Origin: Elusimicrobiota bacterium
Lineage (GTDB): Bacteria; Elusimicrobiota; Elusimicrobia; UBA1565
Assembly: GCA_016212885.1 (NCBI GenBank)
Contig: JACRDO010000132.1
Location: 28,779-92,778, forward strand
Direction of reading: 5' to 3'
DNA: 64,000 nucleotides
Shown here: in pieces, positions 1-64,000 of the stretch
How positions within the stretch are numbered: the first letter of the stretch is position 1
How the letters are laid out: every line of letters starts with the position of its first letter
Notes under the pieces: generated by a model
Databases searched by the model: none
Seen by the model: the letters and a program-made list of their open reading frames with translations, nothing else
Told to the model about the DNA's origin: nothing
Program-made: the position numbers and the translations under genes

Positions 1-1
1 G

Positions 2-660
2 GCGGCCAAGGCGGCGATGACGACAGCGCGCTACAGCTTGGCCGCGGCCGCGCTCAGCGGCAAGGTCTATGCGGTGGGAGGAATGGGCGGCACGCAGAAG
101 GAGAACGAGGAGTACGACCCGGCCGCCAACACCTGGGCCTCGAAGGCTCTGATGACTACGGCCAGGAACAGCCTGGCCGCGGCCGCGGTCGGAGGCAAGG
201 TGTACGCGGTGGGCGGAACGGGCGGCACCGAAAAAGAGAACGAGGAGTACGACCCGAACGTCAACACCTGGGCGTCGAAGACCGCGATGACCACGGCCCG
301 CTCCGGCCTGGCCGCCGCGGCTGTGGGGGGGAAGATCTACGCGGTTGGAGGCTCCGGGCCCTCGGGAGCCAACGAGGAGTACGACCCCGCAACCAACGGC
401 TGGACATCCAAGACCGCGTTGACCATAGCCCGCTCCGGCTTGGCCGCGGCGGCTGTAGGGGGGAAGATTTACGCGGTTGGAGGGACCAACGGAGTCGTCT
501 TGTCCTCCGCCGCGGAGTATGATCCGGGAAGCAATACCTGGTCCGCGAGAGCTCAGATGCCCACGGCCCGTCAGCAGCTGGCTTTGGCGGCGACGGGAGG
601 CAAGCTGTACGCGCTGGGGGGCATAGGCGGCGCGAACAATGAGAACAAGGAGTACGACCC
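2..660 (+). repeat. Kelch-type beta-propeller repeats (about 5-6 units of ~48 aa) inside the giant CDS
   Basis: Tandem units with the pattern W.SK.(A/L)MTTAR..LAAAAVGGK(I/V)YAVGG....NEEYDP..N.W, visible at both DNA and protein level. Confidence 0.75.
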
Positions 661-3600
661 GGGCTTCTCGCAGAAATTCACCGGGCTGACCCCGAACACG
701 CTCTATACCTTCAAGGCCAGGGGCCGCAACGCGAGCGGGGCCGAAACCCCCGAAACTCCGGCGATCTCGACCTATACCTTGGCGCTGGCGCCCGGAGGGC
801 TCGTGGCCGCGTCCTCTTTCACGAATGTCGCCTCTACCGGGGTGCGGGTGAACTGGTCATCTGGGACCCCTGCGGGCTACAATCCAATCGGGACATTGTA
901 CCGGCTCGAGCTGGCCACGGCCGCGAGCTTCACGACCCTGGCGGGGTCTTCCCAGACCTACAACACCTACGCCGGCCTGACGGGGCTGACCCCAAGCACC
1001 AAGCCTTATTTCGCGCGGGTCGAGGCGATCAGCGGCGCAGGCATTCCCACCTCCTGGCTCAGCCTCGGCTCCCTGTCCTCAGGGACCCTGCAGGTCACGA
1101 TCAGCACTTTCGCCGGGACCGCGGGCAACTCCTACGCCATCGCTTGGGGAGACTACGACAACGACGGCAATCCGGACCTGGCCGTCGCGAACTATGGACT
1201 GAACATCCTGCTCCTGCGCAACAACGGAAACGGGACCTTCGCCCAGTCCACCATCCTTGCCACCGCGGGCAACTATACCGGCATTGCTTGGGGGGACACC
1301 GACAACGACGGCCTCCTGGACCTGGCCGTGGCCGTCAACGTGGGGGATGAATTCATCCTGCACAACGACGGCGGCGGGGCGTTCACCCCCAATACCCTGA
1401 CCGGCTCCGGCGGCAATTCCTACGCCGTCGCCTGGGGAGACTATGACAACGACGGCCGCCTGGACCTCGCGGTGGCCAACGACTTGGCCCAGGACGACTA
1501 TGTGGCGCGCAACAACGGCAACGGGACGTTCGCCATCGTCCCACTGACCCAGACGCTCGGCAATTCGAGGGGCATCGCCTGGGGGGATTACAACAACGAC
1601 GGCTACCTGGACCTGGCCATCGGCAACACGGACAAGGATGTCGTCATCGTGCGCAACAACAACGGCGTCAGCTTCTCGACCTTCGCCGTCACGGGCTCCG
1701 GCTTTGCCAATGGCGGCATAGCCTGGGGGGATTACGACAAGGACGGCTATCTGGACCTGGCCTTCGCGCTCAATACCGGCATCGTGGTCCTGCGCAACAA
1801 CGGCGGAGACGGCACGTTCGCCAAGAACACGATCTCGGCCCCCGGCAGCAACGCCGGCGTCGCCTGGACGGATTACAACGGCGACGGCAGGCTGGACCTG
1901 GCGGTCTCCCGCTCGGGCGGCCAGGCCCAGATCCTCCTGCGCAACGACGGCGGGGTGTCCTTTACGACTGTGACCTTCGCGGGGTCAGCGGGGGGCGCGG
2001 TTCGCGGGTTCTCCCTTGGGAACTTCGATTTGAGCGGGGGCCCGGATATCGCCCTGGCCAACGACGGCGGGAGCGACGAACTGCTGCTGCATAACGACGA
2101 CCAATTGGCCCATGCAGCCCCCGGCGCGCCCTCAGCCGGCTTCTCCGCGACGCTCCAGGAGTACAGTCTCTTTTCCAGCTCCGGAATCCTGGCCTTGAGC
2201 TGGGGCAACGGGACCGACGCGGAGACCTCGACAGCTGCTCTCCGGTACCTCCTCCGCATCGGGACCACGGTCGCCGGCAGCAGCACGACCTGCAAGATCC
2301 CGGCCAAGTTCGGGTTGGACGCGGGCGCAAGCGGCGGGTCCTTCCTCTATAGCACCAGGATATCCTCGGCTGCGGCCGGACTGCGCCTCATCCTGCAGAA
2401 GGAGACTACGGTTTATTGGGCCGTGATGACGCAGGACGGCGAGGGCCTGCGCAGCGCCGAGTCGGCCGAGCAGACGGCCTTTCTCGCCGCGCCTGGGCTT
2501 GTGACGGACCTGCGCGTGAGCGCGATCGTCTCCACGGGCCTTGGGGCGTCTTCCATGACCGTGACCCTGCAGTGGACCGCTCCCGGGGACAACGGCTACT
2601 CCGGGGCCATCACGAACGGCGCCTTCGAGATCCGCTGCTCCACGACAGAGGCCATCCTGAGCACCTCCGCCTACGCAGCTGCACAGGTCGCGGTCTCGCT
2701 GGCCACGTCGGTGGTCCCCGGCGCCCTGCAGACCCACAGCATCCCGTACCTGAACGCCGCGGCGACGCATTACTTCGCGCTCACCATGAAGGACGGCTTC
2801 GGGGCGCGTTCGGCCCTCTCCAACCCGGCGACGGCTCAGAGCTACGTCCTCCGGCTTCCAGCCAGCGCAGGGAACCTCTACGGGCTCGCCTGGGGGGATT
2901 ACGACGGCGACGGCCGGCCGGATATGGCCCTCTCGTACTACGGCGGGAGCGTGGTCCTCATGCATAACGACGGCAGCGGCGCCTTCACTCAGACGACCGT
3001 TCCGGGCACCTCGGGCAGCAATACGGGAGTCGCCTGGGGCGATTTCAACAGCGACGGACGGCTGGACCTCGCGGTGGCCGTGGACGGCTCAGACGAGTAC
3101 GTCCTGCGCAACAACGGCGACGGCACGTTCACCAATGTCCCGGTGACCGGCTCCGGCGGCAGGTCCTACGCGGTCGCCTGGGGGGATTACGACAACGACG
3201 GACTGCTGGACCTCGCGGTGGCCAACGAGACCGCTCAGGACGACCTTATCGCGCGCAACAACGGCAACGGGACCTTCACCCTCGTTCCTTTGACCCAGAC
3301 GATAGGCAACTCGAGGGGCGCGGCTTGGGGCGACTTCAACAACGACGGGTTCCTGGACCTGGCCATCGCCAACACGGATAAAGACGTGGTGCTCGCGCGC
3401 AACCTCGGCAACGGGACGTTCTCTACCGGCACCATCGGGGGCACGGGCGTCTCCACCGCGGCTGCGTGGGGAGACTACAACAACGACAATTATCTGGACC
3501 TGGCCGTGGCCAATTCCGACGGCGTCGCCCTCATGCGCAACAAAGGCGACGGCACGTTCGCCAAAGTCTGGATCGCAGGGACGGCCGGCAACAACGCAGG

Positions 3601-6600
3601 GCTCGCCTGGGCGGACTTCAACAACAACGGCTTCCTGGACCTCCTGGTGTCCCGCCCAGGAGGCTCGGCGCAGCTGCTGCTGCGCAACAACGGCGACGGG
3701 ACGTTTACGCAGACGCTTCTGCCCCTGCCCGGGAGCAACGTCGTCAACGTCTCCTGGGGCGATTTCGACGCTGACGGGGATTTGGACATCGCCGCCGGCA
3801 GCCGCGGCTGGATCGACGCGTTCATCTTCCGCAACGACGCGGCCCTGGCCCATAACGCCCCGGCTGCGCCGGTCTCCGGCTTCTCCGCCACGTTCCAGGA
3901 ATACGCCGCTTTTTCGAGCACAGGCGTGCTGACCCTGAGCTGGGGCGACGCCTCCGATGTGGAGACGCCGACCAGCGCGCTCAATTATCTCGTGCGCGCC
4001 GGCACGGTGGTCTCCGGCAGCAGCGCGACGCTCAAGATTCCCTTCAATTACGGCCTCGACGGCGCAGCGGGCGGGGGCTCCTTCCCCTACGGCACGAGGG
4101 TTTCCGCCCTCCAGCGCGGGCTAAAGTTCGCCGGCTTCAGCAAAGGAGCGACCATCTATTGGGCGGTCGCGGCCGAAGACGGAGAGGCCCTGCGCAGCGG
4201 CGAGTCCGCGGAGCAGACGGCGAATCTCACTCCGCCGGCAAGCGTCAACAACCTCGCGGCCGCGCAGGACGCCGCAGTCGAGACCTCCTCGGTTTCCTGG
4301 GTCAGGCTCACCTGGACGGTCCCGGGGGAGAACGGAACGAGCAATCCGCTTCTGCCCGGGGCCCGCTACGACCTCCGCTGGAGCACCGTCGCTCCCGTGG
4401 CCCTGGAGTCCGACTACAACAGGGCCCCGAACCAGAGCCTCATCCCTGCGGACGGGGAGAGCCCGGGCGCGACGCATACCCAGCTCCTAGCGGTGACTGC
4501 GGGCAAGACCTACTACTTCGCGATGACGACGCTGGACAGCTGCAATTCCCGCTCCGGCCTGTCGAACGCCGCGAACATCCCGATGACCGCCTGGCTCCAG
4601 GAAGTCATCACGGATGCGGCGCCGCCCGCGGCGCTCCAGGGCGACACTACGGCGTTCCTCAAGCTCCGCCTCTGGACCAACTTGGGCTCGCTGAGCTGGA
4701 CCAAGCTCCGCGTGCGCAAACTGGGGACCCTGCCGGACGCCGCGGTCAAGAATGTGGCGATCTACGGCGACGCGAATACCAACGGGATCTTCGACTCCGG
4801 GGACACGGCGGCGCTCTACAGCGGCGTGCCGGCCGTGTTCGCCTCCAGCGCCGTCACCCTGGCGGTCCAGACGGTGGGGCAGACGATCAGCAACTCGACC
4901 CGGACATATTTCCTGACCCTGCAGCTCGAGCCCTCCTATCTGCCGCAGGACGGCTCGACGGCGGCGCTCAAGCTCGACGGCGAGGCCTTCAGCGTCATAG
5001 GCGGCGGAGTGCTGGGGACGGACTTCCCGGGACTGCTGCTCGACGGGATAGACGACCGGGTTCGCGCGAGCGACTCGGCGGTCCTCGACCCCCCCAACCA
5101 GATCACGCTCGACGCCTGGGTTCGCACGACGGATCCCGGCCCCAACCGGTCCATCATCACCCATTCAAACGCCTCAGGCACCGACGGCTACCGGCTCTGG
5201 CTCAACGGCTCGACCTGCGGCGCAGGCGTTCCGACGCTCTTCATCGGCCCGAGCGTCCTCTGCGCCAACCGCGGCGGGAGCCCAGTCTCCATCGCAGACG
5301 ACCGCTGGCACCAGGTTTCGGCCGTGTACAGCATCGCCGGAGGACTCGGACAGCTGATGTTCATCGACGGGGAGATGCTCTCCACGGGGCCGGTGACGGG
5401 ATCGATAAGCGACTCCGCAAGCGAGCTCGGGGTCGGAGGCCCCAACAACTACGCCGGGAATTATCTCAACGGGAAGATCGACGAGGCGCGCATCTCGCAG
5501 ACCGCGCGCTACACGTCGTCCTTCATCCCTTGGCGCCGCAGCGACACGGACTACAACACGGTGCTCCAATACCATTTCGACGCGATGGACGGGACCGGCA
5601 CGGTGGTCACGGACGCCGCGGGGCAGGTGACGGGCATCCTGGACGGACAGGCCCGGGGCTACGGGCGGTCCACGGCGACGGTCGTCGTGGACGCGCAGGA
5701 CATGATGATGTCGAGCGCGACCAGCCTCCTGCCGGACACACTCTACCGGAACGCGGTCAACGTCCCGGTGCTGAAATTGCAGCTTTGGGCGAGTCAGGAC
5801 AACGTCATCATCAACCGCCTCTCGGTCGCGCAGACCGGCACAGGCGCATCCGCCGGAGTGGCGAACCTCCGCCTCTACCGCGACAACGGGGACGGATACT
5901 TTCAGCCCACGCTGGACCAAAGCCTCACGCTCGGGCAGGTCTTCTCCGTGAACAAGGCGACCTTCGACCTCCTAGGCGCCACACCGCCCGCGCCCCAGCA
6001 GGTCTGGTCCTCCACGAAGACCTACTTCGTCGTCTGGGACGTGACCGGCGGCGCGGAGACAGGGAAGAGCCTGGGCCTGGCGATCTCGACCGACGACTTC
6101 GTCCTGGCCGGCGCGACCGACGCCGTTTCGACCGCGGCCTTCCCGCTGCGCGCAAGTACGGTGCCCGTAGTGTCCGCCCGGGTCTACGTGACGCCCGAGA
6201 CCCCGCCGAGCGCTTGGGTCAACGTCTCCTCCCTCGTTTTCATAGGCGACTTCACGCTTGGGAACGTGGACCATTTCTATTATCTATTCGACCAAAACCC
6301 GGGGACCCAAATAAACGGCGGCGGGAGCGAGACGCTCTGGACCATCGGAAAAGCGACGGCTACGGCGACAGCGGACGGCAGCAGCTGGTATTTCCACGTG
6401 CGGGCCTTCGATTATCTGGGCCAGGGCGGGACCCAGACGGACTTCGGGCCGTACTTCGTGGACCGCACGCGGCCGACAGGGGCCTCGTTCGTCCACTTCA
6501 ACTCGACGGGCGGCGCGCTCGGTCAATCCCAGGTCAACGACCTGGCCCAGCCGGTGACGGCCCAGCTCAGCGTGCAGGACTCCGGCGCCGGGCTCAATGT

Positions 6601-9600
6601 CGTCGGCCCGGCCCCGCTCGCCCCCAGCCCCGGGACCGTCTCTCTCTGGCGCCTCGACGACACGAGCGGAGCCGTTTGGAAGGACTCCGGCCCCGCGAGC
6701 ATCAGCCTCTCCAGCGTGGGAGTGGTCTCGCGCGGCGCCGGCCGCTTCGGCTCAGGCGTGCTCCTGGCCGGGAGCGGGGATCTGCGCAGCGCCTCGCCTG
6801 CGGGCCTGCCGACAGGCGCCGTGCCCCGCGCCATAGAGGCTTGGATCAACCCGGTTTCGACCCAGGGGACATTGGGCCTCGTGAGCTGGGGCACCTCGGG
6901 CGCCGGCACGCTCATGCGGTTCTCCATGGTCTCCGGGCAGCTGGCCGCGGACATGGGCGGGATCACGGTTTCCGGAGGTCCCGTGCTCAGCACCGGGGTC
7001 TGGCAGCATGCGGCCTTCAGCTACGACGGCAGCGCCGCGCGCCTCTATCTCAACGGCGCGCTCGCAGCCAGCCAGAGCGTCGGCGCCCTGGCGACGGCGC
7101 TGGGGACGCTTTTTATCGGCGCGACCGAGTCCGGGGGGAGGTTCTGGGGCTCGATCGACGAGGTCCGCATCATGAACAGCGCCCTTGCCGATGGGCAGGT
7201 CTATGACGACTGCACCCGCGGCCACCCGTATTTCGTCGCCTTCTCCTCCTCCGCGGGCAGCTCCTGGCAGGTGGTCGTGGCCACGGGCGCAGGCGCGGGG
7301 GCCCGCGTCGGCTTGGACGGCGCCCATGGCTCGACGGGCCCGCAGACCCTCAAAGTCAAGGGGCTGCCCCTGAACGTCTCGACGAGCTCGGCCGCGGGCG
7401 CCCTCGCGACGAACCAGGTCATTTTCTACCAGACCGACAGGGCGGGGAACACGAATATTCTGGGCCCCTACGGCATCCTCGTGGATACGAACCCCCAGGT
7501 CGCTTATTCGACCCCGATCCTGCCCGGCGACGGCATGTATACCGGCGCCCGGCCATGGTTCGAATGGACCGGGCCGAGCACCGCGATCACGGCCGGCATG
7601 GGGGGCGCCAACGGCCTCGGGGGGAGCTTCTACCTGCAGGTCTCCTCGAACGACCCGACCTTCGCGGACCCCAATATCGTGCTCAGCATTTCGACGCCCG
7701 CCATCATGGGCGACAACACCCTGCCGAAGGTCTATGGGGTCTACCTCTCCACCCACTCGCTGGGCGAGGGAGCCACATACTATTGGCGCATACGCTCGAA
7801 GAGCTTCTTGGACGTCCTGGGCCCCTGGGGCCCCTGGAAGAGCTTCGTCGTGGACGCGAGCACGCCCGCCGCGGCCAACTACCGGATGTACAGCGCGACC
7901 GGCGGCGTGGTCCTGGAGGGCCAATACACGGACCTGATGCTGGGCGTGACGGCGCAGACGACGGTCACAGACAACCTGAGCGGCTTCTCAAAGAGCTTCC
8001 GCTTCGACCCTGCCGCCGGCACCGTGGCCCTGTGGCACTTCAGCGAGCGCGACGGCCTCGCGCCGAAGGACGCCAGCGGCAACAACAACACCGCCGCGCT
8101 CCTGGGCATCAGCGGCGGCCCGCCCGGCTACCGGACATCTCCATTCGGCGCAGGCCTTCGCTGCGGCGGATCCCACGTCTTCCGGACGTCGAACGCGCAG
8201 TTCGACTTCCCCGCGAACAGCAACATGACCTTCGAGGCGTGGGTGAACCCGGACGATGTCTCCGGCATCCAGGCCCTGGGCGGAGTGGGCAGCGTCACTT
8301 TCCCCGGGGGCAACTGGCTGCTGCGCATCAGCGACGGGAGGCTCTTCTTCTCGAACAACACCGGATTCATCAACAGTCCGGCCATGATGTCGGCGGGCGT
8401 CTGGCAGCACATCGCGATGACCCTGCGCGGGGCCAGGGTCGCCTTCTACATCAACGGGGTGCAGGTCGCGGCGGGCCTCTCTGGCTCCGGCGGAAACAGC
8501 GGCGGGCCTTCTGTCCAGCCGTTCACCCTGTGCGCCGCGGTCGACAACGACGGGGTCACCTATCAGTCTCCATATTCCGGCATGATCGACGAGGTCCGCG
8601 TCCTGAACTACGCCGCGGATCCGCTGCAGATCGCGGCCGACTACGCCGCGACCCTGTCGGGCATCTACGCCGTCGAGTACTCCACGACAGCTGGCGCGTC
8701 CTGGATCGTCGTGAGCGCCACGGCCCCTGCCTCCGGCTGGGCCCACCTGGAGCTGGGCGGGTCGGAAGGCAGCGTGGGCCCGGAGGCATGGTCCGTGCGC
8801 AACCTGCAGCTGGTGCACTCCACTTCCGCGGCCATCGGCTACCAGGCGACCAACCAGATACGCTTCAGCGTCCCGGACCGCGCGGGGAACACGCGCCTCA
8901 GCGGGCCCTACGCCGCGATCGTCGATACCACGGTCGCGGCCGCGGTCTCGACGCCCTCCTACCCGGCGAACGGCGCCTTCCTCACCCAGCAGCCCAATTT
9001 CCTCTGGAGCGGGCCGAGCACGAAGACAGCTTCCGGAATGGGCTTGGCGGCCTCCTATTTCCTCGAGGCCGCGGCCGATCCCGCCTTCGCCAGCCCGGTC
9101 ATCTCCATCTCCACGCCCGTGATCATTCAGAGCACCTTCGCGGCCGCGACGTTCGGAGCCTATCTCTCGACTTATACGCTGATGGATGCCACGACGTATT
9201 ATTGGCGGGTCCGCTCGCGCGATTTCCTCGGCCTGCTCTCGCCGCCCCTGAGCGTGTCCAGCTTCGTCACGGACCTGGGGGCGCCCGCGGGCTCCGCCTT
9301 CCGCAGCTTCAATTCGACCGGCGGCGCGACGGCGGAGGACCTCGTCAACAACCTGACCTCGAACGTCACGGCTTACGTCACCTTCCAGGACCCCGGCTCC
9401 GGGCTGAAGGTCTCCCCGGCCGCGGGCGCGATGCCCTTCGGCGTCATCTACTCGACGACCGGGGGCGCAGGCAATTCGGCCTGGGTCGATGGGGGCCGGA
9501 CAGCGGAAGGAGGCCTGCCGGAATCCTGGTGGGACCCCACGGTCGCCACGATCACGGCGCTGGCGACGTTCCAGAGCCGGCTCTACGCGGGCGCGGCGGG

Positions 9601-12600
9601 TCCCGGGAGGACGTTCGAATACGACGGGACCCAGTGGTCTCAGTCCGGAACGTTCCCCAGCGACGTCCTGACTCTGAAGGAGTTCCGGGGCAAGCTTTAC
9701 GCCGGGCTGTCCGGGGGCTCGGTCTACTCGTTCGATGGGATAAGCTGGAACTTGGCCGCGTCTCTTCCGGCGGCCCGGGTCAACGCCTTGGCGGAGCATA
9801 ACGGGCGGCTCTACGCCGCGACCGGAGCCGAGGGCCAGATTTTCGCGTTCGACCCGGACGCCGGCGGCTGGTATGAGGTCTTTCGGGCCACTGAGCCGGA
9901 GTTCTTCTCCCTTAAGTCCTACAATGGGCGGCTCTTCGCGGGAGCGGGCCCGGACATCTACTCCTTCGATGGGAGCACCTGGACCGTGACGAACTGGATC
10001 GGAGGGTCGGCCCGCGCCTTCGAGGTCTACCGGGGCCGCCTCTACGCGGGCACGAACATCTCCGGGTATATCTACGCCTATGACGGCAGCGTCTGGACGC
10101 GTCCCTTGGACATCAGCGAGGATTTCAACCGGGCTCTCGGCGTCTTCGGCGGCCGCCTCTACCTCGGCGCCAGCCTGCCGAGCAACGGCCGGATCTACAT
10201 GTACGACGGCAACACCGGCCCCGGCGGGCTGCTCGTCTATACCCTGCCGACCCCGGCCGACTCGATCTACGCCATCGCCAGCTACGGGAACCGGCTCTAC
10301 CTCGGCGGCACGAGCCCCTCCGGCGCGAAGGTCTACGTCTCCACGCCTCTGGCGGTCAGCCTCACGGGCTTAGACGGCGCCAAAACGCCGGAACAACTCA
10401 AGATCACGGGGCTTAATCCGATCCAGTCCGTCAACGCGAACATCTGCAATGGGAACTGGGCCTGCACGGCCACCAACCAGGTCCGCTTCACGGCTGCGGA
10501 CCAAGCGGGCAACATCGGCCAAGCTGGGCCCTTCGCGATCCTGGTCGATCCGTCGCTTTCGCCTCCCACGGCGCTCTATCCGCCTTCCGGCTCATTCGTC
10601 CGCTCCAGCAGCCCCACGTTCGTATGGGCGGAGTCGAGCGCGATGTCGATCCACAACGTGCAGGTCTCCAGCCAGGCGGCTTTCACGAACCTGAGCCTCG
10701 ACAGCATCGCGAACACGCCCGCCTACACTTCTCCGGTTGCGCTTGCGAACGCCACCACCTATTATTGGCAGGTGCGCAGCCGCAGCCCAAGCGGCATCTA
10801 CTCGGCCTTTTCGGCAGTCAACGCCTTCGTCATGGACCTCAGCCGGCCCACGACCTCGGTGTTCCTCCATTTCGGTTCGACCGGAGGCCCTCTCGCAGAG
10901 AGCCAGTTCGGGAATCTGGCCGCAGGGGTGACGGTCGAGATCACTCTCCAGGATATCGTCTCCGGCTTGGACCGCGGGCCGAGGCGCCAGCCGGTGAGCG
11001 GCGCCGCGGCGCTCTATCCCTTCGACGAGGGCTTCGGCATGTACGCCTCGGGTCTCGGCGGGGAATACCGCCTCGCCTTCAGCTCCGGCGCGTCGTGGGC
11101 TCCAGGCCTCATCAGCTCCGCGGTCTTGACCGGCGGAGCGACCTATCTCTACAACGCCTCTCCAAACTACAACCCGGCCTGGCCCGCGGTCGGCCTGCCG
11201 ATCGCGGGCGGGACGAGGACAATCGAGGCCTGGATCTACCCGCTGGACGGGCAAGGAGGCGGCATACTGCATTACAGCGACTTCCGGCTCCACATCAGCG
11301 GCAGCTGCTCCGGCCCCGTTCCCGGCAACAGCTATCTCTGCGTGAATGCAAGCCAGGGGGCCGCGTATACCTTCACCCCCAGCCAATGGCACCACGTCGC
11401 CTACACCTATGCCGGAGGGACGCATACCCTCTACGCCGACGGAATTTTGCTGGGCTCCTTCCAGCAGATGCTCAATACTCCGGGGGCCGGGCCGATCTTC
11501 GTCGGGACAGCGACCGACTGCGGCGCATTCCGCGGCCGCATCGACGAGCTGCGGATTCTCGCCAAGGCGCTCTCGGCCGCGGAGGTGGACTCGGGCTATC
11601 GGCTTTCGGGCGCCTTCCGCGTGTCCTACTCCTCCGACGGGGGCGCCAACTGGACGGTCGTGACCGCCACGGCGCCGGCCTGGGGCCCGCACCTGGTCTT
11701 GAGCGGCCCGCCGGGGAGCACGGCCCCGCAGACCCTGAGGCTCGAGAACTTCTCGCTGGCGCAATCGACGATCCTGGCGACCGGGGCGTACGGCACGAAC
11801 CAGGTGGTCTTCTCGGTCTCGGACCAGGCAGGCAACGAGGCGACGGCAGGCCCCTTCACTGTCCTGGTGCAGACGTCCGTTCCGCAGCCCATATTGACTT
11901 CCCTGACCCCGCGCTCGACGGAGTCCATCTTCGCGACCGCCATCGCGACCGACCCCCTGAGCGGAGTCATGGAATACCGCTTCGAGGCGTCCCCCAACAA
12001 GACCTTCGCCCCGCCGGTCTCCACCTCTCCATGGGTGGCGGTGTCGACCTATCTTCCCACGGCGCTGCTGGGCTGGGCGTCCGCTTCCTCCTACACCTTC
12101 ACCGGGCTCGCCAGCGCGACGACTTATTACGTCCGCGTCACGGTCCACGACAACTTGTCGAACCTCTCGCCTCCCTCGGATGTGGGGAAAGTGGCGGGTT
12201 TCGCGGTGGACGCCGCCACCTCGACCTACGGGAGCGTGTTCTTCTCCACCAAGAGCGTCGCGCCGGCTTCAGCCCTGCAGAATACCGACGTGGCGATGCT
12301 GAAGTTCATGCTCGCCACGCCCCTCGGCTCCAGCTCACAGTTCTACTCGCTGACCGTGCGCAAGACCGGCACGGCTCCGGATGCGGCGATGCAGAAAGCC
12401 CTCATCGCAATAGACAACAACGGCGACGGGATCTACACCAAGGGCGTGGACGCGGTGCTGGCCGAGGCGCCGTTCACGAACTCGGTGGCGACCCTCAGCC
12501 TGGCCGCGGCCGGCAACTCCGAGAATCTGGGGCCGGCCCTGAAGACGTTCTTCATCGCCTACCGGGTGACGACGGACGCCCAGCCCGGCCTCACCGTGGG

Positions 12601-15600
12601 AGTCGACAACATCACGGAGGCGGATTTCGGCCTCCAGTTCCCCTCGCGCGCGGAAGGCCCATTCCCCACCAATGTCCCGCTGATCCCGATCGCCGACGGG
12701 CCCAACGCGCTGACCGTGACGGCCTTCAACCTCGCCCCGGCCGAGGTCCAGCCCAACACCCTGAACGTCGCGCTCCTGCGCCTGAGCGCCGCGACGGACA
12801 CCGGCACGAGCATCATCTCGACCATGACGTGGCGGCTGCAGGCGAGCCAGCCCTTCAACCAGCTCACGGGCCTCACGCTCTGGCGCGACAAGAACGGCAA
12901 CGGGCTCTTCGAGCCGGGCATCGACGAGAGGGTGACCAGCGGCAACGACTCCTTCACGAACGGATACTCGACGATGGCCCTGACCACCCCGGAGATATCT
13001 TCGCGGACGGTGAAGACGTCCGCGGTCAACTACTTCCTGAGCGCGAACGTGAGCGCGAGCGCCCCGCAGGGGACGACCTTCAGGATCGCGCTGTCCACTC
13101 CGCCGGACGTGCGTCTGGAGAACCCGCTCGATACCGTAAGCTTCACGCAGATCCCCATCATCACGAGCAGCTGCACCATCATACAGAACAACATCGTCTG
13201 GATCTCGACCACGGATCTCTCGCCGGGAGCGTACGGCCAGACTTACTTCCAGGGGAACCTCTATTCGGTGCTTCGCGCGACGCTGAGCGTGGACATCGGT
13301 TTCGCGGAGATCAACCAGGTCACGATGGACCGGACCGGCGACGCGCAGCAGGACGACGTCCAGTACGTGGCGGTTTACAGGGACCAGAATCTCGACGGCG
13401 GACCCCTGAACCCGGTGGTGGATGTGTTTCTCGGCTCTGCGATGTTCGATCCTCTTAAGAAGGCCACCATCGATATCACCACGGCGACGGTCGCCGCGGG
13501 CGCGACGACGGTGTTCTTCATCGCCTATCAGATCAACCCCGCAGCCAGCCCCGGCCGCACGCTCGGCGGCTCCATGACGAACTCGAGCTACTTCCATACG
13601 TCCAATCCCGCGAGCGTCGTTTCGTCGGTCACGATGGATGGGAGCTCCCTCTTTGAGATCAAGACGGCCACCGCGCAGATCGAGGCGACGCAGAACCAGA
13701 TGAAGATCCCGCTCGCGCAGTCCGCGGCCCCCGGCGCGATCGACCAGGTGGCCAACGACATCGGGATGCTGCGCGTCGACATGGTTTCCGACCGCAACAA
13801 CTTCAACTGGCTGAGCCTCATCGTGCGGAGCATCGGAACCGCGCTGGATTCCGACGTCCGGAACGTGCGCGTATTCCGGGACGACGGAAACGGCCTCTTC
13901 TCGGCGTCCTCGGACACCGCCATCAGCGACATCTCCCAGACCTTCACCGGGGGCCAGGTCAACATCCCGCTCTCCATCCCGCAGGCCGTCACCGGCTCGA
14001 CGCAGACCTACTTCGTGACGCTCAGCCTCAACCCCTCGGCCGTGCCGGGAAGGACCGTGGGGGTGGTGATCCCCTCGACGGCGAGCTTCAATGTTAGCTC
14101 GCCGAACAAGGTCTCCAGCCAGACCGCGCTCGGGCCGTTCGCGGGCGGCCCGGTGGCGATCAACCAATTCGCGAACACCATCGCGGTCTCTACCCGCGGC
14201 ATCACGCCCCCGCTCGGCGCGGTCCCGGGGGCGAGGAACGTCGGCCTGCTCGATCTGACGCTCAAGACCAATGTCTCGAACGCGGGCTGGGCGGGACTCA
14301 AGATCGACCAGGCCGGGAGCGCGTCGGACTCGGACATCACCGAGGTGAAGGTCTACTACGACCTCAACAACAGCGGCTTCTTCGACCCCGCAAACACCCA
14401 GCAGTATCTCCTGGTCAGCTCCACCGGGCAGCGCTTCGGGCAGGTCCAGGCCGGCAGCGTGGACATCGTCTTCCCGAGCACCCCCTCGCTGGGCCCGGCC
14501 CCGCAGAGGTATTTCGTAGCCGTGGACCTCGCCGACGACGCGACGCCGGGCAAGACGGTGGCCCTGCGCGCCATCAGCAAGGACTACTTCGTTCCGGTGG
14601 CGCCCAACCAATTCGGTCCGGTGAGCTTCAACTCCCAGCCGCCTATGGACCAGGTCGAGATCAAGGCTCCGCCGGCGCTGATGTACGTCCTTGGAACCAG
14701 CTCCGCGCCGGCCGAAGTCGCGCAGGGCACCGCGAACGTCGTGATGGCGGCGCTGAAGGTCTGGATGTCGAGCTACACGGGGCAATGGACCCAGCTCAGC
14801 GTGGACCGCTCCGGCGCGGGCATCGACTCGGACATCAGCGGGGTCAAGCTGTTCTACGACACCAACGGCAACGGCCGGCTCGACGTCATGACGGACGAGC
14901 GGATCAGCACGGCGAGCTTCATCGGGGGCACGGCCGCCCTGATGTTCTCGACCCAGACGATCACGACCAGCTCGAGGACCTACTACCTGACCTACGACCT
15001 CTCCATGACCGCGGTCGGAGACCACGCCGTGGGGGCCGCCATCAACGCCCCCGGCCTGCTGGCCGTGGCCATGCCCAACAGCGTATCGAGCGACAACTTC
15101 CCGTTCGCGTCGGCCGCCTCGAGGGTCGTCACCACACGCGCGGACCTCTTCGTCGTGGGCCAGAACAAGGCGCCGGGCATGCTGATACAGGGCGCCACGA
15201 ACCAGGTGATGCTCAGCCTTCAACTGAGCACGACGGAGCATGCCATCCTCTGGAGCGGGCTCACCGTGCGCTCCTTGGGCACGGCCGCGGACTCGGACAT
15301 CAGCAGCGTGCACATATGGAAGGACGTCAACGCAGACGGCTTCCTGGAGGCGGACATGGACCAGGACATGACCTCCGGGCTCAACGGATTCCTGGGCGGG
15401 TCCGCGGTTGTAAGCCTGATCACCGCGCAGACGATCAGCATGGCTCCCATGCGCTACCTCGTGACGGTGGACGTGGCCAGCTGCGCCTCGCCCTCCGCGA
15501 GCTTCGGGCTTACGCTGGCAGCGACGAACGCCTTCTCCGTGAACGCCCCCAACACGGTCGTGGACTCAGGCTTCCCGATCTCGTCGGTCGTCGTCTCGCT

Positions 15601-17077
15601 CAAGAAGAGGGCGGAGCAGCTTCTCGTTTCGCCCTCGGACCTCGTGCCGGCGACCGGGATCAACCAGGGACTCGAGGCCTCCGTCGCCAAGCTCGCCTTG
15701 AGAGCCTCGCGCAACAAGGTGGGCTGGACCCAGGTGAGGCTCGCCCGGATCGGGACCCTCAGCGATTCGGACATCGAGGAGGTCCGCCTCTATCGCGACG
15801 AGGACGCTTCCGGGGCCCTCAGCCCCGCGGATATCCTCATCGGCGCCGGAACCTACAACTCGGGCTCGGCGTCCATCGTGTTCGCCCCCGCCTTCGTGCA
15901 GACGATCACCCTCTCGACCCAGACCTACCTCGTGTCCTACAAGATCAAGCCCTCGGCGACCGTCAATGCCGTCGTCGGGCTCACCGTGGCAGAGTTCACG
16001 GTCGACAACCCGGACAGCGTCTCGCTGACGGGCCTTCCGTTCTCGACTTCGCTCGCGAAGATCCTCGATTCCCGAACGCCGAGCCGGCCCGTCGTGACGG
16101 TGGCTGACGGCGCGTTCAGCAGCAAGTCCGAATACCTGCAGTTCAACTGGCAGTCGAGCGTAGTGCTCGGGTATCTGGCGGGCGCCTTCTACGCGATCGG
16201 AACCACCACGGGAGGGACCGACTTGACGAATGGCTTCAAGCCGATCCGGGTCTCTGAGCTCTCCGTCCGAGCGACGGGCTTTGTCTTGCAAGACCAAACG
16301 ATGTACTACGTCTCCGTGAAGACCCAGTCGAACGAAGGCTGGTTCAGCCCCGTAGGCACCTCGAACGGGGTCTTCATGGACTTCGTCATCCCGCCGACCC
16401 CCGCGGCCAAGATCCACCCCCCCGGGGAGAGCACGCTTCGGGTCAGCTGGGGCTCGGTGACCGGCGGGCTCTCGGGCATCGCCGGCTACCGCATCGAGTA
16501 CCGCCGGGCGCAGAGCCCCGTGTGGTACAACGCGAAGACCAAGCAGCCGATTTCTGAAACCGGAGTCTCGGCAGCCGGAATGGGCGGGAAGGGGCTGCGC
16601 GCCGCGGCTGTCTCGCCCGATGAGCTCGTCACCGGAGTCTCGTACCAGGCCACCGACATGCCAAGCGGAACATTGTACGTGCGCATGCGCGCGTTTTCAA
16701 CCGCGGGCCTGGCCAGCGCGCCGACCGACCCGGAGAAGGTCCAGATGGGGCCGCCGGGGACGGCGGCCATCAGCCAGATATCCTGCGCTCCCAACCCGTT
16801 CGACTCTCGAACAAAGCATGGGTGCATCGTGTACACCCTCAGCCAGGATGCCGACGTGACCATCAGCATCTTCAATGTCTTCGGCGGCCTAATTAAGACC
16901 ATGTCGTATTCGGCCGGGTCCGCCGGCGGGCAGAAGGGGACCACAGATATCACGGCCTGTCCGGTGTTCTGGGACGGGACCGACGAGTCGGGACAGAAGG
17001 TCTCCAAGGGCATCTATCTGGCGGTCATCCAGTCCGGCGGGGCCAAGGAAATCCTGAAGATCGGCGTCATCCACTAG
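2..17077 (+). CDS. Giant secreted multi-domain surface protein (adhesin-like), 5'-partial, >5686 aa
   Basis: One uninterrupted frame runs from the window edge to TAG at 17075-17077. Codons 2-16 (AAKAA) continue the Kelch repeat pattern seen downstream, so the true start lies upstream of the window. Domain and repeat grammar is coherent along the whole length (see sub-features). Overlapping ORFs in other frames are Arg/Gly/Pro-rich artefacts. Confidence 0.9.
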   Translation, partial: AAKAAMTTARYSLAAAALSGKVYAVGGMGGTQKENEEYDPAANTWASKALMTTARNSLAAAAVGGKVYAVGGTGGTEKENEEYDPNVNTWASKTAMTTARSGLAAAAVGGKIYAVGGSGPSGANEEYDPATNGWTSKTALTIARSGLAAAAVGGKIYAVGGTNGVVLSSAAEYDPGSNTWSARAQMPTARQQLALAATGGKLYALGGIGGANNENKEYDPGFSQKFTGLTPNTLYTFKARGRNASGAETPETPAISTYTLALAPGGLVAASSFTNVASTGVRVNWSSGTPAGYNPIGTLYRLELATAASFTTLAGSSQTYNTYAGLTGLTPSTKPYFARVEAISGAGIPTSWLSLGSLSSGTLQVTISTFAGTAGNSYAIAWGDYDNDGNPDLAVANYGLNILLLRNNGNGTFAQSTILATAGNYTGIAWGDTDNDGLLDLAVAVNVGDEFILHNDGGGAFTPNTLTGSGGNSYAVAWGDYDNDGRLDLAVANDLAQDDYVARNNGNGTFAIVPLTQTLGNSRGIAWGDYNNDGYLDLAIGNTDKDVVIVRNNNGVSFSTFAVTGSGFANGGIAWGDYDKDGYLDLAFALNTGIVVLRNNGGDGTFAKNTISAPGSNAGVAWTDYNGDGRLDLAVSRSGGQAQILLRNDGGVSFTTVTFAGSAGGAVRGFSLGNFDLSGGPDIALANDGGSDELLLHNDDQLAHAAPGAPSAGFSATLQEYSLFSSSGILALSWGNGTDAETSTAALRYLLRIGTTVAGSSTTCKIPAKFGLDAGASGGSFLYSTRISSAAAGLRLILQKETTVYWAVMTQDGEGLRSAESAEQTAFLAAPGLVTDLRVSAIVSTGLGASSMTVTLQWTAPGDNGYSGAITNGAFEIRCSTTEAILSTSAYAAAQVAVSLATSVVPGALQTHSIPYLNAAATHYFALTMKDGFGARSALSNPATAQSYVLRLPASAGNLYGLAWGDYDGDGRPDMALSYYGGSVVLMHNDGSGAFTQTTVPGTSGSNTGVAWGDFNSDGRLDLAVAVDGSDEYVLRNNGDGTFTNVPVTGSGGRSYAVAWGDYDNDGLLDLAVANETAQDDLIARNNGNGTFTLVPLTQTIGNSRGAAWGDFNNDGFLDLAIANTDKDVVLARNLGNGTFSTGTIGGTGVSTAAAWGDYNNDNYLDLAVANSDGVALMRNKGDGTFAKVWIAGTAGNNAGLAWADFNNNGFLDLLVSRPGGSAQLLLRNNGDGTFTQTLLPLPGSNVVNVSWGDFDADGDLDIAAGSRGWIDAFIFRNDAALAHNAPAAPVSGFSATFQEYAAFSSTGVLTLSWGDASDVETPTSALNYLVRAGTVVSGSSATLKIPFNYGLDGAAGGGSFPYGTRVSALQRGLKFAGFSKGATIYWAVAAEDGEALRSGESAEQTANLTPPASVNNLAAAQDAAVETSSVSWVRLTWTVPGENGTSNPLLPGARYDLRWSTVAPVALESDYNRAPNQSLIPADGESPGATHTQLLAVTAGKTYYFAMTTLDSCNSRSGLSNAANIPMTAWLQEVITDAAPPAALQGDTTAFLKLRLWTNLGSLSWTKLRVRKLGTLPDAAVKNVAIYGDANTNGIFDSGDTAALYSGVPAVFASSAVTLAVQTVGQTISNSTRTYFLTLQLEPSYLPQDGSTAALKLDGEAFSVIGGGVLGTDFPGLLLDGIDDRVRASDSAVLDPPNQITLDAWVRTTDPGPNRSIITHSNASGTDGYRLWLNGSTCGAGVPTLFIGPSVLCANRGGSPVSIADDRWHQVSAVYSIAGGLGQLMFIDGEMLSTGPVTGSISDSASELGVGGPNNYAGNYLNGKIDEARISQTARYTSSFIPWRRSDTDYNTVLQYHFDAMDGTGTVVTDAAGQVTGILDGQARGYGRSTATVVVDAQDMMMSSATSLLPDTLYRNAVNVPVLKLQLWASQDNVIINRLSVAQTGTGASAGVANLRLYRDNGDGYFQPTLDQSLTLGQVFSVNKATFDLLGATPPAPQQVWSSTKTYFVVWDVTGGAETGKSLGLAISTDDFVLAGATDAVSTAAFPLRASTVPVVSARVYVTPETPPSAWVNVSSLVFIGDFTLGNVDHFYYLFDQNPGTQINGGGSETLWTIGKATATATADGSSWYFHVRAFDYLGQGGTQTDFGPYFVDRTRPTGASFVHFNSTGGALGQSQVNDLAQPVTAQLSVQDSGAGLNVVGPAPLAPSPGTVSLWRLDDTSGAVWKDSGPASISLSSVGVVSRGAGRFGSGVLLAGSGDLRSASPAGLPTGAVPRAIEAWINPVSTQGTLGLVSWGTSGAGTLMRFSMVSGQLAADMGGITVSGGPVLSTGVWQHAAFSYDGSAARLYLNGALAASQSVGALATALGTLFIGATESGGRFWGSIDEVRIMNSALADGQVYDDCTRGHPYFVAFSSSAGSSWQVVVATGAGAGARVGLDGAHGSTGPQTLKVKGLPLNVSTSSAAGALATNQVIFYQTDRAGNTNILGPYGILVDTNPQVAYSTPILPGDGMYTGARPWFEWTGPSTAITAGMGGANGLGGSFYLQVSSNDPTFADPNIVLSISTPAIMGDNTLPKVYGVYLSTHSLGEGATYYWRIRSKSFLDVLGPWGPWKSFVVDASTPAAANYRMYSATGGVVLEGQYTDLMLGVTAQTTVTDNLSGFSKSFRFDPAAGTVALWHFSERDGLAPKDASGNNNTAALLGISGGPPGYRTSPFGAGLRCGGSHVFRTSNAQFDFPANSNMTFEAWVNPDDVSGIQALGGVGSVTFPGGNWLLRISDGRLFFSNNTGFINSPAMMSAGVWQHIAMTLRGARVAFYINGVQVAAGLSGSGGNSGGPSVQPFTLCAAVDNDGVTYQSPYSGMIDEVRVLNYAADPLQIAADYAATLSGIYAVEYSTTAGASWIVVSATAPASGWAHLELGGSEGSVGPEAWSVRNLQLVHSTSAAIGYQATNQIRFSVPDRAGNTRLSGPYAAIVDTTVAAAVSTPSYPANGAFLTQQPNFLWSGPSTKTASGMGLAASYFLEAAADPAFASPVISISTPVIIQSTFAAATFGAYLSTYTLMDATTYYWRVRSRDFLGLLSPPLSVSSFVTDLGAPAGSAFRSFNSTGGATAEDLVNNLTSNVTAYVTFQDPGSGLKVSPAAGAMPFGVIYSTTGGAGNSAWVDGGRTAEGGLPESWWDPTVATITALATFQSRLYAGAAGPGRTFEYDGTQWSQSGTFPSDVLTLKEFRGKLYAGLSGGSVYSFDGISWNLAASLPAARVNALAEHNGRLYAATGAEGQIFAFDPDAGGWYEVFRATEPEFFSLKSYNGRLFAGAGPDIYSFDGSTWTVTNWIGGSARAFEVYRGRLYAGTNISGYIYAYDGSVWTRPLDISEDFNRALGVFGGRLYLGASLPSNGRIYMYDGNTGPGGLLVYTLPTPADSIYAIASYGNRLYLGGTSPSGAKVYVSTPLAVSLTGLDGAKTPEQLKITGLNPIQSVNANICNGNWACTATNQVRFTAADQAGNIGQAGPFAILVDPSLSPPTALYPPSGSFVRSSSPTFVWAESSAMSIHNVQVSSQAAFTNLSLDSIANTPAYTSPVALANATTYYWQVRSRSPSGIYSAFSAVNAFVMDLSRPTTSVFLHFGSTGGPLAESQFGNLAAGVTVEITLQDIVSGLDRGPRRQPVSGAAALYPFDEGFGMYASGLGGEYRLAFSSGASWAPGLISSAVLTGGATYLYNASPNYNPAWPAVGLPIAGGTRTIEAWIYPLDGQGGGILHYSDFRLHISGSCSGPVPGNSYLCVNASQGAAYTFTPSQWHHVAYTYAGGTHTLYADGILLGSFQQMLNTPGAGPIFVGTATDCGAFRGRIDELRILAKALSAAEVDSGYRLSGAFRVSYSSDGGANWTVVTATAPAWGPHLVLSGPPGSTAPQTLRLENFSLAQSTILATGAYGTNQVVFSVSDQAGNEATAGPFTVLVQTSVPQPILTSLTPRSTESIFATAIATDPLSGVMEYRFEASPNKTFAPPVSTSPWVAVSTYLPTALLGWASASSYTFTGLASATTYYVRVTVHDNLSNLSPPSDVGKVAGFAVDAATSTYGSVFFSTKSVAPASALQNTDVAMLKFMLATPLGSSSQFYSLTVRKTGTAPDAAMQKALIAIDNNGDGIYTKGVDAVLAEAPFTNSVATLSLAAAGNSENLGPALKTFFIAYRVTTDAQPGLTVGVDNITEADFGLQFPSRAEGPFPTNVPLIPIADGPNALTVTAFNLAPAEVQPNTLNVALLRLSAATDTGTSIISTMTWRLQASQPFNQLTGLTLWRDKNGNGLFEPGIDERVTSGNDSFTNGYSTMALTTPEISSRTVKTSAVNYFLSANVSASAPQGTTFRIALSTPPDVRLENPLDTVSFTQIPIITSSCTIIQNNIVWISTTDLSPGAYGQTYFQGNLYSVLRATLSVDIGFAEINQVTMDRTGDAQQDDVQYVAVYRDQNLDGGPLNPVVDVFLGSAMFDPLKKATIDITTATVAAGATTVFFIAYQINPAASPGRTLGGSMTNSSYFHTSNPASVVSSVTMDGSSLFEIKTATAQIEATQNQMKIPLAQSAAPGAIDQVANDIGMLRVDMVSDRNNFNWLSLIVRSIGTALDSDVRNVRVFRDDGNGLFSASSDTAISDISQTFTGGQVNIPLSIPQAVTGSTQTYFVTLSLNPSAVPGRTVGVVIPSTASFNVSSPNKVSSQTALGPFAGGPVAINQFANTIAVSTRGITPPLGAVPGARNVGLLDLTLKTNVSNAGWAGLKIDQAGSASDSDITEVKVYYDLNNSGFFDPANTQQYLLVSSTGQRFGQVQAGSVDIVFPSTPSLGPAPQRYFVAVDLADDATPGKTVALRAISKDYFVPVAPNQFGPVSFNSQPPMDQVEIKAPPALMYVLGTSSAPAEVAQGTANVVMAALKVWMSSYTGQWTQLSVDRSGAGIDSDISGVKLFYDTNGNGRLDVMTDERISTASFIGGTAALMFSTQTITTSSRTYYLTYDLSMTAVGDHAVGAAINAPGLLAVAMPNSVSSDNFPFASAASRVVTTRADLFVVGQNKAPGMLIQGATNQVMLSLQLSTTEHAILWSGLTVRSLGTAADSDISSVHIWKDVNADGFLEADMDQDMTSGLNGFLGGSAVVSLITAQTISMAPMRYLVTVDVASCASPSASFGLTLAATNAFSVNAPNTVVDSGFPISSVVVSLKKRAEQLLVSPSDLVPATGINQGLEASVAKLALRASRNKVGWTQVRLARIGTLSDSDIEEVRLYRDEDASGALSPADILIGAGTYNSGSASIVFAPAFVQTITLSTQTYLVSYKIKPSATVNAVVGLTVAEFTVDNPDSVSLTGLPFSTSLAKILDSRTPSRPVVTVADGAFSSKSEYLQFNWQSSVVLGYLAGAFYAIGTTTGGTDLTNGFKPIRVSELSVRATGFVLQDQTMYYVSVKTQSNEGWFSPVGTSNGVFMDFVIPPTPAAKIHPPGESTLRVSWGSVTGGLSGIAGYRIEYRRAQSPVWYNAKTKQPISETGVSAAGMGGKGLRAAAVSPDELVTGVSYQATDMPSGTLYVRMRAFSTAGLASAPTDPEKVQMGPPGTAAISQISCAPNPFDSRTKHGCIVYTLSQDADVTISIFNVFGGLIKTMSYSAGSAGGQKGTTDITACPVFWDGTDESGQKVSKGIYLAVIQSGGAKEILKIGVIH
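1090..4590 (+). repeat. Internal tandem duplication of a ~580-aa module (FG-GAP/VCBS propeller plus Fn3-like tail) in the giant CDS
   Basis: Copy 1 spans about 1090-2860 and copy 2 about 2870-4590. Each has 8-9 FG-GAP units (AWGDYDNDG.LDLAVAN....L.RNNGNGTF) followed by AH(A/N)AP.AP..GFSAT(L/F)QEY...LSWG...AL.YL.R.GT. Some stretches are nearly identical between copies (LTGSGGNSYAVAWGDYDNDGRLDLAVAN vs VTGSGGRSYAVAWGDYDNDGLLDLAVAN). The period is about 1740 nt. Confidence 0.8.
6465..11880 (+). repeat. Four copies of a ~465-aa super-repeat (Ig-like / LamG / Ig-like / Fn3-like) in the giant CDS
   Basis: Units start near 6465, 7858, 9272 and 10840, each opening with F..(F/Y).STGG........(N/D)L...VTA...(V/F)QD..SGL. 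Next comes a LamG/ConA-like block (..(E/D)AW(I/V)NP....W(Q/H)H.A..Y.G....LY.NG.......(I/G).IDE(V/L)R(I/V)). Then come (Y/F).V.YS...G..W.VV...TNQ(V/I).F...D.AGN....GP....VD and P..G.......P.F.W.GPS....YYW(R/Q)(I/V)RS. In the third unit the LamG block is replaced by a beta-propeller. Confidence 0.7.
9540..10345 (+). other. Second beta-propeller-like region (about 8 blades of ~40 aa) replacing LamG in super-repeat unit 3
   Basis: Recurrent (F/Y).(G/N)(R/K)LY(A/L)G......G.(I/V)Y.(F/Y)DG..W units, e.g. FRGKLYAGLSGGSVYSFDGISW, YRGRLYAGTNISGYIYAYDGSVW and FGGRLYLGASLPSNGRIYMYDG. Confidence 0.6.
12230..16060 (+). repeat. Array of 8 tandem ~160-aa modules, each with an embedded D.N.(D/N)G..D Ca-loop-like motif; family not recognised
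   Basis: Period is 460-500 nt. Each unit has (V/A).(M/L)L(K/R)(F/L).L........W..L.V...GT..D.D(I/V)..V.(L/V)(Y/W).D.N.(D/N)G.(F/L)(D/E)....D......F......(L/V)......(I/V)......TYF(V/L). Loop motifs sit near 12410, 12880, 13375, 13870, 14350, 14850, 15310 and 15790. Two more diverged copies lie near 4660-5000 and 5760-6130. Confidence 0.7.
16780..17074 (+). other. C-terminal FlgD-Ig-like / T9SS-type sorting domain (CTD) of the giant protein
   Basis: The terminal ~95 aa read CAPNPFDSRTKHGCIVYTLSQDADVTISIFNVFGGLIKTM.....WDGTDESGQKVSKGIYLAVIQSGGAKEILKIGVIH. This matches the NPF...(I/V).Y.L.....V...I(F/Y)...G.L(V/I)..L......WDG.D..G..V..G(I/V)Y signature of FlgD_ig / Por secretion tail domains. Confidence 0.7.
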
Positions 17078-17140
17078 CACCCCTGAGAAGCGCTGAAATA
17101 TCCTGATTTTTTCGAGCCCCGGAATTCCGAAGTTTCCTCA

Positions 17141-17158
17141 TGATTTCTTCGTGATTTA
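17141..17158 (+). promoter_or_regulatory. Direct repeat TGATTTC-N4-TGATTTA (11-bp periodicity) upstream of the barrel gene; candidate winged-helix (OmpR-type) regulator site
   Basis: TGATTT starts at 17141 and 17152, and a third copy starts at 17104. The repeats lie in the only AT-rich gap (17078-17195) between the giant gene and the downstream cluster, about 40-55 nt upstream of the ATG at 17196. Confidence 0.25.
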
Positions 17159-17195
17159 AGCCGATCCGCCGCTAAACTAATAGCGGGGACGGACT

Positions 17196-18773
17196 ATGTT
17201 CGCAAGGTTTATTCCATTGGCGCTTCTGGCTCTGGCGCTGCGGGCCTCGCCCGCGTGGGCCCAGGCGATCGGAGGCCAGCCCGGCGAGATATTCTCCTTC
17301 GGGGCCGGGGCCCGGGCGCTCGCCATGGGCTCGGCCTACACGGCCGTGGTCAACGACGTATCTTCGGTCTACTACAACCCCGCCGGGCTCGGGCTTCTGC
17401 CGGCGCGGGAGATCTCCCTCATGCGGGCGTTCCTCTACGGGGATGCGACCTACGACTACATCGCCTACGCGCAAAACAACCGCAAGAACGCCGGCGGCTG
17501 GGGCGCCGAGTTCATCCAGTTCAAGGTCGGCGGGGCGAGCGGGCGCGACCAGGACAACAACGAGACCGGGCAGTTCGGCTACTCTGAAAGAGCCTTCGGC
17601 CTCGCGGCAGCCTGGCGCGGGCTCCTGCACCCGCGGCTCTCCCTCGGCGCCAAGGTGAAGATGATGCAGCGCGGCTTCAGCGGCGCCGGCAACGCCGCCT
17701 CCGACAGGCTCTTTGGCATCGACTTCGGCGCGCAGATGGGGCCGTGGGTCGGCGAGCGCCTCATGCTCGGACTCATAGTGCAGAATGTGATGGGCTTCAA
17801 GCAGGGCGACACGGAGGATTCCCTCAAGCTGCTGCTGCGCCTCGGCGCGGCCTACAAGGTCATCGGGCCGCTCTCCGTCGCGGCCGATGTCTCCAACAAC
17901 AGGGAGTTCCGCGTGGGGACGGAGTACTCCATCGGGTTCCTGGCTCTCCGGGTCGGCCTCGCCCAGCAGGGCATGACCTTCGGCGGAGGGCTGCTCTTCA
18001 AGAACCGTTATTCCGTGGACCTGGCGATGCTCAACCATCCGACCCTCGGCATGTCGCAGAGGATCTCGCTCGGCTACCGGTTCGCCGGCGCCGCGGGCGC
18101 GGGCGAGAAGTCGAAGAAGATGCGGTTCTACGCCGAGGAGTTCCTCGCCAACGCCCAGGCCGAGCTGAAGAAGAGGAACTACCTCAAAGCCCTCAACGAC
18201 TTCTCCGCCGGCCTCGGCATCGACCCCAAGCGCGGGGCCGAGTGGCGCTCGAAGACCGACCGCCTGCGCCGGCTCCTCAAGCGGATGGGCCTCGAGGCCC
18301 ATCCGGAGGACAGCGCCACGCTCGCAGAGGACTCGCAGCCCGCCGTCGTAGCTTTCGCGGCCATAGAATCCTACATGGGCCGGGAGGAGGAGCGGGCGAT
18401 GACTCTGGCCCACGCGGCGGTCGGCCTGGATACCGCCAAGGGCGCCTTCGGACGGCTGCTCGACTCGCTGGCAGCGCTGACGGGACATGCGATCCAGCGC
18501 GACCAGCTCCTGCCGCCGCTGCGGCTGGCGGAGTTCAAGATGAAGCGGGCCATGGACGCCATCTATGCCCGCAGGTTCGAGGCGGCCGTGACCCTGCTTC
18601 GCGAAGCCCTCTGGCTCGACCCCGGCAACGTCATGGCCTGGACCCGGCTCGGCTCGGCCTTCTTCGCCTCCGGGGACCGCCCGAAGGCCGCGGAGGCGTA
18701 CCGAGAGGCGCTCCGGCTCAACCCGGCCGATGAGAAGCTGAGGCAGTTCGTCAGGTCCCAGGGGTTGGAGTAA
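17196..18773 (+). CDS. Outer-membrane beta-barrel protein, PorV/PorQ (FadL)-like, with C-terminal TPR-like domain
   Basis: Signal peptide MFARFIPLALLALALRASPAWAQ. The N-terminal motif GARALAMGSAYTAVVNDVSSVYYNPAGLG is typical of FadL/PorV/PorQ-type barrels. An amphipathic strand pattern runs to about residue 300 (..QRISLGYRF). A ~220-aa helical TPR-like tail follows (AWTRLGSAFFASGDRPKAAEAYREALRLNPAD). Confidence 0.55.
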   Translation: MFARFIPLALLALALRASPAWAQAIGGQPGEIFSFGAGARALAMGSAYTAVVNDVSSVYYNPAGLGLLPAREISLMRAFLYGDATYDYIAYAQNNRKNAGGWGAEFIQFKVGGASGRDQDNNETGQFGYSERAFGLAAAWRGLLHPRLSLGAKVKMMQRGFSGAGNAASDRLFGIDFGAQMGPWVGERLMLGLIVQNVMGFKQGDTEDSLKLLLRLGAAYKVIGPLSVAADVSNNREFRVGTEYSIGFLALRVGLAQQGMTFGGGLLFKNRYSVDLAMLNHPTLGMSQRISLGYRFAGAAGAGEKSKKMRFYAEEFLANAQAELKKRNYLKALNDFSAGLGIDPKRGAEWRSKTDRLRRLLKRMGLEAHPEDSATLAEDSQPAVVAFAAIESYMGREEERAMTLAHAAVGLDTAKGAFGRLLDSLAALTGHAIQRDQLLPPLRLAEFKMKRAMDAIYARRFEAAVTLLREALWLDPGNVMAWTRLGSAFFASGDRPKAAEAYREALRLNPADEKLRQFVRSQGLE

Positions 18774-18786
18774 CAAAAAGGCAATG

Positions 18787-18802
18787 AAAGCCCCGGCTTT
18801 TT
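18787..18802 (+). terminator. Weak hairpin plus T-tract after the barrel gene (AAAGC-CCCG-GCTTT-TT)
   Basis: 5-bp stem, 4-nt loop and a short T run, 14 nt after the stop codon. It is too weak to assert termination. Confidence 0.2.
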
Positions 18803-18823
18803 CCTGCATACTTGAGCGGTGAC

Positions 18824-21331
18824 ATGGACGCTGTCATCATCGTCCTGATCCCGGTGCTGTTCCTGACGCTGGCGGCCAGCATGCTGGTCGTCAGCCAGGT
18901 TTCCGGCTTCTTCCAGTCCAACAAGTACTCCCGCAAGCGCCAGCAGGACCGCATGGAGATCCAGCGGTTCATGGCCCAACTGGCCGGCGCGCAGAGCCAG
19001 GTCTTTGCGCGCAGCAAGGAGCTCGAGCGGCTCTCGGCGAACCTGCAGCTCAGCAACCAGGAGCTGGCCCGGCTCAACAGCATGAAGACGAAGTTCCTGT
19101 CGATGGTTGTCCACGATATGAGGACCCCGCTTGCCTCCATCAAGGGGTTCGGCGAAATGCTCAGCCGCCAGACGCTCCCGGCGCAGCAGACGAAGTATGT
19201 GAACTATATCGTCAGCGGCACGGACCAGATCAACCAGCTGATGGCCGACCTCACGGACCTCGCGGTCATCGAAGCAGGCAAGCTCAAAATGGAAAAGCAG
19301 CCATTCGCCTTGTCCGACATGGTCAATGACCTCGTGCCCGGGATTGGCCTGCAGGCGCAGAAGAAGGGCGTGATTTTCACGGCGCCGGAGCCGCCGCGGG
19401 GGATCACCGTAATCGGGGACAGCTTCCGTCTGCGCCAAGCGCTCCAGAACTTCCTCACCAACGCGGTCAAATTCACCCCCGCGGGGGGAAAAGTCGAGCT
19501 GAGGGTCAGCGTGGGCCCGCGGGGCGCGCTGTTCCAGGTCAAGGACACGGGCCCGGGCATCCACGCCTCCGAGCGCAAGCGCATCTTCGAGAAGTTTTAC
19601 CAGTCGCAGTTCGGGGACCCGAAGGCGCGCCAGAAGGGCTGGGGGCTCGGCCTCTCGATCGCGCAGGAGATCATCCGCTCGCACCAGGGGGAGATGGGGG
19701 TGGATTCCGCCGGGCTCGGCAAGGGCGCCACCTTCTGGTACCGCATCCCGCTCAAGCCCTCCAGGATGGCGGCCTACGCGCTCGCAAAGACCGCGGCGGC
19801 CGTCCTCCTGCTGGCCCTGCTCCTGCCGGGGGCCCGGGCCCAGCAGACGCTCCCGATCGAGGAGAAGGCGAAGTTCGAGAAATCCCTCGAGGACCGCGCC
19901 AACACGATCCTGCTCCACATCCTGGGGCCCAACCGCGGGCGTGTCGTAGTCGACGCCACGCTCGACTTCACCCGCATCGAGAAGTTCGACGTCAAGAGCG
20001 GAGCCGTATCGCCTGACCGGGAGACCCTCTACCTCTGGGAGAAGGTGGGAGCCCAATCGGGCGGCCAGGACCTGCTCCCGGGCATCCCGCCCCAGGAGCA
20101 GCTGCCGAACGCGAACCTGGCGCGCTCCTACGAGCGGCAAAACTCCTTCCCGACGGCCTTTATCAAGAGACTCAAGGTGACGGTTATCTTGGACGGCGCT
20201 GTCGGCGCCGACCAACGCAAGATCATCACGGATGCCCTGACGGAGGCTCTCGACCTCAAGAAAGATCGGGGAGTGGATGCAAACGGCTTCACGCTCAAAG
20301 ACGAAATGCTGATCGTTCCCGCCACCTTCGCCCCCGCATGGAAGACGGTCTGGTACACCCCGGAATCCGCAAGCCTCCTCTTCAAATACGCGCTCATCAG
20401 CCTGATGACGCTGATCACCCTCATCGTCGTCGCGGCCTGCTTCCTGAAGCTCGCGGAGGCGATGGACTCGATGGCGCAGGCGCAGGCCCATCAGCTCCAG
20501 ATGGACTTCGGCCAGCAGGGCGCCGACCTCGCCGGGAAGGAAGAGGAGGAGAAGAAGAAGAAGGAGGAGGAGGCCAAAGCCGAGAGCGCGGAGGCCGCCT
20601 CCACCAAGATCGTCTTCAACGTCAAGGTGGAGCAGATCGAGACGCTCATCGAGATGGTGCGCAGCCAGGACGCGGAGAACATCTCCCTCATCGCCGCGCA
20701 CCTCCCGCCCGACGTCAAGAAGGCGTTCCTGGCCAAGCTCCCGCCGAGCGTCTACAGCGAGGTGATCTTCTATCTCGGCCGCGTGCGCTTCATCGACCAG
20801 GAGGTTGTCTCCACCGTCAAGGACGAGCTGGAGCGGCGCCTGGAGAGCGCGGTCGGCGGCCGGTCGAACCTCCTCGGCATGATCGAGGCCTCGGACCTCA
20901 AGTCCAAGCGCGAGCTCCTCAAGCTGCTCGAGGAGCGCGACCCCGACCTTGCGCGGCAGCTGCGCGAGCAAATCCTGCTCTTCGAGGACCTCTCGGACCT
21001 CGAGGAGAAGGACTGGTCCTTGGTCTTCTCGGTCGTCACGCTCGAGGAATGGGCCTTCGCGCTCTACGATGCCCCGGAGGATCTGGTCGAGGCGCTCAAG
21101 AGCCAGATGCTTCCGAAGACCTGGGCCATCCTGTCCCAGATGATGCAGGTGGGCCGTCCCTCGGAAAGGGCCATCGAGGAGGCGCACGAGCGCATCGTCA
21201 ACTCGGTCTGGAAGCTGGTTCAGGACGGCCGCATCACCAACCCCATCACCCGCCGCATCGAGCGCATGGCCGCCCGGCCGAAGGAAGAGGGCCCTCCCCC
21301 CTTGGTCGAGGGCGCCGCGGAGCTGGGCTAG
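18824..21331 (+). CDS. Fusion protein: membrane-anchored histidine kinase + FliF RBM3-like periplasmic ring domain + FliG (middle and C-terminal)-like domain
   Basis: The frame is open from TTG 18812 / ATG 18824 to TAG 21329-21331 with no internal stop. N-terminal TM helix (AVIIVLIPVLFLTLAASMLVV), coiled coil, H-box FLSMVVHDMRTPLASI, N-box NAVKFT, G1 DTGPGI, G2 GWGLGLSIA. From M at 19766 there is a TM or signal-like helix. Next comes LEDRANTILLHILGPNRGRVVVDATLDF...IKRLKVTVILDG...TM, colinear with FliF RBM3, beta-collar and TM2. After a Glu/Lys-rich linker, a region aligns end to end with FliG_M and FliG_C (ISLIAAHLPPDVKKAFLAKLPPSVYSEVI...; LLKLLEERDPDLARQLREQILLFEDL...WAFALYDAPEDLVEALKSQM). 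Confidence 0.8.
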   Translation: MDAVIIVLIPVLFLTLAASMLVVSQVSGFFQSNKYSRKRQQDRMEIQRFMAQLAGAQSQVFARSKELERLSANLQLSNQELARLNSMKTKFLSMVVHDMRTPLASIKGFGEMLSRQTLPAQQTKYVNYIVSGTDQINQLMADLTDLAVIEAGKLKMEKQPFALSDMVNDLVPGIGLQAQKKGVIFTAPEPPRGITVIGDSFRLRQALQNFLTNAVKFTPAGGKVELRVSVGPRGALFQVKDTGPGIHASERKRIFEKFYQSQFGDPKARQKGWGLGLSIAQEIIRSHQGEMGVDSAGLGKGATFWYRIPLKPSRMAAYALAKTAAAVLLLALLLPGARAQQTLPIEEKAKFEKSLEDRANTILLHILGPNRGRVVVDATLDFTRIEKFDVKSGAVSPDRETLYLWEKVGAQSGGQDLLPGIPPQEQLPNANLARSYERQNSFPTAFIKRLKVTVILDGAVGADQRKIITDALTEALDLKKDRGVDANGFTLKDEMLIVPATFAPAWKTVWYTPESASLLFKYALISLMTLITLIVVAACFLKLAEAMDSMAQAQAHQLQMDFGQQGADLAGKEEEEKKKKEEEAKAESAEAASTKIVFNVKVEQIETLIEMVRSQDAENISLIAAHLPPDVKKAFLAKLPPSVYSEVIFYLGRVRFIDQEVVSTVKDELERRLESAVGGRSNLLGMIEASDLKSKRELLKLLEERDPDLARQLREQILLFEDLSDLEEKDWSLVFSVVTLEEWAFALYDAPEDLVEALKSQMLPKTWAILSQMMQVGRPSERAIEEAHERIVNSVWKLVQDGRITNPITRRIERMAARPKEEGPPPLVEGAAELG

Positions 21332-21334
21332 GCT

Positions 21335-22459
21335 ATGGCGGAGAAAGTCGACTTCCTTCTCGCCTCCCTGCGCGGCCAGCCACCGCCCGAGGCCCCGCCG
21401 TCCGTCGAGGCCCAGGCGGCTGCGGCCGCCTCGGAAGAGCAGCTCGCCCCTCTGCGCTCGAAGGTCGAGGAGCTCGAGCGCAAGCTCGCCGAGCTCTCGG
21501 CGCCGCCCGCCCCGCCGGAAGGCGCGGAGGCTCCGGCGGAGCCGCCCAAGCCGCCGACCGAACTGATGATGTTCCTGCACACGCGCATGGAGCTTCTCGA
21601 GCGCCGCCTGGAGCTCGCCCAGCAGGAGGCCCTGCGGGCCAACCTGGTCCTCCGCGAGCGCGAGGAAGCGCAGAAGAAGGCCCAGGGCGAGGTCGAGGAG
21701 CTCTTCCGCTCGATCCGCGAGCAGGAGCGCTCGGCCCGCTTCGACCGGAGGCTGCGCGAGCAGTACTCCGCGACCCACTCCCGCGTGGAGGAGCTGGAGG
21801 CCCGGCTGGCCATGGCCCAGCTGCGCATGGTCCCCGCCGACGAGGTTCTCCGGTCTATCGAGAGGGAGGAGGGCTTGGGCGAGCTCCGTTCCCGGCTGAA
21901 GGAGCAGCTTTCAAGGATGTCCGGGGGGGAGCCGTCCGTCGGCGCCCCGGCGCCGGCCCCGCCCCCAGCGCCTCCGGCAGGGGCCCCGGACCGGCCCGAG
22001 GGACCCGCACGGCCCGCGCAGGACGCCCCGTTCAACTATAGCGAGCTTCCGCCCCTTTCCATCGTGACGGCCAAGATCGCCGATCTTGAGCTTCGGCTCG
22101 CGGAGGCCGAGAAAGCCCGCGAGAAGGAGCGCCAAAGCCGCCTCCTCTGGGAGAACAACGTCCTTCAGGCGCTCCGGCAGTCCTCCGGCCGCTGGCAGAA
22201 AGCCGGCGGAGCCGGGCTTCTGGTGGAGGCGACTTTGGAGAGTATGGTAGAGTTGCTCAAGAAGAGGGACCTCCTCGCCGGGGAGACGGCTCAGATCCTG
22301 GACAGGCTCCGGTCCGAGCCGCCGGGCTCGGGGGAGGAGCCCCTCCTGCGGGCGCGGCTCGCGGAGCTGCGCAAGAGCATCGAAGAGCTCCAGGGCGAGC
22401 TCGACAAGAAGATGGCGATCGTCAACGCCTGGACCGAGCGGAATAAAGGCAAGGATTAA
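21335..22459 (+). CDS. Coiled-coil / proline-rich protein of unknown function
   Basis: ATG lies 3 nt after the preceding stop. Heptad-rich Glu/Arg/Leu segments (VEELERKLAEL, RMELLERRLELAQQEALRANL, IADLELRLAEAEKAREKERQ) are separated by Pro/Ala linkers. No recognisable family. Confidence 0.6.
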   Translation: MAEKVDFLLASLRGQPPPEAPPSVEAQAAAAASEEQLAPLRSKVEELERKLAELSAPPAPPEGAEAPAEPPKPPTELMMFLHTRMELLERRLELAQQEALRANLVLREREEAQKKAQGEVEELFRSIREQERSARFDRRLREQYSATHSRVEELEARLAMAQLRMVPADEVLRSIEREEGLGELRSRLKEQLSRMSGGEPSVGAPAPAPPPAPPAGAPDRPEGPARPAQDAPFNYSELPPLSIVTAKIADLELRLAEAEKAREKERQSRLLWENNVLQALRQSSGRWQKAGGAGLLVEATLESMVELLKKRDLLAGETAQILDRLRSEPPGSGEEPLLRARLAELRKSIEELQGELDKKMAIVNAWTERNKGKD

Positions 22460-23197
22460 ATGGACATTACGACACTCTCCGGCATCGTCGGCGTCTTAGC
22501 CATGGTGCTCATCGGGGGCTTCACCGGCGAGCTCTCCGCGGTCTTCCTGAACGCGCACGGCATCGTGATCGTCTTCGGCGGGACCGCCGTCGCCATGCTC
22601 ATCAATACGCCGCTGCGCTATGTTCGGGAGACGCTCCTGGCGTTGGCGGAGCTCTTTCGGGGAGACCGCTTCAGCGACCCGGGCGAGCTGATCCCGGTGC
22701 TGGTGCGCCTTTCCGAGCAGGTCCAGGCGCACGGACTCGGGGCCCTGCGGGGCATCGACGAAAGGGCCGCGGGCGGCTTCCTCGGCCAGGCCGCCACCAC
22801 TGCGATGGAGTACAACAACCCCGACTTCGTCCGGCGCGTGCTGGAGACCGAGGTCAACAACAGGGTGGACCGGGCCAACGAGGTCATCAACGTGGTCCGC
22901 ACCATGGGCGTTGTCGCACCGATGTTCGGCCTGCTCGGCACCCTCATCGGCATCGTGCGGGTCATGGCCGTGCTCACCGACCCGGTGAAGGTCGCCCCGG
23001 CCATGGCTGTCGCCATCACCACGGCCTTCTACGGCATCGCCTTGGCCAACCTGGTGGCGGTCCCCATGGCCGGCAAGATGCGCTTCAGGCTGTGGGAGGA
23101 GATCAAGGTCCGGGCGATGGTCATTGAGGGCGTCATCGGCATGATGCAGGGCACGGTCCCCCTGGTGCTCGAGCGCCGCCTGCAGGCTTTCAAATAG
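22460..23197 (+). CDS. motA: MotA/PomA-family stator channel protein (4 TM)
   Basis: 245 aa. It has TM1-TM2, a ~100-aa cytoplasmic loop, then TM3-TM4 with MGVVAPMFGLLGTLIGIV and APAMAVAITTAFYGIALANLVAVPMAGKM, the MotA-type signature. The start abuts the previous stop (0-nt gap). Confidence 0.85.
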   Translation: MDITTLSGIVGVLAMVLIGGFTGELSAVFLNAHGIVIVFGGTAVAMLINTPLRYVRETLLALAELFRGDRFSDPGELIPVLVRLSEQVQAHGLGALRGIDERAAGGFLGQAATTAMEYNNPDFVRRVLETEVNNRVDRANEVINVVRTMGVVAPMFGLLGTLIGIVRVMAVLTDPVKVAPAMAVAITTAFYGIALANLVAVPMAGKMRFRLWEEIKVRAMVIEGVIGMMQGTVPLVLERRLQAFK

Positions 23198-23200
23198 ATC

Positions 23201-23881
23201 ATGGCCGTCTACCGCTTCAGGAAGGAGGAGCTCGAGGGACATCTCAACAGGAACGCCCTCTGGGCGATCGTCTACGGGGACATGATGAGCTACCTCATGA
23301 TCCTCTTCCTCCTCCTGCTCTCCACCGCGCTCATGAAGAACGTCAAGAAGGAGGATAGGCCGGAGGTCGAGAAGTCCCTCATGGAGATCCAGGTGGTCTT
23401 CGGCGGCAAGGTGGACAAGGCGTACGAGGAGAAGAGGTCGCGCGACGAGAAATTCTTCAAGATCTCCGAGGCGCTGAAGGGGATGCAGAGCGCCAACGTC
23501 AGCGTCATCGCCACCGAGAAGCTCGTCCGCGTGCAGCTCGGGGAGGGCGTTCTCTTCGACTCCGGCAGCGCGGAGCTCAAGGAGAGCGCCGCGCCGCTGC
23601 TGGAGCCTATCGCCAAGCAGATGCTCGTCCCCGACAACCAGATCCGCGTCGAAGGCCACACCGACACCGTCCCTATCCGAAAAGGCAAGTACAAGTCCAA
23701 CTGGGAGCTCTCCATGGCCCGCGCCTATTCGGTCGTCCGGACGCTCGAGGGGATGGGCGTCAAGCCGGAGCGGCTCTCCGGCATCGGCTACGGCGAGTAC
23801 CGCCCGGTCGCCGCCAACGACACCCCTGAGAACAAGGCCAAGAATCGCCGCATCGAGATCAACCTGCTGCGGTCGGAATAG
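23201..23881 (+). CDS. motB: MotB-family stator protein with OmpA-like peptidoglycan-binding domain
   Basis: The N-terminal TM carries the conserved Asp (WAIVYGDMMSYLMILFLLL). The C-terminal OmpA-like domain reads VLFDSGSAELK...IRVEGHTDTVP...SNWELSMARAYSVVRTL...GYGEYRPVA.N.T.....NRRIEI. Confidence 0.85.
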   Translation: MAVYRFRKEELEGHLNRNALWAIVYGDMMSYLMILFLLLLSTALMKNVKKEDRPEVEKSLMEIQVVFGGKVDKAYEEKRSRDEKFFKISEALKGMQSANVSVIATEKLVRVQLGEGVLFDSGSAELKESAAPLLEPIAKQMLVPDNQIRVEGHTDTVPIRKGKYKSNWELSMARAYSVVRTLEGMGVKPERLSGIGYGEYRPVAANDTPENKAKNRRIEINLLRSE

Positions 23882-23897
23882 TATAATCTGCCGGCCC

Positions 23898-24593
23898 GTG
23901 CGCGCGCTCATCCTAACGGCGGATAACGCCTTTGCCCTCAGGCTGACGGGCCTGCTGAGAGGCCTGGGCTTGTCTGTCGATGTCCTCCACAGCCTCTCCT
24001 CGGCCGCGGCCAGGACCCGCTGCGAGCTGGCGGTGGTGGATTGGGACGCGGTCCGCTCCGGGCCGGCCCAGGCCCTCCCGCGCCTGCGCGGCTTGGCGTG
24101 GAGGGTGGTCCTCCTGGCAGGGGCCGATGTCGTCTATGGGCCGCAGATGGCCGAAGCGCTCGCCTGGGGGGTCTGCGACGTCGTCTTGAAGACCCTCAAG
24201 GATCCGGCCCTGGCGGGCCGGATCGCGGCTCAGCTTAAGTCCCGGCGCTACTCGGCGATCGAGCCGCGAGGCTGCGGATTGCGGCTGGACAAGGCGGCCC
24301 GGCGGGTGTGGGCGCGCCGCGGACGCGGCTGGAAGGAGATCCCCGCCCTGCCGCCCAAGGAATTCGATCTCCTGTGCGCCTTCTTGGAGCACCCGGGGGC
24401 GGCGCTCCGGCGCGCGGCCCTCCTGGAGCGCTTCTGGCCCGGGAGATCCGGCGACGTCAACCCGGAGACCGTGGACCGGCACGTCCAGCGGCTCAGGCGC
24501 CGGCTCGGGGCCGTCGGGTGGCTGATCGTTTCGGTGCGCGGCGTCGGCTACCGCTTCAGTTTAGGAGAGAGTCCCCATGACAAACGCGGATGA
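23898..24593 (+). CDS. OmpR/PhoB-type response regulator (receiver with partly degenerate active site + winged-helix DNA-binding domain)
   Basis: GTG start. The receiver has the phospho-acceptor context LAVVDWD and the Lys (DVVLKT). However, the acidic pair reads AD-N and the conserved Thr/Ser position reads A (VVLLAG). The C-terminal trans_reg_C-like region reads KEFDLLCAFLEHPG...R..L......G......ETVDRHVQRLRRRL......I.SVRGVGYRF. Confidence 0.7.
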   Translation: MRALILTADNAFALRLTGLLRGLGLSVDVLHSLSSAAARTRCELAVVDWDAVRSGPAQALPRLRGLAWRVVLLAGADVVYGPQMAEALAWGVCDVVLKTLKDPALAGRIAAQLKSRRYSAIEPRGCGLRLDKAARRVWARRGRGWKEIPALPPKEFDLLCAFLEHPGAALRRAALLERFWPGRSGDVNPETVDRHVQRLRRRLGAVGWLIVSVRGVGYRFSLGESPHDKRG

Positions 24594-25938
24594 GACGAAG
24601 AAGGAGCTGGGCCTCAAGGAGTCGATCAAGATCCTTTTCCAGGCCTCCAAGGGCTTCTGGCTCGTGAACATGGTCAATTTCGGCGACGGCATCGCCTATT
24701 TCGGGATTCTGACCCTGCTCACGCTCTTTCTGGGCAAGGAGCGGCTCGGCATGAGCGATCATGCCGCCGGCCTGTCGGTCTCCGCGTTCACGGGCTTGGT
24801 CACCCTGTTCATGTTCGGCGGCGGGTTCATCTCGGACAAGCTCGGCGTGCGGCGGGCGCTCACCCTCTGCCTGATCCTCTGCTTGGGGGGCCGCGTGCTC
24901 CTCTCGGGCTCGCCGTCTTTCGGCGGCGGCGCGCACTTCGCGGCCTGGCTGGGCCTCCTCGTCCTCTCCTTCGGCGAGGGCGTCATCCAGCCGGCCCTCT
25001 ACGCGGGGGTCAAGGAATACACGGACTCCAGGACCGCGACCATGGGCTACGGCATACTCTATGCCATCATGAACCTCGGCATCGTAGCCGAGAACTTCAT
25101 CTCCCCTTTCGTGCGCACGGACAAGGAATTCATTCTCGGGGTCAAAGGCCTGGGCCTGGGCTTCGACGGGGTCTTCTGGATGTGCACCGGCATCACGCTG
25201 ATCATGCTCGCGGTGCACCTGGGCCTCTTCACCAAGAAGGTCGAGGAGACCGACCGGGTGGCCGTGGACGCGCCCAAGACCGAGGAGCCCCAGAAATCCC
25301 TCCTGGAGAAGATCCGGGAGCTCCCCTTCCTGGACCCGCGGTTCATGTTCTTCATCTTCATCCTCCTGCCGGTGCGCACCCTTTTCGCGCACCAGTTCCT
25401 GACCATGCCGGACTACGTGTTCCGGGCCTACGCGCCGGAGGTGAGCGCCAAGTTCGAGTGGATCGCCGGCTTGAATCCCTTCATCATCGTGATCTTCGTG
25501 CCGGCCATCGCGGCCATGACGCGCAAGGTCAACATCATCACCATGATGATCATCGGGACCAGCATCTCGGCCCTCACCACCTTCATCCTCGTGCCGGGGC
25601 CGGACCTGACGCGGCTGATCCTCTACACGCTCCTGTTCTCCCTGGGAGAGGCGGTCTGGTCCTCGCGCTTCCTGGAGTACGTGGCGGACCTGGCGCCGCA
25701 AGGCAAGGTGGGCGCCTACATGGGCCTGGCCGGCATCCCCTGGTTCCTGGCCAAGTTCACGACCGGCCTCTATTCCGGCCGGATGCTCGAGATCTTCGTC
25801 CCCAAGGGCGGGGCCCTGAACACGAGCACGCTTTGGCTGATCTACGCCCTCATCGCCTGCATCAGCCCGCTGGGCCTGCTGCTCGCCAGGAGCTGGCTCC
25901 TAGGCCACAAGAAAGCGATGTCTGGAGGCGCGTCATGA
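24577..25938 (+). CDS. MFS-type transporter (12-14 TM; POT-like N-terminus)
   Basis: AGGAGAG Shine-Dalgarno at 24563-24569 and ATG at 24577, overlapping the regulator gene by 17 nt. It is hydrophobic throughout with a central loop. Substrate unknown. Confidence 0.6.
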
Positions 25939-26132
25939 CGGACTGCCCGAAGAAAGACGAGAACCTCAAGGACTGCAACTGCACCTATTCCTGCTCCAAG
26001 AAGGGGCGGTGCTGCGAATGCGTGGCCTACCACCGGAGCCAAGGCGAGTTCCCGGCCTGCTTCTTCACGGCCCAGGGCGAGCGGACCTACGACCGCTCCT
26101 TCGCCGCGCTGCAGAAGTACCATAGGAGCTAG
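25935..26132 (+). CDS. Small Cys-rich protein (65 aa), translationally coupled to the transporter
   Basis: ATGA start/stop overlap with the MFS gene. The sequence [44 protein letters not shown] carries 9 Cys in 43 residues. Confidence 0.55.
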
Positions 26133-26138
26133 CCGAAG

Positions 26139-26612
26139 ATGAAGGGATTCTCCCTCCTCTGCGCGATCCTCTTGGCCGCGTCGGCTGGGGCGGGCGGATG
26201 GAAGGCCCGCCGGTTCGAGAGGACCTATGAGAATGGCCGGCTGAGGATCGAGGTCAAAGTCCCCGGGGACTGGAAGCTTAAGGAGAACCCATCCTCCCTC
26301 ATCTGGACAATGCCGGAGCGGGAGGGGGAGGCTTTCGCGATCCATTGGCTGAACCCGGACCGCATCTACGACGTCGAATCCATCTGCCGCTCCGGGATGT
26401 GCGTCGACGAGGCGGCCTTGAAGGACGCTTCGGGCTCCAGGATCCGGATCGCCAGGCCCACGCCGGAACGCCAAAGCGCCATGGGCCTCTCCAAGGATTT
26501 CCTTTTCGCGGAGCCAATCAATTCGAAGGACCGGATCACCCTCTGGTTCACCACGGACCATCTGCCCAGCGCGATGTTCAGGAAAGTCCTTTCCACGCTG
26601 AAACATCGCTGA
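26139..26612 (+). CDS. Secreted hypothetical protein
   Basis: Signal peptide MKGFSLLCAILLAASAGAGG. Amino-acid composition is normal for a real protein. No family recognised. Confidence 0.5.
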   Translation: MKGFSLLCAILLAASAGAGGWKARRFERTYENGRLRIEVKVPGDWKLKENPSSLIWTMPEREGEAFAIHWLNPDRIYDVESICRSGMCVDEAALKDASGSRIRIARPTPERQSAMGLSKDFLFAEPINSKDRITLWFTTDHLPSAMFRKVLSTLKHR

Positions 26613-26648
26613 AACAGCGGCGGGCCATACCCTCGGATAGGCCGTCGG

Positions 26649-28004
26649 TCAGCCGAGCATCTCCACGAGGCGCCCGCTGAGGTAATGCGGCAGCGTCACC
26701 AGGGGAACCTTGCGCGGCGTCCCGGCGTTGGCGATTCTCGCCTCATGAGCGGCGTCGCGTCGCGGCGGCTCCTTGCTCATTTTGACGAGGCACCCCACTT
26801 CTCTCTCGAAGACGGCGCAGCTGTCGAGGGAGCGCGCGTCCCCCCGCGTGGATTTCACGTCGATCGCCGCGAACAGGGGCGACCTGAGGATGAATTCGAC
26901 CTGCGCCCCGCGGCTGGATTTCCAGTAAAAGAGATCGTCGCGCGTCGGCAGGGTCGCGATGATCTCGTTTCCGACCGCGGTCTCGTACTGGACGGCCAGA
27001 TGCGCGTCGGTGATCCTGCCGCGGAGGATGTCGGAGCCGTTGAGGAGATAGTTCAAGACGCCGGCGTCGAAGATGATGTATTTCGAGAGGTCGATTCCGG
27101 ACTCGTAGAGCCGGATCTTGTGCGCGACGCGCGCGCCGACCGTCTTGTTGACCAGCCGCTTCGCCTCTCCCCGGCTCGCGTGCCGCACCTGGAGCCGTGA
27201 GAACTTGAGGGTATCCATGGAGAGAAGCGCGAGCCTCCTGAGCACGTCCTCGTATTCGTAGAGCGCCGTCTTCTCGCCTAGGACGGACTTGACGTTCTCC
27301 TCGATCGAGCCGGCGAGGTCCGCAACGAGCTGCGGCAGGGTCTCTTTCCCGGGCGCGTCAATGAAGGCGTCGAGTATGCGCGGCATTCCGCCCAGCCTGA
27401 GGTAGAGGCCGAAGAGATCGTTTAGTTCCTGGTGGCGCATCTGCGAGCAGGTCCTATCCTCCAGCGAAATCCCATCGAGATAGGCCAGTTCCGGCTGCTT
27501 GCCGTAGGCGCGGAGGAACTCCCGGAAGGTGACTGGGTAGAGGTCGAGGTGCCGCTTTCGGCCTGTGGCGGCGTTCTTGACCGCGATGTTCTCCAGGTTC
27601 GAGCCGGTGTAGACGGCTTTGAGCCTGTCGGAGAGCCCCGCCATGGTCTGGATCGTCTCAAGCGAGACCGGATGCCTGTCCGCTTCGTCAATGAAGATGA
27701 TCGCGGGCGCGCTCAACCGCTCGATGGGGCCGAGGGTGAGGGAGATGTTGCGCAGGAGTTGAGAGGCATCCTCCGCGGCGCCGAAGAAATCGCGGCCGAA
27801 GTAGTCGACACCATCGATAATGCCGCGACGCTGCAAGGACAGGTTGATCCTGATCTGCGGGTGGCTTGCGAGGTCCTTGAGCGCATTGAGGACAAAAGAC
27901 GTCTTGCCGACCTGCCTTGCCCCCCTGACCACGAGGACCTGCGATTTCAGGCGCTTGACTGATTGAAGGAAGTCCTTCTTTTTGTTCGCTCGCTCGATCC
28001 ACAT
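26649..28004 (-). CDS. AAA+ ATPase (AAA_14 / DUF4143-type)
   Basis: Walker A VVRGARQVGKTSF and Walker B IIFIDEADR. Length (~450 aa) and C-terminal layout are typical of stand-alone DUF4143 ATPases. GC content is visibly lower at the gene's 5' end and in the flanking region. Confidence 0.7.
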   Translation of the reverse strand: MWIERANKKKDFLQSVKRLKSQVLVVRGARQVGKTSFVLNALKDLASHPQIRINLSLQRRGIIDGVDYFGRDFFGAAEDASQLLRNISLTLGPIERLSAPAIIFIDEADRHPVSLETIQTMAGLSDRLKAVYTGSNLENIAVKNAATGRKRHLDLYPVTFREFLRAYGKQPELAYLDGISLEDRTCSQMRHQELNDLFGLYLRLGGMPRILDAFIDAPGKETLPQLVADLAGSIEENVKSVLGEKTALYEYEDVLRRLALLSMDTLKFSRLQVRHASRGEAKRLVNKTVGARVAHKIRLYESGIDLSKYIIFDAGVLNYLLNGSDILRGRITDAHLAVQYETAVGNEIIATLPTRDDLFYWKSSRGAQVEFILRSPLFAAIDVKSTRGDARSLDSCAVFEREVGCLVKMSKEPPRRDAAHEARIANAGTPRKVPLVTLPHYLSGRLVEMLG

Positions 28005-28179
28005 GCCGCAATTATACCATTATATGCGTCAGTTTGGGGGCATTATCGTCAAAAGTGACGTAACTATTGACATCATTGACTCGGGCCTGAATTCCCAATT
28101 CCGCGTAGGCCCAGAGGCCGAGCGCCGAAGGCCGAGCGGCCCCTGCCCGGCCCTGAAACTGCCGCCATAATATCAGGCG

Positions 28180-29028
28180 ATGACTCGTTCTCCGCCTTGG
28201 GCGCTCGCGCTGGCGTTGTTGCCGCTTTTTATGTCCGGGGCTCGTGCGCAGACCTTGGACCAGCTCCGGCGCATGGCGCCGGACTCCGGCGCTTTGACCG
28301 CCCCGGTCATCTCCGCGGAGGGGCCGGCGCTGGACAGCGTCCCTCCCAAGGCCTACCGTCCCCCTGTGCGGCCGCTCGGACAAGCCCAGCCGCCCGGGGT
28401 CCCGGACGCGACGGTGGCGCTCGCTGATGTCCGCAATCGGCACTGGAAGACGACGGACGGCTTCGGCGCGGGAGATGACCGGATCCATCTCAGCGCGCAT
28501 TTCGACCTGGAAGGGAACGCCTACCTGTCCGTGATGGCCGCCTCCTGGGAGCTGCCGTACTTCTACCTCTTCAAGCGCGGCATGAGCGGCTGCTGGGAGA
28601 GCCGCGGCGCGCGCTATCACATGCGCCTGGACGTGAGCATCTGGCGCGCGCGCACGAGCAACATCGTCGAGATCTACCGGGAAGGGGAGAATCATCCAAC
28701 GTATGCCGCCAGGATCATCGACATCCTCGCCAAGGCCTACGAGACCGGCAGGGAGATCCGGCTCGGGAAGAGGGCCTACCGGCTGTTCTATTCCTGCAGC
28801 GTGGACGGCTCCAAGACCCCGGCCGAGGCCGACACCCGGCGCATGGGCATCGCCCTAGTGGAGGATGTCGGCAAGCGGGGCGAGCACGATTTCAATCCCT
28901 ACATCTTCCCGGCCGCGGACATCGGGAAGGCGAAGCTCTCCCGCTATCAGCTCGCCAACGGGCAGACGGTCGGCTTGAAGCTCTCGCAGGACGGGGCGTC
29001 CCTTCTGATCTACGGCTTGAGCGATTAA
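28180..29028 (+). CDS. Secreted hypothetical protein
   Basis: Signal peptide MTRSPPWALALALLPLFMSGARAQ. No family recognised. Confidence 0.5.
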   Translation: MTRSPPWALALALLPLFMSGARAQTLDQLRRMAPDSGALTAPVISAEGPALDSVPPKAYRPPVRPLGQAQPPGVPDATVALADVRNRHWKTTDGFGAGDDRIHLSAHFDLEGNAYLSVMAASWELPYFYLFKRGMSGCWESRGARYHMRLDVSIWRARTSNIVEIYREGENHPTYAARIIDILAKAYETGREIRLGKRAYRLFYSCSVDGSKTPAEADTRRMGIALVEDVGKRGEHDFNPYIFPAADIGKAKLSRYQLANGQTVGLKLSQDGASLLIYGLSD

Positions 29029-30467
29029 CGATGGGCTCCCGTGCCCTTGATCTCGGGCGCCGTCTTGCGGTGCTCGGCGAACAGCATCGAGAGCTTCTGC
29101 ACGGCGGCCATGATCTTCTCGGGCTTGCTCCCGTCCCGGAAGGGGAGGACCCGGCCGCCCTCTTTGAGCACCCGGCCGCGCGCGACCACGGCATCGATCT
29201 CGCTGCCGTCCGCGGCCCAGATGATGTTCTCCATCAGGTTGTCCAAGCGCGTGGGCACCAGGTTGGGCCGTTCGAGCCCGAGCAGGATCCAATCGGCCCG
29301 GCGTCCCGGCTTGAGCTCGCCCTGATCCTGGCGCAGGATGCGGGCCGGCACGCTCGTGATCATCTCGAGCAGCTGCTGGGATCTTAGCACGGTCGCGTCC
29401 TGGCGCCTCGCCTTCTGGTACTGGGCGGCCAGCCGCGCCGCGGCGATGATGTTCTGGTTGTCGGCCGAGCCGGAGCCATCGGTGGAGATGGCCACCGGCA
29501 CCCCCGCCTCCAGCATCTCGATGACGGGAGGCATCCCTGAGCCCAGGATGGCGTTGGCCAGGGGGTTGTGGACCACCTTGGCGCCGGTCCTGGCCAGGAT
29601 ATCGACGTCGCGCGGCCCGCAGTTGACCTGGTGGGCGATCACGGTGTCCTGGTCGAGAACGCCGAGCGATTCCATGAACTCGACCTCGCTTAAGCCCGGC
29701 TCGATCTCCCGGGTGAACCAGCGCGTGGTCGTGGGCTCCTCCGCGCTGTGGATGTGGAAGAGCGTGCCGTGCTCGCGCGCCCATTTCTTAAGCGGGGCCA
29801 GCATCTTCCCGCTGTTGGAGAAGACCTGGTCCGGCCCCGGGCAGAAGCTGGTCCGCTTGAGCCCCTTGATCGAAAGGGCGTCGTCTAAACGCTTGAGCGC
29901 GTCCTTGGGCCGGTCCAGCACCTCTTTGACGTAGTGTCGGTCCTGAGCGCCGACCGCTACGATCATGGTGGTTCCGGCGGATTCGTTGGCTTGCGCGATC
30001 TCTTCGAGGTGGTACTTGTTGAAGTTGCAGTGGTGGACCATGCAGGCCGTGATGCCGTAGTGGATGTCGCAGAGCCGGGCCATCCGGTAGGTGATGAGTT
30101 GGGGGGAGTCGCCCAACTCCCGGCGGAGCCGGTCGTGCTCCTTGTTGATGAACCCGGTGAAGGGGTTGACCGCGTGGTCGAGCCAGGCGGTCAGGGGCTC
30201 GTCCTTGGCGATGCCGATGAGCGGCTGTTCGTGGTCGTGGCCGTGCGCCTTGACGAAGGCCGGCAGCAGGATGGCGTTGGGATAAGTCATGATCCGCAGG
30301 GAGGAGCCGTGCTTCTTCCTGGCCCGCTTCTCCGCTTCGGGAGAGTAGCGGCCGACCTCTTTTATCGTCTCGCCCTCGGAAAGGACGCAGCCGTCCTCGA
30401 TGCGCACCCCGCGGTCCGGCTCGGCCAGCGGCAGAAGGTATTTGGCGCGGCAGAAGATGGCGTTCAT
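29025..30467 (-). CDS. Amidohydrolase-superfamily deaminase/chlorohydrolase-like enzyme (MtaD/SsnA-like)
   Basis: Metal-ligand motifs FVKAHGHDHE, LFHIHSAEE, AHQVNCG and VAISTDGSGSADNQN, in the order expected for amidohydrolase_1 deaminases. Confidence 0.7.
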   Translation of the reverse strand: MNAIFCRAKYLLPLAEPDRGVRIEDGCVLSEGETIKEVGRYSPEAEKRARKKHGSSLRIMTYPNAILLPAFVKAHGHDHEQPLIGIAKDEPLTAWLDHAVNPFTGFINKEHDRLRRELGDSPQLITYRMARLCDIHYGITACMVHHCNFNKYHLEEIAQANESAGTTMIVAVGAQDRHYVKEVLDRPKDALKRLDDALSIKGLKRTSFCPGPDQVFSNSGKMLAPLKKWAREHGTLFHIHSAEEPTTTRWFTREIEPGLSEVEFMESLGVLDQDTVIAHQVNCGPRDVDILARTGAKVVHNPLANAILGSGMPPVIEMLEAGVPVAISTDGSGSADNQNIIAAARLAAQYQKARRQDATVLRSQQLLEMITSVPARILRQDQGELKPGRRADWILLGLERPNLVPTRLDNLMENIIWAADGSEIDAVVARGRVLKEGGRVLPFRDGSKPEKIMAAVQKLSMLFAEHRKTAPEIKGTGAHR

Positions 30468-30526
30468 GGCGATATGATGGAAAATACTCTCGGCAGGGGC
30501 AAGCTGCGGCGGAGGTCCGGAAGCGT

Positions 30527-33160
30527 TCAGCGAGAGGCGGGCGCGGCGCTTCCAACGTACACGTGCATGATGGGCGACTTTGCGATCCTCCCAGCAGCGT
30601 CCTCAGCCTCGATGTAATAGTCGACCAGGACGTCGGAGCCGGGGCTCACGCGGGCGTGGGCCATGGGGGGAAGCTCCTTGATGCGGTCGCTCTGCGGAAG
30701 GTTGCCCCATTCCGCCTGCGCGATGGGGTCTTTGAGCTCCATCTTGGCCGAGTCCCAGCTCCCGTCGTAGCGCAGATTTTCGTCCAAAGGAGAGGTCCGG
30801 CCGTCCGTGGAAGCGCGCCACTTAAGTTCCACGCGCTTCAAGCCCGCCGCGGAGTAGACGAAGCCGTACGCGTCGAACTCTGGGCCGTAGGTGTGCGAGC
30901 GCCACCCGTAGACCTCGCCGCGGTTCTCGCCGCCCGGGTTCCACGGGAAGCGGGTCGGGCCCCAGATCGTCGGCGGGGCCTTGGGAGCCTGCTCTCCTAG
31001 GATGGCCTTCGCGGCTTCAAAAGCGGCTTTCGCCGCGAGCAGGGGGATCTGCACGAAGTCCTGCTCGGGCGAGTAGTAGACGTGGCCGGAATCGAATGCG
31101 CGAAGGACCGTTTGAATGGCCTTCTCCAGCGGGCCGGCGCTCGGGTCCGTATCGGCCTTCAGGACCTTGGCCATGTCCAGCTCCCAGCCCGGGGTCTTCG
31201 CCTTGAGAGCCGCTTCGCCTTGTAGGAGCCAATGCACCGCCATGGTGAGGAGCGCGTGGAACTGCAGCTTGAAGTTCCAGGCCGACGGGTCGAAAGCGGG
31301 CTTCGGGACCCCGACGGTCTTCATTGGGGGCCAGAGCCAGCGGCTGAGCTGGGGCGTGCCCCAGTCCGCGTTGGGCCAGGCGCCGGGCTCGACCCAGTCC
31401 AGGACGTCGTCCTGCGGCACCGGATAGCGGGTCAGGTACTCCTGGATGGTGCCGAAGTGGTGGCCGTTGGAGTCCATCCAATGCGCCAGCCTGGGCATGG
31501 CCTCCATGTAGCTGCTGTAGCCGCCGCCCCAGGCATTGTCCCCGTCCGTGTCGAGCCCCAGCACCAGGGGGCGCCCCTGCGCGGCGTACTTCGCGATGTC
31601 CTGAACGATCTCGTTCGGGAAATCCTGGTAGCCCGCGACGTAGGAGGGGCCGCCCGTCATGGGGAAGACGATGATCCGGTACTCCTTGCCGTCAGCCGGG
31701 TCCGTGTAGCGCAGCCAGTGGGGCAGGAGGGAATAGGGAAGGACGTCCTTGGTGTTGCGGCCGTCCTTGCCGGAGGTGTAGTAGTCCATCTGCTGAGGGG
31801 ACGCGTTCCTCTGGTCCGCCTTGTTGGGCGGGGGAAGGTTGGGCATGCCGCTTGCGTCATAGCCTTTGATGGCCCGGCTGATGTGGTGGCTGTCCACGAT
31901 CACGACTTGGACCCCGGCCTTGACCAAGGAGGGGACCATCTCGGGGCTGAAGCCGACCTCCGGGGGCCGGAAGATCTTCAGCTGGCCGGGCGCAGGCTCG
32001 CCCCAGAACTCCTTGTTCAGGAGCTCGTGGTACTTGACGTTCCAGCGGATCAAGGCATCGGCCGAAGCGCCCCAGGGAAGGAGTCCATAAAGGAAGTGGA
32101 AGCCGGTGAGCAGCATCTCCATGCGCGGGGCGCCGCTCTTGGTGCGCCAGTTGATGGCTTCCCGCCAGCGCGCGATCCAGCCGGTGCCCCAGAGCTTGCG
32201 CGCGATCTCCATCAAGGCCGGCGTAAACGAGATCGAGAGGCCCGCGGGGTTCTCCGCGGTCCAGCCCGTGCGGTTGAGGATCTCGCGCAAGGCTCCTACC
32301 GGGTGCTCGCCGTTGGCGGCCTTGATCTTGTCGTCGCTCGCCATGTCGCCGACGATATGGTCCCAGCTGCGGTAGGGATAGTGCAGATGGAGGATGCGGA
32401 CCCCGTAGGCTGAGCCGAACTGCGCGACGGCTTCGGCGACCCTGCTGTAGAGCGCCGCGACCTGCCGGCCGATGCTTTGGACCGCCGCGAAGGCCGTGCC
32501 GAGCAGGGAGGCGGCCGGGCGGGGGCTCAAAGGCTTCCCAGCGATCGGCGCGTTCCGGCGGAGCCGCCCTATATTATGGAAGGAAGGGGACAAGAAGCTC
32601 GGGGTCGCGCCTTCCGGCATGTCCGCTTCGACGGCTGGGATTGAGCCGCCGGCCTGGGGCTTCTCCGCGCCGAGGACAGCATCCATCACGGATTCGCCCG
32701 CTGTCCGGGCTTCTCCAGCTTCCATCTTCGAGACCCGCTCCCCTGCTGGGATATCCACCCCGTTGACCGCCAGCTTGCCGTCCTGACGGCTGACTTCTAG
32801 ACCCGCCGCGGCCAAGGGCTCGAGCTTGCCGGCTGGGAGCGCCGGCGCATGCGTGATGGCCGCTGCTTCGGCATGCGGGGCTTCGATCAGCGGCGAAACG
32901 AGCGGCGCGGCGGGACTTGCGCTCCGCGCGCTTGGGAGAGTCAGAGCCGGGAGGCTGGGGGAGCCCTTCGGGGCGATGTCCGCCGCATTGAGGCCTAGAT
33001 CGAGACCCGCCCCCGGGGACTGAGAGATCTTGACCGCGGCTGGGAGCGCGCCCGGCGAAGCGGCCCCTGCGGCGTTGAAGCCTACGGTTTGAGCCAAGGC
33101 TGAGCCGGGAGCGGCCCACGCCAGAGCCAGGGCCAGGATGGATGCCAATGATTTCCGCAT
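30527..33160 (-). CDS. Secreted GH57-like glycoside hydrolase with a long Ala/Pro-rich N-terminal region and a C-terminal beta-rich domain
   Basis: Start chosen at MRKSLASILALALAWAAPGSALAQ (signal peptide); the ORF-track start at 33283 is probably an upstream extension. GH57-like blocks are HLHYPYRSW (region I-like), RPPEVGFSPEMVPSLVKAGVQVVIVD (nucleophile Glu region) and LGLDTDGDNAWGGGY (acid/base Asp region). Confidence 0.5.
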   Translation of the reverse strand: MRKSLASILALALAWAAPGSALAQTVGFNAAGAASPGALPAAVKISQSPGAGLDLGLNAADIAPKGSPSLPALTLPSARSASPAAPLVSPLIEAPHAEAAAITHAPALPAGKLEPLAAAGLEVSRQDGKLAVNGVDIPAGERVSKMEAGEARTAGESVMDAVLGAEKPQAGGSIPAVEADMPEGATPSFLSPSFHNIGRLRRNAPIAGKPLSPRPAASLLGTAFAAVQSIGRQVAALYSRVAEAVAQFGSAYGVRILHLHYPYRSWDHIVGDMASDDKIKAANGEHPVGALREILNRTGWTAENPAGLSISFTPALMEIARKLWGTGWIARWREAINWRTKSGAPRMEMLLTGFHFLYGLLPWGASADALIRWNVKYHELLNKEFWGEPAPGQLKIFRPPEVGFSPEMVPSLVKAGVQVVIVDSHHISRAIKGYDASGMPNLPPPNKADQRNASPQQMDYYTSGKDGRNTKDVLPYSLLPHWLRYTDPADGKEYRIIVFPMTGGPSYVAGYQDFPNEIVQDIAKYAAQGRPLVLGLDTDGDNAWGGGYSSYMEAMPRLAHWMDSNGHHFGTIQEYLTRYPVPQDDVLDWVEPGAWPNADWGTPQLSRWLWPPMKTVGVPKPAFDPSAWNFKLQFHALLTMAVHWLLQGEAALKAKTPGWELDMAKVLKADTDPSAGPLEKAIQTVLRAFDSGHVYYSPEQDFVQIPLLAAKAAFEAAKAILGEQAPKAPPTIWGPTRFPWNPGGENRGEVYGWRSHTYGPEFDAYGFVYSAAGLKRVELKWRASTDGRTSPLDENLRYDGSWDSAKMELKDPIAQAEWGNLPQSDRIKELPPMAHARVSPGSDVLVDYYIEAEDAAGRIAKSPIMHVYVGSAAPASR

Positions 33161-33347
33161 CTGCGATGATAGGATAGCGCGGGCGGGGTTCGGGCGCCTG
33201 GGCCGTTCATCCGAATATCGGGGTTCTATTGGGCTAGATTCCGGTAGGACCAAAGACTTCGGCGTTTTGCCGTTTAGACCCAAGGTGTTTTCGCCCGCCG
33301 CGTGTACAATGGATTCTTGAAGGGGCCGACACCCGGAGGTGCGGGCA

Positions 33348-34217
33348 ATGCTGAGAACGATCCTCGCCGCGATGCTGGCCGCCGTGTGCGCGAAGGCGCA
33401 AGCTCAGGTCGTCGTTAGCGACGCGCAGTTCGCATCCGAGCTGGGCAAGGTCTTCGCCCAAAGCGTCTCCGCGGGCCGCTCCTTCGAGCAGGCCGCGCCG
33501 GTCCGGCTCCTCGACCGGGTGATGATCGCCATGTACGACGCGCCCGGCACGGGCGAGATGATCGTGCAGTGGCTCAGGGACAACAGGGCCGTCGTGGAGT
33601 TCAGCGACCTCGTCATGGAGGGCCGCAGCGCCCACGCCTGGCTCGGCGACTTCGTGCCGGAGCCCAGGAAGCCGGCGGTCTACATCACCCCGCTCCTGCT
33701 CAAGCCGCCCGTGTCCTACCGCCTGCTCGGCGCGCTCATCGCCAAGGAAGGCTCCGAGCTCATGCTCAAGGACTTCCCGGAATCGGCCGAGAAGCGCTAC
33801 ATCACGGCCAGCCGCATGGCCGAGACCTATTTCGAGCTGGGCGGCACGCGCATCGCCCTGCCGGACTTCGACGGGACCATCGATGAGGACGCCGCGGACA
33901 CGATCCGCATCTGGATCGAGAACGCCCCGGACTCAGGCGTGCAGGTCCTAAAAGAGCGCGGCTTCAAGACCCTCAAGGAAGCGCAGGCCGACCTGCTCTC
34001 GGAGGAGGCCCGCCTGGCGAACCTCCATCAGGCCATCGAGCAGATGATCTCCGTTCACGGGCCGGATGAGGAGTCGCTGCGCGCGGAGCTGGCTTGCGTG
34101 GAGAAGGAGTCGGCGCGGACCGCCCGCAAGCTGGACGCGGCCAAGAAGGCCGAGGACGAGTTCAAGCGGTTCAAGGAATACGAGACGGACTGGCTGATGT
34201 CGCACAGACCTTCCTAG
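33348..34217 (+). CDS. Secreted hypothetical protein with C-terminal coiled coil
   Basis: GGAGG lies 8 nt upstream of ATG 33348. Signal peptide MLRTILAAMLAAVCAKAQAQ. No family recognised. Confidence 0.5.
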   Translation: MLRTILAAMLAAVCAKAQAQVVVSDAQFASELGKVFAQSVSAGRSFEQAAPVRLLDRVMIAMYDAPGTGEMIVQWLRDNRAVVEFSDLVMEGRSAHAWLGDFVPEPRKPAVYITPLLLKPPVSYRLLGALIAKEGSELMLKDFPESAEKRYITASRMAETYFELGGTRIALPDFDGTIDEDAADTIRIWIENAPDSGVQVLKERGFKTLKEAQADLLSEEARLANLHQAIEQMISVHGPDEESLRAELACVEKESARTARKLDAAKKAEDEFKRFKEYETDWLMSHRPS

Positions 34218-34222
34218 GAGTT

Positions 34223-34864
34223 CTACCGCTCCAAGAAGCCCGGCACCTCCCGGATGTCGTCTAGGACCGGGACACCGCTCCTCACCAGCCGGTGCTTGGC
34301 CTGATAGCCGCGCGCGATGAGCGCGCAGCCCACTCCCATGGCCCGCGCGGTCTCCAAGTCATGCACGGTATCGCCGATCAGGATGATCTTCTCCGGCTCT
34401 ATGCCGCAGGAGCGGATCCAGCTCGCGCCCAGCTCCACCTTGCTGCCGGCGTGGTAGTCCCCCAAGCCGAGGACCGGGTCGAAATAGTCCCGGATATTGA
34501 AATGGACCAGCGCTTTTTCGAGCATCTCGTGCTTGTAAGCCGATAGGATGCCCTGCTGAATTCCCTTGCCGCGGAGCGTCTCCAGAACGTCCGCGGCGCC
34601 CTCGTGGAGGCGGCCTTCGGCCCAGATGCGCTCATGGTAGAGCCCCGCCCATTCGTTCGCGGGGACGTCGAAAGGCTCCACGCTGAAGTCGAAGCCGATC
34701 TTCCGGTAGAACTCGATGACGGGGAAGTCGAAGTTCTCGAGGTAGTACTCCAGGGGGACCTCGGGCATGGAGCGGCGCCGGCGCATCGCGTTGAGGCACT
34801 CGAGGCAGAGCCGGGCGTCGTCGAGGAGCGTGCCGTTGAAGTCCCAGATGACGCGCCGGATCAC
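34223..34864 (-). CDS. HAD-superfamily phosphatase (phosphoglycolate phosphatase-like)
   Basis: GTG start in a GTGA overlap with the upstream gene's stop. Motif I reads VIWDFNGTLLDD (second Asp replaced by Asn), motif II GILSA, motif IV LIGDTVHDLETA. The remaining upstream part of ORF 34223..35611 is Arg/Pro-rich artefact. Confidence 0.7.
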   Translation of the reverse strand: MIRRVIWDFNGTLLDDARLCLECLNAMRRRRSMPEVPLEYYLENFDFPVIEFYRKIGFDFSVEPFDVPANEWAGLYHERIWAEGRLHEGAADVLETLRGKGIQQGILSAYKHEMLEKALVHFNIRDYFDPVLGLGDYHAGSKVELGASWIRSCGIEPEKIILIGDTVHDLETARAMGVGCALIARGYQAKHRLVRSGVPVLDDIREVPGFLER

Positions 34865-35826
34865 TTGTCGCCGCGGCGGTCGATGACGAAGCGGGAGCCC
34901 GGCCCGTCCTGCTGCTTGGCGAACTCCTTGAGCTCGGCGCAGATCTGGCTGACCTGACCGTAGGAGACCAGGCGCCTCTGGCGGTTGTGGCAGACGCCGA
35001 TCGCGATGGAGAGCAGGGGATGCTCGATGAGCCGGCCTTGGCGGTCGTTGGCCAGGATACCCCCGCGGGCGCGGTCTTCCTCCGGGTAGAAGGAAGGGGA
35101 GAGCCGGTCGAAGCCCTCGACCACGCGGCGGCAGAGGGCCTCCATGCTGTCCGGGTGGGTCACGATGATGAAGTCGTCGCCGCCGATGTGGCCGAGGAAG
35201 TCCGTCCCCGTCCCCGCTTCCCGGACCACCTCCACCAGCAGCTTGGCGGTCGCCCGAATGACGCGGTCCCCGGCGTCGTAGCCGTAGTGGTCGTTGTACG
35301 CCTTGAAGTCGTTGAGGTCGAGATAGAGCACGGCGAAGGGCCGAGCGGAGGCGACCGCTTCGGCGATGCGGTTTTCGATCATCACGTTGCCCGGCAGGCG
35401 GGTCAGGGGGTTCGCGTCGAGCCCCTGGCGCGTGCGGCGCAGGATCATGCGGATGCGGGCCAGCAGCTCGCCCAGGTTGAAGGGCTTGGTGAGGAAGTCG
35501 TCTGCGCCGCTTTCGAGGCCCTCGATGCGGTTCTCGACTTCCCGGCCAGCTGCCGAAAGGATGATGATGGGCAGGTGCTGGAACCCGGGGTCCGCCTTCA
35601 GCTCCCGGCACACGCTGAAGCCGTCCTTGAGCGGCATCCAGAGGTCCACGACGGCGATGTCGGGCACCTCGGCCCGGATGGCCGCCAAGGCCTGCTCGCC
35701 GTCCATGGCAATGCGCACCTCATAGCCTTCCTGCTCCAAGGCGCCTTTCATCAGCGCCAGCAGGTCCGGCTCATCATCGGCGACCAAGAGCCGCGCTTTC
35801 TTGACAGGAGAAGATTCGGGGCCCAC
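34861..35826 (-). CDS. Response regulator receiver + GGDEF domain protein (putative diguanylate cyclase; signature reads GGDDF)
   Basis: Canonical REC (RLLVADDEPD...IAVVDLWMP...IIILSA...DDFLTKPF), then LTRLPGN...AVLYLDLNDFKAYND.YGYDAGD....FLGHIGGDDFIIV. The GTG start at 35826 is tentative, with no ATG and no clear SD. The upstream part of ORF 34861..36216 overlaps the atp promoter and is rejected. Confidence 0.7.
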   Translation of the reverse strand: MGPESSPVKKARLLVADDEPDLLALMKGALEQEGYEVRIAMDGEQALAAIRAEVPDIAVVDLWMPLKDGFSVCRELKADPGFQHLPIIILSAAGREVENRIEGLESGADDFLTKPFNLGELLARIRMILRRTRQGLDANPLTRLPGNVMIENRIAEAVASARPFAVLYLDLNDFKAYNDHYGYDAGDRVIRATAKLLVEVVREAGTGTDFLGHIGGDDFIIVTHPDSMEALCRRVVEGFDRLSPSFYPEEDRARGGILANDRQGRLIEHPLLSIAIGVCHNRQRRLVSYGQVSQICAELKEFAKQQDGPGSRFVIDRRGDK

Positions 35827-35853
35827 GCGGGAAGGGTAGCATATTTGCTTAAA

Positions 35854-35883
35854 TTGACAGGCTTTTTCGGTTATTTGTAGAAT
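35854..35883 (+). promoter_or_regulatory. Sigma70-like promoter for the atp operon: TTGACA-N18-TAGAAT
   Basis: TTGACA at 35854-35859 and TAGAAT at 35878-35883, in the AT-rich divergent gap between the GGDEF gene and the first atp gene (ATG 35905). Confidence 0.5.
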
Positions 35884-35904
35884 TGTTTCGCTTTGTTTTT
35901 TGCC

Positions 35905-36129
35905 ATGAACGATGCCCGACAGCCGCCCCGCCGCAGCGCATGGACCGCTTTTGGGGCCGGAACCGAACTGGTCGTTTTCGCCCTGGCGGGTTTTTTCGCG
36001 GGCCGCTGGGCGGACAGCCGGTTCGGAACGCAGCCCTGGCTGCTTTTGGCGGGCACGCTTCTGGGCATCTGCCTTGGACTCTATCAGTTCATCCGAGAGA
36101 CGGTTATCGCTAAGGACCGCGCTCCGTAG
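35905..36129 (+). CDS. AtpZ-like small membrane protein (ATPase_gene1 family)
   Basis: Two TM helices with AWTAFGAGTELVVFALAGFFAGRWADSRFGTQPWLLLAGTLLGICLGLY, matching the AtpZ pattern. It is the first gene of the atp operon. Confidence 0.6.
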   Translation: MNDARQPPRRSAWTAFGAGTELVVFALAGFFAGRWADSRFGTQPWLLLAGTLLGICLGLYQFIRETVIAKDRAP

Positions 36130-36154
36130 CGCGGGCGAAGCGACAGCGGCGTCT

Positions 36155-36460
36155 TTGGCGGTAGCGGCCGCGCTGTGGGCCGCGCTGCCCCGCGGGGCCG
36201 CCGGCCAGGCGCTCATGGGACTGGGCGCGGCATGGGCCGTCTCGGCGGCCTGCGTGGCCGCGCTATTGGCCGCGCAGGGCCGTTCGATGAAGACGTTCCT
36301 GTGGGTCTACGGCGGGGGATTGGCCGCGCGCGCCTTTGTCCTCGCCGGACTGATGGCCGCGGTGTGGGGCCTGCCCAGCGGCGCCCAGGCCGCGCGGCTT
36401 CTGGCGTATGTCTTTGGCGTGCTGTTCCTGTTGCTGCTCGAGATCAGGCATCTGAGATGA
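36155..36460 (+). CDS. AtpI-like hydrophobic protein (start uncertain)
   Basis: Hydrophobic helices (AAWAVSAACVAALLAA, GGGLAARAFVLAGLMAAVWGL, LLAYVFGVLFLLLLEI) end in an ATGA overlap with atpB. Possible starts are TTG 36155 or ATG 36215. Confidence 0.4.
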   Translation: MAVAAALWAALPRGAAGQALMGLGAAWAVSAACVAALLAAQGRSMKTFLWVYGGGLAARAFVLAGLMAAVWGLPSGAQAARLLAYVFGVLFLLLLEIRHLR

Positions 36461-37221
36461 ACTTCGAGGAAGTCGTCGGCCACCATCTGCTCGACCACGC
36501 GATCGGGCCCTTCGCCGCGGTCGGGGGGATCCGCTTCGGCTTGAGCAAGCACCTGCTGATGATGTGGATCAACGGCAGCCTGCTCCTCGTCGGGATCTCC
36601 TGGCTCTCCCGCGGCCGGTCCAAGGCGGCGCAGCTCGCCCGCATGGCCGTGGAGATGGTCGTCCTCTTCATCCGCGACGACATCGTCGAGCCCATCCTCG
36701 GGCATGCCGGCCGCCCGTACCTGCATTATTTCCTGACGCTGTTCTTCTTCATCCTCCTCTGCAACCTCGCGGGCCTGGTGCCCTACGGGGCCACGGCGAC
36801 CGGCAACATCGCCGTGACAGCTGCCCTGGCGAGCTGCACCTTCGCTCTGATCGTGCTCGGCGGCATCCGCGAGCAGGGGCTCTCCGGCTTCCTCAAGCAC
36901 ATCGTCCCGGGCGGGCTGCCCTGGTGGATCCTGCCGATCATGTTCGTCGTCGAGATTTCGGGGCTTTTCGCGAAGTGCTTCGCCCTCACGATCCGTCTTT
37001 TTGCGAACATGATCGCCGGCCACATCGTGGCCCTGGGGTTTCTGTCCCTGATCTTCACCTTCGGGGCCGCCAGCCGGCTGGCCGGGCTCGCCGCGGCGCC
37101 CTTTTCAGTGGCCGTGGTGGTGTTCGTCAACGCGCTGGAGGTGCTCGTCTGCCTTCTGCAGGCTTACATCTTCACGATGCTGACGGCAGTTTTCGTAGGC
37201 GGGGCTCTGCACCCGCACTGA
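36457..37221 (+). CDS. atpB: F0 ATP synthase subunit a
   Basis: Subunit-a signature with the essential Arg, FALTIRLFANMIAGH, and the C-terminal LQAYIFTMLT. Confidence 0.9.
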   Translation: MNFEEVVGHHLLDHAIGPFAAVGGIRFGLSKHLLMMWINGSLLLVGISWLSRGRSKAAQLARMAVEMVVLFIRDDIVEPILGHAGRPYLHYFLTLFFFILLCNLAGLVPYGATATGNIAVTAALASCTFALIVLGGIREQGLSGFLKHIVPGGLPWWILPIMFVVEISGLFAKCFALTIRLFANMIAGHIVALGFLSLIFTFGAASRLAGLAAAPFSVAVVVFVNALEVLVCLLQAYIFTMLTAVFVGGALHPH

Positions 37222-37277
37222 CAAAGCGGCCCCGTGAGCGTGAGGCGGCGGGCCGGAGGCCGCAAACGGAGGGTAGA

Positions 37278-37568
37278 ATGCTGAACATCGGACTTGGCTA
37301 CATAGGCGTCGGGATCGCCATAGGGGCGGGCCTTTTCGGCGCCGCGGCGGGCATCGGGAAGCTGGCGAGCGCGGCTCTTGAGGGGACGGCCCGGCAGCCG
37401 GAGGCGACGGGTTCGCTCCAGACCATGATGATCATCGCGGCCGCGCTGATCGAAGGGCTCGGGCTCTTTGCGCTCGTCATCGCCTTCCTGGCGGTCAATA
37501 CGCTCAACAAGAGCCTGCAGACAGGAGCGACGGCGGCGCCGGCGGCGGTGGAGGCGGGCCCGCGCTGA
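37278..37568 (+). CDS. atpE: F0 ATP synthase subunit c (with ~20-aa C-terminal extension)
   Basis: Hairpin of two helices, the loop ARQPE and the ion-binding Glu in AAALIEGLGLFALVIAF. Confidence 0.85.
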   Translation: MLNIGLGYIGVGIAIGAGLFGAAAGIGKLASAALEGTARQPEATGSLQTMMIIAAALIEGLGLFALVIAFLAVNTLNKSLQTGATAAPAAVEAGPR

Positions 37569-37578
37569 GCGGCGAACG

Positions 37579-38103
37579 ATGGAGACTCTGCTGAGCCCGG
37601 ATCCGGGCCTGTATATCTGGACCATCGTCAGCTTCCTCGTCCTGGTGGGCCTGCTGAAGGCTTTCGCCTGGGGCCCGCTCCTGCGCGCGGTGGAGGAGCG
37701 GGAGTCCGCCATGCGCTCCGAGCGCGAGAAGGCGGAGGCCGCGCGGCGGGAGGCGGAGGGCATCCAGCGCAGTCTCGCCGAGCAGCTCAAGGGCGTCGAC
37801 GCGCAGGCCCAGGAGATCCTCTCTAAGGCCGCTCGCGAAGGAGAGGCTCTGCGCGAGCGGCTCAAGAAGGACGCCGAGGAGGAGTCCAAGCGGCTCCTCG
37901 AGAGATCGCGCGAGCAGCTCGTGGAGGAGAAGGCGCGCCTCGTCGTCGAGCTGCGCGGGGAGGTCGCCGCGCTCTCCGTCCAGGCGGCGGAGCGGCTCCT
38001 CAAGAAGAGCTTAGACCCCGGCGTCAAGAAGGAAGCGCTCTCGGAGTTCCTCGGCCAGCTCGACGCGCGGGGCGGCGGCAAGGGCCCCGGAGGCGGCGCT
38101 TGA
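37579..38103 (+). CDS. atpF: F0 ATP synthase subunit b
   Basis: N-terminal TM (LYIWTIVSFLVLVGLL) followed by a long charged helix. Its position between atpE and atpH fits subunit b. Confidence 0.8.
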   Translation: METLLSPDPGLYIWTIVSFLVLVGLLKAFAWGPLLRAVEERESAMRSEREKAEAARREAEGIQRSLAEQLKGVDAQAQEILSKAAREGEALRERLKKDAEEESKRLLERSREQLVEEKARLVVELRGEVAALSVQAAERLLKKSLDPGVKKEALSEFLGQLDARGGGKGPGGGA

Positions 38104-38636
38104 ATCTGTCCGAGCGCGTCCTCGCGCGGCGCTATGCCGCGGCGTTCGTCCTGGCGGCCTCGGCCGCTGAGGAAGGCGCCGAGACGGCCGTCTTGGAGCT
38201 GGAGCGGGCGGGAGGGGCGCTGCGCGGGGAGATGTCCCTGTTCCGCCATCCGCGGCTTTCCGCGGGCGAGAAGAAGGCCCTGCTCGCGAAGGCCGTGGGA
38301 AAATCCGCTTCCAGGACGGCGCTCCGCTTCTTGGAGATCCTCGTAGACAAGAAGCGCTTCGGCCTGCTGCCGCTGATCGTCCTAGACGCCGGCAAGGTCT
38401 TAGACGAGAGCAAGGGCCTGCTCCGGGCGCTTGCCCGCTCGGCGCAGCCCCTGACGCCGCAGGAAGCGGAGGCGCTGAAGGCCCGCCTGAGCCGGTTCAG
38501 CGGCAAGCTCGTGGAGCTCGACGCCCAAGTCGACGAGAGCCTGCTGGCCGGCGTGTCCGTGCGGCTCGGCGACTGGGTGCTCGACGGGAGCCTGCGGGGG
38601 CGCCTGCGCCGGATGGGAGATTATTTGACGGCATAA
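38100..38636 (+). CDS. atpH: F1 ATP synthase subunit delta (OSCP)
   Basis: TTG start overlapping the atpF stop. Size, position and the C-terminal GG..V..G....DGS..G.L match the delta-subunit pattern. Confidence 0.75.
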
Positions 38637-38641
38637 AACCC

Positions 38642-40156
38642 ATGGCTATACGACCAGAAGAGATCACCGGCGTCATCAAGGACCGGATTTCGGGCTACGA
38701 GGGCGCGGCCGACATCGCGGAGGAAGGGTTCGTCCTCCAGGTCGGCGACGGCATCGCCCGCGTCTACGGGCTGGAGAACGCGATGGCGGGGGAGCTGCTG
38801 GAGTTCCCGCACGGCGTCTTCGGGATGGCGCTCAACCTCGAGAAGGAGAACGTGGGCTGCGTGCTCTTCGGCCGCGGCGAGCTCATCGGCGAGGGCGACC
38901 CGGTGCGCCGGACGGGACGCATCATGCAGGTCCCGGTCGGAGAGGCCCTCGTCGGCCGGGTCGTGGACCCGCTCGGCCAGCCGATCGACGGGAGGGGCCC
39001 GATCAAGGCTTCGGGCACCCGGCCGGTCGAGGTCATCGCCCCGGGCGTGGTCGCGCGAGCGCCGGTCAGCTTCCCCCTGCAGACGGGCCTGAAGGCCATC
39101 GACTCCATGATCCCCATCGGCCGGGGCCAGCGGGAGCTGATCATCGGCGACCGGCAGACCGGAAAGACCGCGATCGTCATCGACGCGATCATCAACCAGA
39201 AGAATGCGCCCAAGCGCCCGGTCTGCATCTACGTCGCCGTGGGACAGAAGCAGTCCACGGTCGCGGGGGTCGTCAAGACGCTGGAGGAGTTCGGCGCGAT
39301 GGAGTACACCATCGTCGTCAGCGCGACGGCCTCGGACGCGGCCCCCCTGCTCTACCTCGCCCCGTATTCCGGCTGCGCCATGGGAGAGGAGTTCCTCTGG
39401 GCGGGCAAGGACGTGCTGGTCGTCTACGACGACCTCTCCAAGCACGCGCAGGCCTATCGCCAGCTCTCCCTGCTGCTGCGCCGGCCGCCGGGCCGCGAGG
39501 CGTATCCCGGCGACGTCTTCTACCTGCACTCGAGGCTTCTGGAGCGCGCCTGCAGGCTCTCGGATGAGAACGGCGGTGGCTCCCTGACTGCCCTGCCGAT
39601 CATCGAGACGCAGGCCGGGGACGTCTCCGCGTACATCCCGACCAACGTCATCTCGATCACGGACGGGCAGATCTACCTGGAGTCGAGCCTCTTCTACAGC
39701 GGCATCCGCCCGGCGCTGAACATCGGGATCTCGGTCTCCCGCGTGGGCGGCGCGGCCCAGATCAAGGCGGTCCGCCAGGTGGCGGGCAAGCTCAGGCTGG
39801 ACCTCGCGCAGTACAACGAGCTGGCGGCCTTCGCACAGTTCGGCTCGGACCTCGACAAGACCTCCCAGCAGCAGATCGCCCGCGGCCAGCGGATGGTCGA
39901 GCTGCTCAAGCAGGACCAGTATCGGCCGATGCCGGTGGAGGAGCAGGCGGCGTGCCTCTTCGCGGGCGTCAGCGGCTTCATCGACGACCTCCCGGTCGAG
40001 TCGATCCGCCGCTTCGAGGCCGGGTTCCTCAAGGCCCTGGCGCAGCGCCGGCCGGGCCTCCTGCGGGAGATCGCCGAGAAGCAGATCCTAGACGACGACT
40101 TGAAGGCCGGGCTCACGGAAGCCTGCTCCGAATTCCGGAAGGAGTTCAAGCCATGA
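38642..40156 (+). CDS. atpA: F1 ATP synthase subunit alpha
   Basis: Walker A GDRQTGKT, followed by [26 protein letters not shown] and a conserved C-terminus. Confidence 0.95.
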
Positions 40157-40593
40157 AGACAGCGTTGTTGGCGGCGTCGTTGGCGGTTTCGCTTGCCTTG
40201 CCCGCGGCCGCGCAGGAAGCCGTTCCGATGGGGCAGGTCATCAATCTGAGCCTCGTGGAGGCCCTCGTCGCCGTCGAGCATGCGGACCTGTCCGGCATCT
40301 TCGGCTTCGTGCCGGAGGAGGCGGCCGGCTTCGCGCTGGCCGACTTCCTGATGCGCGACCACAAATCCCTCAAGCGCTTCATCCAGAAGTGCGAGAAGGA
40401 CTACAAGCAGGCTCATGGCACCAGCCTTTGGGACAAGCAGGTCCTGCTCCACCTCGTCACCATCAACGCGTCCGGAGCGGCGCCGATGGGCGTGAAGCGG
40501 ATCCCGGCGAAGCTGATGGACAGGGTCAATACGCTGAGCCTGGTGGATGGACTGCCCCTGGAGGTCGTGGTGCAGCGTCGCGGAGGGAAGTAG
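40153..40593 (+). CDS. Small secreted hypothetical protein inserted between atpA and atpG
   Basis: ATGA overlap with the atpA stop. Signal peptide [21 protein letters not shown]. No family recognised. Confidence 0.5.
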
Positions 40594-41519
40594 TGAAGCG
40601 CGCCCTGGTCACCGGCGCGGCCGGCTTCATCGGGTCGAACCTCGCGCTCGAGCTGGAGCGCTTGGGCTGGCAAGTGGCGGCGCTCGACGACTTCAGCTCC
40701 GGGCACTTCGAGAACCTCCGGGGCTTCACCGGAGAGGTCATCGCCGCGGACGTCTCCCGCCCCCAGGACTGGGAGGGCCGGGTCGGGCGGGTCTGCGCCG
40801 TCTTCCACCAGGCGGCGATCACGGACACGACCGTCAGCGACCCGATGCGGATGATGCGGGTCAACGTGGAGGGCTTTCGCGACGTCCTCGGCTTCGCGCT
40901 GAGGGCCAGGGCCCGCTCCGTCGTCTACGCCTCCTCCGCCGGGGTCTACGGCCCCGGCCCCTGCCCGATGCGCGAGACCCAGGCGCCGAATCCCTTGAAC
41001 ATCTACGGATTCTCGAAGACGGCGATGGAGCGGGTCGCGGCCGGCTTCGCCGCGGCGCACCGCGGCGTGCAGGTGACCGGGCTGCGGTATTTCAACGTCT
41101 ACGGGCCGCGGGAGGCCCACAAGAAGAAGGCCGCGAGCATGATCTGGCAGCTTTATGAGCAGATGCGCCGGGGGCGGCGGCCCCGCATCTTCAAGCGCGG
41201 GGAGCAGTACCGGGACCAGATCTACGTCCGCGACATCGTGAGCGCGAATCTGAAGGCCCTGGCAGCCGGGAAGAACGGCGTCTTCAACGTCTGCACCGGG
41301 CGGGGGACGGACTTCAATACCATCGTCAAGGCGCTCAACGGCGTCTTGGGGACATCCCGGCAGCCCGAGTATTTCGACAACCCGTACCCGTTCTACCAGG
41401 ACCAGACCCTCGGGGACCCGGCGGCCGCGAAGAAAGCCCTGGGATTCGCCGCCCGCTGGAGCTTTTCGGAAGGCGTGAAGGACTACCTTGGAGGCCGCGC
41501 GGCCAAATGGCTTCCCTAA
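40593..41519 (+). CDS. NAD-dependent sugar-nucleotide epimerase (ADP-glycero-manno-heptose 6-epimerase HldD-like)
   Basis: GGAGGGAAG Shine-Dalgarno and a GTG start overlapping the preceding stop by 1 nt. Rossmann motif VTGAAGFIGSN, the SDR catalytic YASSAGVYG...YGFSK, and HldD-like FHQAAITDTT. Confidence 0.7.
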   Translation: MKRALVTGAAGFIGSNLALELERLGWQVAALDDFSSGHFENLRGFTGEVIAADVSRPQDWEGRVGRVCAVFHQAAITDTTVSDPMRMMRVNVEGFRDVLGFALRARARSVVYASSAGVYGPGPCPMRETQAPNPLNIYGFSKTAMERVAAGFAAAHRGVQVTGLRYFNVYGPREAHKKKAASMIWQLYEQMRRGRRPRIFKRGEQYRDQIYVRDIVSANLKALAAGKNGVFNVCTGRGTDFNTIVKALNGVLGTSRQPEYFDNPYPFYQDQTLGDPAAAKKALGFAARWSFSEGVKDYLGGRAAKWLP

Positions 41520-42487
41520 GGGAGATCCGGCGCAAGATCAAGTCGGTGCGGTCCACCGAGCAGATCACCAAGGCGATGAAGATGATCGCGGCCGCCCGGA
41601 TGCGCCGCGCGCAGGCTTCGATCCTCGCTTCGCGCCCCTTCGCGGAGAAGATGGAGGAGGTCGTCTGTGGCCTCGCGGCCCTGGAGCGGGAGTCGCTCGA
41701 TCACCCGTTCTTCAAGCCCGCGTCGGCCGCCACCATGGCCTCGGAGGCGGGCCGCCCCTCGACGGCATCCCGAAGCGGCATTCCCTCGCCGGAAGGCTCG
41801 GTCACACTTCCTCGGGTTGGCCCTCGGTCGCCCGCGGCCCGTCCGGATTGCGGGGCCGGCCTCATCCTTGTGGCGGCCGACAAGGGCCTCTGCGGGGCCT
41901 TCAACGCGAACACCCTGCGCTCGGCCGTGGAGTGGATACGGGGCCGGCAGGAACGACCGGTCCGCCTGGCGGCCGTCGGCCGCAAGGCCCGCGATTTCGC
42001 CCTGCGCCTCCAAGGGGCTTCGATCGTCTACGAGATGGCCGGCATCTTCCCGAAGGTGTCCTTCGCCCACGCCGAGCTCCTCGGGCAGGCCGTCATCTCG
42101 GCCTATCTGGAAGGCCGGGTCTGCTCCGTCACGGCGATCTACAACGAGTTCCGTTCGGTGGTGTCCCAGAGGGTCGTCAAGCAGGAGCTGCTGCCGATCC
42201 CCATCCACAAGGAGAACGTGCGGGCCATGGATTTCAGGTTCGAGCCGGAGCGGCGCCGGGTGCTGGCCGCCCTGCTCCCGCGCTACCTGAAAGCCCAGCT
42301 CTACCGGATCCTGCTGGAGTCGCAGGCCGCGGAGCTGGCCGCCCGGATGAACGCGATGGACGCGGCGTCCAAGAACGCCGGGGAGCTGATCGATTCTCTG
42401 ACCTTGTCGCTCAATAGGACGCGGCAGAGCCTTATCACGAGGGAGATCGCCGAGCTGGTCGGCGGCGCGGAGGCCTTGGCCGCATAG
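41507..42487 (+). CDS. atpG: F1 ATP synthase subunit gamma (with ~44-aa low-complexity insertion)
   Basis: MASLREIRRKIKSVRSTEQITKAMKMIAAARMRRAQ at the N-terminus and LSLNRTRQSLITREIAELVGGAEAL at the C-terminus. The Ser/Pro/Ala/Arg-rich insert lies before LILVAADKGLCGAFN. Confidence 0.9.
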   Translation: MASLREIRRKIKSVRSTEQITKAMKMIAAARMRRAQASILASRPFAEKMEEVVCGLAALERESLDHPFFKPASAATMASEAGRPSTASRSGIPSPEGSVTLPRVGPRSPAARPDCGAGLILVAADKGLCGAFNANTLRSAVEWIRGRQERPVRLAAVGRKARDFALRLQGASIVYEMAGIFPKVSFAHAELLGQAVISAYLEGRVCSVTAIYNEFRSVVSQRVVKQELLPIPIHKENVRAMDFRFEPERRRVLAALLPRYLKAQLYRILLESQAAELAARMNAMDAASKNAGELIDSLTLSLNRTRQSLITREIAELVGGAEALAA

Positions 42488-42509
42488 ATCGGCGGATCTT
42501 GGGAGACAA

Positions 42510-44720
<2,211 letters not shown>

Positions 44721-44737
44721 CGCCCCAAACATCCGAA

Positions 44738-46006
44738 ATGCGCATCGTCGCAGCGTTAGCCGCGCTCCTCCTCCTGCCCCGCGCCGCGCAGGGAGCCGAG
44801 GGCGCGTCCTGCGCCGTCATCCGCGGCCTGGCCGGAAGCCTTAAACCGGAGTGGAAGCCTTCGACGCCCAACCCGATCAACTGCTTCTTCCGCGGCGGGG
44901 AATCCTCCAACTACGTCCTGCCCACCCAGCCCTCGGCTTCAGCCGAGGTCCACATCATCAGCGTCCGGGAGGGGCGTTTCGGCGGCGAAGAAGCGGCGAA
45001 GGCGCGCGGCGCTACGGGCTCGGTCCGCGTGGTCCTGCATAAGACCCGCAAGCCTGCCATCCTGGTCTTGAACGCTCAGAAGCCCACCCGTTGGGAGCTG
45101 ACCGTCACGCAGGAGGCCGAGCTTCGGATGATCATCCTCCAGGGCCGGGGAGAGCAGGCCCTCAAAGGCGCGCCCAGCGGCATCCCCGTGCAAAGAAGGG
45201 CCGCGGAACAGGCGTGCGCGTTCGCCGAGCAATGGGAGGCGTTTGCGCAGGCCGATCCTCGGGCCGCCGCGGCGCGCGGGAAGCTGAACTCCGACTTCCG
45301 GGCCATGGCGCAGGGAATCCGCTGCCTGACCGGGCTTCGGGAAGCGTCGTTCCAGGGCTGCGGCTTGGGGCTTGTCTTCGAGGTGCCCCACTATCACCCG
45401 GACGCCAAGGGGCTGGACGCGGACGAGATCGCGCCCGTCTGTCCGGGCGGCCTTTCCTCTCCGGAAACCTCGGCCGCCGCGCCCCAGGCTTCAGAATCGC
45501 CGGAGGGCGCCGCTGTGCAGGCGAGGGCTCCGGAGGGCCCGAAGTCGCCCAAGAGAGAGGGGCCCGAAGCGGAAATAGAGAACAAGACGCAAAAGCCGAA
45601 AAAGCCCCAGGAGACCCTCTCCTCTTCCCCCGGCATCCCGATGCGGGACTATATCTCCGTGCGGGCCGAAGCCATCCTCATGAAGGGGGACAGGACCCTG
45701 CTCACCCATGACGCGGTGCCGGACCTCGTGCTCGTCCTGGAAAGGGGGGACGCGAGGCTGCGCTCCCGGGCCGCGGACGCCCTGGGACAGCTCGGAGCGG
45801 AGGGCGCGGACGCCGTGGCCGCGCTCATGCGGACCCTGGCGAAGGACGAGAGCCCCCGCGCACGTTCGAGCGCGGCCCTGGCGCTCGGGAACATCGGTCC
45901 CGCGGCGAAGGAAGCCGTTCCCCTCCTCAAGCGCGCGGCCAAGAGCAGGAACCCGGACCTACGCCTGAGCGCCAAGACGGCGCTCGAGCGGCTCGGGGCC
46001 GATTAA
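44738..46006 (+). CDS. Secreted protein with C-terminal HEAT (PBS-lyase-type) repeats
   Basis: Signal peptide MRIVAALAALLLLPRAAQGAEG. C-terminal repeats read RSRAADALGQLGAEGADAVAALMRTLAKDESPRARSSAALALGNIGPAAKEAVPLL. Confidence 0.6.
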   Translation: MRIVAALAALLLLPRAAQGAEGASCAVIRGLAGSLKPEWKPSTPNPINCFFRGGESSNYVLPTQPSASAEVHIISVREGRFGGEEAAKARGATGSVRVVLHKTRKPAILVLNAQKPTRWELTVTQEAELRMIILQGRGEQALKGAPSGIPVQRRAAEQACAFAEQWEAFAQADPRAAAARGKLNSDFRAMAQGIRCLTGLREASFQGCGLGLVFEVPHYHPDAKGLDADEIAPVCPGGLSSPETSAAAPQASESPEGAAVQARAPEGPKSPKREGPEAEIENKTQKPKKPQETLSSSPGIPMRDYISVRAEAILMKGDRTLLTHDAVPDLVLVLERGDARLRSRAADALGQLGAEGADAVAALMRTLAKDESPRARSSAALALGNIGPAAKEAVPLLKRAAKSRNPDLRLSAKTALERLGAD

Positions 46007-46902
46007 TCCTTCCCGACGATCTCCAGGAAGCGCGGATCATCCCGCAGGGAATCGAACTCGAGCGCTTTGCGCGCCTCGGCCATATAGGCCTTGTCGAGCT
46101 TGATCGCGGCGCGGATGTCCTCCAGGGCCTCGTCGAAGCGCCCGAGCGCCGCGAGCAGGATCGCGTGATGATATCGGCCGGAGGCGTACTCGGGGTCCAT
46201 CCGCGCGGCTATTGCGAGCTCCGCCTCGCCGGCTTCGGGGTCCGAGGCCTTGCCGTAGAGCAGGACCCCGTTGGCGGCGTGCCCCTCGGCGCGCCGGCGC
46301 CGGGCATTGGTGTTGCGCAGCCGGATGAGCGCGAAGCGGTAGAGGGCCGTCTCCGGGCCGCCGCGCGTCTTGAAGACGAGCAGGGAGCAGGTGATGAGGG
46401 GATGGTAATGCACGCGGGAGAGGCGGAAGGAGGCCGGCGGCCAGTCCGGAGAGCCGGCGGCCTTGAAGGACGGCGTTGTCGTAAGGAGCTCGACAAGGCC
46501 TGGCTGCGACCCCATGGCCCCCTCGCGGACGTCCTCCACGTAGCCTTTGATGGAATAGTCCTTCGCGAGAGCCTCTGAGACCTGCTGGGCCTGCTGGCTG
46601 CTCCAGAACTCATCCTTGCGGGAATTGAGGATCCAGTCAGCTTCGGGCCGGACCGCGCCCGCCGGGATCGTCAATGTCCCGAACTGCCAGGACTTCGGCT
46701 CCCCTAGCATCGTCTTCCCGAAAGGGGGGTAGCTCACCTTGCTCACAGCGGCCGAGCAGGACGGCCCCCAGCCGATGAACGAGAACTCGTCGTGGGCCTG
46801 CTGGCGCTGGATCGTGGTCGCGCCGCCGATAACCTTGACGTGGGCCGCGCGGGCCGGCGAAGCCGGAATGAAAAAGAGGAAGGCGATCATCCATTGGGAC
46901 AT
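46003..46902 (-). CDS. Secreted hypothetical protein with C-terminal TPR-like repeat
   Basis: Signal peptide MSQWMIAFLFFIPASPARAA. The C-terminus reads EAELAIAARMDPEYASGRYHHAILLAALGRFDEALEDIRAAIKLD. The stop is convergent with and overlaps that of the HEAT protein gene. Confidence 0.55.
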   Translation of the reverse strand: MSQWMIAFLFFIPASPARAAHVKVIGGATTIQRQQAHDEFSFIGWGPSCSAAVSKVSYPPFGKTMLGEPKSWQFGTLTIPAGAVRPEADWILNSRKDEFWSSQQAQQVSEALAKDYSIKGYVEDVREGAMGSQPGLVELLTTTPSFKAAGSPDWPPASFRLSRVHYHPLITCSLLVFKTRGGPETALYRFALIRLRNTNARRRRAEGHAANGVLLYGKASDPEAGEAELAIAARMDPEYASGRYHHAILLAALGRFDEALEDIRAAIKLDKAYMAEARKALEFDSLRDDPRFLEIVGKD

Positions 46903-46940
46903 GGGACCGTTCCAGTATATCGGCTCGATGAAGGGTTGTC

Positions 46941-46987
46941 CAGGCCTGGGCCGCCGAAAACGATATAGGCCCTAGGGCCCAGGCCTG
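46941..46987. repeat. GGCC-rich inverted repeat in a divergent intergenic region
   Basis: CAGGCCTGGGCC (46941-46952) is the exact reverse complement of GGCCCAGGCCTG (46976-46987). A perfect 12-bp palindrome GGCCCTAGGGCC sits at 46968-46979. Confidence 0.5.
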
Positions 46988-47043
46988 AATAGTCCTATGG
47001 CCCAGCCCAAAGGGGGCCTATTGCATTATACTCATGCAGACCC

Positions 47044-48219
47044 GTGATTGAGAGACGAAATAAGATTTTCTTCATAGCAGGCCTGGGGCTCCTCTTCTCC
47101 CCGGCCTTCTCGTTTGCCTCGGATTCCCTGATCTCCCTGGAAGTCCTGGGGACCCTCCAGCAGGGCCTCATCACGGCTGTCCGCGAGCGCTCCGGCAGGC
47201 GCGAAGAGATCGCGGGCCGTGCGGTCGCCTCCGCCTCCCGGATCACCCTCAACAAGGACTACATCCACGTCCTGGACGGAGATACCCTTTTCTACGGCCC
47301 CAAGAGGGGCAGGAAGCTGAACGTGCGCATCCTTGGCATCGACACCCCGGAGGTCCATCACTACGCGGCCGGCAAGTTCGAGGACCAGGAGTACGGGCAG
47401 AAGGTGAAAGAGTATGTGCGCGGGGTCATCTACCGCGCCGACAAAGTCGAAGCCCTGCTCTGCGGTGAGGACATCTACGACCGGACACTGGCACACATCT
47501 ACGTGGACGGCCGTCTTCTTTCCGTGAAGGTCTTGAAGAAGGGCTACGCCTACGAGACGATCACATATTACGGAGACAACGGGCAGCCCGAGCTCGCCTC
47601 TGAGATCCTCGAGGCGGCGAAGACCGGCCCGAGGCCGCCTTTCGAGAACCCCTACCGGTGGCGCAAGAGGATGTGGTCCGAGGAGAAGGAGCAGGCGGAA
47701 CTCCGCAAGGACCTCGCGACCCCCCGCATCCCGGTCGACAAGTCGCAGATGTTCTTCCAGGACGGCGACACCGTCTACTTCGGAAAGGAGGAAGTCCGCA
47801 TCCTCGGCGTGGACACCCCTGAGATCGCCCATCCGGAGCACGACAAGCCAGAGGGGCAGGAGTACGGGCCTGAAGCCGCTGAGTTCACCAAGCAGGCCCT
47901 GCTCGGGGCGAAGAAGGTCGAGTACATCCTCGGCCCCGGCAGCACCTATGGGCGGTCATTGGCGCACGTGTTCGTGGACGGCGAGCTCTTGTCCCTGCGC
48001 CTCATCCAGGCCCGCCTCGCCTACGAGACGGTTTCCAGGTACGGGGCCGGCGGCTTCCCCGGCTACGCCCGCCAGCTCTTGGACGCTTTCCATTCCGTTG
48101 AGACCCCGCCGTTCCAGAACCCGCAGTACTGGCGCTGGGAGCATTGGGGCCAGCCCAAGCCGGAGCCCGTCGACGCGGAGATCGCGCCCCCAGCGCTTCG
48201 GAGCCTGCTCGCTTATTGA
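47044..48219 (+). CDS. Secreted tandem thermonuclease (two SNase domains)
   Basis: Signal peptide MIERRNKIFFIAGLGLLFSPAFSFA. There are two copies of the SNase pattern: VRILGIDTPEV...EYGQKVKEYV...DRTLAHIYVDGRLLSVKVLKKGYAYE and VRILGVDTPEI...EYGPEAAEFT...GRSLAHVFVDGELLSLRLIQARLAYE. Confidence 0.8.
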   Translation: MIERRNKIFFIAGLGLLFSPAFSFASDSLISLEVLGTLQQGLITAVRERSGRREEIAGRAVASASRITLNKDYIHVLDGDTLFYGPKRGRKLNVRILGIDTPEVHHYAAGKFEDQEYGQKVKEYVRGVIYRADKVEALLCGEDIYDRTLAHIYVDGRLLSVKVLKKGYAYETITYYGDNGQPELASEILEAAKTGPRPPFENPYRWRKRMWSEEKEQAELRKDLATPRIPVDKSQMFFQDGDTVYFGKEEVRILGVDTPEIAHPEHDKPEGQEYGPEAAEFTKQALLGAKKVEYILGPGSTYGRSLAHVFVDGELLSLRLIQARLAYETVSRYGAGGFPGYARQLLDAFHSVETPPFQNPQYWRWEHWGQPKPEPVDAEIAPPALRSLLAY

Positions 48220-48225
48220 TTGCGC

Positions 48226-49518
48226 CTATTTCCCTTTAGCCAGCATGCTGGGATAAACCAGCATGCAGGTGGGCCACCAGTCCCACGTGGCGCGCTTCTG
48301 GCCGTTGATGACGAAGCTGCTCTTGAGGTTCTCATGCACGGCGCTGATGGCGGTGATCCCTGCCGCTTGAACCGCTCGCAGCTCCTGGGGCTCGGTCTTC
48401 CCGTTGCGGTTGTCGTCCACCCAGACCATCAGCCCCTCGAGCTCCTTGCCTTCGACCACGCCGTTTTGGTCCTTGTCGTAGCGCAGGCCGAGCTTCTGGT
48501 AGCCGTCCACGAACCCGATCGGGTTGCCGAAGAGCTCGTTGCCGCCCTTGACCCCCCCGTCCTTCACCGGCGCCGCAAGCAGGCCGTCGTTGCGGCCGAT
48601 CCATTCGGAGATCTCCTTGAAGCCGTCGCCGTTGATGTCGAAGGCCAGGGCCTTGCTCTTGTTGAAGCGGGCCGGATGGGGCAGCCACTGCCCCTGGTCC
48701 ACGTCCGGCTTGCCGTTGTCGTCCAAGTCCAGGATGATGGGGGAGGTCATCATCCAGCCCACGATCTCGTACGATGCTCCGTCGATGTTGATCGCCGCGC
48801 CGCCGCTGAACACCTTGCTGAGGTCGCCCGAGCCCCAGGGGTTGCCCAGGTAGGAGAGGCCGGGGATCCCGCCTCCGAAATAGAGCGCCCAGCTGTCCAG
48901 CTTTCCCAGCACGTTGCCGGCCTCGTCGATGACGTCCGTGGTCCCGCCGGTATGGGCCTGATGGAAGGCCTCGGCGCTGGGCGGCCAGGTCTTCACGGCG
49001 TCCGCATATTCGCGGTAGTTGGCCAGGCTCTCCTCCGTGGTCCGGAACCGGCTGTCATTGTACACCCCGGCGATGTGCCGCTCCACGTACGGCATGAGGA
49101 GGTCCACGAGGCCCGCGACGGTCGGCCAGGAGATGTAGAGGCTTCCGTTGAGGAAGACCCGGCCCTTGGTCAAGGTGATCGTCTTGCTGGAGGAGACCGC
49201 TGCCCCGCTGCAGTTGATGCCCCGGAGGGTGTAGGTGATCTTCCCTTTGCCGGACGGCTTGATTTGGATGCTCTCGCCCGCCACCTCCCCGATCCCGTCG
49301 ATGGCGAGGTTGGCGACGTTGTCTGCGACCCAGGTCAGGGTGATCAGATCCTCGGTCCGGGCCGTGTTGGGCCCCTGGAGCAAGAGCCTGGACGAGGGAC
49401 ATTCCACGACGCCGACTTTCACGCTGCGCTTCGATGACTGCGAAACGGCCGACAGATGCAGCAGGCACAGGGCGCCAACGGCCAAGATCACCGGTACGAC
49501 AAGACGCAGATATTTCAT
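48226..49518 (-). CDS. Secreted protein with EF-hand/dockerin-like Ca-binding loops
   Basis: Signal/anchor MKYLRLVVPVILAVGALCLL. The C-terminal half carries DLDDNGKPDVD, DINGDGFKEISE, DKDQNGVVEGKE and DDNRNGKTEPQE. Confidence 0.6.
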   Translation of the reverse strand: MKYLRLVVPVILAVGALCLLHLSAVSQSSKRSVKVGVVECPSSRLLLQGPNTARTEDLITLTWVADNVANLAIDGIGEVAGESIQIKPSGKGKITYTLRGINCSGAAVSSSKTITLTKGRVFLNGSLYISWPTVAGLVDLLMPYVERHIAGVYNDSRFRTTEESLANYREYADAVKTWPPSAEAFHQAHTGGTTDVIDEAGNVLGKLDSWALYFGGGIPGLSYLGNPWGSGDLSKVFSGGAAINIDGASYEIVGWMMTSPIILDLDDNGKPDVDQGQWLPHPARFNKSKALAFDINGDGFKEISEWIGRNDGLLAAPVKDGGVKGGNELFGNPIGFVDGYQKLGLRYDKDQNGVVEGKELEGLMVWVDDNRNGKTEPQELRAVQAAGITAISAVHENLKSSFVINGQKRATWDWWPTCMLVYPSMLAKGK

Positions 49519-49642
49519 GCTTTCTCCTTGAGCGGTGAATCTATTATATTTACGTGCGGGCGGCGAAAGAGTTACTGGGAATGTTTATATGGGCGCGTTT
49601 TCTATATATCATTGGCTTCTGACTCCCGCGATGGAGGTTTCC

Positions 49643-50218
49643 ATGGGGATCCGAACGGCTTTGCTTGCGGCGATGCTGTCCCTCCCGGCTTCGGCGCGGG
49701 CGCAGAGCGGGGAGGAGAAGCTCCCGCCGCTGGATCTCCCCGAGATGCTTGGAGTCTGGAGCGGCCAGCAGATGTGCACGAGCGGGAGCGCGGGCCTGCG
49801 CGTCTCGATTTCCACGACCTCCAAGGGCTTCCTCATCGAGTACGCCATCCGGCAGCGCATGAAGGGGAGCAGGGCGCTCCAGACCGCCAAGGGAAGGGTC
49901 CCGGCCTTTCCAGTTGCGAAGAAGCCGGGGGTCTATTCCCTGCAGTTCGAGCTGCCGTCCTGGACCATCTTCAGGCTCCCCAAGGTGCCTGCCAGCCTGC
50001 GCTTCGACCCTAAGAAGGAGTCGGTCTCCGGCCAGCTGGAGCTGGGAATGCTGGGCCCATTGGCCAGCGGCGGGGGGAGCGGCCGCCTGAGCGAGAAGCG
50101 CGGCAAGCTCTCCTACAAGCTCTCTTCCTCCATGGGTCCTCTGAGGGATATCTGCACCGGGACACTCAGGCGCGAGAAGCGGGCGGCGAAGCAGAAGAAC
50201 CCCGCCCCCGCCGAATAG
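49643..50218 (+). CDS. Secreted hypothetical protein
   Basis: Start chosen at MGIRTALLAAMLSLPASARAQ (signal peptide); the ORF-track start at 49535 is probably too far upstream. Confidence 0.45.
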   Translation: MGIRTALLAAMLSLPASARAQSGEEKLPPLDLPEMLGVWSGQQMCTSGSAGLRVSISTTSKGFLIEYAIRQRMKGSRALQTAKGRVPAFPVAKKPGVYSLQFELPSWTIFRLPKVPASLRFDPKKESVSGQLELGMLGPLASGGGSGRLSEKRGKLSYKLSSSMGPLRDICTGTLRREKRAAKQKNPAPAE

Positions 50219-50219
50219 C

Positions 50220-50402
50220 TTAGGGTCTCGGGATCGATGCAGGCGCGTCGCGGAAGTCAGAGAGGCGCTCCGGCTCGATGGAGACGCGCGGAGCGTTCGA
50301 GCCGGGGGTGAGCCTGCGGGGGCCCGTCAGGATGAACGAGGGGCCGATGACGAGGGCCACGAATAGGATCACGATCCAGTAGACCGACCATTTCCCGTTC
50401 AT
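50220..50402 (-). CDS. Possible small single-TM protein (60 aa)
   Basis: The TM segment VYWIVILFVALVIGPSFIL, with an ATG start, lies downstream of recG on the same strand. Support is ORF and hydrophobicity only. Confidence 0.3.
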   Translation of the reverse strand: MNGKWSVYWIVILFVALVIGPSFILTGPRRLTPGSNAPRVSIEPERLSDFRDAPASIPRP

Positions 50403-50489
50403 ACGGATAGCATAGCGCTTGCGGGCAGGGTTTGGATGGGCCTTCCAGCGCCCATCCGGCTGGAAATCGGCCCAAGCGGCAATGGGCCA

Positions 50490-52610
50490 CTAGGCCAGGT
50501 CGATGGTCCTGAGGTTCTTCTCATAGCGCCGGTACAGCTTGCGGTTGAGCGGGAGGTTCTCTTCAGCCAGCAGCTTTGGGTCCTTGCTGAGGAGCTCTTC
50601 GGCGTCCTCCCGCGCACCGGCCAGGAGGTCGCAGTCGCGCAGGAGGTCCGCGGTTTTCAGCGAGATGTCCCCGTGCTGCTCGACTCCGAGGATCTCGCCC
50701 GGGCCCCGGAGCTTGAGGTCCTCCTCGCTGATGCGGAAGCCGTCGGTCGTTTCGCAGAGGGTCGCGATGCGGTGGCGGGCTTGGGGGGTGGAGGGGTCCG
50801 CGATCAGGAAGCAGCGCGACTCGGCCGCGCCGCGGCCGATGCGGCCCCGCAGCTGGTGGAGGCTTGCCAGGCCGAAGCGGTCCGCGTTCTGGACGATCAT
50901 GACCGTCGCGTTTGGCACGTCCACGCCCACCTCGATGACCGGCGTGGCCACGAGCACGTTGCAGCGGCCTTTGGCGAACTCCTCCATGGCCCCGACCTTC
51001 TTCTTGGGCGGCATGCGGCCGTGGACTAAGGCCACCTTGAACTCCGGGAACACCCGGGTCTTGATGCGCTCGTACTCCAGCATGGCCGCCTTGAGGTCGA
51101 GCTTGGCGGACTCCTCGATGATGGGGTAGACGATGTAGACCTGGCGCCCGGCCGCGGCCTCGCGGCGGGCCGCTTCGAAGGCTTCCTGCTCCTGGACGTG
51201 GTTCGTGGAGGGGTAGCGTCGGCCGGGGGGCATCTCGTCGATGGTGGATACGTCGAGGTCCCCGTAGAGGGCCAGGCTCAAGGTCCTGGGGATGGGGGTG
51301 GCTGTCATGAGGAGGAGGTCTAAAGGCGGGCCCTTGCGCCGCAGGGTGGTCCTCTGCCGGACTCCGAAGCGGTGCTGCTCGTCGATGACCGCCAGCCGCA
51401 GGTTCTTGAAGAGGACGTCGCCCTCGAGCAGGGCGTGGGTGCCGATGACGATGTCCGCCTCCCCGGAGCGCACCCGCTCCAGCGCCTGCTTGCGCTCCTT
51501 GGCCGCGATGCGCGAGCTCAAGAGCTCCATGCGCACCGGCAGGCCTTTGAGGAACTGGTTGAATGTCCAGAGGTGCTGCTCGGCGAGGATCTCGGTCGGG
51601 GCCATGAAGGCTCCCTGGTAGCCGTTCTCCACCGCAAGCAGGAGGGCCGCCAGGGCCACGACGGTCTTCCCCGAGCCCACGTCGCCCTGCAGGAGGCGCG
51701 TCATGGGGTTGGGGCCGCGCATGTCCTCGAAAATCTCGTTGATCACCCGCTTCTGGGCCGGGGTGAACTCGAAGCCGAGCCGGGCCTTGAGCGGGGTGAG
51801 CAGGGTCCGCTTGATCTCATAGCCGTAGGCTTTCAAGAGGGCCTTGGTCTGCCGGCGCTTGAAGGTCCAGGCCAGCTCGAGCAGGAGCAGCTCCTCGTAG
51901 GCCAGGCGGCGGCGCGCCTCCTCCAGCTCGGGATCGGAGCGCGGGAAATGGGCCGCGGGGAGGGCCTGAGGCAGGGCGAGGAGCCGGCGCTTCTGGAGCA
52001 GGCTGAGCGGCAGGACCTCGCGCAGCTGCGAGGCGCCCGCGTTCAAGGCGCCGGCCATTGCCTCGCGCATGCGCCTCTGGGTCAGCCCCTCCGTGAGAGG
52101 GTAAAGAGGGGTGATGCGGTCCACGTGCAGGGAGGCCTTGGGATCGGAGAAGAGGTAGTACTCCTCCACCCGGATCTTGCGGCTGCGCAATAGCCCCGGC
52201 TCGGCGCGGCCCACGATCCAGACGTCCGCGCCGGGGACCATGTCCTTCTTGATCCCAGCGAACACGTCGTAGGTGCGGCTGCGCCGCTTGAACCAGAGCG
52301 CCTCGATGTATTCCGGGCTGTCGTGCGGCTTGAGCGTGGCGATGAAGAGGAGCAGGTGCATCCCGGCGCGGATCTCCCCTGCCTTCATGACGCGGCCGCG
52401 CACGACCACGGGGCCGGTCACGGCCCCCGGGAAGGAGCCATCCTCCGGGCCCTGCTCGAAGGGGGTCGGCCTGCGGTTCTCCCAGGCGCGGGGCAGGTGG
52501 TGGAGGAGATCGCCCAGGGTGGCGATCCCAAGGCGGCTCAAGAGCTGGGCTCGCTTGGGGCCGATCCCCTTGAGGAACTGGACCGGGTTGTCGAGCGCGT
52601 TCTCCGGCAT
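50490..52610 (-). CDS. recG: ATP-dependent DNA helicase RecG
   Basis: Wedge domain N-terminus, FEFTPAQKRVINEI, Walker A GDVGSGKT, DEQHRFGV, TATPIPRT and LHQLRGRIGRG. Confidence 0.9.
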   Translation of the reverse strand: MPENALDNPVQFLKGIGPKRAQLLSRLGIATLGDLLHHLPRAWENRRPTPFEQGPEDGSFPGAVTGPVVVRGRVMKAGEIRAGMHLLLFIATLKPHDSPEYIEALWFKRRSRTYDVFAGIKKDMVPGADVWIVGRAEPGLLRSRKIRVEEYYLFSDPKASLHVDRITPLYPLTEGLTQRRMREAMAGALNAGASQLREVLPLSLLQKRRLLALPQALPAAHFPRSDPELEEARRRLAYEELLLLELAWTFKRRQTKALLKAYGYEIKRTLLTPLKARLGFEFTPAQKRVINEIFEDMRGPNPMTRLLQGDVGSGKTVVALAALLLAVENGYQGAFMAPTEILAEQHLWTFNQFLKGLPVRMELLSSRIAAKERKQALERVRSGEADIVIGTHALLEGDVLFKNLRLAVIDEQHRFGVRQRTTLRRKGPPLDLLLMTATPIPRTLSLALYGDLDVSTIDEMPPGRRYPSTNHVQEQEAFEAARREAAAGRQVYIVYPIIEESAKLDLKAAMLEYERIKTRVFPEFKVALVHGRMPPKKKVGAMEEFAKGRCNVLVATPVIEVGVDVPNATVMIVQNADRFGLASLHQLRGRIGRGAAESRCFLIADPSTPQARHRIATLCETTDGFRISEEDLKLRGPGEILGVEQHGDISLKTADLLRDCDLLAGAREDAEELLSKDPKLLAEENLPLNRKLYRRYEKNLRTIDLA

Positions 52611-52687
52611 GGCGGCTCATTGAAGCAAAGAAGGGTTTGCTGCGGCAATGGATTCCCCTGAGCCAAAACTGTTATCATGGCTCCACT

Positions 52688-52882
52688 ATGGCCTATCGGT
52701 GCGCGATCTGCGAGAAAAGGCCGGTTTCAGGCTTCAGCTACAGCCATTCAAATAGGGCGACCAAGCGCGTCTTCCGGCCGAATTTGCAGAAGCAGAGGGT
52801 GGTCCTTTGCGGCCGCACCCGGACCGTCTACGTCTGCTCCAACTGCATCAGATCCGGAAAGACAGTCCGTCCGAGCCGCTAG
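52688..52882 (+). CDS. rpmB: 50S ribosomal protein L28 (Cys-containing form)
   Basis: MAYRCAICEKRPVSGFSYSHSNRATKRVFRPNLQ... carries CxxC pairs (CAIC, CSNC). The start is set at the internal ATG of ORF 52637..52882. Confidence 0.85.
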   Translation: MAYRCAICEKRPVSGFSYSHSNRATKRVFRPNLQKQRVVLCGRTRTVYVCSNCIRSGKTVRPSR

Positions 52883-52893
52883 GCCCCCGGCTG

Positions 52894-54567
52894 ATGGCTG
52901 TCCCGCGCTGGGCGCCTGCGGCTCTGCTATTGGCCTGCGCGGCGGCGGCGCTCTGCCTGCCGGTCCTCAATCCCGACGTCTTCTGGCACCTCAGCGCAGG
53001 GCGCTGGATGCTCGAGCATCGGGCTTTTCCGCATGCGGACTGGCTCTCCTTCACCATGGCGGGACGCCCATGGGTGGACTTCGAGTGGCTCACCCAACTG
53101 CTCTTCTACGCGGCCTTCTCCCTGGGCGGCTTGGGCGGGCTCTGGGCCCTGAAGCTCCTCGTCTTCACGGCCGGCGCGGCCCTGCTCTGGCCCTCCCTCG
53201 GCCTCTATGGGACCTCCGCCTCCGGCCGGGCCGTGGGCATGCTCGCCTGGGTGCTGGGCATCTCCACGGCGAACGACTTGAGGCCGGAGAACTTCTCGCT
53301 CGTCTTCTTCCTGGCTCTTTGGTTCTATCTTGAAAGGAGGAGGCTTAAGGGTCCGTCCTTGCACAAGGGCGCTTACGAGGTCATTGCTGTCGCGGCCTTT
53401 TTCGCGCTCTGGGCGAACCTGCACGCCGGCTTCGTCTACGGCTTGATCCTGCTTGGGATTTGCGCGCTGGCGGACTTCGCCAAACGCCGCGCATTGGGCC
53501 TGCCGGCTCTTCTGCCCATTGCAGCGGCCGCGGCCCTGCTCAATCCTTATGGGCCTGCGGTCTACCGCGTGCTCTGGGAGCATTACGGCGCGCTGGCGGA
53601 GCTCAAAACCTACATCTTTGAGTGGCAGGATCCCACGCTTCAGGCCTCCTGGCTCTGGCCGTTCTGGGCCATCCTGCTGAGCGCCTATCTCAGCGTCCTC
53701 GCGCGCTATCTCAAGTCGCGCGACGTACCGGCCGAGCATCTGGCCTGCATCTTCCTCTTCGGCCTTTCCGCCTCGGCGCACGCCAGGACGAGCGTGTATT
53801 TCCTCTCGATCGCGGTGCCGGTCACAGCGGCTGCGCTGAAGGGGCTGGCCGCAGGCAAGCCGCGCAGGCTCCTGCTCGGCGCAGCTGCCGCCTTTGAGCT
53901 GGCCTTCTTCGCTTGGAAAGTCGCGCCGGAACTCGCCCGCTTCGATGTGTTCCAGGAGCACTACGTCCCGGCTGGGCTCACGCGCTTCTTGGAAGGCGAG
54001 CGCGGGACCCTTGGAGGCAAGAGGGTCTTCAACCCCTGGCACTGGGGCGGGTATCTGGGATTCAAGCTCCATCCGGACATCCGAGTCTTCGTGGACGGGC
54101 GCTACCTCTTCCATGGCCTGCTCCCGCGCATGTACGCGGCTACGCGCACGCCGGAGGACTACCGCGTCTTCCTGGACAGCTACGGCATCGACATCGCTGT
54201 TTTGGAGAGGACACGCCAGCTCATTGCGATGCCGGCCGCGCTCAAGGGCGGGGGAAAGGGCATGCTCTGGCGGCCGTTCTACCTCTTCTTCCTTCCGAAG
54301 AAGGACTGGGCCCTGGTCTACTGGGACAGCCAGGCCATGGCCTTTGTCCACCGCTCAACCGTGCCTGAGCAGTGGCTCAAGACCCACGAATTTACAGCGT
54401 TCCGGCCGGAGGATCTCAAGGCCGCGCAGGAACTGCTCCACGAAGGCCTGCTCCCCAAGGGCCGGCTCGCCGCTGAAGTCGAACGTTTCGCCGCTCTCAG
54501 TCCCGACCCGGCGGATGCCGCCGCGTCCAGAGCCTGGCTCAAGGCTTTGACTGAGGGGCAGCCATGA
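52894..54567 (+). CDS. Polytopic membrane protein, GT-C-fold glycosyltransferase-like (paralog 1)
   Basis: More than 10 predicted TM helices. The N-terminal motif is NPDVFWHLSAGRWMLEHRAFPHADWLSFTMAGRPWVDFEWLTQLLFY and the C-terminal soluble domain reads FNPWHWGGYLGFKL.PDI.VF.DGRY. The function assignment is weak. Confidence 0.5.
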   Translation: MAVPRWAPAALLLACAAAALCLPVLNPDVFWHLSAGRWMLEHRAFPHADWLSFTMAGRPWVDFEWLTQLLFYAAFSLGGLGGLWALKLLVFTAGAALLWPSLGLYGTSASGRAVGMLAWVLGISTANDLRPENFSLVFFLALWFYLERRRLKGPSLHKGAYEVIAVAAFFALWANLHAGFVYGLILLGICALADFAKRRALGLPALLPIAAAAALLNPYGPAVYRVLWEHYGALAELKTYIFEWQDPTLQASWLWPFWAILLSAYLSVLARYLKSRDVPAEHLACIFLFGLSASAHARTSVYFLSIAVPVTAAALKGLAAGKPRRLLLGAAAAFELAFFAWKVAPELARFDVFQEHYVPAGLTRFLEGERGTLGGKRVFNPWHWGGYLGFKLHPDIRVFVDGRYLFHGLLPRMYAATRTPEDYRVFLDSYGIDIAVLERTRQLIAMPAALKGGGKGMLWRPFYLFFLPKKDWALVYWDSQAMAFVHRSTVPEQWLKTHEFTAFRPEDLKAAQELLHEGLLPKGRLAAEVERFAALSPDPADAAASRAWLKALTEGQP

Positions 54568-56192
54568 GGAAATACGGCTGGCAAGTCGTCGGGGCGGGTG
54601 TCGCGGCTTTGGTCGCCCTGTTCCCGATCGGGGACCCGGACCTCTGGTGGCACCTCTCAGCCGCCCGCTTCATCCTGGACCATGCGGCCCTGCCGCATGC
54701 CGACTGGCTCTCATATACGCTGGCCGGGCAAGCCTGGGCCGACTTCGAGTGGCTCGCCGAGGTATTCTTCTACGCGGTCTATCGAATAGGCGGCTTGCCG
54801 GCCCTGTGGGCCCTCAAGGCCGCGCTCTTCTCGCTCGCGGCCGCGCTCGTGTGGGCTCTGCTCAAGCGCATGGGCTTCGACCGCGCCTCTTGCGCGGCCG
54901 GGGCCGCGGCCTGGGCCGTGTGCCTGATCCCGCGCTCGGAGATCCGAATCGAGCTGTTCTCGAACAGCGCTTTCGCGGCCCTGCTGATCGCGGTCCACTG
55001 GATCCGAGCCGGCCCGTTCGGCCAAAAGGAGCAAGCTCCGCGAAAGGCCCTGCTGGCCGTCGCAGCAGGCTTCGCGCTATGGGCGAACCTGCACGCGGGA
55101 TTCGCCGCTGGGCTCCTGCTCCTGGGCCTTCACGCGGCGGGGGATCAGCTGGACTCCATGCGCGCAGCGGCCCCCCAAGCCGGTCCGCGGGCGGCTTTCT
55201 TCACAGCGGCGGCTCTGGCAGGGCTCGCTGGAACGGTATTGAACCCCTACGGATTCGGGATTCATTCCGCCTTGTGGGCCCATGCCGCGGACAGCTCGAA
55301 GATCGCGGGGCTCATCCAGGAGTGGGGAAGCCTGCGCGTGGGCCGGTCGGTCCACTGGCCGGCCTTCCTGCTCCTGATCGCGACAGGGACGGCATTCATA
55401 AAGAGCCGGCGCAAAGGGCCGCTGCAGGCCGGGCCTTGGCTCGCCGCGGCCGTGTTCGGCCTGCTCTGCCTGCGCCACGCGCGCCTCATCCCGTATTTCG
55501 CGACCGCGGCCATCCCGCTGGCCTTGGGGCTTCTGGAGGATCTCAAGCCCGAGTTCGCGGCCCGGGCCTGCGCAGGGGTCGCCCTCGCCTGCGCGGTCTT
55601 CGCGGCGGATCAGGCCGTCGGCGCCGGGCTGTTGCGAAACACTTGGCAGGACCGCTTCGTTCCGCGCGAAGCGGCGGCCTTCCTTGATAAGCATCCTGAC
55701 CTGCTCGAACGGAGGATGTACCATGCCTGGGGCTGGGGGGGATATCTGGGGTTCAGGTTCGCTCCGAAGCTGAAGGTCTTCCAGGATGGGCGCTACATCT
55801 TCCATCCGCTGTTCTCCGAGGCGGCGGAAGCCGCGCGCGAGCCGGGTACTTGGCGGGAGTTCTTGGCTAAGTACGGAGTGGAAGCGGCGGTGGTGGAGAA
55901 CCTGCCGTTCAGAGTCAAGATGCCGCGCATCTATCCGGACGGGACCAGCCGGGACTTCATGAGGCCGTACTATGCGGCGTTTTTCCCTAAGGAGGCGTGG
56001 GCGCTGCTGCACTTCGACGAGAAGGCGCTGGTGCTGGCGCGGCGCTCAGGGTTCAAGCCCGCTGAGCTGGAGCCGTTGGAGTACCGGCTATTGAGGCCGG
56101 GGGACGAGGAGGCGCTGGAGGACGCGCTCAAGAGGGGGGAGGTGGATCTGAAGCGGCTCGAGGACGAGAGGAGACGGCATGGGGGGGGGTAG
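54564..56192 (+). CDS. Polytopic membrane protein, GT-C-fold glycosyltransferase-like (paralog 2)
   Basis: ATGA overlap with paralog 1. It shares the same motifs: DPDLWWHLSAARFILDHAALPHADWLSYTLAGQAWADFEWLAEVFFY and YHAWGWGGYLGFRFAPKLKVFQDGRY. Confidence 0.5.
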   Translation: MRKYGWQVVGAGVAALVALFPIGDPDLWWHLSAARFILDHAALPHADWLSYTLAGQAWADFEWLAEVFFYAVYRIGGLPALWALKAALFSLAAALVWALLKRMGFDRASCAAGAAAWAVCLIPRSEIRIELFSNSAFAALLIAVHWIRAGPFGQKEQAPRKALLAVAAGFALWANLHAGFAAGLLLLGLHAAGDQLDSMRAAAPQAGPRAAFFTAAALAGLAGTVLNPYGFGIHSALWAHAADSSKIAGLIQEWGSLRVGRSVHWPAFLLLIATGTAFIKSRRKGPLQAGPWLAAAVFGLLCLRHARLIPYFATAAIPLALGLLEDLKPEFAARACAGVALACAVFAADQAVGAGLLRNTWQDRFVPREAAAFLDKHPDLLERRMYHAWGWGGYLGFRFAPKLKVFQDGRYIFHPLFSEAAEAAREPGTWREFLAKYGVEAAVVENLPFRVKMPRIYPDGTSRDFMRPYYAAFFPKEAWALLHFDEKALVLARRSGFKPAELEPLEYRLLRPGDEEALEDALKRGEVDLKRLEDERRRHGGG

Positions 56193-56245
56193 GATTTGGA
56201 CGGGGCCAATTATCCCCTTTGGCTCTGTTGTTCTGCCACTGAAAG

Positions 56246-56396
56246 GGAATCGTTCGCGGTTGCGTTTGACCGTTTTGTTGAGATTGAAGGTCTCCACGCC
56301 ATAAAGCACAGCTAGGTCGCGGTCCAGCATGACCTTATGTCCCCGGATGAGATAGATTCGCCGCTCGATGTGCTCGATGGGTATCAGAGAGTCCAT
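56246..56396 (-). pseudogene. Truncated ORF6N (KilA-N-related) domain gene remnant
   Basis: MDSLIPIEHIERRIYLIRGHKVMLDRDLAVLYGVETFNLNKTVKRNRERFP matches the N-terminal ~50 aa of ORF6N-domain proteins. Similarity then ends. The remaining ORF runs into the 3' end of the upstream gene. The local region is lower in GC. Confidence 0.5.
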
Positions 56397-56449
56397 ATGC
56401 CTAATAATACGAGTGAGGACGGAAAAAGTTCCGCGCGACGGTGAAGGCG

Positions 56450-56935
56450 TTATCCCGCCGGCTTGTCGCCGGAAGGCTGGGCCGGGGCCGGCTGTGCGGG
56501 GGTAGCGGCCGCCTGCTTGGGCTTGGGCGAGCGCGCCTCGATGAGGGCGAGGGTCCGGGCTTTGAGATCAGGGTCCTTCTCTAGCAGGCTGGAGAAAGCT
56601 TCCTGCGGGATTACGAAGATCAGGGACTCGGGCGCCGAGCCCTTGATCGTGGCCCCCGCGGTGGTGAACTCCAGGATGGAGCGCTCGCCGAAGATGTCGC
56701 CCGAGCCGAGCTCGGCCGCCTTGACCCATTCCTTGTTCTTGTCCGGGCGGACGAAGACCGCGACCTTGCCGGTCGCGATCACGTGCAGGCCCTCGACCGT
56801 GACTCCCTTGAAGATGACGGTCTGGCCCTGCTTGACATGCTTCTGCTGAACGGCCTGGGCGAGGGCCCGGGCCCCCTCCTGCGTCAGCCCCTGCAGGAAG
56901 GGGACGTGGTTCTGCAGGAATTCGGTAATGGTCAT
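56450..56935 (-). CDS. Stand-alone cyclic-nucleotide-binding (CAP effector-type) domain protein
   Basis: FLQGLTQEGARALA......KQGQTVIFKG....GLHVIATGKVAV.........ELGSGDIFGERSIL fits the cNMP-binding beta-roll pattern. No DNA-binding domain follows. Confidence 0.7.
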   Translation of the reverse strand: MTITEFLQNHVPFLQGLTQEGARALAQAVQQKHVKQGQTVIFKGVTVEGLHVIATGKVAVFVRPDKNKEWVKAAELGSGDIFGERSILEFTTAGATIKGSAPESLIFVIPQEAFSSLLEKDPDLKARTLALIEARSPKPKQAAATPAQPAPAQPSGDKPAG

Positions 56936-56949
56936 GGAGCTTGTCTATT

Positions 56950-58392
56950 CTACGCGACGATGCCCTTCTCCCGCAAGTAGCTGCGGATCTTCGATCTCGC
57001 CCGCGCCGTCTTGACGAGCCTCAGCCAGTCCCTCTTCGGGACCGAGCCCTTGCGCGTGAGAATCTCGCAGATGTCGCCGGACTTGAGCTCGTAGTCGAGC
57101 GAGACCATCTTGTTGTTGACTTTCGCGCCCACGCAGGCCATGCCGATGTCCGTGTGCACGGCGAAGGCGAAGTCGAGCGGCATCGAGCCGGCCGGCAGGG
57201 CCTTGACCTCGCCCATCGGGGTGAAGATGAAGACCTGGTGGAGCTCCAGGTCGGTCTTGAGGCTCTCGAGGAACTCCCTGGGGCTCTTTAAGTCCTGCAG
57301 CCACTCCAGCCACTGCCTCAGCCAGTTGAGCTTCTCTTCCAGGTGCGCGTCGGTGGCGTGCTCGCCGCTCTTGTAGCGCCAGTGCGCGGCGATGCCGTAT
57401 TCCGCGGTCCGGTGCATCTCCTCGGTGCGCAGCTGGACCTCCACCAGCTCGCCGCCCGGGCCGACGACCGTGGTGTGCAGGCTCTGATAGAGGTTGATCT
57501 TCGGGATGGAGATGTAGTCCGTGAAGGAGCCCGCCACGGGCTTGAACTCCGAGTGGATGAGCCCGAGCAGGGCGTAGCAGTTGGCCACCGTGTCGGTGAG
57601 GATGCGCACGCCGAGGGAGTCCTGGATTTCGGGGTAGGGCTTCTTCTGGCGCTGCATCTTCGAATAAATGGAGTAGAGGCTCTTTGAGCGGGCGAGGATT
57701 CGGTGGGGGAGGCCGGACGCCTCGATCTTCCTGCCGAGGACCGCCTTGAAGTTCGAGAGCGTCTTCTCCCGGCTGCTGGTCAGGGCGTGCACCTCGCGCT
57801 CGAGCTCCGCGTGCTCCTGCGGATGGAGGTGCTTGAAAGCCAGGTCCTCGAGCTCGCTCTTAAGCTGGAACATCCCAAGGCGCTGCGCGAGCGGGGCGTA
57901 GAGCGTTAAGGTCTCGTGGGCGATGCGCTGCCGGCGCACCTCCTCGAGGAAATTCAGGGTGCGCATGTTGTTGAGGCGGTCGGCCAGCTTGATGATGATG
58001 ACCCGGATGTCCTGGGCCGTCGCCAGCAGCATCCTCCGCCAGTTGGCGGCCTGCGCTTCGTCGCGCGAGGTGAACTTCAGGGTGTCCAGCTTCGTCACCC
58101 CCTCGACGAGCTGGGTAATCTCGACGCCGAACTCCTTCTTCATCTGGGCCGCGGTGACCGGTGTGTCCTCGATGACGTCGTGCAGGAGCCCAGCGCAGAC
58201 CGTGGGCAGGTCCAGCTTGAACTCCAGCAGGGTCCGCGCGACGGCCTCGCAATGCACGAAGTAGTCCTCTCCGGAGGCCCGCGCCTGGGAGGCGTGGGCC
58301 GATTCCGAGAACTCGAAGGCCTTCTCCAGGATGGAGGCGTCCAAGTGCGGGGAGTACTCTAGAAAGCGCGCCTTCATCTCTTCGGAGGTCAC
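56950..58392 (-). CDS. spoT: Short bifunctional RelA/SpoT homolog (HD hydrolase + synthetase + TGS; no ACT/RRM region)
   Basis: The GTG start sits in a GTGA overlap with the ZIP gene stop; ATG 58377 is the alternative. HD motif GLLHDVIEDT, the synthetase region YSIYSKM......I.D..G.R and TGS FIFTPMGEVKALPAGSMPLDFAFAVH are present. The protein ends about 35 aa after TGS. The upstream part of ORF 56950..58833 is artefact. Confidence 0.8.
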   Translation of the reverse strand: MTSEEMKARFLEYSPHLDASILEKAFEFSESAHASQARASGEDYFVHCEAVARTLLEFKLDLPTVCAGLLHDVIEDTPVTAAQMKKEFGVEITQLVEGVTKLDTLKFTSRDEAQAANWRRMLLATAQDIRVIIIKLADRLNNMRTLNFLEEVRRQRIAHETLTLYAPLAQRLGMFQLKSELEDLAFKHLHPQEHAELEREVHALTSSREKTLSNFKAVLGRKIEASGLPHRILARSKSLYSIYSKMQRQKKPYPEIQDSLGVRILTDTVANCYALLGLIHSEFKPVAGSFTDYISIPKINLYQSLHTTVVGPGGELVEVQLRTEEMHRTAEYGIAAHWRYKSGEHATDAHLEEKLNWLRQWLEWLQDLKSPREFLESLKTDLELHQVFIFTPMGEVKALPAGSMPLDFAFAVHTDIGMACVGAKVNNKMVSLDYELKSGDICEILTRKGSVPKRDWLRLVKTARARSKIRSYLREKGIVA

Positions 58393-59111
58393 AGCCAGCC
58401 CCGCATCGCGGCGATAGCCGCGGCCCCCGCGATGAAGAAGGCCAGGCTCCAGGGGTCCTTCTTCTTGTGGGTCCGGGCGAAGGCCGCGGAGGCCGCGATG
58501 TAGAGCAGGGAGCCGCCCGAGAAGGCCAGCAAGGCCGCGGTGAGCCCCGGCGCCAGGCCCCGCAGGCCGAGGAAGCTGAGGGCGCTTCCCAAGGGGGTGG
58601 CCAGGGTGATGATCGCAAGCGACGCGAGCACCGAGCCGCGCGGGTAGCCGCCCTCCTCCAGGAGCGAGGTCAGCGTGAAGCCGTCGGCCAGCTTGTGGAG
58701 GAGCAGCGCGACCCCTCCGGCCGTGCCGAGCGCCTGTCCGGCCGCGAACGCCGCGCTGAGGTTGAAACCGTCGAGAAAGGAGTGCAGGAACAGCGCAGCC
58801 AGGGCCCAGGGACCCAGGCGATGGGCGTGGCACTCATCGACGAACTCGCAGCAGGTGTCGGGGATCGAGGCGCTTTCGATCGCGAAGAGGGCGAGGAAGG
58901 CGGCCAAGGCTCCCACGCCGGCCAGGGTCTCGTTGAGGCGCGCGGCCTCCGGCAGGATGCCTACCAGCGCCACGCTGAGCAGGATGCCGGAGCGCAGGGC
59001 GAACATCCGGCCGATGGCCGCGCGCGAGAGCGCGCTGCGGACCGCCGGGACGAGCCCTCCGAGCAGGGTCATCCCCACGGCCGCGCAGTTGAACGCCGTC
59101 AGGCGGGTCAC
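58389..59111 (-). CDS. ZIP-family divalent metal transporter
   Basis: The GTG start sits in a GTGA overlap with the msbA-like stop. It has multiple TM helices with HSFLDGFNLSAAF and LLHKLADGF (ZIP/ZupT-type His/Asp motifs). Confidence 0.65.
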   Translation of the reverse strand: MTRLTAFNCAAVGMTLLGGLVPAVRSALSRAAIGRMFALRSGILLSVALVGILPEAARLNETLAGVGALAAFLALFAIESASIPDTCCEFVDECHAHRLGPWALAALFLHSFLDGFNLSAAFAAGQALGTAGGVALLLHKLADGFTLTSLLEEGGYPRGSVLASLAIITLATPLGSALSFLGLRGLAPGLTAALLAFSGGSLLYIAASAAFARTHKKKDPWSLAFFIAGAAAIAAMRGWL

Positions 59112-60868
59112 GAAGCGGGAGCGACCGGGTCCGGGCGCTGCGGGGGTTCCGCCTTCTGGATCTCGTAGAGGCGCCGGTAGACCCCGTCGCGCTCGATGAG
59201 CTGGGCGTGCGTGCCGCACTCCGCGACGGTTCCTTCCCGGAGGACGTAGATGCGGTCAGCTGAGCGCACGGTCGAGAGCCGGTGGGCGATCACGAGCGTC
59301 GTGCGCCCCTCCATCAGCCGCTCCAGGGCCGATTGGACCTCACCCTCGCTTGTGGAGTCGAGGTTGCTCGTGGCCTCATCGAGCACCAGGAGGGAGGGGT
59401 TCTTGAGAACCGCGCGGGCGATGGCGAGGCGCTGGCGCTGGCCCCCCGAGAGCTTCATGCCCCTGTCCCCGAGCTGGGTCTGGTAGCCCTGCGGCAGCGA
59501 CTCGATAAAGTCGTGGGCGTCGGCGATGCGGCAGGCCCGGGCCACATCCTCCGGGCTCGCGGAGCGCCGGCCGATGGCCACGTTCTGGAAGACCGTTTCG
59601 TTGAAGAGCACCGTCTCCTGGGTGACCAGGCCGACCTGGCCGCGCACGGACCGCAGGTCGAGCTCGCGCAGGTCCGCGTTGTCGAGGAGGATGCGGCCTC
59701 CCGCGGGGTCGTAGAGCCGCAGCAGCAAATAGACCAGGGTCGATTTCCCGGACCCGGAGGGGCCGACGATCGCCACGCGCTCGCCGCGGTGGACCTCGAT
59801 GGCCACGTCCCGGAGCGCGTGCTGCTCGCGCGAGGGATAGCGGAAGCTGACTCGGTCGAAGCGGATCAGGGATTTGAGACCCGTGAATGGCGCGGAGTCC
59901 GGACGCTCCAGGACCGTGGGGCGCTCGTCTAGGAGCTGGAACATCCTCTCCCCGGAGGCCAGCCCGCGCTGGAGCTCGGAGTTGAGGCGGGCGAGGTTCT
60001 TGGTCGGGGAGTAGGCCGCGAAGAAGGCGGCGAGGAAGGCGAAGAAATCGCCGGTGGTCATCCGGCCGACGATGATCTCCCGCCCGCCGTAGTAGAGCAG
60101 GACCGAGAGGATCAGGGCCCCGCAGAGCTCCATCAGGGGGCCGGAGAGCGCGGTCGCGCGGAGGTAGCGCATCGTCTGGACGAAGAAGGAGAGATTCTCC
60201 CCGCGGAACTTCTCGACGGCGCCTTCCTCGTAGTTGAACGCCTTGATGAGCAGCATGCCCTGCAGGCTCTCCTGGAAGCGGTGGTAGATTTGCCCCATGA
60301 TGACCTGGCTCTGCATGCTGGAGTCGCGCATCTTCCGGCCCAGGATCACGAGCGCCACTGAGGCGACCGGGATGGAAAGGAGGGCGATGAAGGCGAAGCG
60401 CCAGTTGAGGTAGAAGAGCACGGTCATGAGGGCGAAAATCGTCAGGGTGTCGCGGATGAGGTAGAGGGGCAGGAACTGCAGGGAGGACTGGACGTTGCTC
60501 AAATCGTTGGTGACCCGCGCGAGGACCTCGGCGGATTTGTTCTCCGCATAGTAGTCGAGGGAGAGGGTGTGGAGGTGGCGGAAGAGCTCCTCGCGCAGGG
60601 TCTGGGTCGCGCGCTGGCCGATCCAGCTCATGAGGTAGTTCTGCACGTAGCCCGCGGCGGTCTTCAGCGCGATCAAGGCCGGGACCCCGACGATCGCCAG
60701 CCAGAGCCACCGGAAGTCCTTGGAGATGAGGGCCTGGTCGATGATGGGCTTGAGCAGGTAGACAGTGGCGCCGTTGACCGCGGCTACGACGACCATCGCG
60801 GCCGCGGCCTGGATGAAGCGCAGCCGGTAGGGCCGCACGTAGGGGAGCAGGCGCCGGGCGACGTTCAT
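59108..60868 (-). CDS. msbA: ABC exporter, MsbA-like lipid A flippase (TMD + NBD)
   Basis: The start MNVARRLLPYVRPYR is in an ATGA overlap with the lpxB stop. Six-helix TMD, Walker A GPSGSGKST, signature LSGGQRQR and Walker B LLVLDEATS. The remainder of the 1037-aa ORF (60869-62221) overlaps lpxB out of frame and is rejected. Confidence 0.8.
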   Translation of the reverse strand: MNVARRLLPYVRPYRLRFIQAAAAMVVVAAVNGATVYLLKPIIDQALISKDFRWLWLAIVGVPALIALKTAAGYVQNYLMSWIGQRATQTLREELFRHLHTLSLDYYAENKSAEVLARVTNDLSNVQSSLQFLPLYLIRDTLTIFALMTVLFYLNWRFAFIALLSIPVASVALVILGRKMRDSSMQSQVIMGQIYHRFQESLQGMLLIKAFNYEEGAVEKFRGENLSFFVQTMRYLRATALSGPLMELCGALILSVLLYYGGREIIVGRMTTGDFFAFLAAFFAAYSPTKNLARLNSELQRGLASGERMFQLLDERPTVLERPDSAPFTGLKSLIRFDRVSFRYPSREQHALRDVAIEVHRGERVAIVGPSGSGKSTLVYLLLRLYDPAGGRILLDNADLRELDLRSVRGQVGLVTQETVLFNETVFQNVAIGRRSASPEDVARACRIADAHDFIESLPQGYQTQLGDRGMKLSGGQRQRLAIARAVLKNPSLLVLDEATSNLDSTSEGEVQSALERLMEGRTTLVIAHRLSTVRSADRIYVLREGTVAECGTHAQLIERDGVYRRLYEIQKAEPPQRPDPVAPAS

Positions 60869-62019
60869 GCGCGAACCTCCTCGCGGCGGCGCGAGGCTTC
60901 CGAAAGCAGGATGTCCGCGGCGCGGCCGGTGGCGCCCGGTCCCCCGAGCTTCCTGCGCAGGGACAAGAGGTCCTTGCGCAGGGCGCAAAGGCGTCTTTGG
61001 TCCGCGAGCATGGTGAGCGCCGCCCGCGCGATCTTCTCCGGCGTCGCGTCGCGCTGGATGAGCTCCGGGACCATGTCCCGGCCGGCCAGGATGTTCGCCA
61101 TCGCGATATGCTTGACGCGGATCATGGCCCGGGCGAGCGCGTAGGTCGGCCAGGAATGCCGGTAAAACACGACCATCGGGACCCCGAGCAAGGCGTTCTC
61201 CACCGTCGCCGTGCCCGAAGAGGTAAGGGCGAAGTCGAGCTGAGCGCGCTCCGCGTAGTCGGCTTCCCGCACCAGGCGCATGCGGCGGCGCGAGGAGGAC
61301 ATCCACTGGGCGATCAAGTCCCGGTACGCGGCGTCGGGTGCCTGGGCGGTCGCGAAGACCGAGAACTCCGCCTCCGGGCGCTCCTGGAGGATGATCGACG
61401 CGGCGCAGAGCAGGATCGGCAGGTGCCGCTCGATCTCCGAGGGGCGGCTGCCCGGCAGGAGGCCGATGCGCAGCCGGTCCCCCTCCCGCATCGGGGCCCC
61501 CGGGCTGGGCAGCATGTCCAGCAGGGGATGTCCCACCCAGGCGACCGGCACGCCGGCCTCGCGGTAGAGCTTCTCCTCGAAGGGGAAGATGACGAGCATT
61601 CGGTCCACCAAGCGCTGGATGGTGCGCAGGCGGCCCGGCCGGGTCGCCCAGACCTGGGGGCTGATGTAGTAGAACGCCGGCACGCCGGACCCTTTCGCGG
61701 CCGCGAGGACATGGCGGTGGAAGCCGTAGTAGTCGATGCAGACCGCGGCGTCGGGGCGCTCCAGGCGCATCAAGGTCGCCAGGTCCGCGTGCAGGCGGAT
61801 GAGGGTGGGCACGCGCCGGAGCGGCTCGATGAAGCCGGTGATGCCCAGGCCGGCCAAGTCGAAGAGGAACTCGCAGCCGGTCTGGGCCGCGGCGCGCTTC
61901 ATCTGCGCGCCTCCGACCGCGTCCACGCGCAGCGAGGGCTCGCGGGCCTTCAGGGCGCGGATCAGCAGGGCGCCGTAGTTGTCGCCGGAAGGGTCCCCGG
62001 CGCAGATCAGGAAGCGCAA
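60865..62019 (-). CDS. lpxB: Lipid-A-disaccharide synthase
   Basis: MRFLICAGDPSGDNYGALLIRAL....P.......GG..M at the N-terminus and SGTATVENALLGVPMVV toward the C-terminus fit the LpxB pattern. Confidence 0.85.
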   Translation of the reverse strand: MRFLICAGDPSGDNYGALLIRALKAREPSLRVDAVGGAQMKRAAAQTGCEFLFDLAGLGITGFIEPLRRVPTLIRLHADLATLMRLERPDAAVCIDYYGFHRHVLAAAKGSGVPAFYYISPQVWATRPGRLRTIQRLVDRMLVIFPFEEKLYREAGVPVAWVGHPLLDMLPSPGAPMREGDRLRIGLLPGSRPSEIERHLPILLCAASIILQERPEAEFSVFATAQAPDAAYRDLIAQWMSSSRRRMRLVREADYAERAQLDFALTSSGTATVENALLGVPMVVFYRHSWPTYALARAMIRVKHIAMANILAGRDMVPELIQRDATPEKIARAALTMLADQRRLCALRKDLLSLRRKLGGPGATGRAADILLSEASRRREEVRA

Positions 62020-62022
62020 AGC

Positions 62023-63063
62023 TCAGCCTCCGAGCACGGACTTCGATACCGACTGCGCGATCTTGCCGAGGTCCCCGACCCAATTGGGGAGGAATGCGCG
62101 CGACTGCTGATGGCCCGCGAGCTCGTACTTCTCGAGCTCGTCGGTGATCTGGAGCGCGAGCCTGAGGGCTTCCATTCCGTGCTCGCCGGAAGGCCAGGGC
62201 TTGCGCCCGTGGCGGATGCACTCGATGAAGTGGTCGATCTCGCTGCGCAGGGGCTCCATCTTCGGCAGCTTCGGCTCATGCACCTCGACGTCCGCCAGGG
62301 TCCGGATGACCGGGACTTTTTTCCGGCAGACCTTCAGGGACGCGTTCGCGTAGTCCAAGGAGATATAGCTGCTCTCCTGGAAGATGCGGACCTTCCGGCA
62401 GCGCTTGAGCGATATCCGGCTGGCCGTGAGGTCCGCGATGCAGCCGGCCTTGAACCTCACCCGGACGTTGGCGATGTCCTCGTGCTTGGAGAACAGGCTC
62501 GCGCCGACGGCTTCCAGGCTCTCGATCTCCGAGCCCACGAGGGTGAGCAGGATGTCGAGGTCGTGGATCATCAGGTCCATGACGACGCCGATGTCCGAGA
62601 CGCGGGGATCGTAGGGGCCGAGACGCTCGACGCTCACGAAGCGCGGGTGGCGGATGTACTCGATGGCCTTGAGCACGGCCGGATTGAAGCGCTCGACGTG
62701 GCCGACCTGCAGAACGGTGCCGCTCTTCTCGGAGACGGCCAGCAGCTCCTTGGCCTGCTCGACGTCGGCGGCGAGGGGCTTCTCGATGAGGCAGTGGATG
62801 CCTTTCTGCATCGCGGCCAGGCCCACCTCGTGATGCTTGTCGGTGGGGACCGCGACGACGGCGGCGTCGATGCGGTCGAGAATCTGGCGGTAGTCGCGGT
62901 AGGCCAGCGCCCCGGTCCTCCAGGCGAGGACCTGGGCCCGCCAGACGTTGGGATCGCAGACCCCGACGAGCTCCGCATCGGGGTGGCGGCCGATGATGCG
63001 TGCGTGATGGGCGCCGATGCGGCCTGCGCCGATGACGGCGAACCGGAGTTTGTTGGGCTTCAT
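62023..63063 (-). CDS. Gfo/Idh/MocA-family NAD-dependent oxidoreductase embedded in the lpx cluster (GnnA-like candidate)
   Basis: Start MKPNKLRFAVIGAGRIGAHHARI (Rossmann GxGxxG), then EKPLA and GHVERFNP. The upstream part of ORF 62023..63444 is rejected. Confidence 0.7.
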   Translation of the reverse strand: MKPNKLRFAVIGAGRIGAHHARIIGRHPDAELVGVCDPNVWRAQVLAWRTGALAYRDYRQILDRIDAAVVAVPTDKHHEVGLAAMQKGIHCLIEKPLAADVEQAKELLAVSEKSGTVLQVGHVERFNPAVLKAIEYIRHPRFVSVERLGPYDPRVSDIGVVMDLMIHDLDILLTLVGSEIESLEAVGASLFSKHEDIANVRVRFKAGCIADLTASRISLKRCRKVRIFQESSYISLDYANASLKVCRKKVPVIRTLADVEVHEPKLPKMEPLRSEIDHFIECIRHGRKPWPSGEHGMEALRLALQITDELEKYELAGHQQSRAFLPNWVGDLGKIAQSVSKSVLGG

Positions 63064-63911
63064 TTTCGCTGCCCCTTCGCAACGGATTCTTCCGAAACGA
63101 CGATGACGGCGAGGCCCAGGGCGTCCGCGCGGCGGATGAATTCGTCTTTGTCGAAGACCAGCGTCTTGCCGGCCTCCAGCGCCAGGACCGAGGCGCCGGC
63201 CTTCTCCAGGGTCGGCAGGGTATCGAGGCCGAGGACCGGCAGGTCGAAGCGGAAATCCTGGCAGGGCTTGGCGACTTTGACGACGACGAGCCTCGGCTTG
63301 CGTCCGTGGCTGCGGGCGATCTCGCCCGCGCGCGCGACAGCGGAATCCGTCCCCTCCATCGCCTCGACGGCGACGATGGCTCCGCCCTGCGCGACCACGG
63401 CCTGCCCGATGTCGAAGCCGGCCACGGCTTTGGCCGCCCGCCAACCCAGCTCGACGTCCGCAAGCTCTTCCTTCGTGGGGGCCCGGCGCGAGAGGACCCC
63501 CTCGGATGGCATGAGATGGGTCAGATAGGCCGAGGAGGACAGCAGTTCGATGCCCTCCTTGGAGAATTCATCCGCCACCGCGGAAAGGATGGTGTCGGGC
63601 CGCCGGTCCTTCAAGCCGGCGAACAGCTTCAAAGCCCGGAGGTCGGGCATCAGGCCGCCGAAGACGGAGGCGTGCTGGACCTTGCCCGCCATGACGGCTT
63701 TGCGGACCCCGTGTTCCTTGAAGTAGCGCAGGGGGGCCTCGATCTGGCCGAGCTTGAAGTACTGGATCTTGAACACCTTCGGCTCAAGGGCCGGATCCGT
63801 CACGCCGGGGATGGCCAGCGCGACGACCTCGACGCCTTTGCGGCGGGCCTCCTCCGCCACCAGGACGGGAAATCGGCCGGAGCCGGCGATGAGGCCGAGG
63901 CGTTCAGCCAT
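63060..63911 (-). CDS. lpxI: UDP-2,3-diacylglucosamine pyrophosphatase LpxI (DUF1009)
   Basis: LGLIAGSGRFPVLVAEEAR..G.EVVA at the N-terminus, GQAVVAQGGAIVAVEAMEGTD and LVVVKVAKP.QD.RFDLPV.G match the LpxI pattern. Confidence 0.75.
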   Translation of the reverse strand: MAERLGLIAGSGRFPVLVAEEARRKGVEVVALAIPGVTDPALEPKVFKIQYFKLGQIEAPLRYFKEHGVRKAVMAGKVQHASVFGGLMPDLRALKLFAGLKDRRPDTILSAVADEFSKEGIELLSSSAYLTHLMPSEGVLSRRAPTKEELADVELGWRAAKAVAGFDIGQAVVAQGGAIVAVEAMEGTDSAVARAGEIARSHGRKPRLVVVKVAKPCQDFRFDLPVLGLDTLPTLEKAGASVLALEAGKTLVFDKDEFIRRADALGLAVIVVSEESVAKGQRK

Positions 63912-64000
63912 CTAGAGGGTGACCTCCTCTTCGGCCAAGGCGCCGGTCTCCGCGCGCATGATGCCGCGCTTGCCCGCGCCCTCGATGAAGGCGACCAGCT
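63912..64000 (-). CDS. lpxA: 3' end of a probable lpxA (UDP-GlcNAc acyltransferase), partial at the window edge
   Basis: The translated C-terminus ...LVAFIEGAGKRGIMRAETGALAEEEVTL* resembles the LpxA tail (F...S.RG(L/I).R). Its position directly upstream of lpxI fits. Confidence 0.45.
   Translation of the reverse strand, partial: LVAFIEGAGKRGIMRAETGALAEEEVTL

Follow-up and report, generated by a model that had tools for sequence, protein, structure and literature searches.

A FliF-FliG fusion, a MotAB stator and a PorV-like barrel in a conserved Elusimicrobiota gene cassette that points to an undescribed rotary machine of the cell envelope

In the 64-kb stretch of DNA analysed here (the window), a compact gene cassette points to a rotary, ion-driven envelope machine that has not been described so far. 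The cassette combines a kinase-FliF-FliG fusion protein with a MotAB-type stator, a PorV-like outer-membrane barrel and a giant surface protein, and no published description of such a combination was found in the literature. We see an even chance that it encodes a non-flagellar, envelope-spanning rotor-stator, which acts via the PorV-like protein on a giant adhesin bearing a C-terminal domain (CTD) similar to sorting domains.

The genes at 17196-24593 are tightly packed on the + strand with gaps of 38/50, 3, 0, 3 and 16 nt (Table 1), and the regulator gene at the end overlaps an MFS gene (24577-25938) by 17 nt. Coordinates, gaps and overlap agree with the first-pass annotation. Its count of seven genes holds if the MFS gene is included; the region itself contains six. 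Housekeeping genes border the end of the cassette. Pfam matches were judged against curated cut-offs, and NCBIfam and PDB profile searches as well as AF2 models with Foldseek were added. HisKA, HATPase_c, FliG_M, FliG_C, MotA_ExbB, MotB_plug, OmpA and Trans_reg_C, all named in the first-pass annotation, score above their cut-offs.

Table 1. Positions of the cassette genes, the upstream giant gene and their domains in the window.
Feature	Position (nt)	Strand	Basis
Giant secreted surface protein (5686 aa in window, 5' end outside window)	17..17077	+	ORF
Sorting-like C-terminal domain of giant protein	~16703-17074	+	conserved
Outer-membrane PorV/FadL-type barrel-TPR protein, with signal peptide	17196..18773	+	NCBIfam, Pfam, AF2, Foldseek
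14-strand beta-barrel (residues ~72-295)	~17409-18080	+	
C-terminal TPR domain, ~215 aa, presumably periplasmic (residues 307-521)	~18114-18758	+	
Fusion protein, 835/839 aa	18812..21331	+	Pfam, PDB profile, AF2/Foldseek
HisKA of fusion	19082-19279	+	Pfam, 60.8 bits, above curated cut-off
HATPase_c of fusion	19415-19756	+	Pfam, 89.5 bits, above curated cut-off
TM2 of fusion	~19766-19834	+	hydrophobic segment
Periplasmic FliF RBM3-like ring-building domain of fusion	~19841-20371	+	PDB profile, fold search
TM3 of fusion	~20372-20464	+	hydrophobic segment
FliG_M of fusion	20642-20854	+	Pfam, 34.6 bits, above curated cut-off
FliG_C of fusion	20927-21238	+	Pfam, 60.5 bits, above curated cut-off
Cytoplasmic coiled-coil protein, 374 aa	21335..22459	+	hydropathy, alignment of 12 homologues
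MotA/PomA-type stator A subunit, 245 aa	22460..23197	+	Pfam, NCBIfam, PDB
MotB-type stator B subunit, 226 aa	23201..23881	+	Pfam, NCBIfam, PDB
OmpR/PhoB-type winged-helix regulator	23898..24593	+	Pfam Trans_reg_C, 66.4 bits, above curated cut-off

The fusion protein is presumed to be a rotor subunit that includes its own histidine kinase. Its start is a TTG at 18812 here and an ATG at 18824 in NCBI, where the identical 835-aa protein is HY922_12930 of an Elusimicrobia MAG. The order of its parts is TM1, coiled coil, HisKA, HATPase_c, TM2, FliF RBM3-like domain, TM3, acidic linker, FliG_M and FliG_C, with three hydrophobic segments at residues ~1-27, 315-337 and 517-547. The Pfam match to YscJ_FliF_C is sub-threshold (19.2 versus 23.8 bits), but a profile of the periplasmic domain has FliF as its sole match in the PDB (E 8e-7), covering RBM3 of Salmonella FliF (residues 241-284 and 382-440). 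The profile of the whole fusion family finds T. maritima FliG_MC (E 9e-33). With the AF2 model (pLDDT 81), Foldseek yields FliG (E 5e-10; FliG_C 1qc7 with TMt 0.90 and rmsd 1.1 Å) and the FliF RBM3/collar (6sd1, E 7e-6, TMt 0.56), and nothing else at E<1e-3. Model and sequence profiles thus concur that the rotor-like regions are true FliF and FliG homologues, as the first-pass annotation had supposed, and not MgtE_N alone; its FliF assignment stands for RBM3 only, as RBM1/2 are missing.

As in the flagellar motor core, the RBM3 fold is placed between two TM helices, the ARM_M/ARM_C folds of FliG are present and FliF and FliG occur 1:1, here hard-wired by fusion. The Gly-Gly linker and an LLFED hinge, similar to the flagellar MFXF, are conserved across the fusion family. 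Unlike in the flagellar core, neither RBM1/2, FliG_N nor the FliM-binding EHPQR motif was detected in the fusion. FliG_N and the C-terminal peptide of FliF are dispensable, because a single polypeptide carries RBM3 on the periplasmic side and the middle and C-terminal domains of FliG on the cytoplasmic side. Engineered FliF-FliG fusions assemble 34/35-mer S-rings (PMC10941966, PMC11481574). Of the five torque-helix charges of FliG, four are lost (the equivalents of K264, D288, D289 and R297). The R281 position is still basic, and this basic residue and a Glu at the 287 position are conserved as alternative charges.

Since four proteins or domains of the cassette have flagellar proteins as their closest solved and annotated relatives, it could be a normal or decaying part of a flagellar regulon, with the remaining genes elsewhere in the genome. 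Complete flagellar gene sets are indeed known from a few Elusimicrobiota (10.1101/2022.07.08.499144). We nevertheless regard this explanation as highly improbable. The missing RBM1/RBM2 (the housing of the export gate), FliG_N and EHPQR argue against it, as do the strict linkage of the cassette to non-flagellar partners and the housekeeping genes at its end. In agreement with the first-pass annotation, a scan of 27 other ORFs in the 64-kb window revealed no further flagellar or chemotaxis family (FliM/FliN, export apparatus, rod, hook and filament included), and no flagellar genes occur in the flanks of those related loci whose genes are listed. In an Omnitrophota locus (L047), true fliF and fliG are separate genes within a normal flagellar operon, and in a neighbor-joining tree without bootstrap the bona fide FliGs lie apart from the FliG domains of the fusions, which form their own clade. 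Conservation of the cassette over deep divergence further argues against decay. Finally, flagellar structural genes are reported to be absent from most free-living members in a set of 219 Elusimicrobiota genomes; homologues of motAB and fliG are found in those genomes and their role was called unclear (10.1101/2022.07.08.499144). That preprint gives gene counts at the KEGG level and describes no FliF-RBM3/FliG fusion, kinase fusion or PorV-like/CTD-protein cassette. The orphan homologues are probably genes of the cassette described here.

Both stator subunits are flagellar in type and complete. MotA scores 78.6 bits with MotA_ExbB (above the curated cut-off) and 27.6 with MotA_N. Its best NCBIfam matches are flagellar PomA, MotA and MotP, with 147 bits for the MotA/PomA models against 33 for TolQ and 21 for ExbB; it has no match to ZorA and aligns over its full length with solved flagellar MotA/PomA structures (E 2e-32). 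The TM helix of MotB bears the channel Asp (Y25-G26-D27), and a plug and an OmpA-like domain for peptidoglycan binding complete the protein. MotB_plug (33.1 bits) and OmpA (78.3 bits) exceed their curated cut-offs, and MotD, MotB and MotS in NCBIfam and MotB/PomB in the PDB are matched. At least 95% of 33 family sequences share this Asp, and a remote variant of the cassette (variant C, see below) retains it as 'YSD'; Pro153 and Pro202 of MotA are conserved in 39 family members. Conservation of the channel Asp, the plug and the prolines indicates selection for ion-coupled conformational work. In MotA the equivalent of R90 is lost, and R/K97 and D100 are conserved instead. As few of the canonical charge pairs between rotor and stator remain, torque would have to be generated through a rewired interface.

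These losses, together with that of the FliM-binding motif, would also fit a non-rotating RBM3-FliG ring that forms with MotAB a peptidoglycan-anchored platform, possibly ion-gated in the manner of Tol-Pal or TssL, which positions or stabilises the barrel and the giant protein. OmpA-like domains are pure anchors in TssL and Pal, both of which are among the NCBIfam matches. A static platform, however, leaves the conserved channel Asp, plug and prolines unaccounted for, as well as the retained FliG_C fold and hinge motifs and the alternative charges conserved on MotA and FliG. Hence, we consider it unlikely.

The coiled-coil protein encoded between rotor and stator genes is a possible scaffold or adaptor of the rotor. 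No TM segment was found (the maximum hydropathy is too low), and Pfam, NCBIfam and PDB searches yielded nothing above coiled-coil noise. Conserved are an N-terminal K..S[LI][LF]A[ST]L motif, Pro-rich linkers and an REREEAQ.KAQ.E.E..F core. Its gene keeps the same position in both gene orders of the cassette (A and B) and in variant C; one homologue (L116) comprises 1012 aa with 26% Glu.

The PorV-like nature of the barrel, proposed in the first-pass annotation, is borne out by NCBIfam PorV_fam (E 1.3e-22; 80.8 bits, below the cut-off of 90) and by structure. The AF2 model (pLDDT 90.3; 14 strands and 12 helices) has PorV of the type 9 translocon as its best Foldseek match (6h3i_F, E 5.8e-9, TMt 0.64), ahead of FadL and TbuX. 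Further matches are PorVQ2 and PorQ in NCBIfam and TPR_1/2 and UPF0164 in Pfam. The giant protein comprises 7028 aa in a Logan contig, contains GEVED domains and a Kelch/beta-propeller region (Kelch repeats in the Logan contig), and carries a signal peptide in those orthologues with complete N-termini. Across 21 loci its C-terminal ~100-120 aa are strongly conserved ('...PNPFDSR...WDG.D..G.KVSKGIY...KIGVIH'), whereas the remainder varies. [quoted passage not shown] Stand-alone copies of the domain are located between the giant and barrel genes. The suspected link of the rotor to barrel and giant protein proved to be the most strongly conserved feature. Among loci with enough flank, the barrel gene adjoins the rotor gene in 25/25, and likewise in variant C and locus L085, and the giant gene lies upstream in 21/24; the exceptions (L021, L032 and L033) have order B.

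The arrangement is not restricted to a single assembly. Within Elusimicrobiota, 41 non-duplicate loci share it, with 32-74% identity and two gene orders; MotA is present in 32/33 and MotB in 22/23, and within the high-GC clade, to which the window belongs, the kinase is fused or adjacent in 30/31. Variant C adds 34 loci (~20-25% identity, GC 45%), assigned to Elusimicrobiota via an 86%-identical NCBI protein, with the order CTD protein, barrel-TPR, FliF-FliG, long coiled coil, MotA and MotB. Two further remote members adjoin MotA/MotB/MotB or a barrel-TPR gene. The cassette is not a chimera.

A kinase is absent from variant C, L084 and L085. Because these keep the rotor, the kinase is an add-on outside the core. 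The regulator is likewise an add-on and an accessory part of the cassette. The assignment as a response regulator stands for its winged-helix domain; Pfam finds no Response_reg, since the N-terminal receiver-like domain is divergent. NblR (NCBIfam) aligns with residues 4-218, and the family HMM cross-matches the receiver of an RR-GGDEF protein at 34861-36216. The Asp of 'VVDWD' is a candidate phospho-acceptor; the alignment of the regulator covered 10 homologues.

Stopped flagellar rotation triggers two-component signalling in other bacteria, and the cassette could likewise be a signalling device. In that case a MotAB-driven or MotAB-bound FliG ring would sense load, ion-motive force or surface contact, and the fused kinase would read the state of the ring and act through the OmpR-type regulator on adhesin genes, mechanical work not being the purpose. 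The kinase lacks a sensor domain in the periplasm, has a membrane anchor on either side and directly precedes the rotor domain. Its H-box, N-box and G-boxes are kept in 47 full-length homologues, its association with the rotor in the high-GC clade is nearly constant, and the regulator follows MotB in 9/23 loci. In the other 14, however, the regulator is absent, the kinase-free loci retain the rotor (variant C also barrel, coiled coil and MotAB), and a sensor alone does not explain the strict linkage to the barrel. We therefore judge a signalling device to be rather unlikely. The first-pass annotation had suggested a co-opted rotor-stator that moves or tensions the giant surface protein or acts as a mechanosensory two-component device; the co-opted rotor-stator gained support, and the mechanosensory device is weakened as the primary role, since the kinase is outside the core.

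For the envelope-spanning rotor-stator, the functional roles that we infer are as follows. Ion flow through peptidoglycan-anchored MotA5B2 units would turn a ring of RBM3-FliG subunits, whose periplasmic face would engage the TPR domain of the PorV-like barrel. Since the barrel would hold the sorting domain of the giant adhesin, the work of the motor would be spent on export, anchoring or movement of the adhesin at the surface. In the high-GC clade, the sensor-less kinase at the rotor and the OmpR-type regulator would most likely couple the state of rotor and stator (load or assembly) to transcription. Against a rotary mechanism, no rod-like shaft is encoded, and peptidoglycan separates the inner-membrane ring from the outer-membrane barrel.

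The FliF/FliG ring would thus be a transmission, and the whole a functional analogue of GldLM/PorLM-PorV-SprB in T9SS and gliding. To our knowledge, T9SS is confined to the Bacteroidota/FCB group, whereas the hosts here are Elusimicrobiota. Shared features are an ion-driven inner-membrane motor of the 5:2 type, a 14-strand PorV-type barrel (with a PorV score below the cut-off here), an adjacent gene for a giant surface protein with a beta-sandwich-like sorting domain (sub-threshold here) and an associated two-component system (PorXY in T9SS). In T9SS, the 5:2 motor is coupled with PorV and CTD cargo, and also with a two-component system that may act on the motor (PMC10951265, PMC8986121). In contrast, the cassette motor is MotAB instead of GldLM/PorLM, the FliF/FliG ring takes the place of the GldM/PorM periplasmic shaft and GldKN ring, and the barrel is extended by a TPR domain. 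The 64-kb window yielded no SprA-like translocon, PorU or PorZ. We know of no FliG or FliF in ExbBD, TolQR, AglRQS-Glt or ZorAB, in which an inner-membrane, ion-driven stator-like unit likewise energises an outer-membrane or surface process. The Agl-Glt system further resembles the cassette in having AglZ, a coiled-coil protein of the cytoplasm, as well as an adhesin together with outer-membrane barrels.

Six + strand genes at 17196-24593 form the cassette, which follows a gene for a giant surface protein (table). As the first-pass annotation had described, they are tightly packed on one strand, with gaps of 38/50, 3, 0, 3 and 16 nt, and the regulator gene overlaps the next MFS gene by 17 nt. 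Codon-position GC backs all cassette ORFs and the giant ORF (GC3 0.88-0.94, at 66% GC for the window). No terminator-like site was found on the + strand inside the cluster in a promoter/terminator scan that nowhere exceeded the shuffled expectation. The fusion protein is HY922_12930 in NCBI, from an Elusimicrobia groundwater MAG. A chimeric contig or a frameshift is ruled out: NCBI annotates the identical 835-aa protein, and full-length homologues (800 aa or more) number 47.

Positions of the giant gene and of the cassette genes in the window, with supporting evidence
Feature	Position	Strand	Properties and evidence
Giant ORF	17-17077		5686 aa, 5' end open; 7028 aa on Logan contig; stops 118 nt upstream of the cassette
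Barrel-TPR	17196-18773	+	signal peptide, PorV/PorQ family, C-terminal TPR repeats
Fusion (kinase–RBM3–FliG)	18812-21331	+	three hydrophobic segments, Pfam, AlphaFold model
Coiled-coil protein	21335-22459	+	without TM segment
MotA/PomA homologue, full-length	22460-23197	+	E 2e-32 versus solved flagellar stators
MotB with plug, OmpA domain and channel Asp	23201-23881	+	Pfam, PDB, family alignment
OmpR-type winged helix after a divergent receiver-like domain	23898-24593	+	Pfam, NCBIfam, family HMM

The three hydrophobic segments split the fusion into a cytoplasmic HisKA/HATPase_c part, a periplasmic stretch of ~177 residues and a cytoplasmic FliG_M plus FliG_C part. When a profile of the periplasmic domain was run against the PDB, FliF was the sole match (E 8e-7 to 1e-4), at Salmonella residues 241-284 and 382-440, which constitute RBM3. 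Foldseek likewise aligned the fusion model with the FliF RBM3/collar at E 6e-6 to 9e-5 and TMt up to 0.58. The Pfam family YscJ_FliF_C stays sub-threshold for the window fusion (19.2 bits, cut-off 23.8) and exceeds the threshold in some relatives (40.7 bits in the related protein P0230). This RBM3-like domain is bracketed by TM segments and wholly explains the periplasmic stretch; RBM1/RBM2 (YscJ_FliF, PF01514), which in the flagellum enclose the type III export gate, are absent from the fusion, with no Pfam match at E<=0.1. On the cytoplasmic side, FliG_M (34.6 bits) and FliG_C (60.5 bits) both pass the Pfam cut-off, and the fusion-family profile matches T. maritima FliG_MC in the PDB (E 9e-33). 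For the AlphaFold model of the fusion (pLDDT 81), Foldseek returned only FliG and FliF RBM3/collar structures at E<1e-3, and the FliG_C part superimposes on 1qc7 with an rmsd of 1.1 Å. Hence, the rotor regions are FliF and FliG homologues, as proposed from the sequence beforehand, and the possibility of MgtE_N only in place of FliG is ruled out by Pfam, PDB profile and fold search. The Gly-Gly linker and an MFXF-type hinge (LLFED) are conserved, no Pfam match to FliG_N, the domain binding the C-terminus of FliF, was obtained in the window fusion, and FliG_M comes directly after TM3 and an acidic linker.

The surfaces with which FliG contacts its partners in the flagellum are changed. One of them is the EHPQR motif, to which FliM binds. 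In an alignment with 11 family members, EHPQ and R160 are retained in 5/6 canonical database FliGs; the family members carry E/Q, mostly D, P/A and a variable residue at the EHPQ positions, and R160 is kept in one of the 11. For the torque helix, K264, R281, D288, D289 and R297 were located in a row that we take to be the E. coli FliG sequence, and the database FliGs P0059-P0063 show the canonical torque residues in those columns. The R281 position, with K or R in 9/11 family members, is the sole E. coli torque charge that stays basic. D288 is replaced by Q in 10/11 and D289 by M, V, S, N or T, while K264 is basic in 0/11 and R297 is retained in 2/11.

On the stator side, MotA has four TM segments with both prolines conserved, and MotB combines the TM Asp with a plug and an OmpA-like peptidoglycan-binding domain; Pfam, NCBIfam, PDB and family alignments agree here with the first-pass annotation. 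The channel Asp is found in at least 95% of 33 family sequences. All NCBIfam equivalogs for MotA and MotB score below cut-off (PomA 147 versus 341 bits), and both are therefore divergent family members rather than orthologues of a named stator. The equivalents of MotA R90 and E98 (E. coli numbering) are Q89 and R97, mapped via a C. sporogenes MotA alignment, in a cytoplasmic loop with the family consensus ALR(E/D)xD and R/K at 97. Other charges are conserved, namely R/K97 and D100 of MotA and, in FliG, a basic residue at position 281 and Glu at position 287 in most members. That the cassette is a flagellar remnant is a rival reading, and a very unlikely one. The alternative conserved charges on both partners fit a rewired rotor–stator interface better than decay. 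MotA scores weakly with Tol/Ton models. Zorya or another defence system is ruled out, since ZorA models leave MotA unmatched and further Zor proteins were not found; the MotB matches to ZorB models reflect generic MotB homology.

The genomic setting also bears on a flagellar origin. FliM/FliN, FlhAB, FliPQR, FliHIJ, rod, hook and filament genes are missing from the ORFs of the 64-kb window, as are other flagellar or chemotaxis families, in accordance with the initial reading, and neither flagellar nor chemotaxis families were found in the listed flanks of the related loci L002-L005, L021 and L116. In contrast to a flagellar operon, the cassette encodes a rotor without RBM1/RBM2, FliG_N and the EHPQR motif. 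Of the five charges in the torque helix, four are not conserved, and the MotA R90 and E98 positions are changed. To our knowledge, FliG and FliF are known from flagella only, where the MS-ring also houses the export gate, and we know of no other 5:2 motor (Ton, Tol, Agl, GldLM, Zor) that works with FliG or FliF. The closest matches outside Elusimicrobiota are ordinary fliF and fliG gene pairs. Omnitrophota loci L047/L048 were considered as a second phylum with the fusion and ruled out, because fliF and fliG of L047 are distinct genes in a normal flagellar operon. In a neighbour-joining tree of FliG domains, calculated without bootstrap and with fragments mislabelled as canonical, bona fide FliGs fall into a clade apart from the fusion FliG domains, a weak hint only.

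In 5.8 billion proteins searched by word index, the fusion family comprised 58 clusters with 37-100% identity, those with a named source being nearly all from Elusimicrobia MAGs. Most members have 800-876 aa and a fused kinase, and some have 537-609 aa and no kinase. A scan of one genome per GTDB species located the fusion gene in 41 loci, almost all in Elusimicrobiota MAGs. Thus, the arrangement is not unique to one assembly; uniqueness to one assembly, through a chimeric contig, was what the first-pass annotation had named as speaking against its reading. Since the scan used motifs specific to the close family, its 41 loci do not imply that other phyla lack the system. A cassette fragment in a MAG labelled Curvibacter (L046) is probably a binning error. 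When the window proteins were mapped onto all loci, counting those with enough flank, the barrel-TPR gene was present in 25/25, MotA in 32/33, MotB in 22/23, the kinase in 30/31 and the regulator in 9/23 loci; the giant protein lies upstream in 21/24. Two gene orders occur: giant – barrel – HK~rotor – coiled coil – MotA – MotB in 24 loci (order A) and barrel – HK – MotA – rotor – coiled coil – MotB in 14 loci (order B).

The barrel-TPR protein matches the NCBIfam family PorV_fam with E 1.3e-22 and 80.8 bits (cut-off 90), and the equivalog T9SS_OM_PorV with 19.4 bits (cut-off 250). In its AlphaFold model (pLDDT 90), TPR-like helices of ~215 residues come after a 14-strand barrel. Among solved structures, PorV of the type 9 translocon ranks first (6h3i_F, E 5.8e-9, TMt 0.64), ahead of FadL and TbuX; in the T9SS, PorV is the FadL-type outer-membrane barrel to which the C-terminal domains of cargo bind. 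Since both termini of a 14-strand barrel are periplasmic, the TPR domain is presumably periplasmic as well. The giants vary in length and domains across loci, and their final ~100 residues are highly conserved. This C-terminal sorting-like domain (CTD) reaches 16.5 bits with Por_Secre_tail (cut-off 23), E 3e-8 with the PorU C-terminus and 26.7 bits with FlgD_ig (cut-off 27). Five loci have a small stand-alone CTD copy between the giant and barrel genes, with FlgD_ig, CHU_C and Por_Secre_tail matches of <27 bits each. These ORFs (L005 7983-8396; also L008, L010, L014 and L015) span 126-144 codons from stop to stop, 137 aa for the L005 gene, and consist of a signal peptide and the sorting-like domain of the giant's C-terminus. 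In L004, an IS200/IS605-type Y1 transposase gene (7709-8383, - strand) is inserted between the giant and barrel genes. GldL/PorL, GldM/PorM, GldK/N and SprA/Sov were found neither in the cassette (Pfam, NCBIfam) nor in other window ORFs (Pfam).

The coiled-coil protein has no homologues in Pfam, NCBIfam or PDB. In the kinase part of the fusion, the H-box His and the N/G1/G2 ATP-binding boxes are present and a periplasmic sensor is absent. The regulator matches Trans_reg_C (66.4 bits, Pfam); its receiver domain gave no Pfam match, and receiver homology was seen solely through a family HMM, with a candidate phospho-acceptor Asp (VVDWD) and Lys. Tethered at both ends beside the rotor domain, the sensor-less kinase probably reports the state of rotor or stator to the OmpR-type regulator. 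A counterpart in the T9SS is the two-component system PorXY, and a role of its regulator PorX in motor activity has been proposed (PMC10951265). A mainly sensory device is a less likely rival explanation for the whole cassette. Kinase and regulator belong solely to the clade of the window.

The rotor family extends well beyond the 41 loci. A kinase-free rotor profile, run exhaustively with HMMER against 1.84 billion cluster representatives, gave 124 matches at E<=1e-30, and 85 of the best 150 profile matches have the whole TM-RBM3-TM-FliG_MC architecture. Among ten divergent members, Pfam detected YscJ_FliF_C in 6/10, FliG_M and FliG_C in 10/10 and an extra C-terminal TPR in 3/10. In metagenomes, natural FliF(RBM3)-FliG fusions form a superfamily of considerable size and great diversity that comprises at least 85 clusters at 50% identity (P0186-P0331; L086-L119). 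In the subgroup with a cytoplasmic C-terminal TPR extension, the torque helix retains an acidic pair (LKEEME) and not the R281 position. The database entry of one fusion (P0264/P0334) names a 'Thermoprotei archaeon'; its contig has 4.9 kb and is probably mis-binned. A word-based protein search with P0230 returned two relatives. Among the remote loci, L084 has the order beta-propeller/fn3 protein – fusion – MotA – MotB – second MotB, with a single MotA gene and tandem MotB genes of 223 and 216 aa at 3055-5141, and in L085 the gene before the fusion encodes a PorV-like barrel-TPR protein. A remote kinase-free version, variant C, occurs in 34 metagenome loci of the TPR-bearing subgroup with the order CTD protein – 540-aa barrel-TPR – fusion – coiled coil – MotA – MotB. 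Its coiled coil has ~1000 aa with 26% Glu, housekeeping genes adjoin the cassette end, and its barrel shares 86% identity with an NCBI protein that occurs in two Elusimicrobiota MAGs. Consequently, with the remote groups included, the invariant core comprises a CTD cargo, a PorV-like/TPR barrel, the RBM3-FliG rotor subunit, a coiled coil and MotAB.

The comparisons establish the parts list, topology and linkage of the cassette. For its mode of action, we propose that RBM3-FliG subunits form a ring turned by peptidoglycan-anchored MotA5B2 units. S-rings of 34/35-fold symmetry are assembled by engineered FliF-FliG fusions (PMC10941966, PMC11481574). The periplasmic ring would communicate with the PorV-like barrel by way of the TPR domain; the barrel in turn may hold the conserved C-terminal domain of the giant protein, and ion-motive force would be spent on secretion, anchoring or movement of this protein. 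Such a machine would work similarly to T9SS/gliding while being built from flagellar parts. However, no cassette product resembles a shaft crossing the peptidoglycan. The canonical torque interface is missing as well, a point against rotation, and a static scaffold made of the same parts is a less likely rival here; the conserved channel Asp of MotB and the alternative charges speak against it. Furthermore, no outer-membrane translocon was identified in the 64-kb window, and the giant gene is missing nearby in three order-B loci.

Since the cassette falls outside flagellum, T9SS and Zorya, and in view of the weak Tol/Ton scores of MotA, we rate it, on sequence grounds, as a putative new kind of envelope machine composed of already known component families. 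According to a preprint that surveyed 219 Elusimicrobiota genomes, flagellar structural genes are absent from most free-living members, which nevertheless possess homologues of motAB and fliG whose role the authors call unclear (10.1101/2022.07.08.499144). Literature searches gave no description of the fusion or the cassette beyond the preprint's passing remark on motAB/fliG, and the first-pass annotation likewise knew of no described system with such a composition. If the cassette works as proposed, it would represent a new class of envelope machine, conserved and widespread, and would explain why Elusimicrobiota without flagella have orphan motAB and fliG genes. Movement or attachment of these bacteria, including magnetotactic ones, may likewise depend on it. 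Three questions would then become open to direct testing: whether a FliG ring can turn without FliM/FliN and the canonical charge pairs, how inner-membrane rotation is used at the outer membrane without a rod, and how the flagellar motor module is evolutionarily related to the secretion part of the flagellum. The histidine kinase naturally fused to a rotor subunit would be a hard-wired example of motor-coupled signalling.

A farther-reaching reading, which we consider rather unlikely, is that the RBM3-FliG fusion and MotAB constitute an independent rotary machine of ancient origin, which would be a sister to the flagellar motor rather than a flagellum in decay. This minimal rotor-stator, in which the type III export gate was never present or was lost very early, would power the secretion of CTD-anchored giant adhesins, or their movement on the surface, via the PorV-like outer-membrane partner, as a new gliding/secretion apparatus of Elusimicrobiota. 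If true, a flagellar motor lacking a flagellum could be studied in a living organism.

Downstream of the cassette, three large ORFs of 918, 586 and 542 aa (30527-33283, - strand; 52807-56192, + strand) have coding-like GC3 and no Pfam match at E<=0.001. At 36175-44275, the run of F-type ATP synthase genes is broken in two places: an NAD-dependent epimerase gene (40389-41519) separates atp alpha (38642-40156) from gamma (41507-42487), and gamma is separated from beta (42854-44275) by a 115-aa PilZ-domain gene (42510-42857), which shares 4 nt with beta. In the related locus L003, the atp operon and an RR-GGDEF gene are also located downstream of the motor cassette. In L085, a GGDEF and HD-GYP (HD_5) gene (3115-4206, - strand) is convergent to the remote fusion gene. 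This L085 gene, and the RR-GGDEF and PilZ genes close to the cassette of the window, jointly hint at a c-di-GMP connection.

Follow-up and report, generated by a model that had tools for sequence, protein, structure and literature searches.

Parts of the flagellar motor appear to have been rebuilt in the Elusimicrobiota into an undescribed cell-envelope machine. In a window of 64,000 nucleotides from an Elusimicrobiota bacterium (GCA_016212885.1, contig JACRDO010000132.1, forward-strand positions 28,779 to 92,778), one uninterrupted reading frame encodes a transmembrane segment (TM1), a HisKA/HATPase_c kinase, a second hydrophobic segment, a FliF RBM3/collar domain, a further transmembrane helix, FliG_M and FliG_C (Table 1). 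It is a genuine gene fusion that has been evolutionarily maintained in one Elusimicrobiota clade, and it belongs to a phylum-wide cluster for a giant adhesin, a PorV-like barrel with TPR, the kinase, the mini-rotor, a coiled-coil protein, MotA and MotB. We consider that the cluster probably encodes a non-flagellar descendant of the flagellar motor that is connected with surface-adhesin machinery and bears the kinase as an additional signalling arm. We did not find a description of such a kinase/mini-rotor machine in the literature. A preliminary description of the fused gene had missed the context that defines the system, namely the PorV-like/TPR barrel, the giant adhesin and MotAB.

Table 1. 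Features of the window discussed in the text
Feature	Coordinates	Strand	Basis or remark
Giant surface protein, at least 5686 aa	17..17077	+	Pfam, NCBIfam
PorV/PorQ-like outer-membrane 14-strand barrel with periplasmic TPR	17196..18773	+	NCBIfam, AF2, Foldseek
Fused gene, kinase and mini-rotor	18824..21331	+	835 aa from ATG 18824; 839 aa from alternative TTG 18812
Kinase TM1, residues 8-26	18833..18889	+	Hydropathy and charge counts
Kinase core, HisKA and HATPase_c	19082..19756	+	Pfam, NCBIfam
Signal-peptide-like segment ('TM2'), MAAYALAKTAAAVLLLALLLPGARA↓QQ	19766..19840	+	Aligns with N-terminal signal peptides of unfused orthologs
FliF RBM3, periplasmic, with shortened collar-like insertion of ~65 aa	19853..20335	+	Family profile, AF2, Foldseek
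TM3, residues ~521-545	20372..20446	+	Hydropathy, invariant alignment columns, long helix in model
Glu/Lys-rich low-complexity linker, residues 576-597	20537..20602	+	Sequence; pLDDT below 50
FliG_M (611-681) and FliG_C (706-809)	20642..21238	+	Pfam, phmmer, Foldseek
Cytoplasmic coiled-coil Pro-rich protein, 374 aa	21335..22459	+	Starts 3 nt past rotor gene
MotA/PomA-type stator A subunit	22460..23197	+	Pfam, NCBIfam
MotB-type stator B subunit	23201..23881	+	Pfam, NCBIfam
OmpR-family winged-helix regulator with degenerate (pseudo-)receiver	23898..24593	+	Trans_reg_C E 2.5e-18
Response regulator with GGDEF-like domain	34861..36216	-	Pfam

Kinase and rotor are fused in one gene

The single reading frame proposed in the preliminary description holds, being continuous from TTG 18812 or ATG 18824 to 21331 with zero stop codons between ...GATFWYRIPLKPSR and ATG 19766. 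We favour ATG 18824 as the real start because the N-termini of orthologs read ME..VIALIP...; the identical NCBI protein has 835 aa, matching this start. Residue numbers of domains follow the 839-aa numbering throughout. A hydropathy scan gave three hydrophobic segments (8-26, 320-338 and 527-545), in agreement with the self-consistent membrane topology suggested earlier.

Sixteen further species-level MAGs of Elusimicrobiota carry the same in-frame fusion, at 40-74% identity; with the window this makes 17 fused loci, all from independent MAGs. In one nested subclade kinase and rotor are split by a 4-bp ATGA overlap. Split genes with a 4-bp overlap in related genomes (L002, L003, L014 and L063) leave some room for the idea that an assembly, sequencing or gene-calling artefact joined two ordinary adjacent genes, as a single wrong base at an overlap of this kind might in principle look like a fusion. 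We give this idea almost no weight, since the 16 other fusions are stop-free and come from differing studies, samples and assemblers across 40-74% identity, the in-frame fusion is seen in about 40 protein clusters, the fused sequences form a coherent clade, and GC at third codon positions is 0.91 over the entire fused ORF. At ATG 19766, an AGGA directly abuts the codon with no spacer, and the methionine varies among the fused orthologs.

Domains of the mini-rotor

By its domain content, the C-terminal part is a mini-rotor made of a signal peptide, FliF RBM3/collar, one transmembrane helix, FliG_M and FliG_C. For the FliF-like region of this single sequence, YscJ_FliF_C at residues 369-487 scores 19.2 bits in Pfam, below the cutoff of 23.8. 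With a family profile, matches to solved FliF chains in the PDB are significant (E 1.6e-7, 3.9e-6 and 4.6e-4), and the AF2 model agrees, with an alpha-beta-(insertion)-beta-alpha-beta order in the RBM3 part and Foldseek matches to FliF RBM3/collar (6sd1, 8zdt, 7cg7) at E ~1e-4 and TM 0.53-0.55. AF2 confidence is low over the collar region, which counts against the motor explanation. RBM1 and RBM2, reported absent from this protein in the preliminary description, are missing from the whole family. TM3 runs on into a conserved cytoplasmic helix, FLKLAxAM.

The FliG-like part is identified directly. Both domains exceed their Pfam cutoffs (FliG_M 34.6 bits against 25, FliG_C 60.5 against 23.3), phmmer matches 1lkv at E 2.7e-16, and Foldseek aligns FliG_C with 1qc7 (TM 0.83-0.93, rmsd 1.1-1.2) and FliG_M with 4qrm/3soh (TM ~0.8). 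The Gly-Gly hinge is kept. The alignment to canonical FliG, described earlier as free of gaps, contains two small ones. The Glu/Lys linker stands where FliG_N would be, and no member of the rotor family has a Pfam hit to FliG_N, whereas canonical FliGs do. An alignment with T. maritima FliG and ten canonical FliGs confirms the two motif losses noted in the preliminary description as losses of the canonical residues. The EHPQR position reads QDAEN...Y in the window protein, with the motif Arg replaced by Y, and the torque helix reads PKTWAILSQMM, with Q-M in place of the acidic pair. What the losses alone do not convey is that the replacements, (E/Q)(D/E)(P/A)xN and K-T-W...Q respectively, are themselves conserved across the family. 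The family-wide loss of EHPQR and FliG_N fits the lack of fliM and fliN nearby.

The stator and its interface with the rotor

The adjacent MotA is of the short flagellar type (245 aa). In the PDB it matches flagellar MotA/PomA best (E 2e-32), and the prolines corresponding to Pro173 and Pro222 show 100% conservation. MotB has a plug, a transmembrane helix with Asp27 (YGDMMS) and an OmpA-like peptidoglycan-binding domain, and the channel Asp is invariant in 53/53 loci. The ion path of the stator is intact. The charged loop of MotA on the cytoplasmic side is altered to VQAHGLGALRG; the equivalent of R90 is Q, and that of E98 is R or K. The torque-generating charged pairs of the flagellum (MotA R90/E98, FliG D288/D289) are mostly absent, a point against the motor explanation. 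From clade to clade the torque helix of FliG co-varies with the MotA loop; the comparison is of two clades and amounts to roughly one evolutionary event. Since the motif replacements are conserved family-wide and the MotA loop changes in parallel, the interface looks remodelled, not decayed.

Most free-living Elusimicrobiota are reported to lack flagellar structural genes and yet to have motAB, flbD and fliG, the role of which was described as unclear, while a few have complete flagellar gene sets (bioRxiv 10.1101/2022.07.08.499144). For the window organism, absence of a flagellum is taken from this phylum-level statement. The homology to FliF, FliG, MotA and MotB, the complete gene sets of those few members and the flbD adjoining motA in distant paralogous clusters would be expected if the proteins belonged to a genuine divergent flagellum or to a decaying remnant of one. 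This seems very unlikely to us. The whole family lacks RBM1/2, which house the export gate, together with FliG_N and the FliM-binding EHPQR, and no fliM/N, flhA/B, fliPQR, rod, hook or filament gene was seen among the Pfam-scanned ORFs of the window or in annotated related loci. There are several paralogous clusters per genome, often each beside its own giant protein, and strong purifying selection on stator and kinase residues argues against decay.

An internal signal-peptide-like segment

The segment described earlier as a second transmembrane helix is indeed hydrophobic (residues 320-338), but its alignment identifies it as the Sec signal peptide of the rotor family, which begins the unfused members, for example MRLAGLFFAFALPAAA↓QTIPLE. 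In the fused protein, a signal peptidase I site is predicted after residue 343. The A-x-A↓Q pattern is retained in 63/63 sequences, fused and unfused (A, S or G at -1 in 63/63, a small or aliphatic residue at -3, Q at +1 in 57/63). As the -3/-1 rule holds in all of them, signal peptidase may separate the mature kinase from the rotor; the ORF is fused, as was claimed, and the covalent link may nevertheless be lost in the mature proteins.

It is therefore quite conceivable, though we stop a little short of expecting it, that the fusion is only translational and that, following insertion of the internal signal peptide, signal peptidase I cleaves at ...PGARA↓QQ. The products could well be a kinase with two TM helices and a mature mini-rotor with one, the latter identical to the mini-rotor of the split-gene relatives, and what the fusion secures might then be one-to-one co-synthesis and co-localisation, not a covalent mechanical link; we hold each of these to be about as possible as the cleavage. 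This segment aligns with the N-termini of unfused orthologs, which are textbook signal peptides of 16-25 aa, the -1, -3 and +1 pattern is alike in fused and unfused members, and a Pro-Gly helix breaker occupies -5/-4 in the window protein. Within the fused lineages, one nested subclade has gone back to two separate genes while the rest of its cluster is unchanged, so that fusion and split look functionally interchangeable. Set against this, the conserved A↓Q might serve the structure of the ring, the hydrophobic stretch is long enough for a stable transmembrane helix in several fused orthologs, and the fusion has been kept over 40-74% divergence, suggesting some value in the linkage itself.

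Surface proteins and distribution of the cluster

The closest linkage to the rotor gene is that of the PorV-like barrel with TPR and, usually, the giant adhesin. In the window, the giant protein carries Kelch repeats, fn3, 13 FG-GAP_3 repeats and Laminin_G_3, and ends in a FlgD_ig/T9SS-CTD-like beta-sandwich. The NCBIfam model Por_Secre_tail matches this C-terminus below threshold (16.5 bits, cutoff 23), and further NCBIfam matches resemble the C-termini of PorU and PorZ. The 5' end of the ORF is probably outside the window, because there is no stop up to the window start. Orthologous giants lie upstream in every clade I locus that extends far enough. The neighbouring protein consists of a barrel (~30-296) and a TPR region (~307-521), was modelled with a pLDDT of 88.5 and matches PorV_fam at E 1.3e-22 (80.8 bits, cutoff 90); the top PDB fold matches of the barrel are PorV chains 6h3i_F and 8gl6_F (E ~1e-9, TM 0.60), and homologs are named 'PorV/PorQ family protein' at NCBI. 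This gene is upstream of the kinase/rotor genes in every sufficiently long locus.

About 60 loci, all from Elusimicrobiota, share the order PorV-TPR, kinase, (MotA), mini-rotor, coiled-coil, MotA/MotB, and in 40 loci motA lies between the kinase gene and the rotor gene. The coiled-coil protein, for which Pfam and NCBIfam give no known family, has a conserved N-terminal region in about 40 loci. More distant, paralogous clusters retain the TPR(-barrel), mini-rotor and MotAB and often carry giants of 3,500-14,454 aa; one MAG holds two such clusters. Some of the distant clusters, such as L074, have no giant adhesin or barrel, and no outer-membrane translocon for the giant protein is found in the cluster, both of which count against the motor explanation.

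Under that explanation, the mini-rotor and the adjacent MotA/MotB would form the inner-membrane core of a machine driven by the proton-motive force and descended from the flagellar motor, with export gate, rod and C-ring absent. The mini-rotor would assemble into a ring, and the most likely function would be that torque or rotation of this ring crosses the periplasm to the TPR/PorV-adhesin complex. There it could set the adhesin in motion, deploy it or place it under tension, much as happens in gliding or surface attachment.

Another possibility, which we think unlikely but worth keeping in view, is that the module works as an energy transducer instead of rotating continuously as a motor does. 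In that case MotAB would convert proton-motive force into conformational work through the FliG-like domain and an RBM3 ring, perhaps in the manner of ExbBD-TonB, TolQR-TolA or SiiAB, and the task might be to secrete, anchor or retain the giant adhesin at the PorV-like barrel; neither manner nor task seems likelier to us than the transducer itself. In Salmonella SiiAB-SiiE, MotAB-like units are reported to serve giant-adhesin secretion (bioRxiv 10.1101/641415), and many outer-membrane processes are energised by 5:2 motors (PMC12204202). The classical torque charge pairs are largely missing, and the tightest neighbour of the rotor gene is the TPR-barrel gene. However, a ring-forming RBM3, FliG_M-GlyGly-FliG_C and a plug-bearing, peptidoglycan-binding MotB are exactly what a ring rotor with anchored stators needs, the torque helix is strongly conserved inside the family, and the cluster has no TonB/TolA-like transducer.

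An anti-phage defence system of the Zorya kind, which also uses a MotAB-type motor, is scarcely credible. MotB does match the PADLOC ZorB models (E 6.7e-25), as expected of any MotB homolog, but MotA, at 245 aa without the long ZorA tail, has no ZorA hit, and no ZorC/D-like proteins or nuclease/helicase effectors were found. The kinase-rotor and coiled-coil proteins have weak, unrelated PADLOC matches (PDC-M43B, 19.7 bits; LmuB, 28.5 bits), and the PorV-TPR protein and the regulator have none.

Relation to known systems

With the flagellar rotor-stator core of Salmonella, E. coli, T. maritima and Vibrio, the Elusimicrobiota proteins share the RBM3/collar, FliG_M and FliG_C folds, the Gly-Gly hinge, a MotA of the PomA/MotA type, and the plug, channel Asp and peptidoglycan-binding domain of MotB. 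Unlike that core they lack RBM1/RBM2, FliG_N and EHPQR, and thus presumably a FliM/FliN C-ring and genes for export apparatus, rod, hook and filament. The N-terminal anchor is a cleavable-type signal peptide instead of FliF TM1, and the charge pairs of the torque helix and of MotA have been remodelled. The mini-rotor also has a histidine kinase fused or linked to it and always adjoins a TPR/PorV-like outer-membrane protein. Real motors tolerate a covalent FliF-FliG link, as engineered Vibrio fusions are reported to form rings (PMC11481574). A natural covalent FliF-FliG in non-flagellated bacteria, also with FliG_N and part of the FliF periplasmic region lost, is the Chlamydiaceae CT719 family (Bergeron 2016, PMC4768692). 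The chlamydial protein (~330 aa) retains an RBM2-like domain, lacks RBM3, has a FliG_M-like domain only and was discussed as a type III injectisome partner (PMC4768692). The Elusimicrobiota protein differs in keeping RBM3/collar, FliG_M and FliG_C and in its linkage to MotAB, the kinase and the PorV-like barrel.

The T9SS/gliding machinery of Bacteroidota (GldLM (PorLM), PorV, SprF, SprB) resembles the proposed machine in having a proton-driven inner-membrane motor that is connected, genetically and in function, with a PorV-family outer-membrane barrel and with a giant adhesin, several thousand residues long, whose C-terminus is a beta-sandwich domain of the sorting type (PMC8986121), and its PorV (PDB 6h3i, 8gl6) is the best fold match of the Elusimicrobiota barrel. 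In the Elusimicrobiota, the motor is MotAB with a FliF/FliG-derived ring and not GldL/GldM, the barrel bears a periplasmic TPR domain, the T9SS CTD model match of the giant is below threshold, and no SprA, PorK or PorN homologs were seen in the cluster. The Salmonella SPI-4 locus also encodes a MotA/MotB-like pair with, and serving, an adhesin of >5,000 aa. SiiAB is reported to be a MotAB-like proton channel aiding a giant-adhesin type I secretion system (ABC/MFP/OMP) (bioRxiv 10.1101/641415). It is not known to have a FliG/FliF-like rotor, kinase or PorV-like barrel.

The kinase and its possible partners

The N-terminal part of the fused protein is, on domain evidence, a class I histidine kinase with one transmembrane anchor and no sensor domain, as first described. 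HisKA (residues 91-156, Pfam E 1.3e-16, H-box FLSMVVHDMRTPL) and HATPase_c (202-315, E 2.6e-25, with N, G1, F and G2 boxes) are complete, and Pfam and NCBIfam scans found no PAS, GAF, HAMP or periplasmic sensor domain. TM1 has its N-terminus outside, with the positive charges that follow it on the cytoplasmic side. Among 60 loci, the catalytic boxes show at least 95% conservation, and the juxtamembrane motif VVSQVSGF is conserved as well.

The absence of a sensor had led to the view that the rotor is the only plausible input. The loci do not establish this; the kinase remains a conserved neighbour in the 40 loci where motA intervenes, and distant paralogous rotor clusters have no kinase gene adjoining the rotor gene. 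The input could equally come from the stator, from the TPR/PorV protein or from the coiled-coil protein. We picture the kinase as an accessory signalling arm, restricted to the kinase-rotor subfamily and synthesised one-to-one with the rotor subunit, that probably reports or sets the state of the motor via the nearby response regulator with a GGDEF-like domain and via the pseudo-receiver OmpR-like regulator. A coupling of the same kind is known from B. subtilis, where DegS-DegU responds to blocked flagellar rotation and kinase output depends on the mechanical state of the MotAB/FliG motor (PMC3963450). Known motor-coupled kinases such as DegS differ in being separate soluble or membrane proteins with no rotor fusion or operon link, and their motor is a working flagellum.

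The OmpR-like regulator has no Response_reg hit in Pfam. When it is aligned to PhoB, the position of D53 is mostly kept, but K105, T83 and the acidic pair have no conserved counterparts. This degenerate receiver and the GGDDF version of the GGDEF motif count against a clear kinase output. A candidate kinase partner is the GGDEF-like regulator, which has an intact receiver and the active-site motif GGDDF. In other clade I loci, orthologs of this regulator (46-67% identity; L001, L002, L003, L011, L012, L013, L052, L054 and L063) follow immediately downstream of the cluster. In clade II, the kinase is better conserved (52-59% identity) than the rotor (32-42%).

Kinase-rotor fusion and its distribution

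A single open reading frame (ORF) encodes a histidine kinase followed by a mini-rotor, a term we use for the combination of a FliF RBM3/collar domain, a transmembrane (TM) helix and the FliG_M and FliG_C domains. Its in-frame translation over positions 19700-19850, which reads ...GATFWYRIPLKPSRMAAYALAKTAAAVLLLALLLPGARAQQT..., contains no stop between kinase and rotor. The remaining two frames of this interval lack coding-like character, and GC at the third codon position is 0.91 along the entire fused ORF, with similar behavior in the neighboring genes. The fusion reported in the preliminary description is thus confirmed, and the interpretation attached to it there is supported in part. We favor the ATG start codon based on ortholog N-termini of the form ME..VIALIP..; this start yields 835 aa, the same length as an identical protein in NCBI (HY922_12930, encoded in an Elusimicrobia MAG). 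Three hydrophobic segments are evident from hydropathy, and positive charges are placed after the first segment (TM1) and before the second; therefore the membrane topology originally suggested for the fusion is self-consistent. Internal initiation at ATG 19766 was not borne out. The AGGA sequence abuts this codon without a spacer, and fused orthologs carry V, F, A, L or Q instead of Met; for these reasons the ATG is better read as the relic of an ancestral start codon.

Features of the kinase-rotor gene and of other window regions. Positions are window nucleotides or, where marked, residues of the 839-aa version of the fused protein starting at TTG 18812.
Feature	Position	Strand	Remarks
Kinase-rotor ORF	18812 (TTG) or 18824 (ATG) to stop 21331	+	
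First hydrophobic segment (TM1)	residues 8-26		
HisKA	residues 91-156		Pfam E 1.3e-16
HATPase_c	residues 202-315		Pfam E 2.6e-25
Second hydrophobic segment (TM2)	residues 320-338		
YscJ_FliF_C	residues 369-487		Pfam 19.2 bits, below cutoff 23.8
Third hydrophobic segment (TM3)	residues 527-545		
FliG_M	residues 611-681		Pfam 34.6 bits, cutoff 25
FliG_C	residues 706-809		Pfam 60.5 bits, cutoff 23.3
OmpR-family regulator	23898-24593	+	Pseudo-receiver; equivalents of K105, T83 and the acidic pair unconserved
Apparent insertion	24577-34217		~10 kb
Response regulator with GGDEF-like domain	34861-36216	-	Intact receiver, motif GGDDF
NAD-dependent epimerase gene	40389-41519	+	Between ATP synthase alpha and gamma genes
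ATP synthase gamma subunit gene	41507-42487		
PilZ-domain gene	42510-42857	+	E 8e-15
ATP synthase beta subunit gene	42854-44275		
RelA/SpoT-family (p)ppGpp synthetase/hydrolase gene and small gene beside it	56450-58833	-	

The kinase is of class I (HisKA), with an H-box His and N, G1, F and G2 boxes. These catalytic boxes and the TM1 juxtamembrane sequence VVSQVSGF are at least 95% conserved across 60 loci. The region before the DHp domain consists of just a TM helix and a coiled-coil linker, and no PAS, GAF, HAMP or periplasmic domain was found using Pfam, NCBIfam and hydropathy, in agreement with the earlier view of a kinase devoid of a sensor.

A word-indexed search with the rotor part returned about 66 close relatives, approximately 40 of which are 808-835 aa long and include the kinase. 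They are named in databases as "hypothetical", "ATP-binding protein" or "histidine kinase/FliG", and all those with a named source belong to Elusimicrobia(ota) except for one partial sequence binned as NC10. Scanning one genome per GTDB species gave 67 loci, all from Elusimicrobiota MAGs or "bacterium" MAGs. Kinase and rotor are fused in frame and free of stops at 17 loci including the window (40-74% identity, various projects and assemblers), adjacent and split at 6, and separated by motA at 40; contigs were too short to determine the arrangement at 9 loci. A neighbor-joining tree separates clade I, which contains the window and is fused save for one nested subclade that is split again, from clade II, which is unfused everywhere. 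In the split subclade, the kinase stop and rotor start overlap as ATGA. The kinase is better conserved than the rotor in clade II, with identities to the window proteins of 52-59% and 32-42%, respectively. An assembly or gene-calling artifact could create such an ORF by loss of a stop codon or a frameshift; we reject this explanation because the 17 fused loci are in frame and form a coherent clade. Comparison of these sequences indicates that the kinase-rotor fusion is real and ancient.

FliF and FliG domains of the mini-rotor

A sequence search with the C-terminal 200 residues matched Thermotoga maritima FliG_MC (1lkv) with an E-value of 2.7e-16, which improved to 1e-31 using a family profile built from 29 members (alignment A1). 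The same profile was significant against solved FliF chains, namely 9yh6 (E 1.6e-7), Vibrio 8z5s (E 3.9e-6) and residues 382-440 of Salmonella FliF 6scn (E 4.6e-4). Single-sequence Pfam scores exceed the cutoffs for both FliG domains and remain below cutoff for FliF, an assignment that required the family profile together with a structure model. Homology to both families, as first proposed, is therefore upheld by profiles.

The AlphaFold2 prediction for residues 319-839 (mean pLDDT 73) contains an RBM-type domain with the order alpha-beta-[insertion]-beta-alpha-beta, a long TM helix and two confident helical FliG domains. The insertion of ~65 residues sits at the place of the FliF beta-collar, is modeled with low confidence and is shorter than the FliF collar. 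FliG_MC structures were the top Foldseek matches in the PDB (E 5e-10): the FliG_C model matched 1qc7 with TM 0.83-0.93 and rmsd 1.1-1.2, and the FliG_M model matched 4qrm and 3soh with TM of about 0.8 and rmsd 1.4-2.0. Next were the FliF RBM3/collar rings 6sd1, 8zdt and 7cg7 (E about 1e-4, TM 0.53-0.55), aligned over about 180 columns. Pfam and fold matches thus identify a FliG middle (ARM_M) domain, followed by a FliG_C domain with its torque helix; the VGG hinge between the two is invariant in alignment A1. The RBM3 domain with beta-collar is identified by the family profile and Foldseek.

Neither RBM1/RBM2, which house the export gate, nor FliG_N was expected from the preliminary description, and indeed no member of the family has a match to PF01514 (YscJ_FliF) or PF14842; canonical FliGs retrieved by the same search all have FliG_N. 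The periplasmic region of ~185 aa is wholly taken up by RBM3/collar, and just a helix and an E/K linker (about 65 aa) lie between TM3 and FliG_M. Of the two TM segments characteristic of FliF, the C-terminal one is clear, and the N-terminal hydrophobic segment resembles a cleavable signal peptide in all 63 members compared.

An internal segment resembling a signal peptide

Unfused rotor proteins begin with textbook Sec signal peptides, for example MRLAGLFFAFALPAAA|QTIPLE and MKIIALFFALAASASA|QQTIPLD, and in alignments these coincide exactly with the hydrophobic stretch inside the fused proteins. Among 63 sequences, position -1 is occupied by A (55), S (4) or G (4) and position +1 by Q in 57; position -3 is almost always A, L, V, S, G, I or C. 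This signal-peptidase site pattern is identical in fused and unfused proteins; the predicted site in the window protein, LLLPGARA|QQ, has a Pro-Gly breaker at -5/-4. A hydrophobic segment is present between kinase and RBM3 as previously described, and from its alignment with the signal peptides of unfused orthologs, TM2 is best understood as the signal peptide of the rotor family.

Given the conserved -3/-1/+1 pattern and this alignment, signal peptidase I may plausibly release the rotor from the kinase once the protein has inserted into the membrane, an outcome that we rate as a real possibility just short of probable. With cleavage at this site, the split subclade would yield the same mature products. 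Such putative cleavage weakens the case for a covalent mechanical link between kinase and rotor and leaves the idea of their one-to-one co-assembly unweakened.

Rotor-stator interface

Loss of the EHPQR motif (FliM-binding surface) and of the acidic pair in the torque helix had been noted by eye. These losses are real, because an alignment of 65 family members with ten canonical FliGs shows substitutions at the corresponding positions. The window protein has QDAEN...Y in place of canonical EHPQT...R; across the mini-rotor family, the EHPQ(T) position reads (E/Q)(D/E)(P/A)xN and the Arg position is variable. Relative to Escherichia coli FliG, K264 is replaced by Y, R281 by K (preserving a basic residue within a family-conserved KTW), D288 by Q (near-invariant in the close family) and D289 by M, and R297 is unconserved, so that the canonical set of torque charges is not retained. 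Plain loss is nevertheless a poor description, as the replacements K-T-W and Q are kept in the family; the alignment points to family-conserved replacements and not to random decay.

The closest PDB relatives of MotA are flagellar MotA/PomA (E 2e-32). Canonical FliG-MotA pairings are R90/D288-D289 and E98/R281 (PMC12505986). At the R90 position, Q occurs in the clade of the window and R in clade II, and the E98 position has R/K in nearly all family members, so the window's MotA lacks these two canonical partners of FliG. Clade II combines the torque helix (E/D)K(T)W..EQ with the MotA loop R..K(D/E), and clade I combines PKTW..(S/E)Q with Q/H..R(G/N/A). Compared locus by locus, the torque helix and MotA loop differ in concert between the clades, which suggests that the interface evolves together, although this co-variation falls short of statistical proof because it represents roughly one evolutionary event. 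The interface is remodeled yet conserved.

The ion path of the stator is conserved as well. The channel Asp of MotB is invariant (53/53 loci), and the equivalents of MotA Pro173 and Pro222 (TM3/TM4 prolines) are 100% conserved. MotB also retains the plug and an OmpA-like peptidoglycan-binding domain (Pfam MotB_plug, OmpA), completing the features of a flagellar-type stator, with scores below the NCBIfam equivalog cutoffs.

Gene neighborhood and wider paralog family

The order conserved in clade I loci is giant protein, PorV-like barrel-TPR protein, kinase-rotor, coiled-coil protein, MotA, MotB and OmpR-like regulator. The clade II order is barrel-TPR protein, kinase, MotA, rotor, coiled-coil protein, one or two unknown genes and MotB. 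Intergenic gaps over 18824-24593 are 0-16 nt, from which we infer an operon structure. A scan of 16.9-26.7 kb gave no promoter-like sites, and terminator-like sites were about as frequent as in shuffled sequence. For the coiled-coil protein, no meaningful match came from Pfam, NCBIfam or PADLOC. A Zorya-like defense system was considered and rejected, the sole match being a generic one of MotB to ZorB. In one related locus (L025), two tandem mini-rotor genes (5852-7342 and 9335-10840) occur with motA intervening, in the order kinase, rotor, MotA, rotor, coiled-coil protein and MotB.

The barrel protein scored 80.8 bits (E 1.3e-22) against NCBIfam PorV_fam, just short of the cutoff of 90, and its homologs carry the NCBI name PorV/PorQ family. 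Its AlphaFold2 model is confident (pLDDT 88.5) and comprises a 14-strand barrel and a TPR domain of ~215 residues; the best PDB folds are the PorV chains 6h3i_F and 8gl6_F of the type IX secretion system (T9SS) translocon (E about 1e-9, TM 0.60), with FadL behind them. T9SS core components (SprA/Sov, PorK/L/M/N) were found neither among the scanned window ORFs nor in related loci.

The giant protein of at least 5686 aa contains Kelch, fn3, 13 FG-GAP_3 and Laminin_G_3 domains. Its C-terminal beta-sandwich matched FlgD_ig with 30.5 bits (cutoff 27) and Por_Secre_tail with 16.5 bits (cutoff 23). At its start (window positions 17-40), no in-frame stop occurs between the window start and the listed ATG at 17, and the first residues already form a Kelch repeat without a signal peptide; the gene probably begins upstream of the window. 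In the related locus L001 (7983-8396), a gene lying between those for the giant adhesin and the PorV-like barrel specifies a separate protein of ~137 aa, similar to FlgD_ig and the giant's C-terminal domain; L007, L009, L013 and L014 have such a gene as well. Some barrel homologs (P0170, P0180, P0192) are themselves fused to a FlgD_ig domain.

Word-indexed searches reach just the close family (~66 sequences), and wider paralog families became visible only with an exhaustive profile search over 1.84 billion representatives. It returned 171 clusters at E <= 1e-30, the named ones again from Elusimicrobiota. Many of these are 480-700 aa long, with one match across RBM3, TM helix and FliG_MC at merely 130-215 bits. 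Five loci illustrate their gene orders: a 14,454-aa giant, TPR protein, rotor, 800-aa protein, FlbD, MotA, OmpA and MotB (L072); a 4,285-aa giant, UPF0164/TPR barrel, rotor, MotA and MotB (L073); TPR protein, rotor, MotA and MotB (L074); TPR/OMP, rotor, 1190-aa protein and GGDEF, with FlbD-MotA-MotB on the opposite strand (L075); and a giant of at least 3,521 aa, barrel-TPR protein and rotor (L076). The invariant core is a TPR(-barrel) protein, a mini-rotor and MotAB, frequently accompanied by a giant protein. L073 shares its MAG with the fused locus L008, so several modules of this kind can coexist in one genome. Only in the window's subfamily does a kinase gene immediately precede the rotor gene; the HAMP/PAS kinase of L073 is encoded four genes downstream of the rotor. 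The rotor proteins of L072 (1-7823), L075 and L076 carry an additional C-terminal TPR region, and a small flbD gene adjoins motA in L072 and L075.

Proposed motor and relation to known systems

To our knowledge, the FliG-MotA rotor-stator pair is known solely from flagella. In this mostly non-flagellated phylum, the pair seems to have been remade to serve a different function: the ring domain, torque domains and stator are retained and combined with type-IX-like outer-membrane parts, with giant adhesins and with a kinase. As the best-supported explanation, we consider it fairly probable that the cluster encodes a non-flagellar motor made of flagellar parts (FliF-RBM3/FliG_MC mini-rotor and MotAB), linked to the PorV-like/TPR protein and the giant adhesin, with the kinase as an accessory. 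The kinase would be a signaling arm that is co-produced with the rotor subunit and possibly cleaved off.

A more far-reaching and tentative reading, which we regard as possible though somewhat doubtful when taken as a whole from MotAB-driven ring to kinase signal, is that of an undescribed envelope-spanning organelle of Elusimicrobiota. MotAB stators would turn a ring of mini-rotor subunits, and this ring would dock via the periplasmic TPR domain on the PorV-like outer-membrane barrel holding the giant adhesin. The adhesin could then be propelled or tensioned, resulting in flagellum-independent gliding or tactile sensing. In the window's clade, each rotor subunit would be made with its own histidine kinase, and motor load or rotation, as kinase input, would be converted to a transcriptional or c-di-GMP signal as its output.

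Among natural FliF-FliG fusions, the literature searched yielded the Chlamydiaceae one alone, a protein of ~330 aa with an RBM2-like domain, without RBM3 and with a cytoplasmic part consisting only of FliG_M (PMC4768692). Because it keeps the RBM2-like domain and has FliG_M alone, its architecture differs from that of the window protein, which has RBM3/collar, FliG_M and FliG_C and no RBM2. Engineered Vibrio FliF-FliG fusion proteins are reported to form rings (PMC11481574). Functional analogs are the T9SS/gliding machinery GldLM-PorV-SprB (PMC8986121), SiiAB-SiiE (10.1101/641415) and kinase signaling dependent on flagellar rotation (PMC3963450). In a preprint, most free-living Elusimicrobiota were reported to lack flagellar structural genes and yet to have motAB, flbD and fliG, the role of which was called unclear (10.1101/2022.07.08.499144); beyond this brief mention of the phylum, the literature searched did not describe the fusion or cluster.

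If the organelle reading is true, it would represent the first case in which the FliG-MotA torque interface is used outside flagella, with a built-in mechanosensor. If the reading of a rebuilt non-flagellar motor is right, the system would offer a natural minimal rotor for studying torque without C-ring or export apparatus and a genetically hard-wired test case for conversion of the mechanical state of a motor into a phosphorylation signal. It would also account for the "enigmatic" motAB and fliG genes of non-flagellated Elusimicrobiota and could represent a new way of moving on or adhering to surfaces. These considerations bear on the evolution of the flagellar motor and its ancestral or exaptable core.

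Regulators and other genes in the window

The OmpR-family regulator gene is kept downstream of motB in clade I loci, and its receiver is too divergent for Pfam. In at least nine other clade I loci, the gene for a response regulator with a GGDEF-like domain immediately follows the cluster; in the window it is found about 10 kb further on. With its intact receiver, this conserved neighbor is a candidate partner of the kinase. Just the first 104 of 161 GGDEF profile positions match in this protein, which may be a degenerate cyclase. Genes for a PAS kinase and for two CheY-like regulators lie upstream in many clade II loci.

The ~10-kb block that separates the motor cluster from the GGDEF-like regulator gene and an F-type ATP synthase operon looks like an insertion, because in orthologous loci (e.g., L002) the regulator gene almost directly follows the cluster. 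It encodes an MFS transporter (17-nt overlap with the OmpR-family regulator gene), an AAA_14/DUF4143 ATPase, an amidohydrolase and a 918-aa protein without an assigned family, among other genes.

The ATP synthase operon includes a PilZ-domain gene flanked by the gamma and beta subunit genes, as well as an epimerase gene. A c-di-GMP receptor inside an atp operon is unusual. The RelA/SpoT-family gene lies beside a small cyclic-nucleotide-binding-domain gene, and both are ordinary-looking.

Follow-up and report, generated by a model that had tools for sequence, protein, structure and literature searches.

A flagellar-type MotAB stator encoded with a putative minimal FliF–FliG fusion and envelope proteins in Elusimicrobiota

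Introduction

The flagellar rotor–stator pair is usually held to be specific to flagella, and to our knowledge the other MotAB relatives (Tol, Exb, Agl, GldLM, and Zorya) function without FliG or FliF. A 64,000-nucleotide stretch of DNA from an Elusimicrobiota bacterium (hereafter the window, position 1 being its first letter) contains a motA/motB pair close to a FliG-like domain, which raises the question of whether this pair serves a flagellum or some other machine. Free-living Elusimicrobiota without flagellum structural genes have been reported to carry homologs of motAB, flbD, and fliG in a role that is unclear, and full flagellar gene sets exist in a few Elusimicrobiota (10.1101/2022.07.08.499144). 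The literature that we searched holds no description of the module analyzed here, its sole mention being a passing remark in that same preprint. We lean toward the view that MotA and MotB of this locus act as the stator in an ion-driven rotor–stator module that is non-flagellar and coupled to an envelope or adhesin system. Coordinates of the genes of the locus and of their domains refer to the plus strand of the window.

The MotA/MotB Stator Pair

The motA gene (22460..23197) encodes a 245-aa, PomA-like protein with four transmembrane (TM) helices, which matches Pfam MotA_ExbB at 4e-22 as well as MotA_N, and which aligns over its full length with solved MotA/PomA chains in the PDB (2e-32 to 3e-28), including the large cytoplasmic domain between TM2 and TM3. 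MotB (23201..23881, 226 aa) contains a plug (Pfam MotB_plug, 4e-8) and an OmpA-type peptidoglycan-binding domain (Pfam OmpA, 6e-22), and the Asp within the YGDMMSYL segment of its single TM helix, D27, is the equivalent of the channel residue D32 of E. coli and is unchanged in 21 of 21 relatives. P154 and P202 of MotA, corresponding to P173 and P222 in E. coli, are likewise invariant across the related loci. The NCBIfam matches of both proteins fall under the equivalog cutoffs (PomA PRK08990, 147 bits versus 341; MotD PRK09038, 155 versus 283). The first-pass annotation had described a canonical stator pair, with a four-TM MotA and a MotB bearing the YGDMMSYL Asp and an OmpA-like domain. These individual observations are confirmed, and the channel Asp, the prolines, and the domains all agree with the word canonical; it does not extend to the cytoplasmic loop of MotA, where Gln (Q89) stands in the place of R90 and Arg (R97) in that of E98, as discussed later. 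An antisense ORF of 471 aa (22496-23911) that overlaps motA and motB was judged to be a high-GC artefact because, unlike all accepted genes of the locus, it did not pass a filter on GC content by codon position.

A Putative Minimal FliF–FliG Fusion

As the first-pass annotation had noted, there is one FliG-like domain nearby, the sole one among the ORFs scanned up to position 54567, and it occupies aa about 606-821 of an 839-aa protein (18812..21331, with the start probably at 18824). This protein is arranged in the order TM1, histidine kinase, TM2, FliF RBM3-like periplasmic domain, TM3, acidic linker, FliG_M, and FliG_C. It has about 80 full-length relatives with identities of 37 to 100%, including the identical NCBI protein HY922_12930 from an Elusimicrobia MAG, and among the 150 family matches listed most cover nearly the whole query and about one quarter are fragments or partial matches.

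The FliG middle and C-terminal domains (20627..21274) are recognized by Pfam (FliG_M 2e-8, FliG_C 2e-16) and match PDB 1lkv at 7e-17 with the single sequence and at 6e-34 with the family profile. A Foldseek search with the AF2 model also recovers 1lkv (4e-10), as well as 1qc7 with an rmsd of 1.2 Å. The FliF-like part (19844..20356, aa about 345-515) resembles the ring-building RBM3/collar domain: the family profile matches residues 242-462 of Salmonella FliF (6scn_A, E 6.5e-5), the AF2 model has an alpha-beta-beta…beta-beta-alpha-beta fold, and Foldseek pairs it with the "RBM3/collar region" of 6sd1_A (E 1e-4, TMt 0.60). Pfam YscJ_FliF_C is below threshold for the window protein, yet it is recorded for many of the homologs.

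Several familiar parts of FliF and FliG are missing from this arrangement. The periplasmic segment is only ~170 aa long and matches RBM3 alone by profile, AF2, and Foldseek, with no RBM1 or RBM2, and FliG_N is not matched in Pfam. The EHPQ motif is replaced by QDAE, followed by Y, and EHPQ/R occurs in none of ~77 family members, compared with 37 of 37 ordinary FliG controls. RBM1/2 of FliF make up the inner ring in which the export gate sits, FliG-N binds the FliF C-terminus, and the EHPQR motif is the FliM-binding surface of FliG. Because FliG is covalently joined to FliF in this protein, FliG-N would be dispensable, and the absence of RBM1/2 and the EHPQR motif would leave nowhere to accommodate an export gate or a FliM/FliN switch. 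We infer from the domain matches and the modeled folds that the protein is a natural, minimal FliF–FliG fusion that would form a ring. One feature counts against a rotor, namely the linker between TM3 and FliG_M, which comprises about 50 acidic residues, is predicted by AF2 to be disordered, and as such would be a poor transmitter of torque.

Covalent FliF–FliG joining has a precedent in the engineered Salmonella and Vibrio fusions (PDB 8z4d/8z4g), which still form S-rings and thus indicate that the architecture can work (PMC11481574, PMC10941966). Those fusions are full-length laboratory constructs, whereas the present one is natural and retains only RBM3 with two TM helices from FliF and only the M and C domains from FliG.

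Conserved Gene Order and Envelope Partners

Some of the related loci were collected by a metagenome scan run with a 5-sequence alignment. In more than 100 loci, with neighbor genes assigned by position in 66% GC DNA in which spurious long ORFs are frequent, the same order recurs: a giant protein bearing a C-terminal domain (CTD), a PorV-like barrel with TPR, the minimal FliF–FliG fusion, in some cases a coiled-coil protein, MotA, and MotB. The hosts are Elusimicrobiota and one Saganbacteria MAG, and 29 of 29 genome loci have Elusimicrobia-type content. In these 29, wherever the contig extends far enough, the type I order is giant protein, PorV/TPR, kinase–FliF–FliG fusion, coiled coil, MotA, and MotB. 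A split clade shows the order PorV/TPR, kinase, MotA, FliF–FliG, intervening genes, and MotB, the kinase being a separate gene (separate adjacent kinase genes occur in L007, L009, L013-L017, L019, and L021). Type II loci, whose FliG is 25-30% identical, keep these neighbors, as do the type III loci L118, L119 (Saganbacteria), and L120 (Elusimicrobiota), except that L119 has a LysM protein in the place of a canonical MotB and L120 has no adjacent MotB; in L115 and L117, all that can be seen is FliG with MotA and MotB after it. In the window, the genes from the PorV-like gene to the regulator downstream of motB are spaced by 0-38 bp. As the order survives fusion, fission, and rearrangement, these genes make up a functional set.

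In 49 of 59 loci, the PorV-like gene (17196..18773 in the window) directly precedes the FliG-like gene. Its product, which carries a signal peptide, is a PorV/FadL-like outer-membrane beta-barrel with a C-terminal TPR domain that would be located in the periplasm. It scores 80.8 bits (1.3e-22) against NCBIfam PorV_fam, below the cutoff of 90, and matches UPF0164 and TPR in Pfam. The AF2 model (pLDDT 84.7) has as its top PDB fold match the PorV chain 6h3i_F of the SprA–PorV translocon (E 3e-9, TMt 0.59), and the homologs carry the NCBI name "PorV/PorQ family." The extra TPR domain is untypical for PorV.

Upstream of the barrel gene lies the gene for a giant surface protein of at least 5,691 aa (2..17077, the frame being still open where the window begins), in which Pfam identifies Kelch, FG-GAP, Laminin_G_3, and fn3/Ig domains. 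A GC3 of 0.89 supports this ORF as a real gene. At the corresponding place in L001-L027 lie relatives that span up to about 2,300-2,500 aa. Most loci whose sequence extends far enough have their upstream flank taken up by a giant ORF, L071 and L075 being exceptions. The protein ends in an Ig-like domain of FlgD_ig type (16820..17032, Pfam 4e-7), and its tail resembles the C-terminal sorting domain of the type IX secretion system (T9SS), with NCBIfam matches to the PorU C-terminal region (4e-9) and the PorZ tail (8e-4); the match to Por_Secre_tail TIGR04183 (1.6e-3, 18.4 bits) is under the cutoff of 23. Several homologs bear precomputed PF18962 (Por_Secre_tail) or PF13585 (CHU_C) annotations.

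The Putative Stator–Rotor Interface

Whether MotA could engage this FliG-like domain depends on the residues at their putative contact. The first-pass annotation had described the conserved Arg/Asp/Asp/Arg stator-contact positions of the FliG-like domain as neutral, and had proposed either that the MotA loop has co-varied or that the contact is of a different kind. Alignments to FliG of E. coli, T. maritima, and A. aeolicus identify the torque-helix equivalent, MLPKTWAILSQMMQVG, at 21104..21151 (aa 765-780), in which K769 corresponds to R281, S775 to R287, Q776 to D288, and M777 to D289. phmmer, MAFFT, and hmmalign agree on the equivalents of D288 and D289, and also place Y752 at E. coli K264 and E785 at R297, the R297 equivalent being S784 instead in a gapped phmmer alignment. 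The canonical charges at K264, D288, D289, and R297 are indeed lost, with neutral residues at D288/D289, but the description does not hold for position 281, which keeps its positive charge in K769 and is Lys in 23 of the 27 family members.

Nor does the MotA loop retain the canonical charges. Q89 aligns with E. coli R90, R97 with E98 (a charge reversal), and D100 with position 101; R90 and E98 correspond to R88 and E96 of PomA. Among 24 relatives, position 98 is R/K in 20 and position 101 is D in 23, and position 90 varies within the family (Q/H/R). On the FliG side, position 287 is E in 20 of 27 family members, compared with K/R in ordinary FliG, and a K-T-W motif is a new conserved feature that is specific to the family. 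By comparison, 37 of 37 ordinary FliG controls have R281 and K/R297, and nine of nine neighboring MotA have R90 and E98. The counts for E288/E289 in the ordinary FliG and type II sets are biased by a retrieval pattern that spans FliG 286-292, and since these positions lie inside the pattern, their conservation in the controls is not independent evidence. The changes at MotA 98/101 and FliG 287 are thus traits of the family, so that the two partners have departed jointly from the canonical pattern. The residues at the canonical pair 98/281 even have charges of the same sign in type I. It is possible, judging from the aligned residues, that the pairing has been re-wired to MotA R/K98 with FliG E287 and MotA D101 with FliG K281, and any MotA–FliG contact would be made without the canonical R90–D288/D289 and E98–R281 salt bridges.

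Co-variation was analyzed by mutual information with average product correction (MI-APC), comparing 81 columns of the MotA loop with 90 of FliG_C in 49 non-identical MotA–FliG pairs, which fall into five groups (24 pairs of type I, 12 of type II, 5 of type III, and 8 ordinary). The hypothesized pairs of positions rank 817th to 4169th of 7290, which is no signal, and over the same 49 pairs the canonical charge-complementarity score equals that of within-clade and global shuffles. Because clade structure dominates and the pairs are too few, the co-variation signal is not usable, and this null result cannot prove MotA–FliG pairing. The two options that had been proposed thus fare unevenly: both MotA contact residues have changed (R90 to Q, E98 to R) and have done so family-wide, but MI-APC gives no sign of co-variation with FliG, and the direct evidence for a functional pair that co-variation was expected to deliver is not detectable in the 49 pairs. 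The pairing of MotA/MotB with the FliG-like domain is shown far more strongly by gene order than by co-variation.

The Fused Kinase and Accessory Genes

The kinase in the rotor protein suggests that the module might serve as a sensor. Under this explanation, torque or stalling, reflecting envelope load or the level of the proton-motive force, would rearrange the fused kinases and thereby control a response regulator and the expression of the surface protein. The HisKA and HATPase_c core (19082..19756, aa 91-315; Pfam 1e-16 and 3e-25) is predicted to be cytoplasmic, and its H-box and N, G1, and G2 boxes are intact, with the motifs HD(M/V)RTPL, N(A)xKFTP, DxGxGI, and GWGLGL kept in 23 of 23 kinase-bearing rows of the family alignment. 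About 75 proteins have such a core joined to the rotor subunit. The kinase stays adjacent even where it is encoded by a separate gene, and it has no sensor domain of its own apart from TM1 and a coiled coil. Regulators often adjoin, including OmpR-like proteins, a CheY in L033, and an ECF sigma factor with an anti-sigma factor and a kinase in L120. We nevertheless regard this explanation as doubtful, since the systems of types II and III lack the kinase altogether, yet keep the PorV-like gene, the giant gene, MotA, and usually MotB; the kinase is therefore better seen as an add-on than as the purpose of the module. In addition, the regulator adjacent to the window's motB (23898..24593), an OmpR-type winged-helix protein (Trans_reg_C 2.5e-18), has a degenerate receiver that gives no Pfam Response_reg match and lacks the acidic pair as well as an equivalent of Lys105. 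It is absent from many loci and present in 10 type I loci including the window, so its membership of the system is doubtful.

The gene between the rotor gene and motA (21335..22459) encodes a coiled-coil, Pro/Ala-rich protein of 374 aa with no signal peptide and no family match in Pfam or NCBIfam. jackhmmer linked it to type I loci only, and in 18 of these, the window not counted, the homolog immediately follows the FliG gene; the slot holds a different long protein in type II and none in type III, making the coiled-coil protein a type I-specific accessory. A PADLOC match of this protein to LmuB was rejected as compositional. None of these three additional components (coiled-coil protein, regulator, and kinase) occurs in all loci, so they cannot be core to the mechanism. 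Scanning 16.8-26.7 kb for promoters and terminators yielded nothing beyond what shuffled sequence would give.

Flagellar Parts in an Apparently Non-flagellar Setting

The module might also be a genuine, if unusual, flagellar motor, in which the fusion would be the MS-ring/C-ring and the remaining genes would be located elsewhere in the genome. All three proteins are homologous to flagellar parts, and the likeness to the flagellar motor core is considerable: RBM3, FliG M and C domains with a torque-helix equivalent, a PomA-type MotA, the Asp, plug, and OmpA domain of MotB, and probably the same principle, an ion-driven MotA wheel pushing a FliG ring. The engineered fusions mentioned above assemble rings, type II loci keep flbD-motA-motB as do the ordinary flagellar control loci that were retrieved, and some Elusimicrobiota do have complete flagellar sets. 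The module departs from that core, however, in the loss of RBM1/RBM2, FliG-N, and the EHPQ/R motif, in the replaced interface charges of MotA and FliG, in combining FliF and FliG in one polypeptide, here with an N-terminal histidine kinase, and in neighbors that are never flagellar genes and include the PorV-like barrel and the giant surface protein. Export apparatus, rod, hook, and filament genes are not found nearby: flagellar Pfam families are absent from the other window ORFs scanned, which extend to 54567, excluding ORFs beyond 54.6 kb and those at 42510-42857 and 49535-50218, and related loci with gene calls contain no export apparatus, rod, hook, or switch genes. (The ORFs at 42510-42857 and 49535-50218 are small ATPase-operon ORFs.) Homologs have moreover been reported in genomes without flagellar structural genes, and the carriers are apparently non-flagellated, genome-wide absence being taken from a general statement in one preprint (10.1101/2022.07.08.499144). 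A flagellar role is thus disfavored and, in our view, very unlikely; with a flagellar-type stator and a stripped rotor located beside envelope genes, the motor core seems to be re-used for a non-flagellar job.

The loss of the canonical interface charges on both sides, together with a compensating pattern that is undetectable, could alternatively point to leftover flagellar genes that are drifting under relaxed selection. We consider such decay highly improbable, because the reading frames are intact, the channel residues are invariant, and the rotor family is both large and diverse, with 254 clusters (50% identity) at E<1e-30. In addition, new family-specific residues have become conserved (MotA D101 and the FliG K-T-W motif), and synteny is kept with partners that are not flagellar.

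A Zorya-like defense system or a TolQR/ExbBD-type energizer unrelated to FliG deserves hardly any credence: it is true that MotB scores 7e-25 against ZorB models, that the coiled-coil protein adjoining MotA loosely recalls the tail of ZorA, and that ZorAB is a MotAB-family complex outside motility, but the ZorB matches reflect general MotB homology, ZorA has a long C-terminal tail and ZorC/D as partners whereas PADLOC gave no ZorA match for this MotA and no ZorC or ZorD, there is no defense-island context, and the short PomA-type MotA aligns through its full cytoplasmic domain with flagellar MotA/PomA, in line with the classing of flagellar PomA-type stators as "FIT/TGI4" (PMC12505986).

Putative Mechanism and Comparison with Known Systems

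For the non-flagellar rotor–stator module that we favor, the following mechanism may be envisaged. By homology, MotA5B2-type units anchored to peptidoglycan through the OmpA domain of MotB would conduct ions past D27. The RBM3-like domain of the 839-aa protein would assemble into an S-ring-like structure in the inner membrane, and the FliG_MC domains would form a cytoplasmic track on which MotA pushes, through an interface that has diverged on both sides, possibly to the alternative charge pairs proposed above. More speculatively, the energy of the proton-motive force might be passed across the periplasm to hold, move, or export the giant surface protein, and the kinase fused to the rotor subunit in the subfamily of the window might report the state of the rotor. 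No gene was found for anything able to sit in or on the RBM3 ring.

The most instructive comparison is with T9SS and Bacteroidota gliding (GldLM/PorLM, SprA–PorV, SprB/SprF), in which a proton-driven, 5:2-type inner-membrane motor is tied genetically to a PorV-family barrel and to a giant repetitive surface protein with an Ig-like domain at its C-terminus, much as the putative motor here is tied to a PorV-like barrel and to a giant protein with an Ig-like end. The PorV–CTD and SprB/SprF pairs lead us to speculate that the holding, movement, or export of the giant protein is what the module most likely energizes. By contrast with T9SS and gliding, the motor is a MotAB stator with a putative FliF/FliG ring and not GldLM, the barrel has an extra TPR domain, the phyla are Elusimicrobiota and Saganbacteria, and the CTD similarity is sub-threshold. 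PorL/PorM (GldL/GldM), PorK/PorN, and SprA/Sov are absent from the window ORFs and related loci scanned with Pfam, and PorU/Z were not found near the module. Myxococcus Agl–Glt, Tol-Pal, and ExbBD-TonB also use MotAB-family channels to energize an outer-membrane or surface process across the periplasm; they differ in being of TolQR/ExbBD type, with condensed cytoplasmic domains and a TolA/TonB/GltG-type rod, and in having no FliG or FliF homolog.

A more far-reaching reading, which we put forward only tentatively, is that the module represents a new class of trans-envelope machine in Elusimicrobiota and at least one Saganbacteria, in which a rotary MotAB stator with a minimal FliF–FliG ring would drive or load the PorV-like protein and a giant adhesin-like protein bound to that barrel. 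Such a machine would be a surface-motility or secretion apparatus composed of flagellar and T9SS-like parts, and the kinase present in every rotor subunit of one subfamily would read the state of the rotor directly.

Implications

Overall, a FliG–MotA torque pair is maintained in lineages that are reported to be free of flagella, in a minimal form that is tied to outer-membrane and surface proteins. If the module rotates, it would be a natural minimal motor, made of one rotor polypeptide and MotAB, that would be attractive for structural and single-molecule work. As the textbook salt bridges are gone, a rotating module would also offer a natural experiment for learning which contacts between stator and rotor are really needed, and it would bear on the co-option of flagellar parts, or on their role before the flagellum. 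For the organisms themselves, the module could explain the motAB and fliG genes of free-living and magnetotactic Elusimicrobiota, and hence a possible movement or attachment of their cells.

Rotor and Stator Genes

The rotor gene of the window (18812-21331, + strand) encodes an 839-aa protein. Its sequence is 100% identical to NCBI HY922_12930 of an Elusimicrobia bacterium, which identifies the window (66% GC) as part of an Elusimicrobia metagenome-assembled genome. The protein is composed of an N-terminal transmembrane (TM) segment, a kinase part with complete HisKA/HATPase_c, a second TM, a periplasmic domain of ~170 aa, a third TM followed by an acidic linker of ~50 aa, and the FliG_M and FliG_C domains. 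The family profile matched Salmonella FliF 242-462, i.e., the RBM3/collar region (E 6.5e-5), and FliG (6e-34). In the AF2 model (pLDDT 73 overall, 80-95 in the domains), two folds are recognizable, an RBM-type alpha/beta fold and that of FliG_MC, and a Foldseek search with this model retrieved FliG_MC structures as well as the RBM3/collar region of FliF (6sd1_A, TMt 0.60). Because profile, model and structural matches agree on these two regions, the rotor protein is a natural FliF-FliG fusion, pared down to RBM3 and FliG_MC. RBM1 and RBM2, the FliF domains that house the export gate, are missing, and so is FliG-N, the usual partner of which is the FliF C-terminus. In the literature searched, FliF-FliG fusions appear solely as engineered constructs (PMC11481574, PMC10941966).

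The stator genes are tightly packed, with a 3-bp gap between motA (22460-23197, +; 245 aa; Pfam MotA_ExbB 4e-22 and MotA_N) and motB (23201-23881, +; 226 aa; Pfam MotB_plug and OmpA domains). Solved MotA/PomA chains align with the window MotA from end to end (2e-32 to 3e-28). MotB D27, within YGDMMSYL, is equivalent to E. coli D32, and MotA P154 and P202 are equivalent to E. coli P173 and P222. The equivalents of all three residues are invariant across every related locus; the part of the stator that conducts ions is therefore intact and under selection. An antisense 471-aa ORF over motA and motB (22496-23911, -) is most likely a high-GC artefact: every accepted gene of the locus passed a filter on codon-position GC, and this ORF did not. 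Further long antisense ORFs on top of real genes, up to 1,071 aa (18563-21778), are also artefacts typical of 66% GC DNA and not genes.

Neighboring Genes in the Window

Upstream of the rotor gene lie a giant surface-protein ORF (2-17077) and, between the two, a gene for a 525-aa PorV-like protein. The giant protein is at least 5,691 aa long, its frame being open at the left window edge with the N-terminus and signal peptide outside the view, and contains Kelch, FG-GAP, Laminin_G_3, and Ig/fn3 domains. Its last domain is a FlgD_ig-type Ig domain with weak resemblance to T9SS C-terminal domains (PorU tail, 4e-9; PorZ, 8e-4; Por_Secre_tail, 18 bits, below the cutoff of 23), and some homologs carry PF18962 or PF13585. 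The PorV-like protein carries a signal peptide and combines a beta-barrel with a TPR domain at the C-terminus. It scored slightly below the cutoff of NCBIfam PorV_fam (1.3e-22), and its relatives are labeled “PorV/PorQ family” at NCBI. Its AF2 model (pLDDT 84.7) best matched PorV of the SprA-PorV type 9 translocon (6h3i_F, E 3e-9), with FadL as the next match. The T9SS-like assignments are sub-threshold and putative. Many stand-alone proteins of ~130 aa with little beyond a FlgD_ig-like domain (e.g., P0332, P0350, and P0359) were also found on long Elusimicrobia and Endomicrobiales contigs.

A 374-aa coiled-coil protein without a family match in Pfam or NCBIfam is encoded between the rotor gene and motA. 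After motB follows an OmpR-type regulator (23898-24593). Its receiver domain is degenerate: neither the acidic pair nor the conserved Lys is present, and the domain is probably a phosphorylation-independent pseudo-receiver. Intergenic gaps from the PorV-like gene through the regulator are 0-38 bp. The regulator gene overlaps by 17 bp the start of an MFS transporter gene, which is common to the window and its closest relative only.

A Pfam scan of other window ORFs, reaching to 54567, revealed among others an F-ATPase operon, recG, and a gene for a GGDEF regulator, and no flagellar genes. In the F-type ATP synthase operon (36175-44275; a, b, delta, alpha, gamma, beta), an NAD-dependent epimerase/dehydratase gene (40389-41519) is inserted between alpha and gamma. 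The response-regulator-GGDEF protein, a putative diguanylate cyclase (34861-36216, -), is encoded downstream of the motor cluster, at a distance of 10 kb. Four ORFs have gene-like codon bias and no Pfam family: 26139-26612 (+, 157 aa), 28180-29028 (+, 282 aa), 30527-33283 (-, 918 aa), and 52807-54567 (+, 586 aa).

Gene Linkage Across the Family

When one genome was scanned for each species, 29 loci were recovered, all with Elusimicrobia-type content, including a few that carry other taxon labels and are apparently mis-binned. On every contig of sufficient length, the genes are arranged as giant, PorV/TPR, HK~FliF~FliG, coiled coil, MotA, and MotB. In a divergent clade the kinase is a separate gene, and the order is PorV/TPR, HK, MotA, FliF~FliG, ..., MotB. 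HMMER, run exhaustively against 1.84 billion cluster representatives, recovered 254 proteins at E<1e-30. Among the 150 matches listed, most cover nearly the whole query and are stand-alone miniFliF~FliG proteins of 480-700 aa without a kinase; about 1/4 are fragments or partial matches.

The window's group is referred to as type I. In type II loci (kinase-less, FliG 25-30% identical), the order is giant, PorV/UPF0164+TPR, FliF~FliG~TPR, a long unknown protein, FlbD, MotA, and MotB. In type III loci, motA lies directly 3' of FliF~FliG, and three of them (L115, L117, and L118) also contain motB. L119, from a Candidatus Saganbacteria MAG, has a LysM-domain protein at the MotB position (5271-5792). 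In L120, which lies on an Elusimicrobiota contig of 262 kb, motB is not adjacent; its motA is followed by genes for an ECF sigma factor, an anti-sigma factor, RseB, and a histidine kinase (11574-15521). An upstream PorV-like gene together with a giant or FlgD_ig-ending gene is present in L118, L119, and L120, and not in L115 and L117. Overall, 49 of 59 loci have a PorV-like gene as the direct upstream neighbor of the FliG-like gene, and in most loci with sufficient sequence the upstream flank is occupied by a giant ORF. The Kelch, FG-GAP, and LamG architecture of the window giant recurs in the 3,850-aa giant of L120.

The linkage has persisted although the genes were fused, split, and rearranged and have diverged to ~25% identity, which strongly indicates that they work together. 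The first-pass annotation had looked to co-variation to decide whether stator and rotor are a functional pair or neighbors by chance; the persistent linkage speaks for a functional pair, independently of the charges.

In addition, flbD is located directly upstream of motA in type II loci (L033, 11551-11775; L059, 14423-14644; and others), as in ordinary flagellar controls, and has been lost in type I, suggesting that type II is nearer the flagellar ancestor. One type II locus, L059, has two tandem MotB paralogs after MotA (15507-16879).

Interface Charges and Co-variation

With E. coli MotA and FliG as the numbering reference, three independent alignments (phmmer against PDB, MAFFT, and hmmalign) agreed in placing FliG K264, R281, D288, D289, and R297 at window Y752, K769, Q776, M777, and E785 (S784 by phmmer, whose alignment is gapped), respectively. 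Of the five canonical charges, only that at position 281 is still positive, and the other four are lost. The earlier reading of neutral residues at the Arg/Asp/Asp/Arg positions was three-quarters right. The stator had been called canonical, which holds for the 4-TM MotA and for MotB with D27 but not for the contact residues of MotA, both of which are changed: R90 (PomA R88) is Q89, and E98 (PomA E96) is R97, a charge reversal.

Ordinary controls have K/R at FliG 264, R at 281, and R at 297, with R and E at MotA 90 and 98. Type II proteins have R/K/Q, G, and T at these FliG positions, and H/R/K and E (11/13) at those of MotA. Both sets have K-E-E at FliG 287-289, a count biased by a retrieval pattern that spanned FliG 286-292. 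Type I, retrieved via RBM3 motifs and unbiased in this region, has an aromatic residue or His at 264, K at 281 (23/27), E-Q-M/S at 287-289 (E287 in 20/27; S in the window protein), and varied residues at 297, while its MotA has Q/H/R at 90, R/K at 98 (20/24), and a new, invariant-like D at 101 (23/24). The five type III examples each have a different pattern. Judging by these alignments, both MotA and FliG have abandoned the canonical charge pattern. In type I, alternative contacts could form between MotA R/K98 and FliG E287, and between MotA D101 and FliG K281. However, the proposal that the MotA loop has co-varied with FliG found no support: MI-APC gave no MotA-FliG signal, with candidate pairs at ranks 817 to 4169 of 7290, and within-clade shuffles scored equally well in charge complementarity. 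The lost textbook pairs are no argument against torque generation, because single interface charges are reportedly individually dispensable in E. coli and Vibrio, according to mutagenesis from the Blair and Homma laboratories.

Proposed Mechanism and Alternatives

The analysis demonstrates the intact channel residues of the stator, the two rotor folds (FliG_MC and RBM3), the PorV-like barrel, and the conservation of the operon. By homology, MotA5B2 units would be held to peptidoglycan, and MotA would push FliG_C of a FliG track borne on an RBM3 ring. More speculatively, the periplasmic face of the ring may engage the PorV-like protein at the TPR domain; this protein may in turn grip the giant protein via the latter's Ig-like C-terminal domain, so that the surface protein might be moved, tensioned, or exported by proton-motive force, in the manner of SprB/SprF and GldLM-driven gliding. 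Equally speculative is that rotor state is reported by the kinase fused onto each rotor subunit.

The main rival is that the module is primarily sensory, which is weakened by the lack of the kinase in type II and type III systems. A true flagellum is contradicted by the FliM-binding EHPQR motif of FliG, which is absent in all of ~77 relatives of the rotor protein and present in 37/37 ordinary FliG controls. A decaying relic is contradicted by the invariant channel residues, and a Zorya-like system is likewise contradicted by specific tests.

The module is not described in the literature searched in full text, which consisted mostly of papers outside subscription journals. Free-living and magnetotactic Elusimicrobiota without flagellum structural genes were noted to possess motAB, flbD, and fliG homologs of “unclear” role (10.1101/2022.07.08.499144), and a 2025 survey of MotAB diversity treated PomA-type stators as flagellar and did not mention the phylum Elusimicrobiota (PMC12505986). 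We rate the module as a flagellar-type rotor-stator outside a flagellum; that it represents a new kind of envelope machine is less likely but a real possibility.
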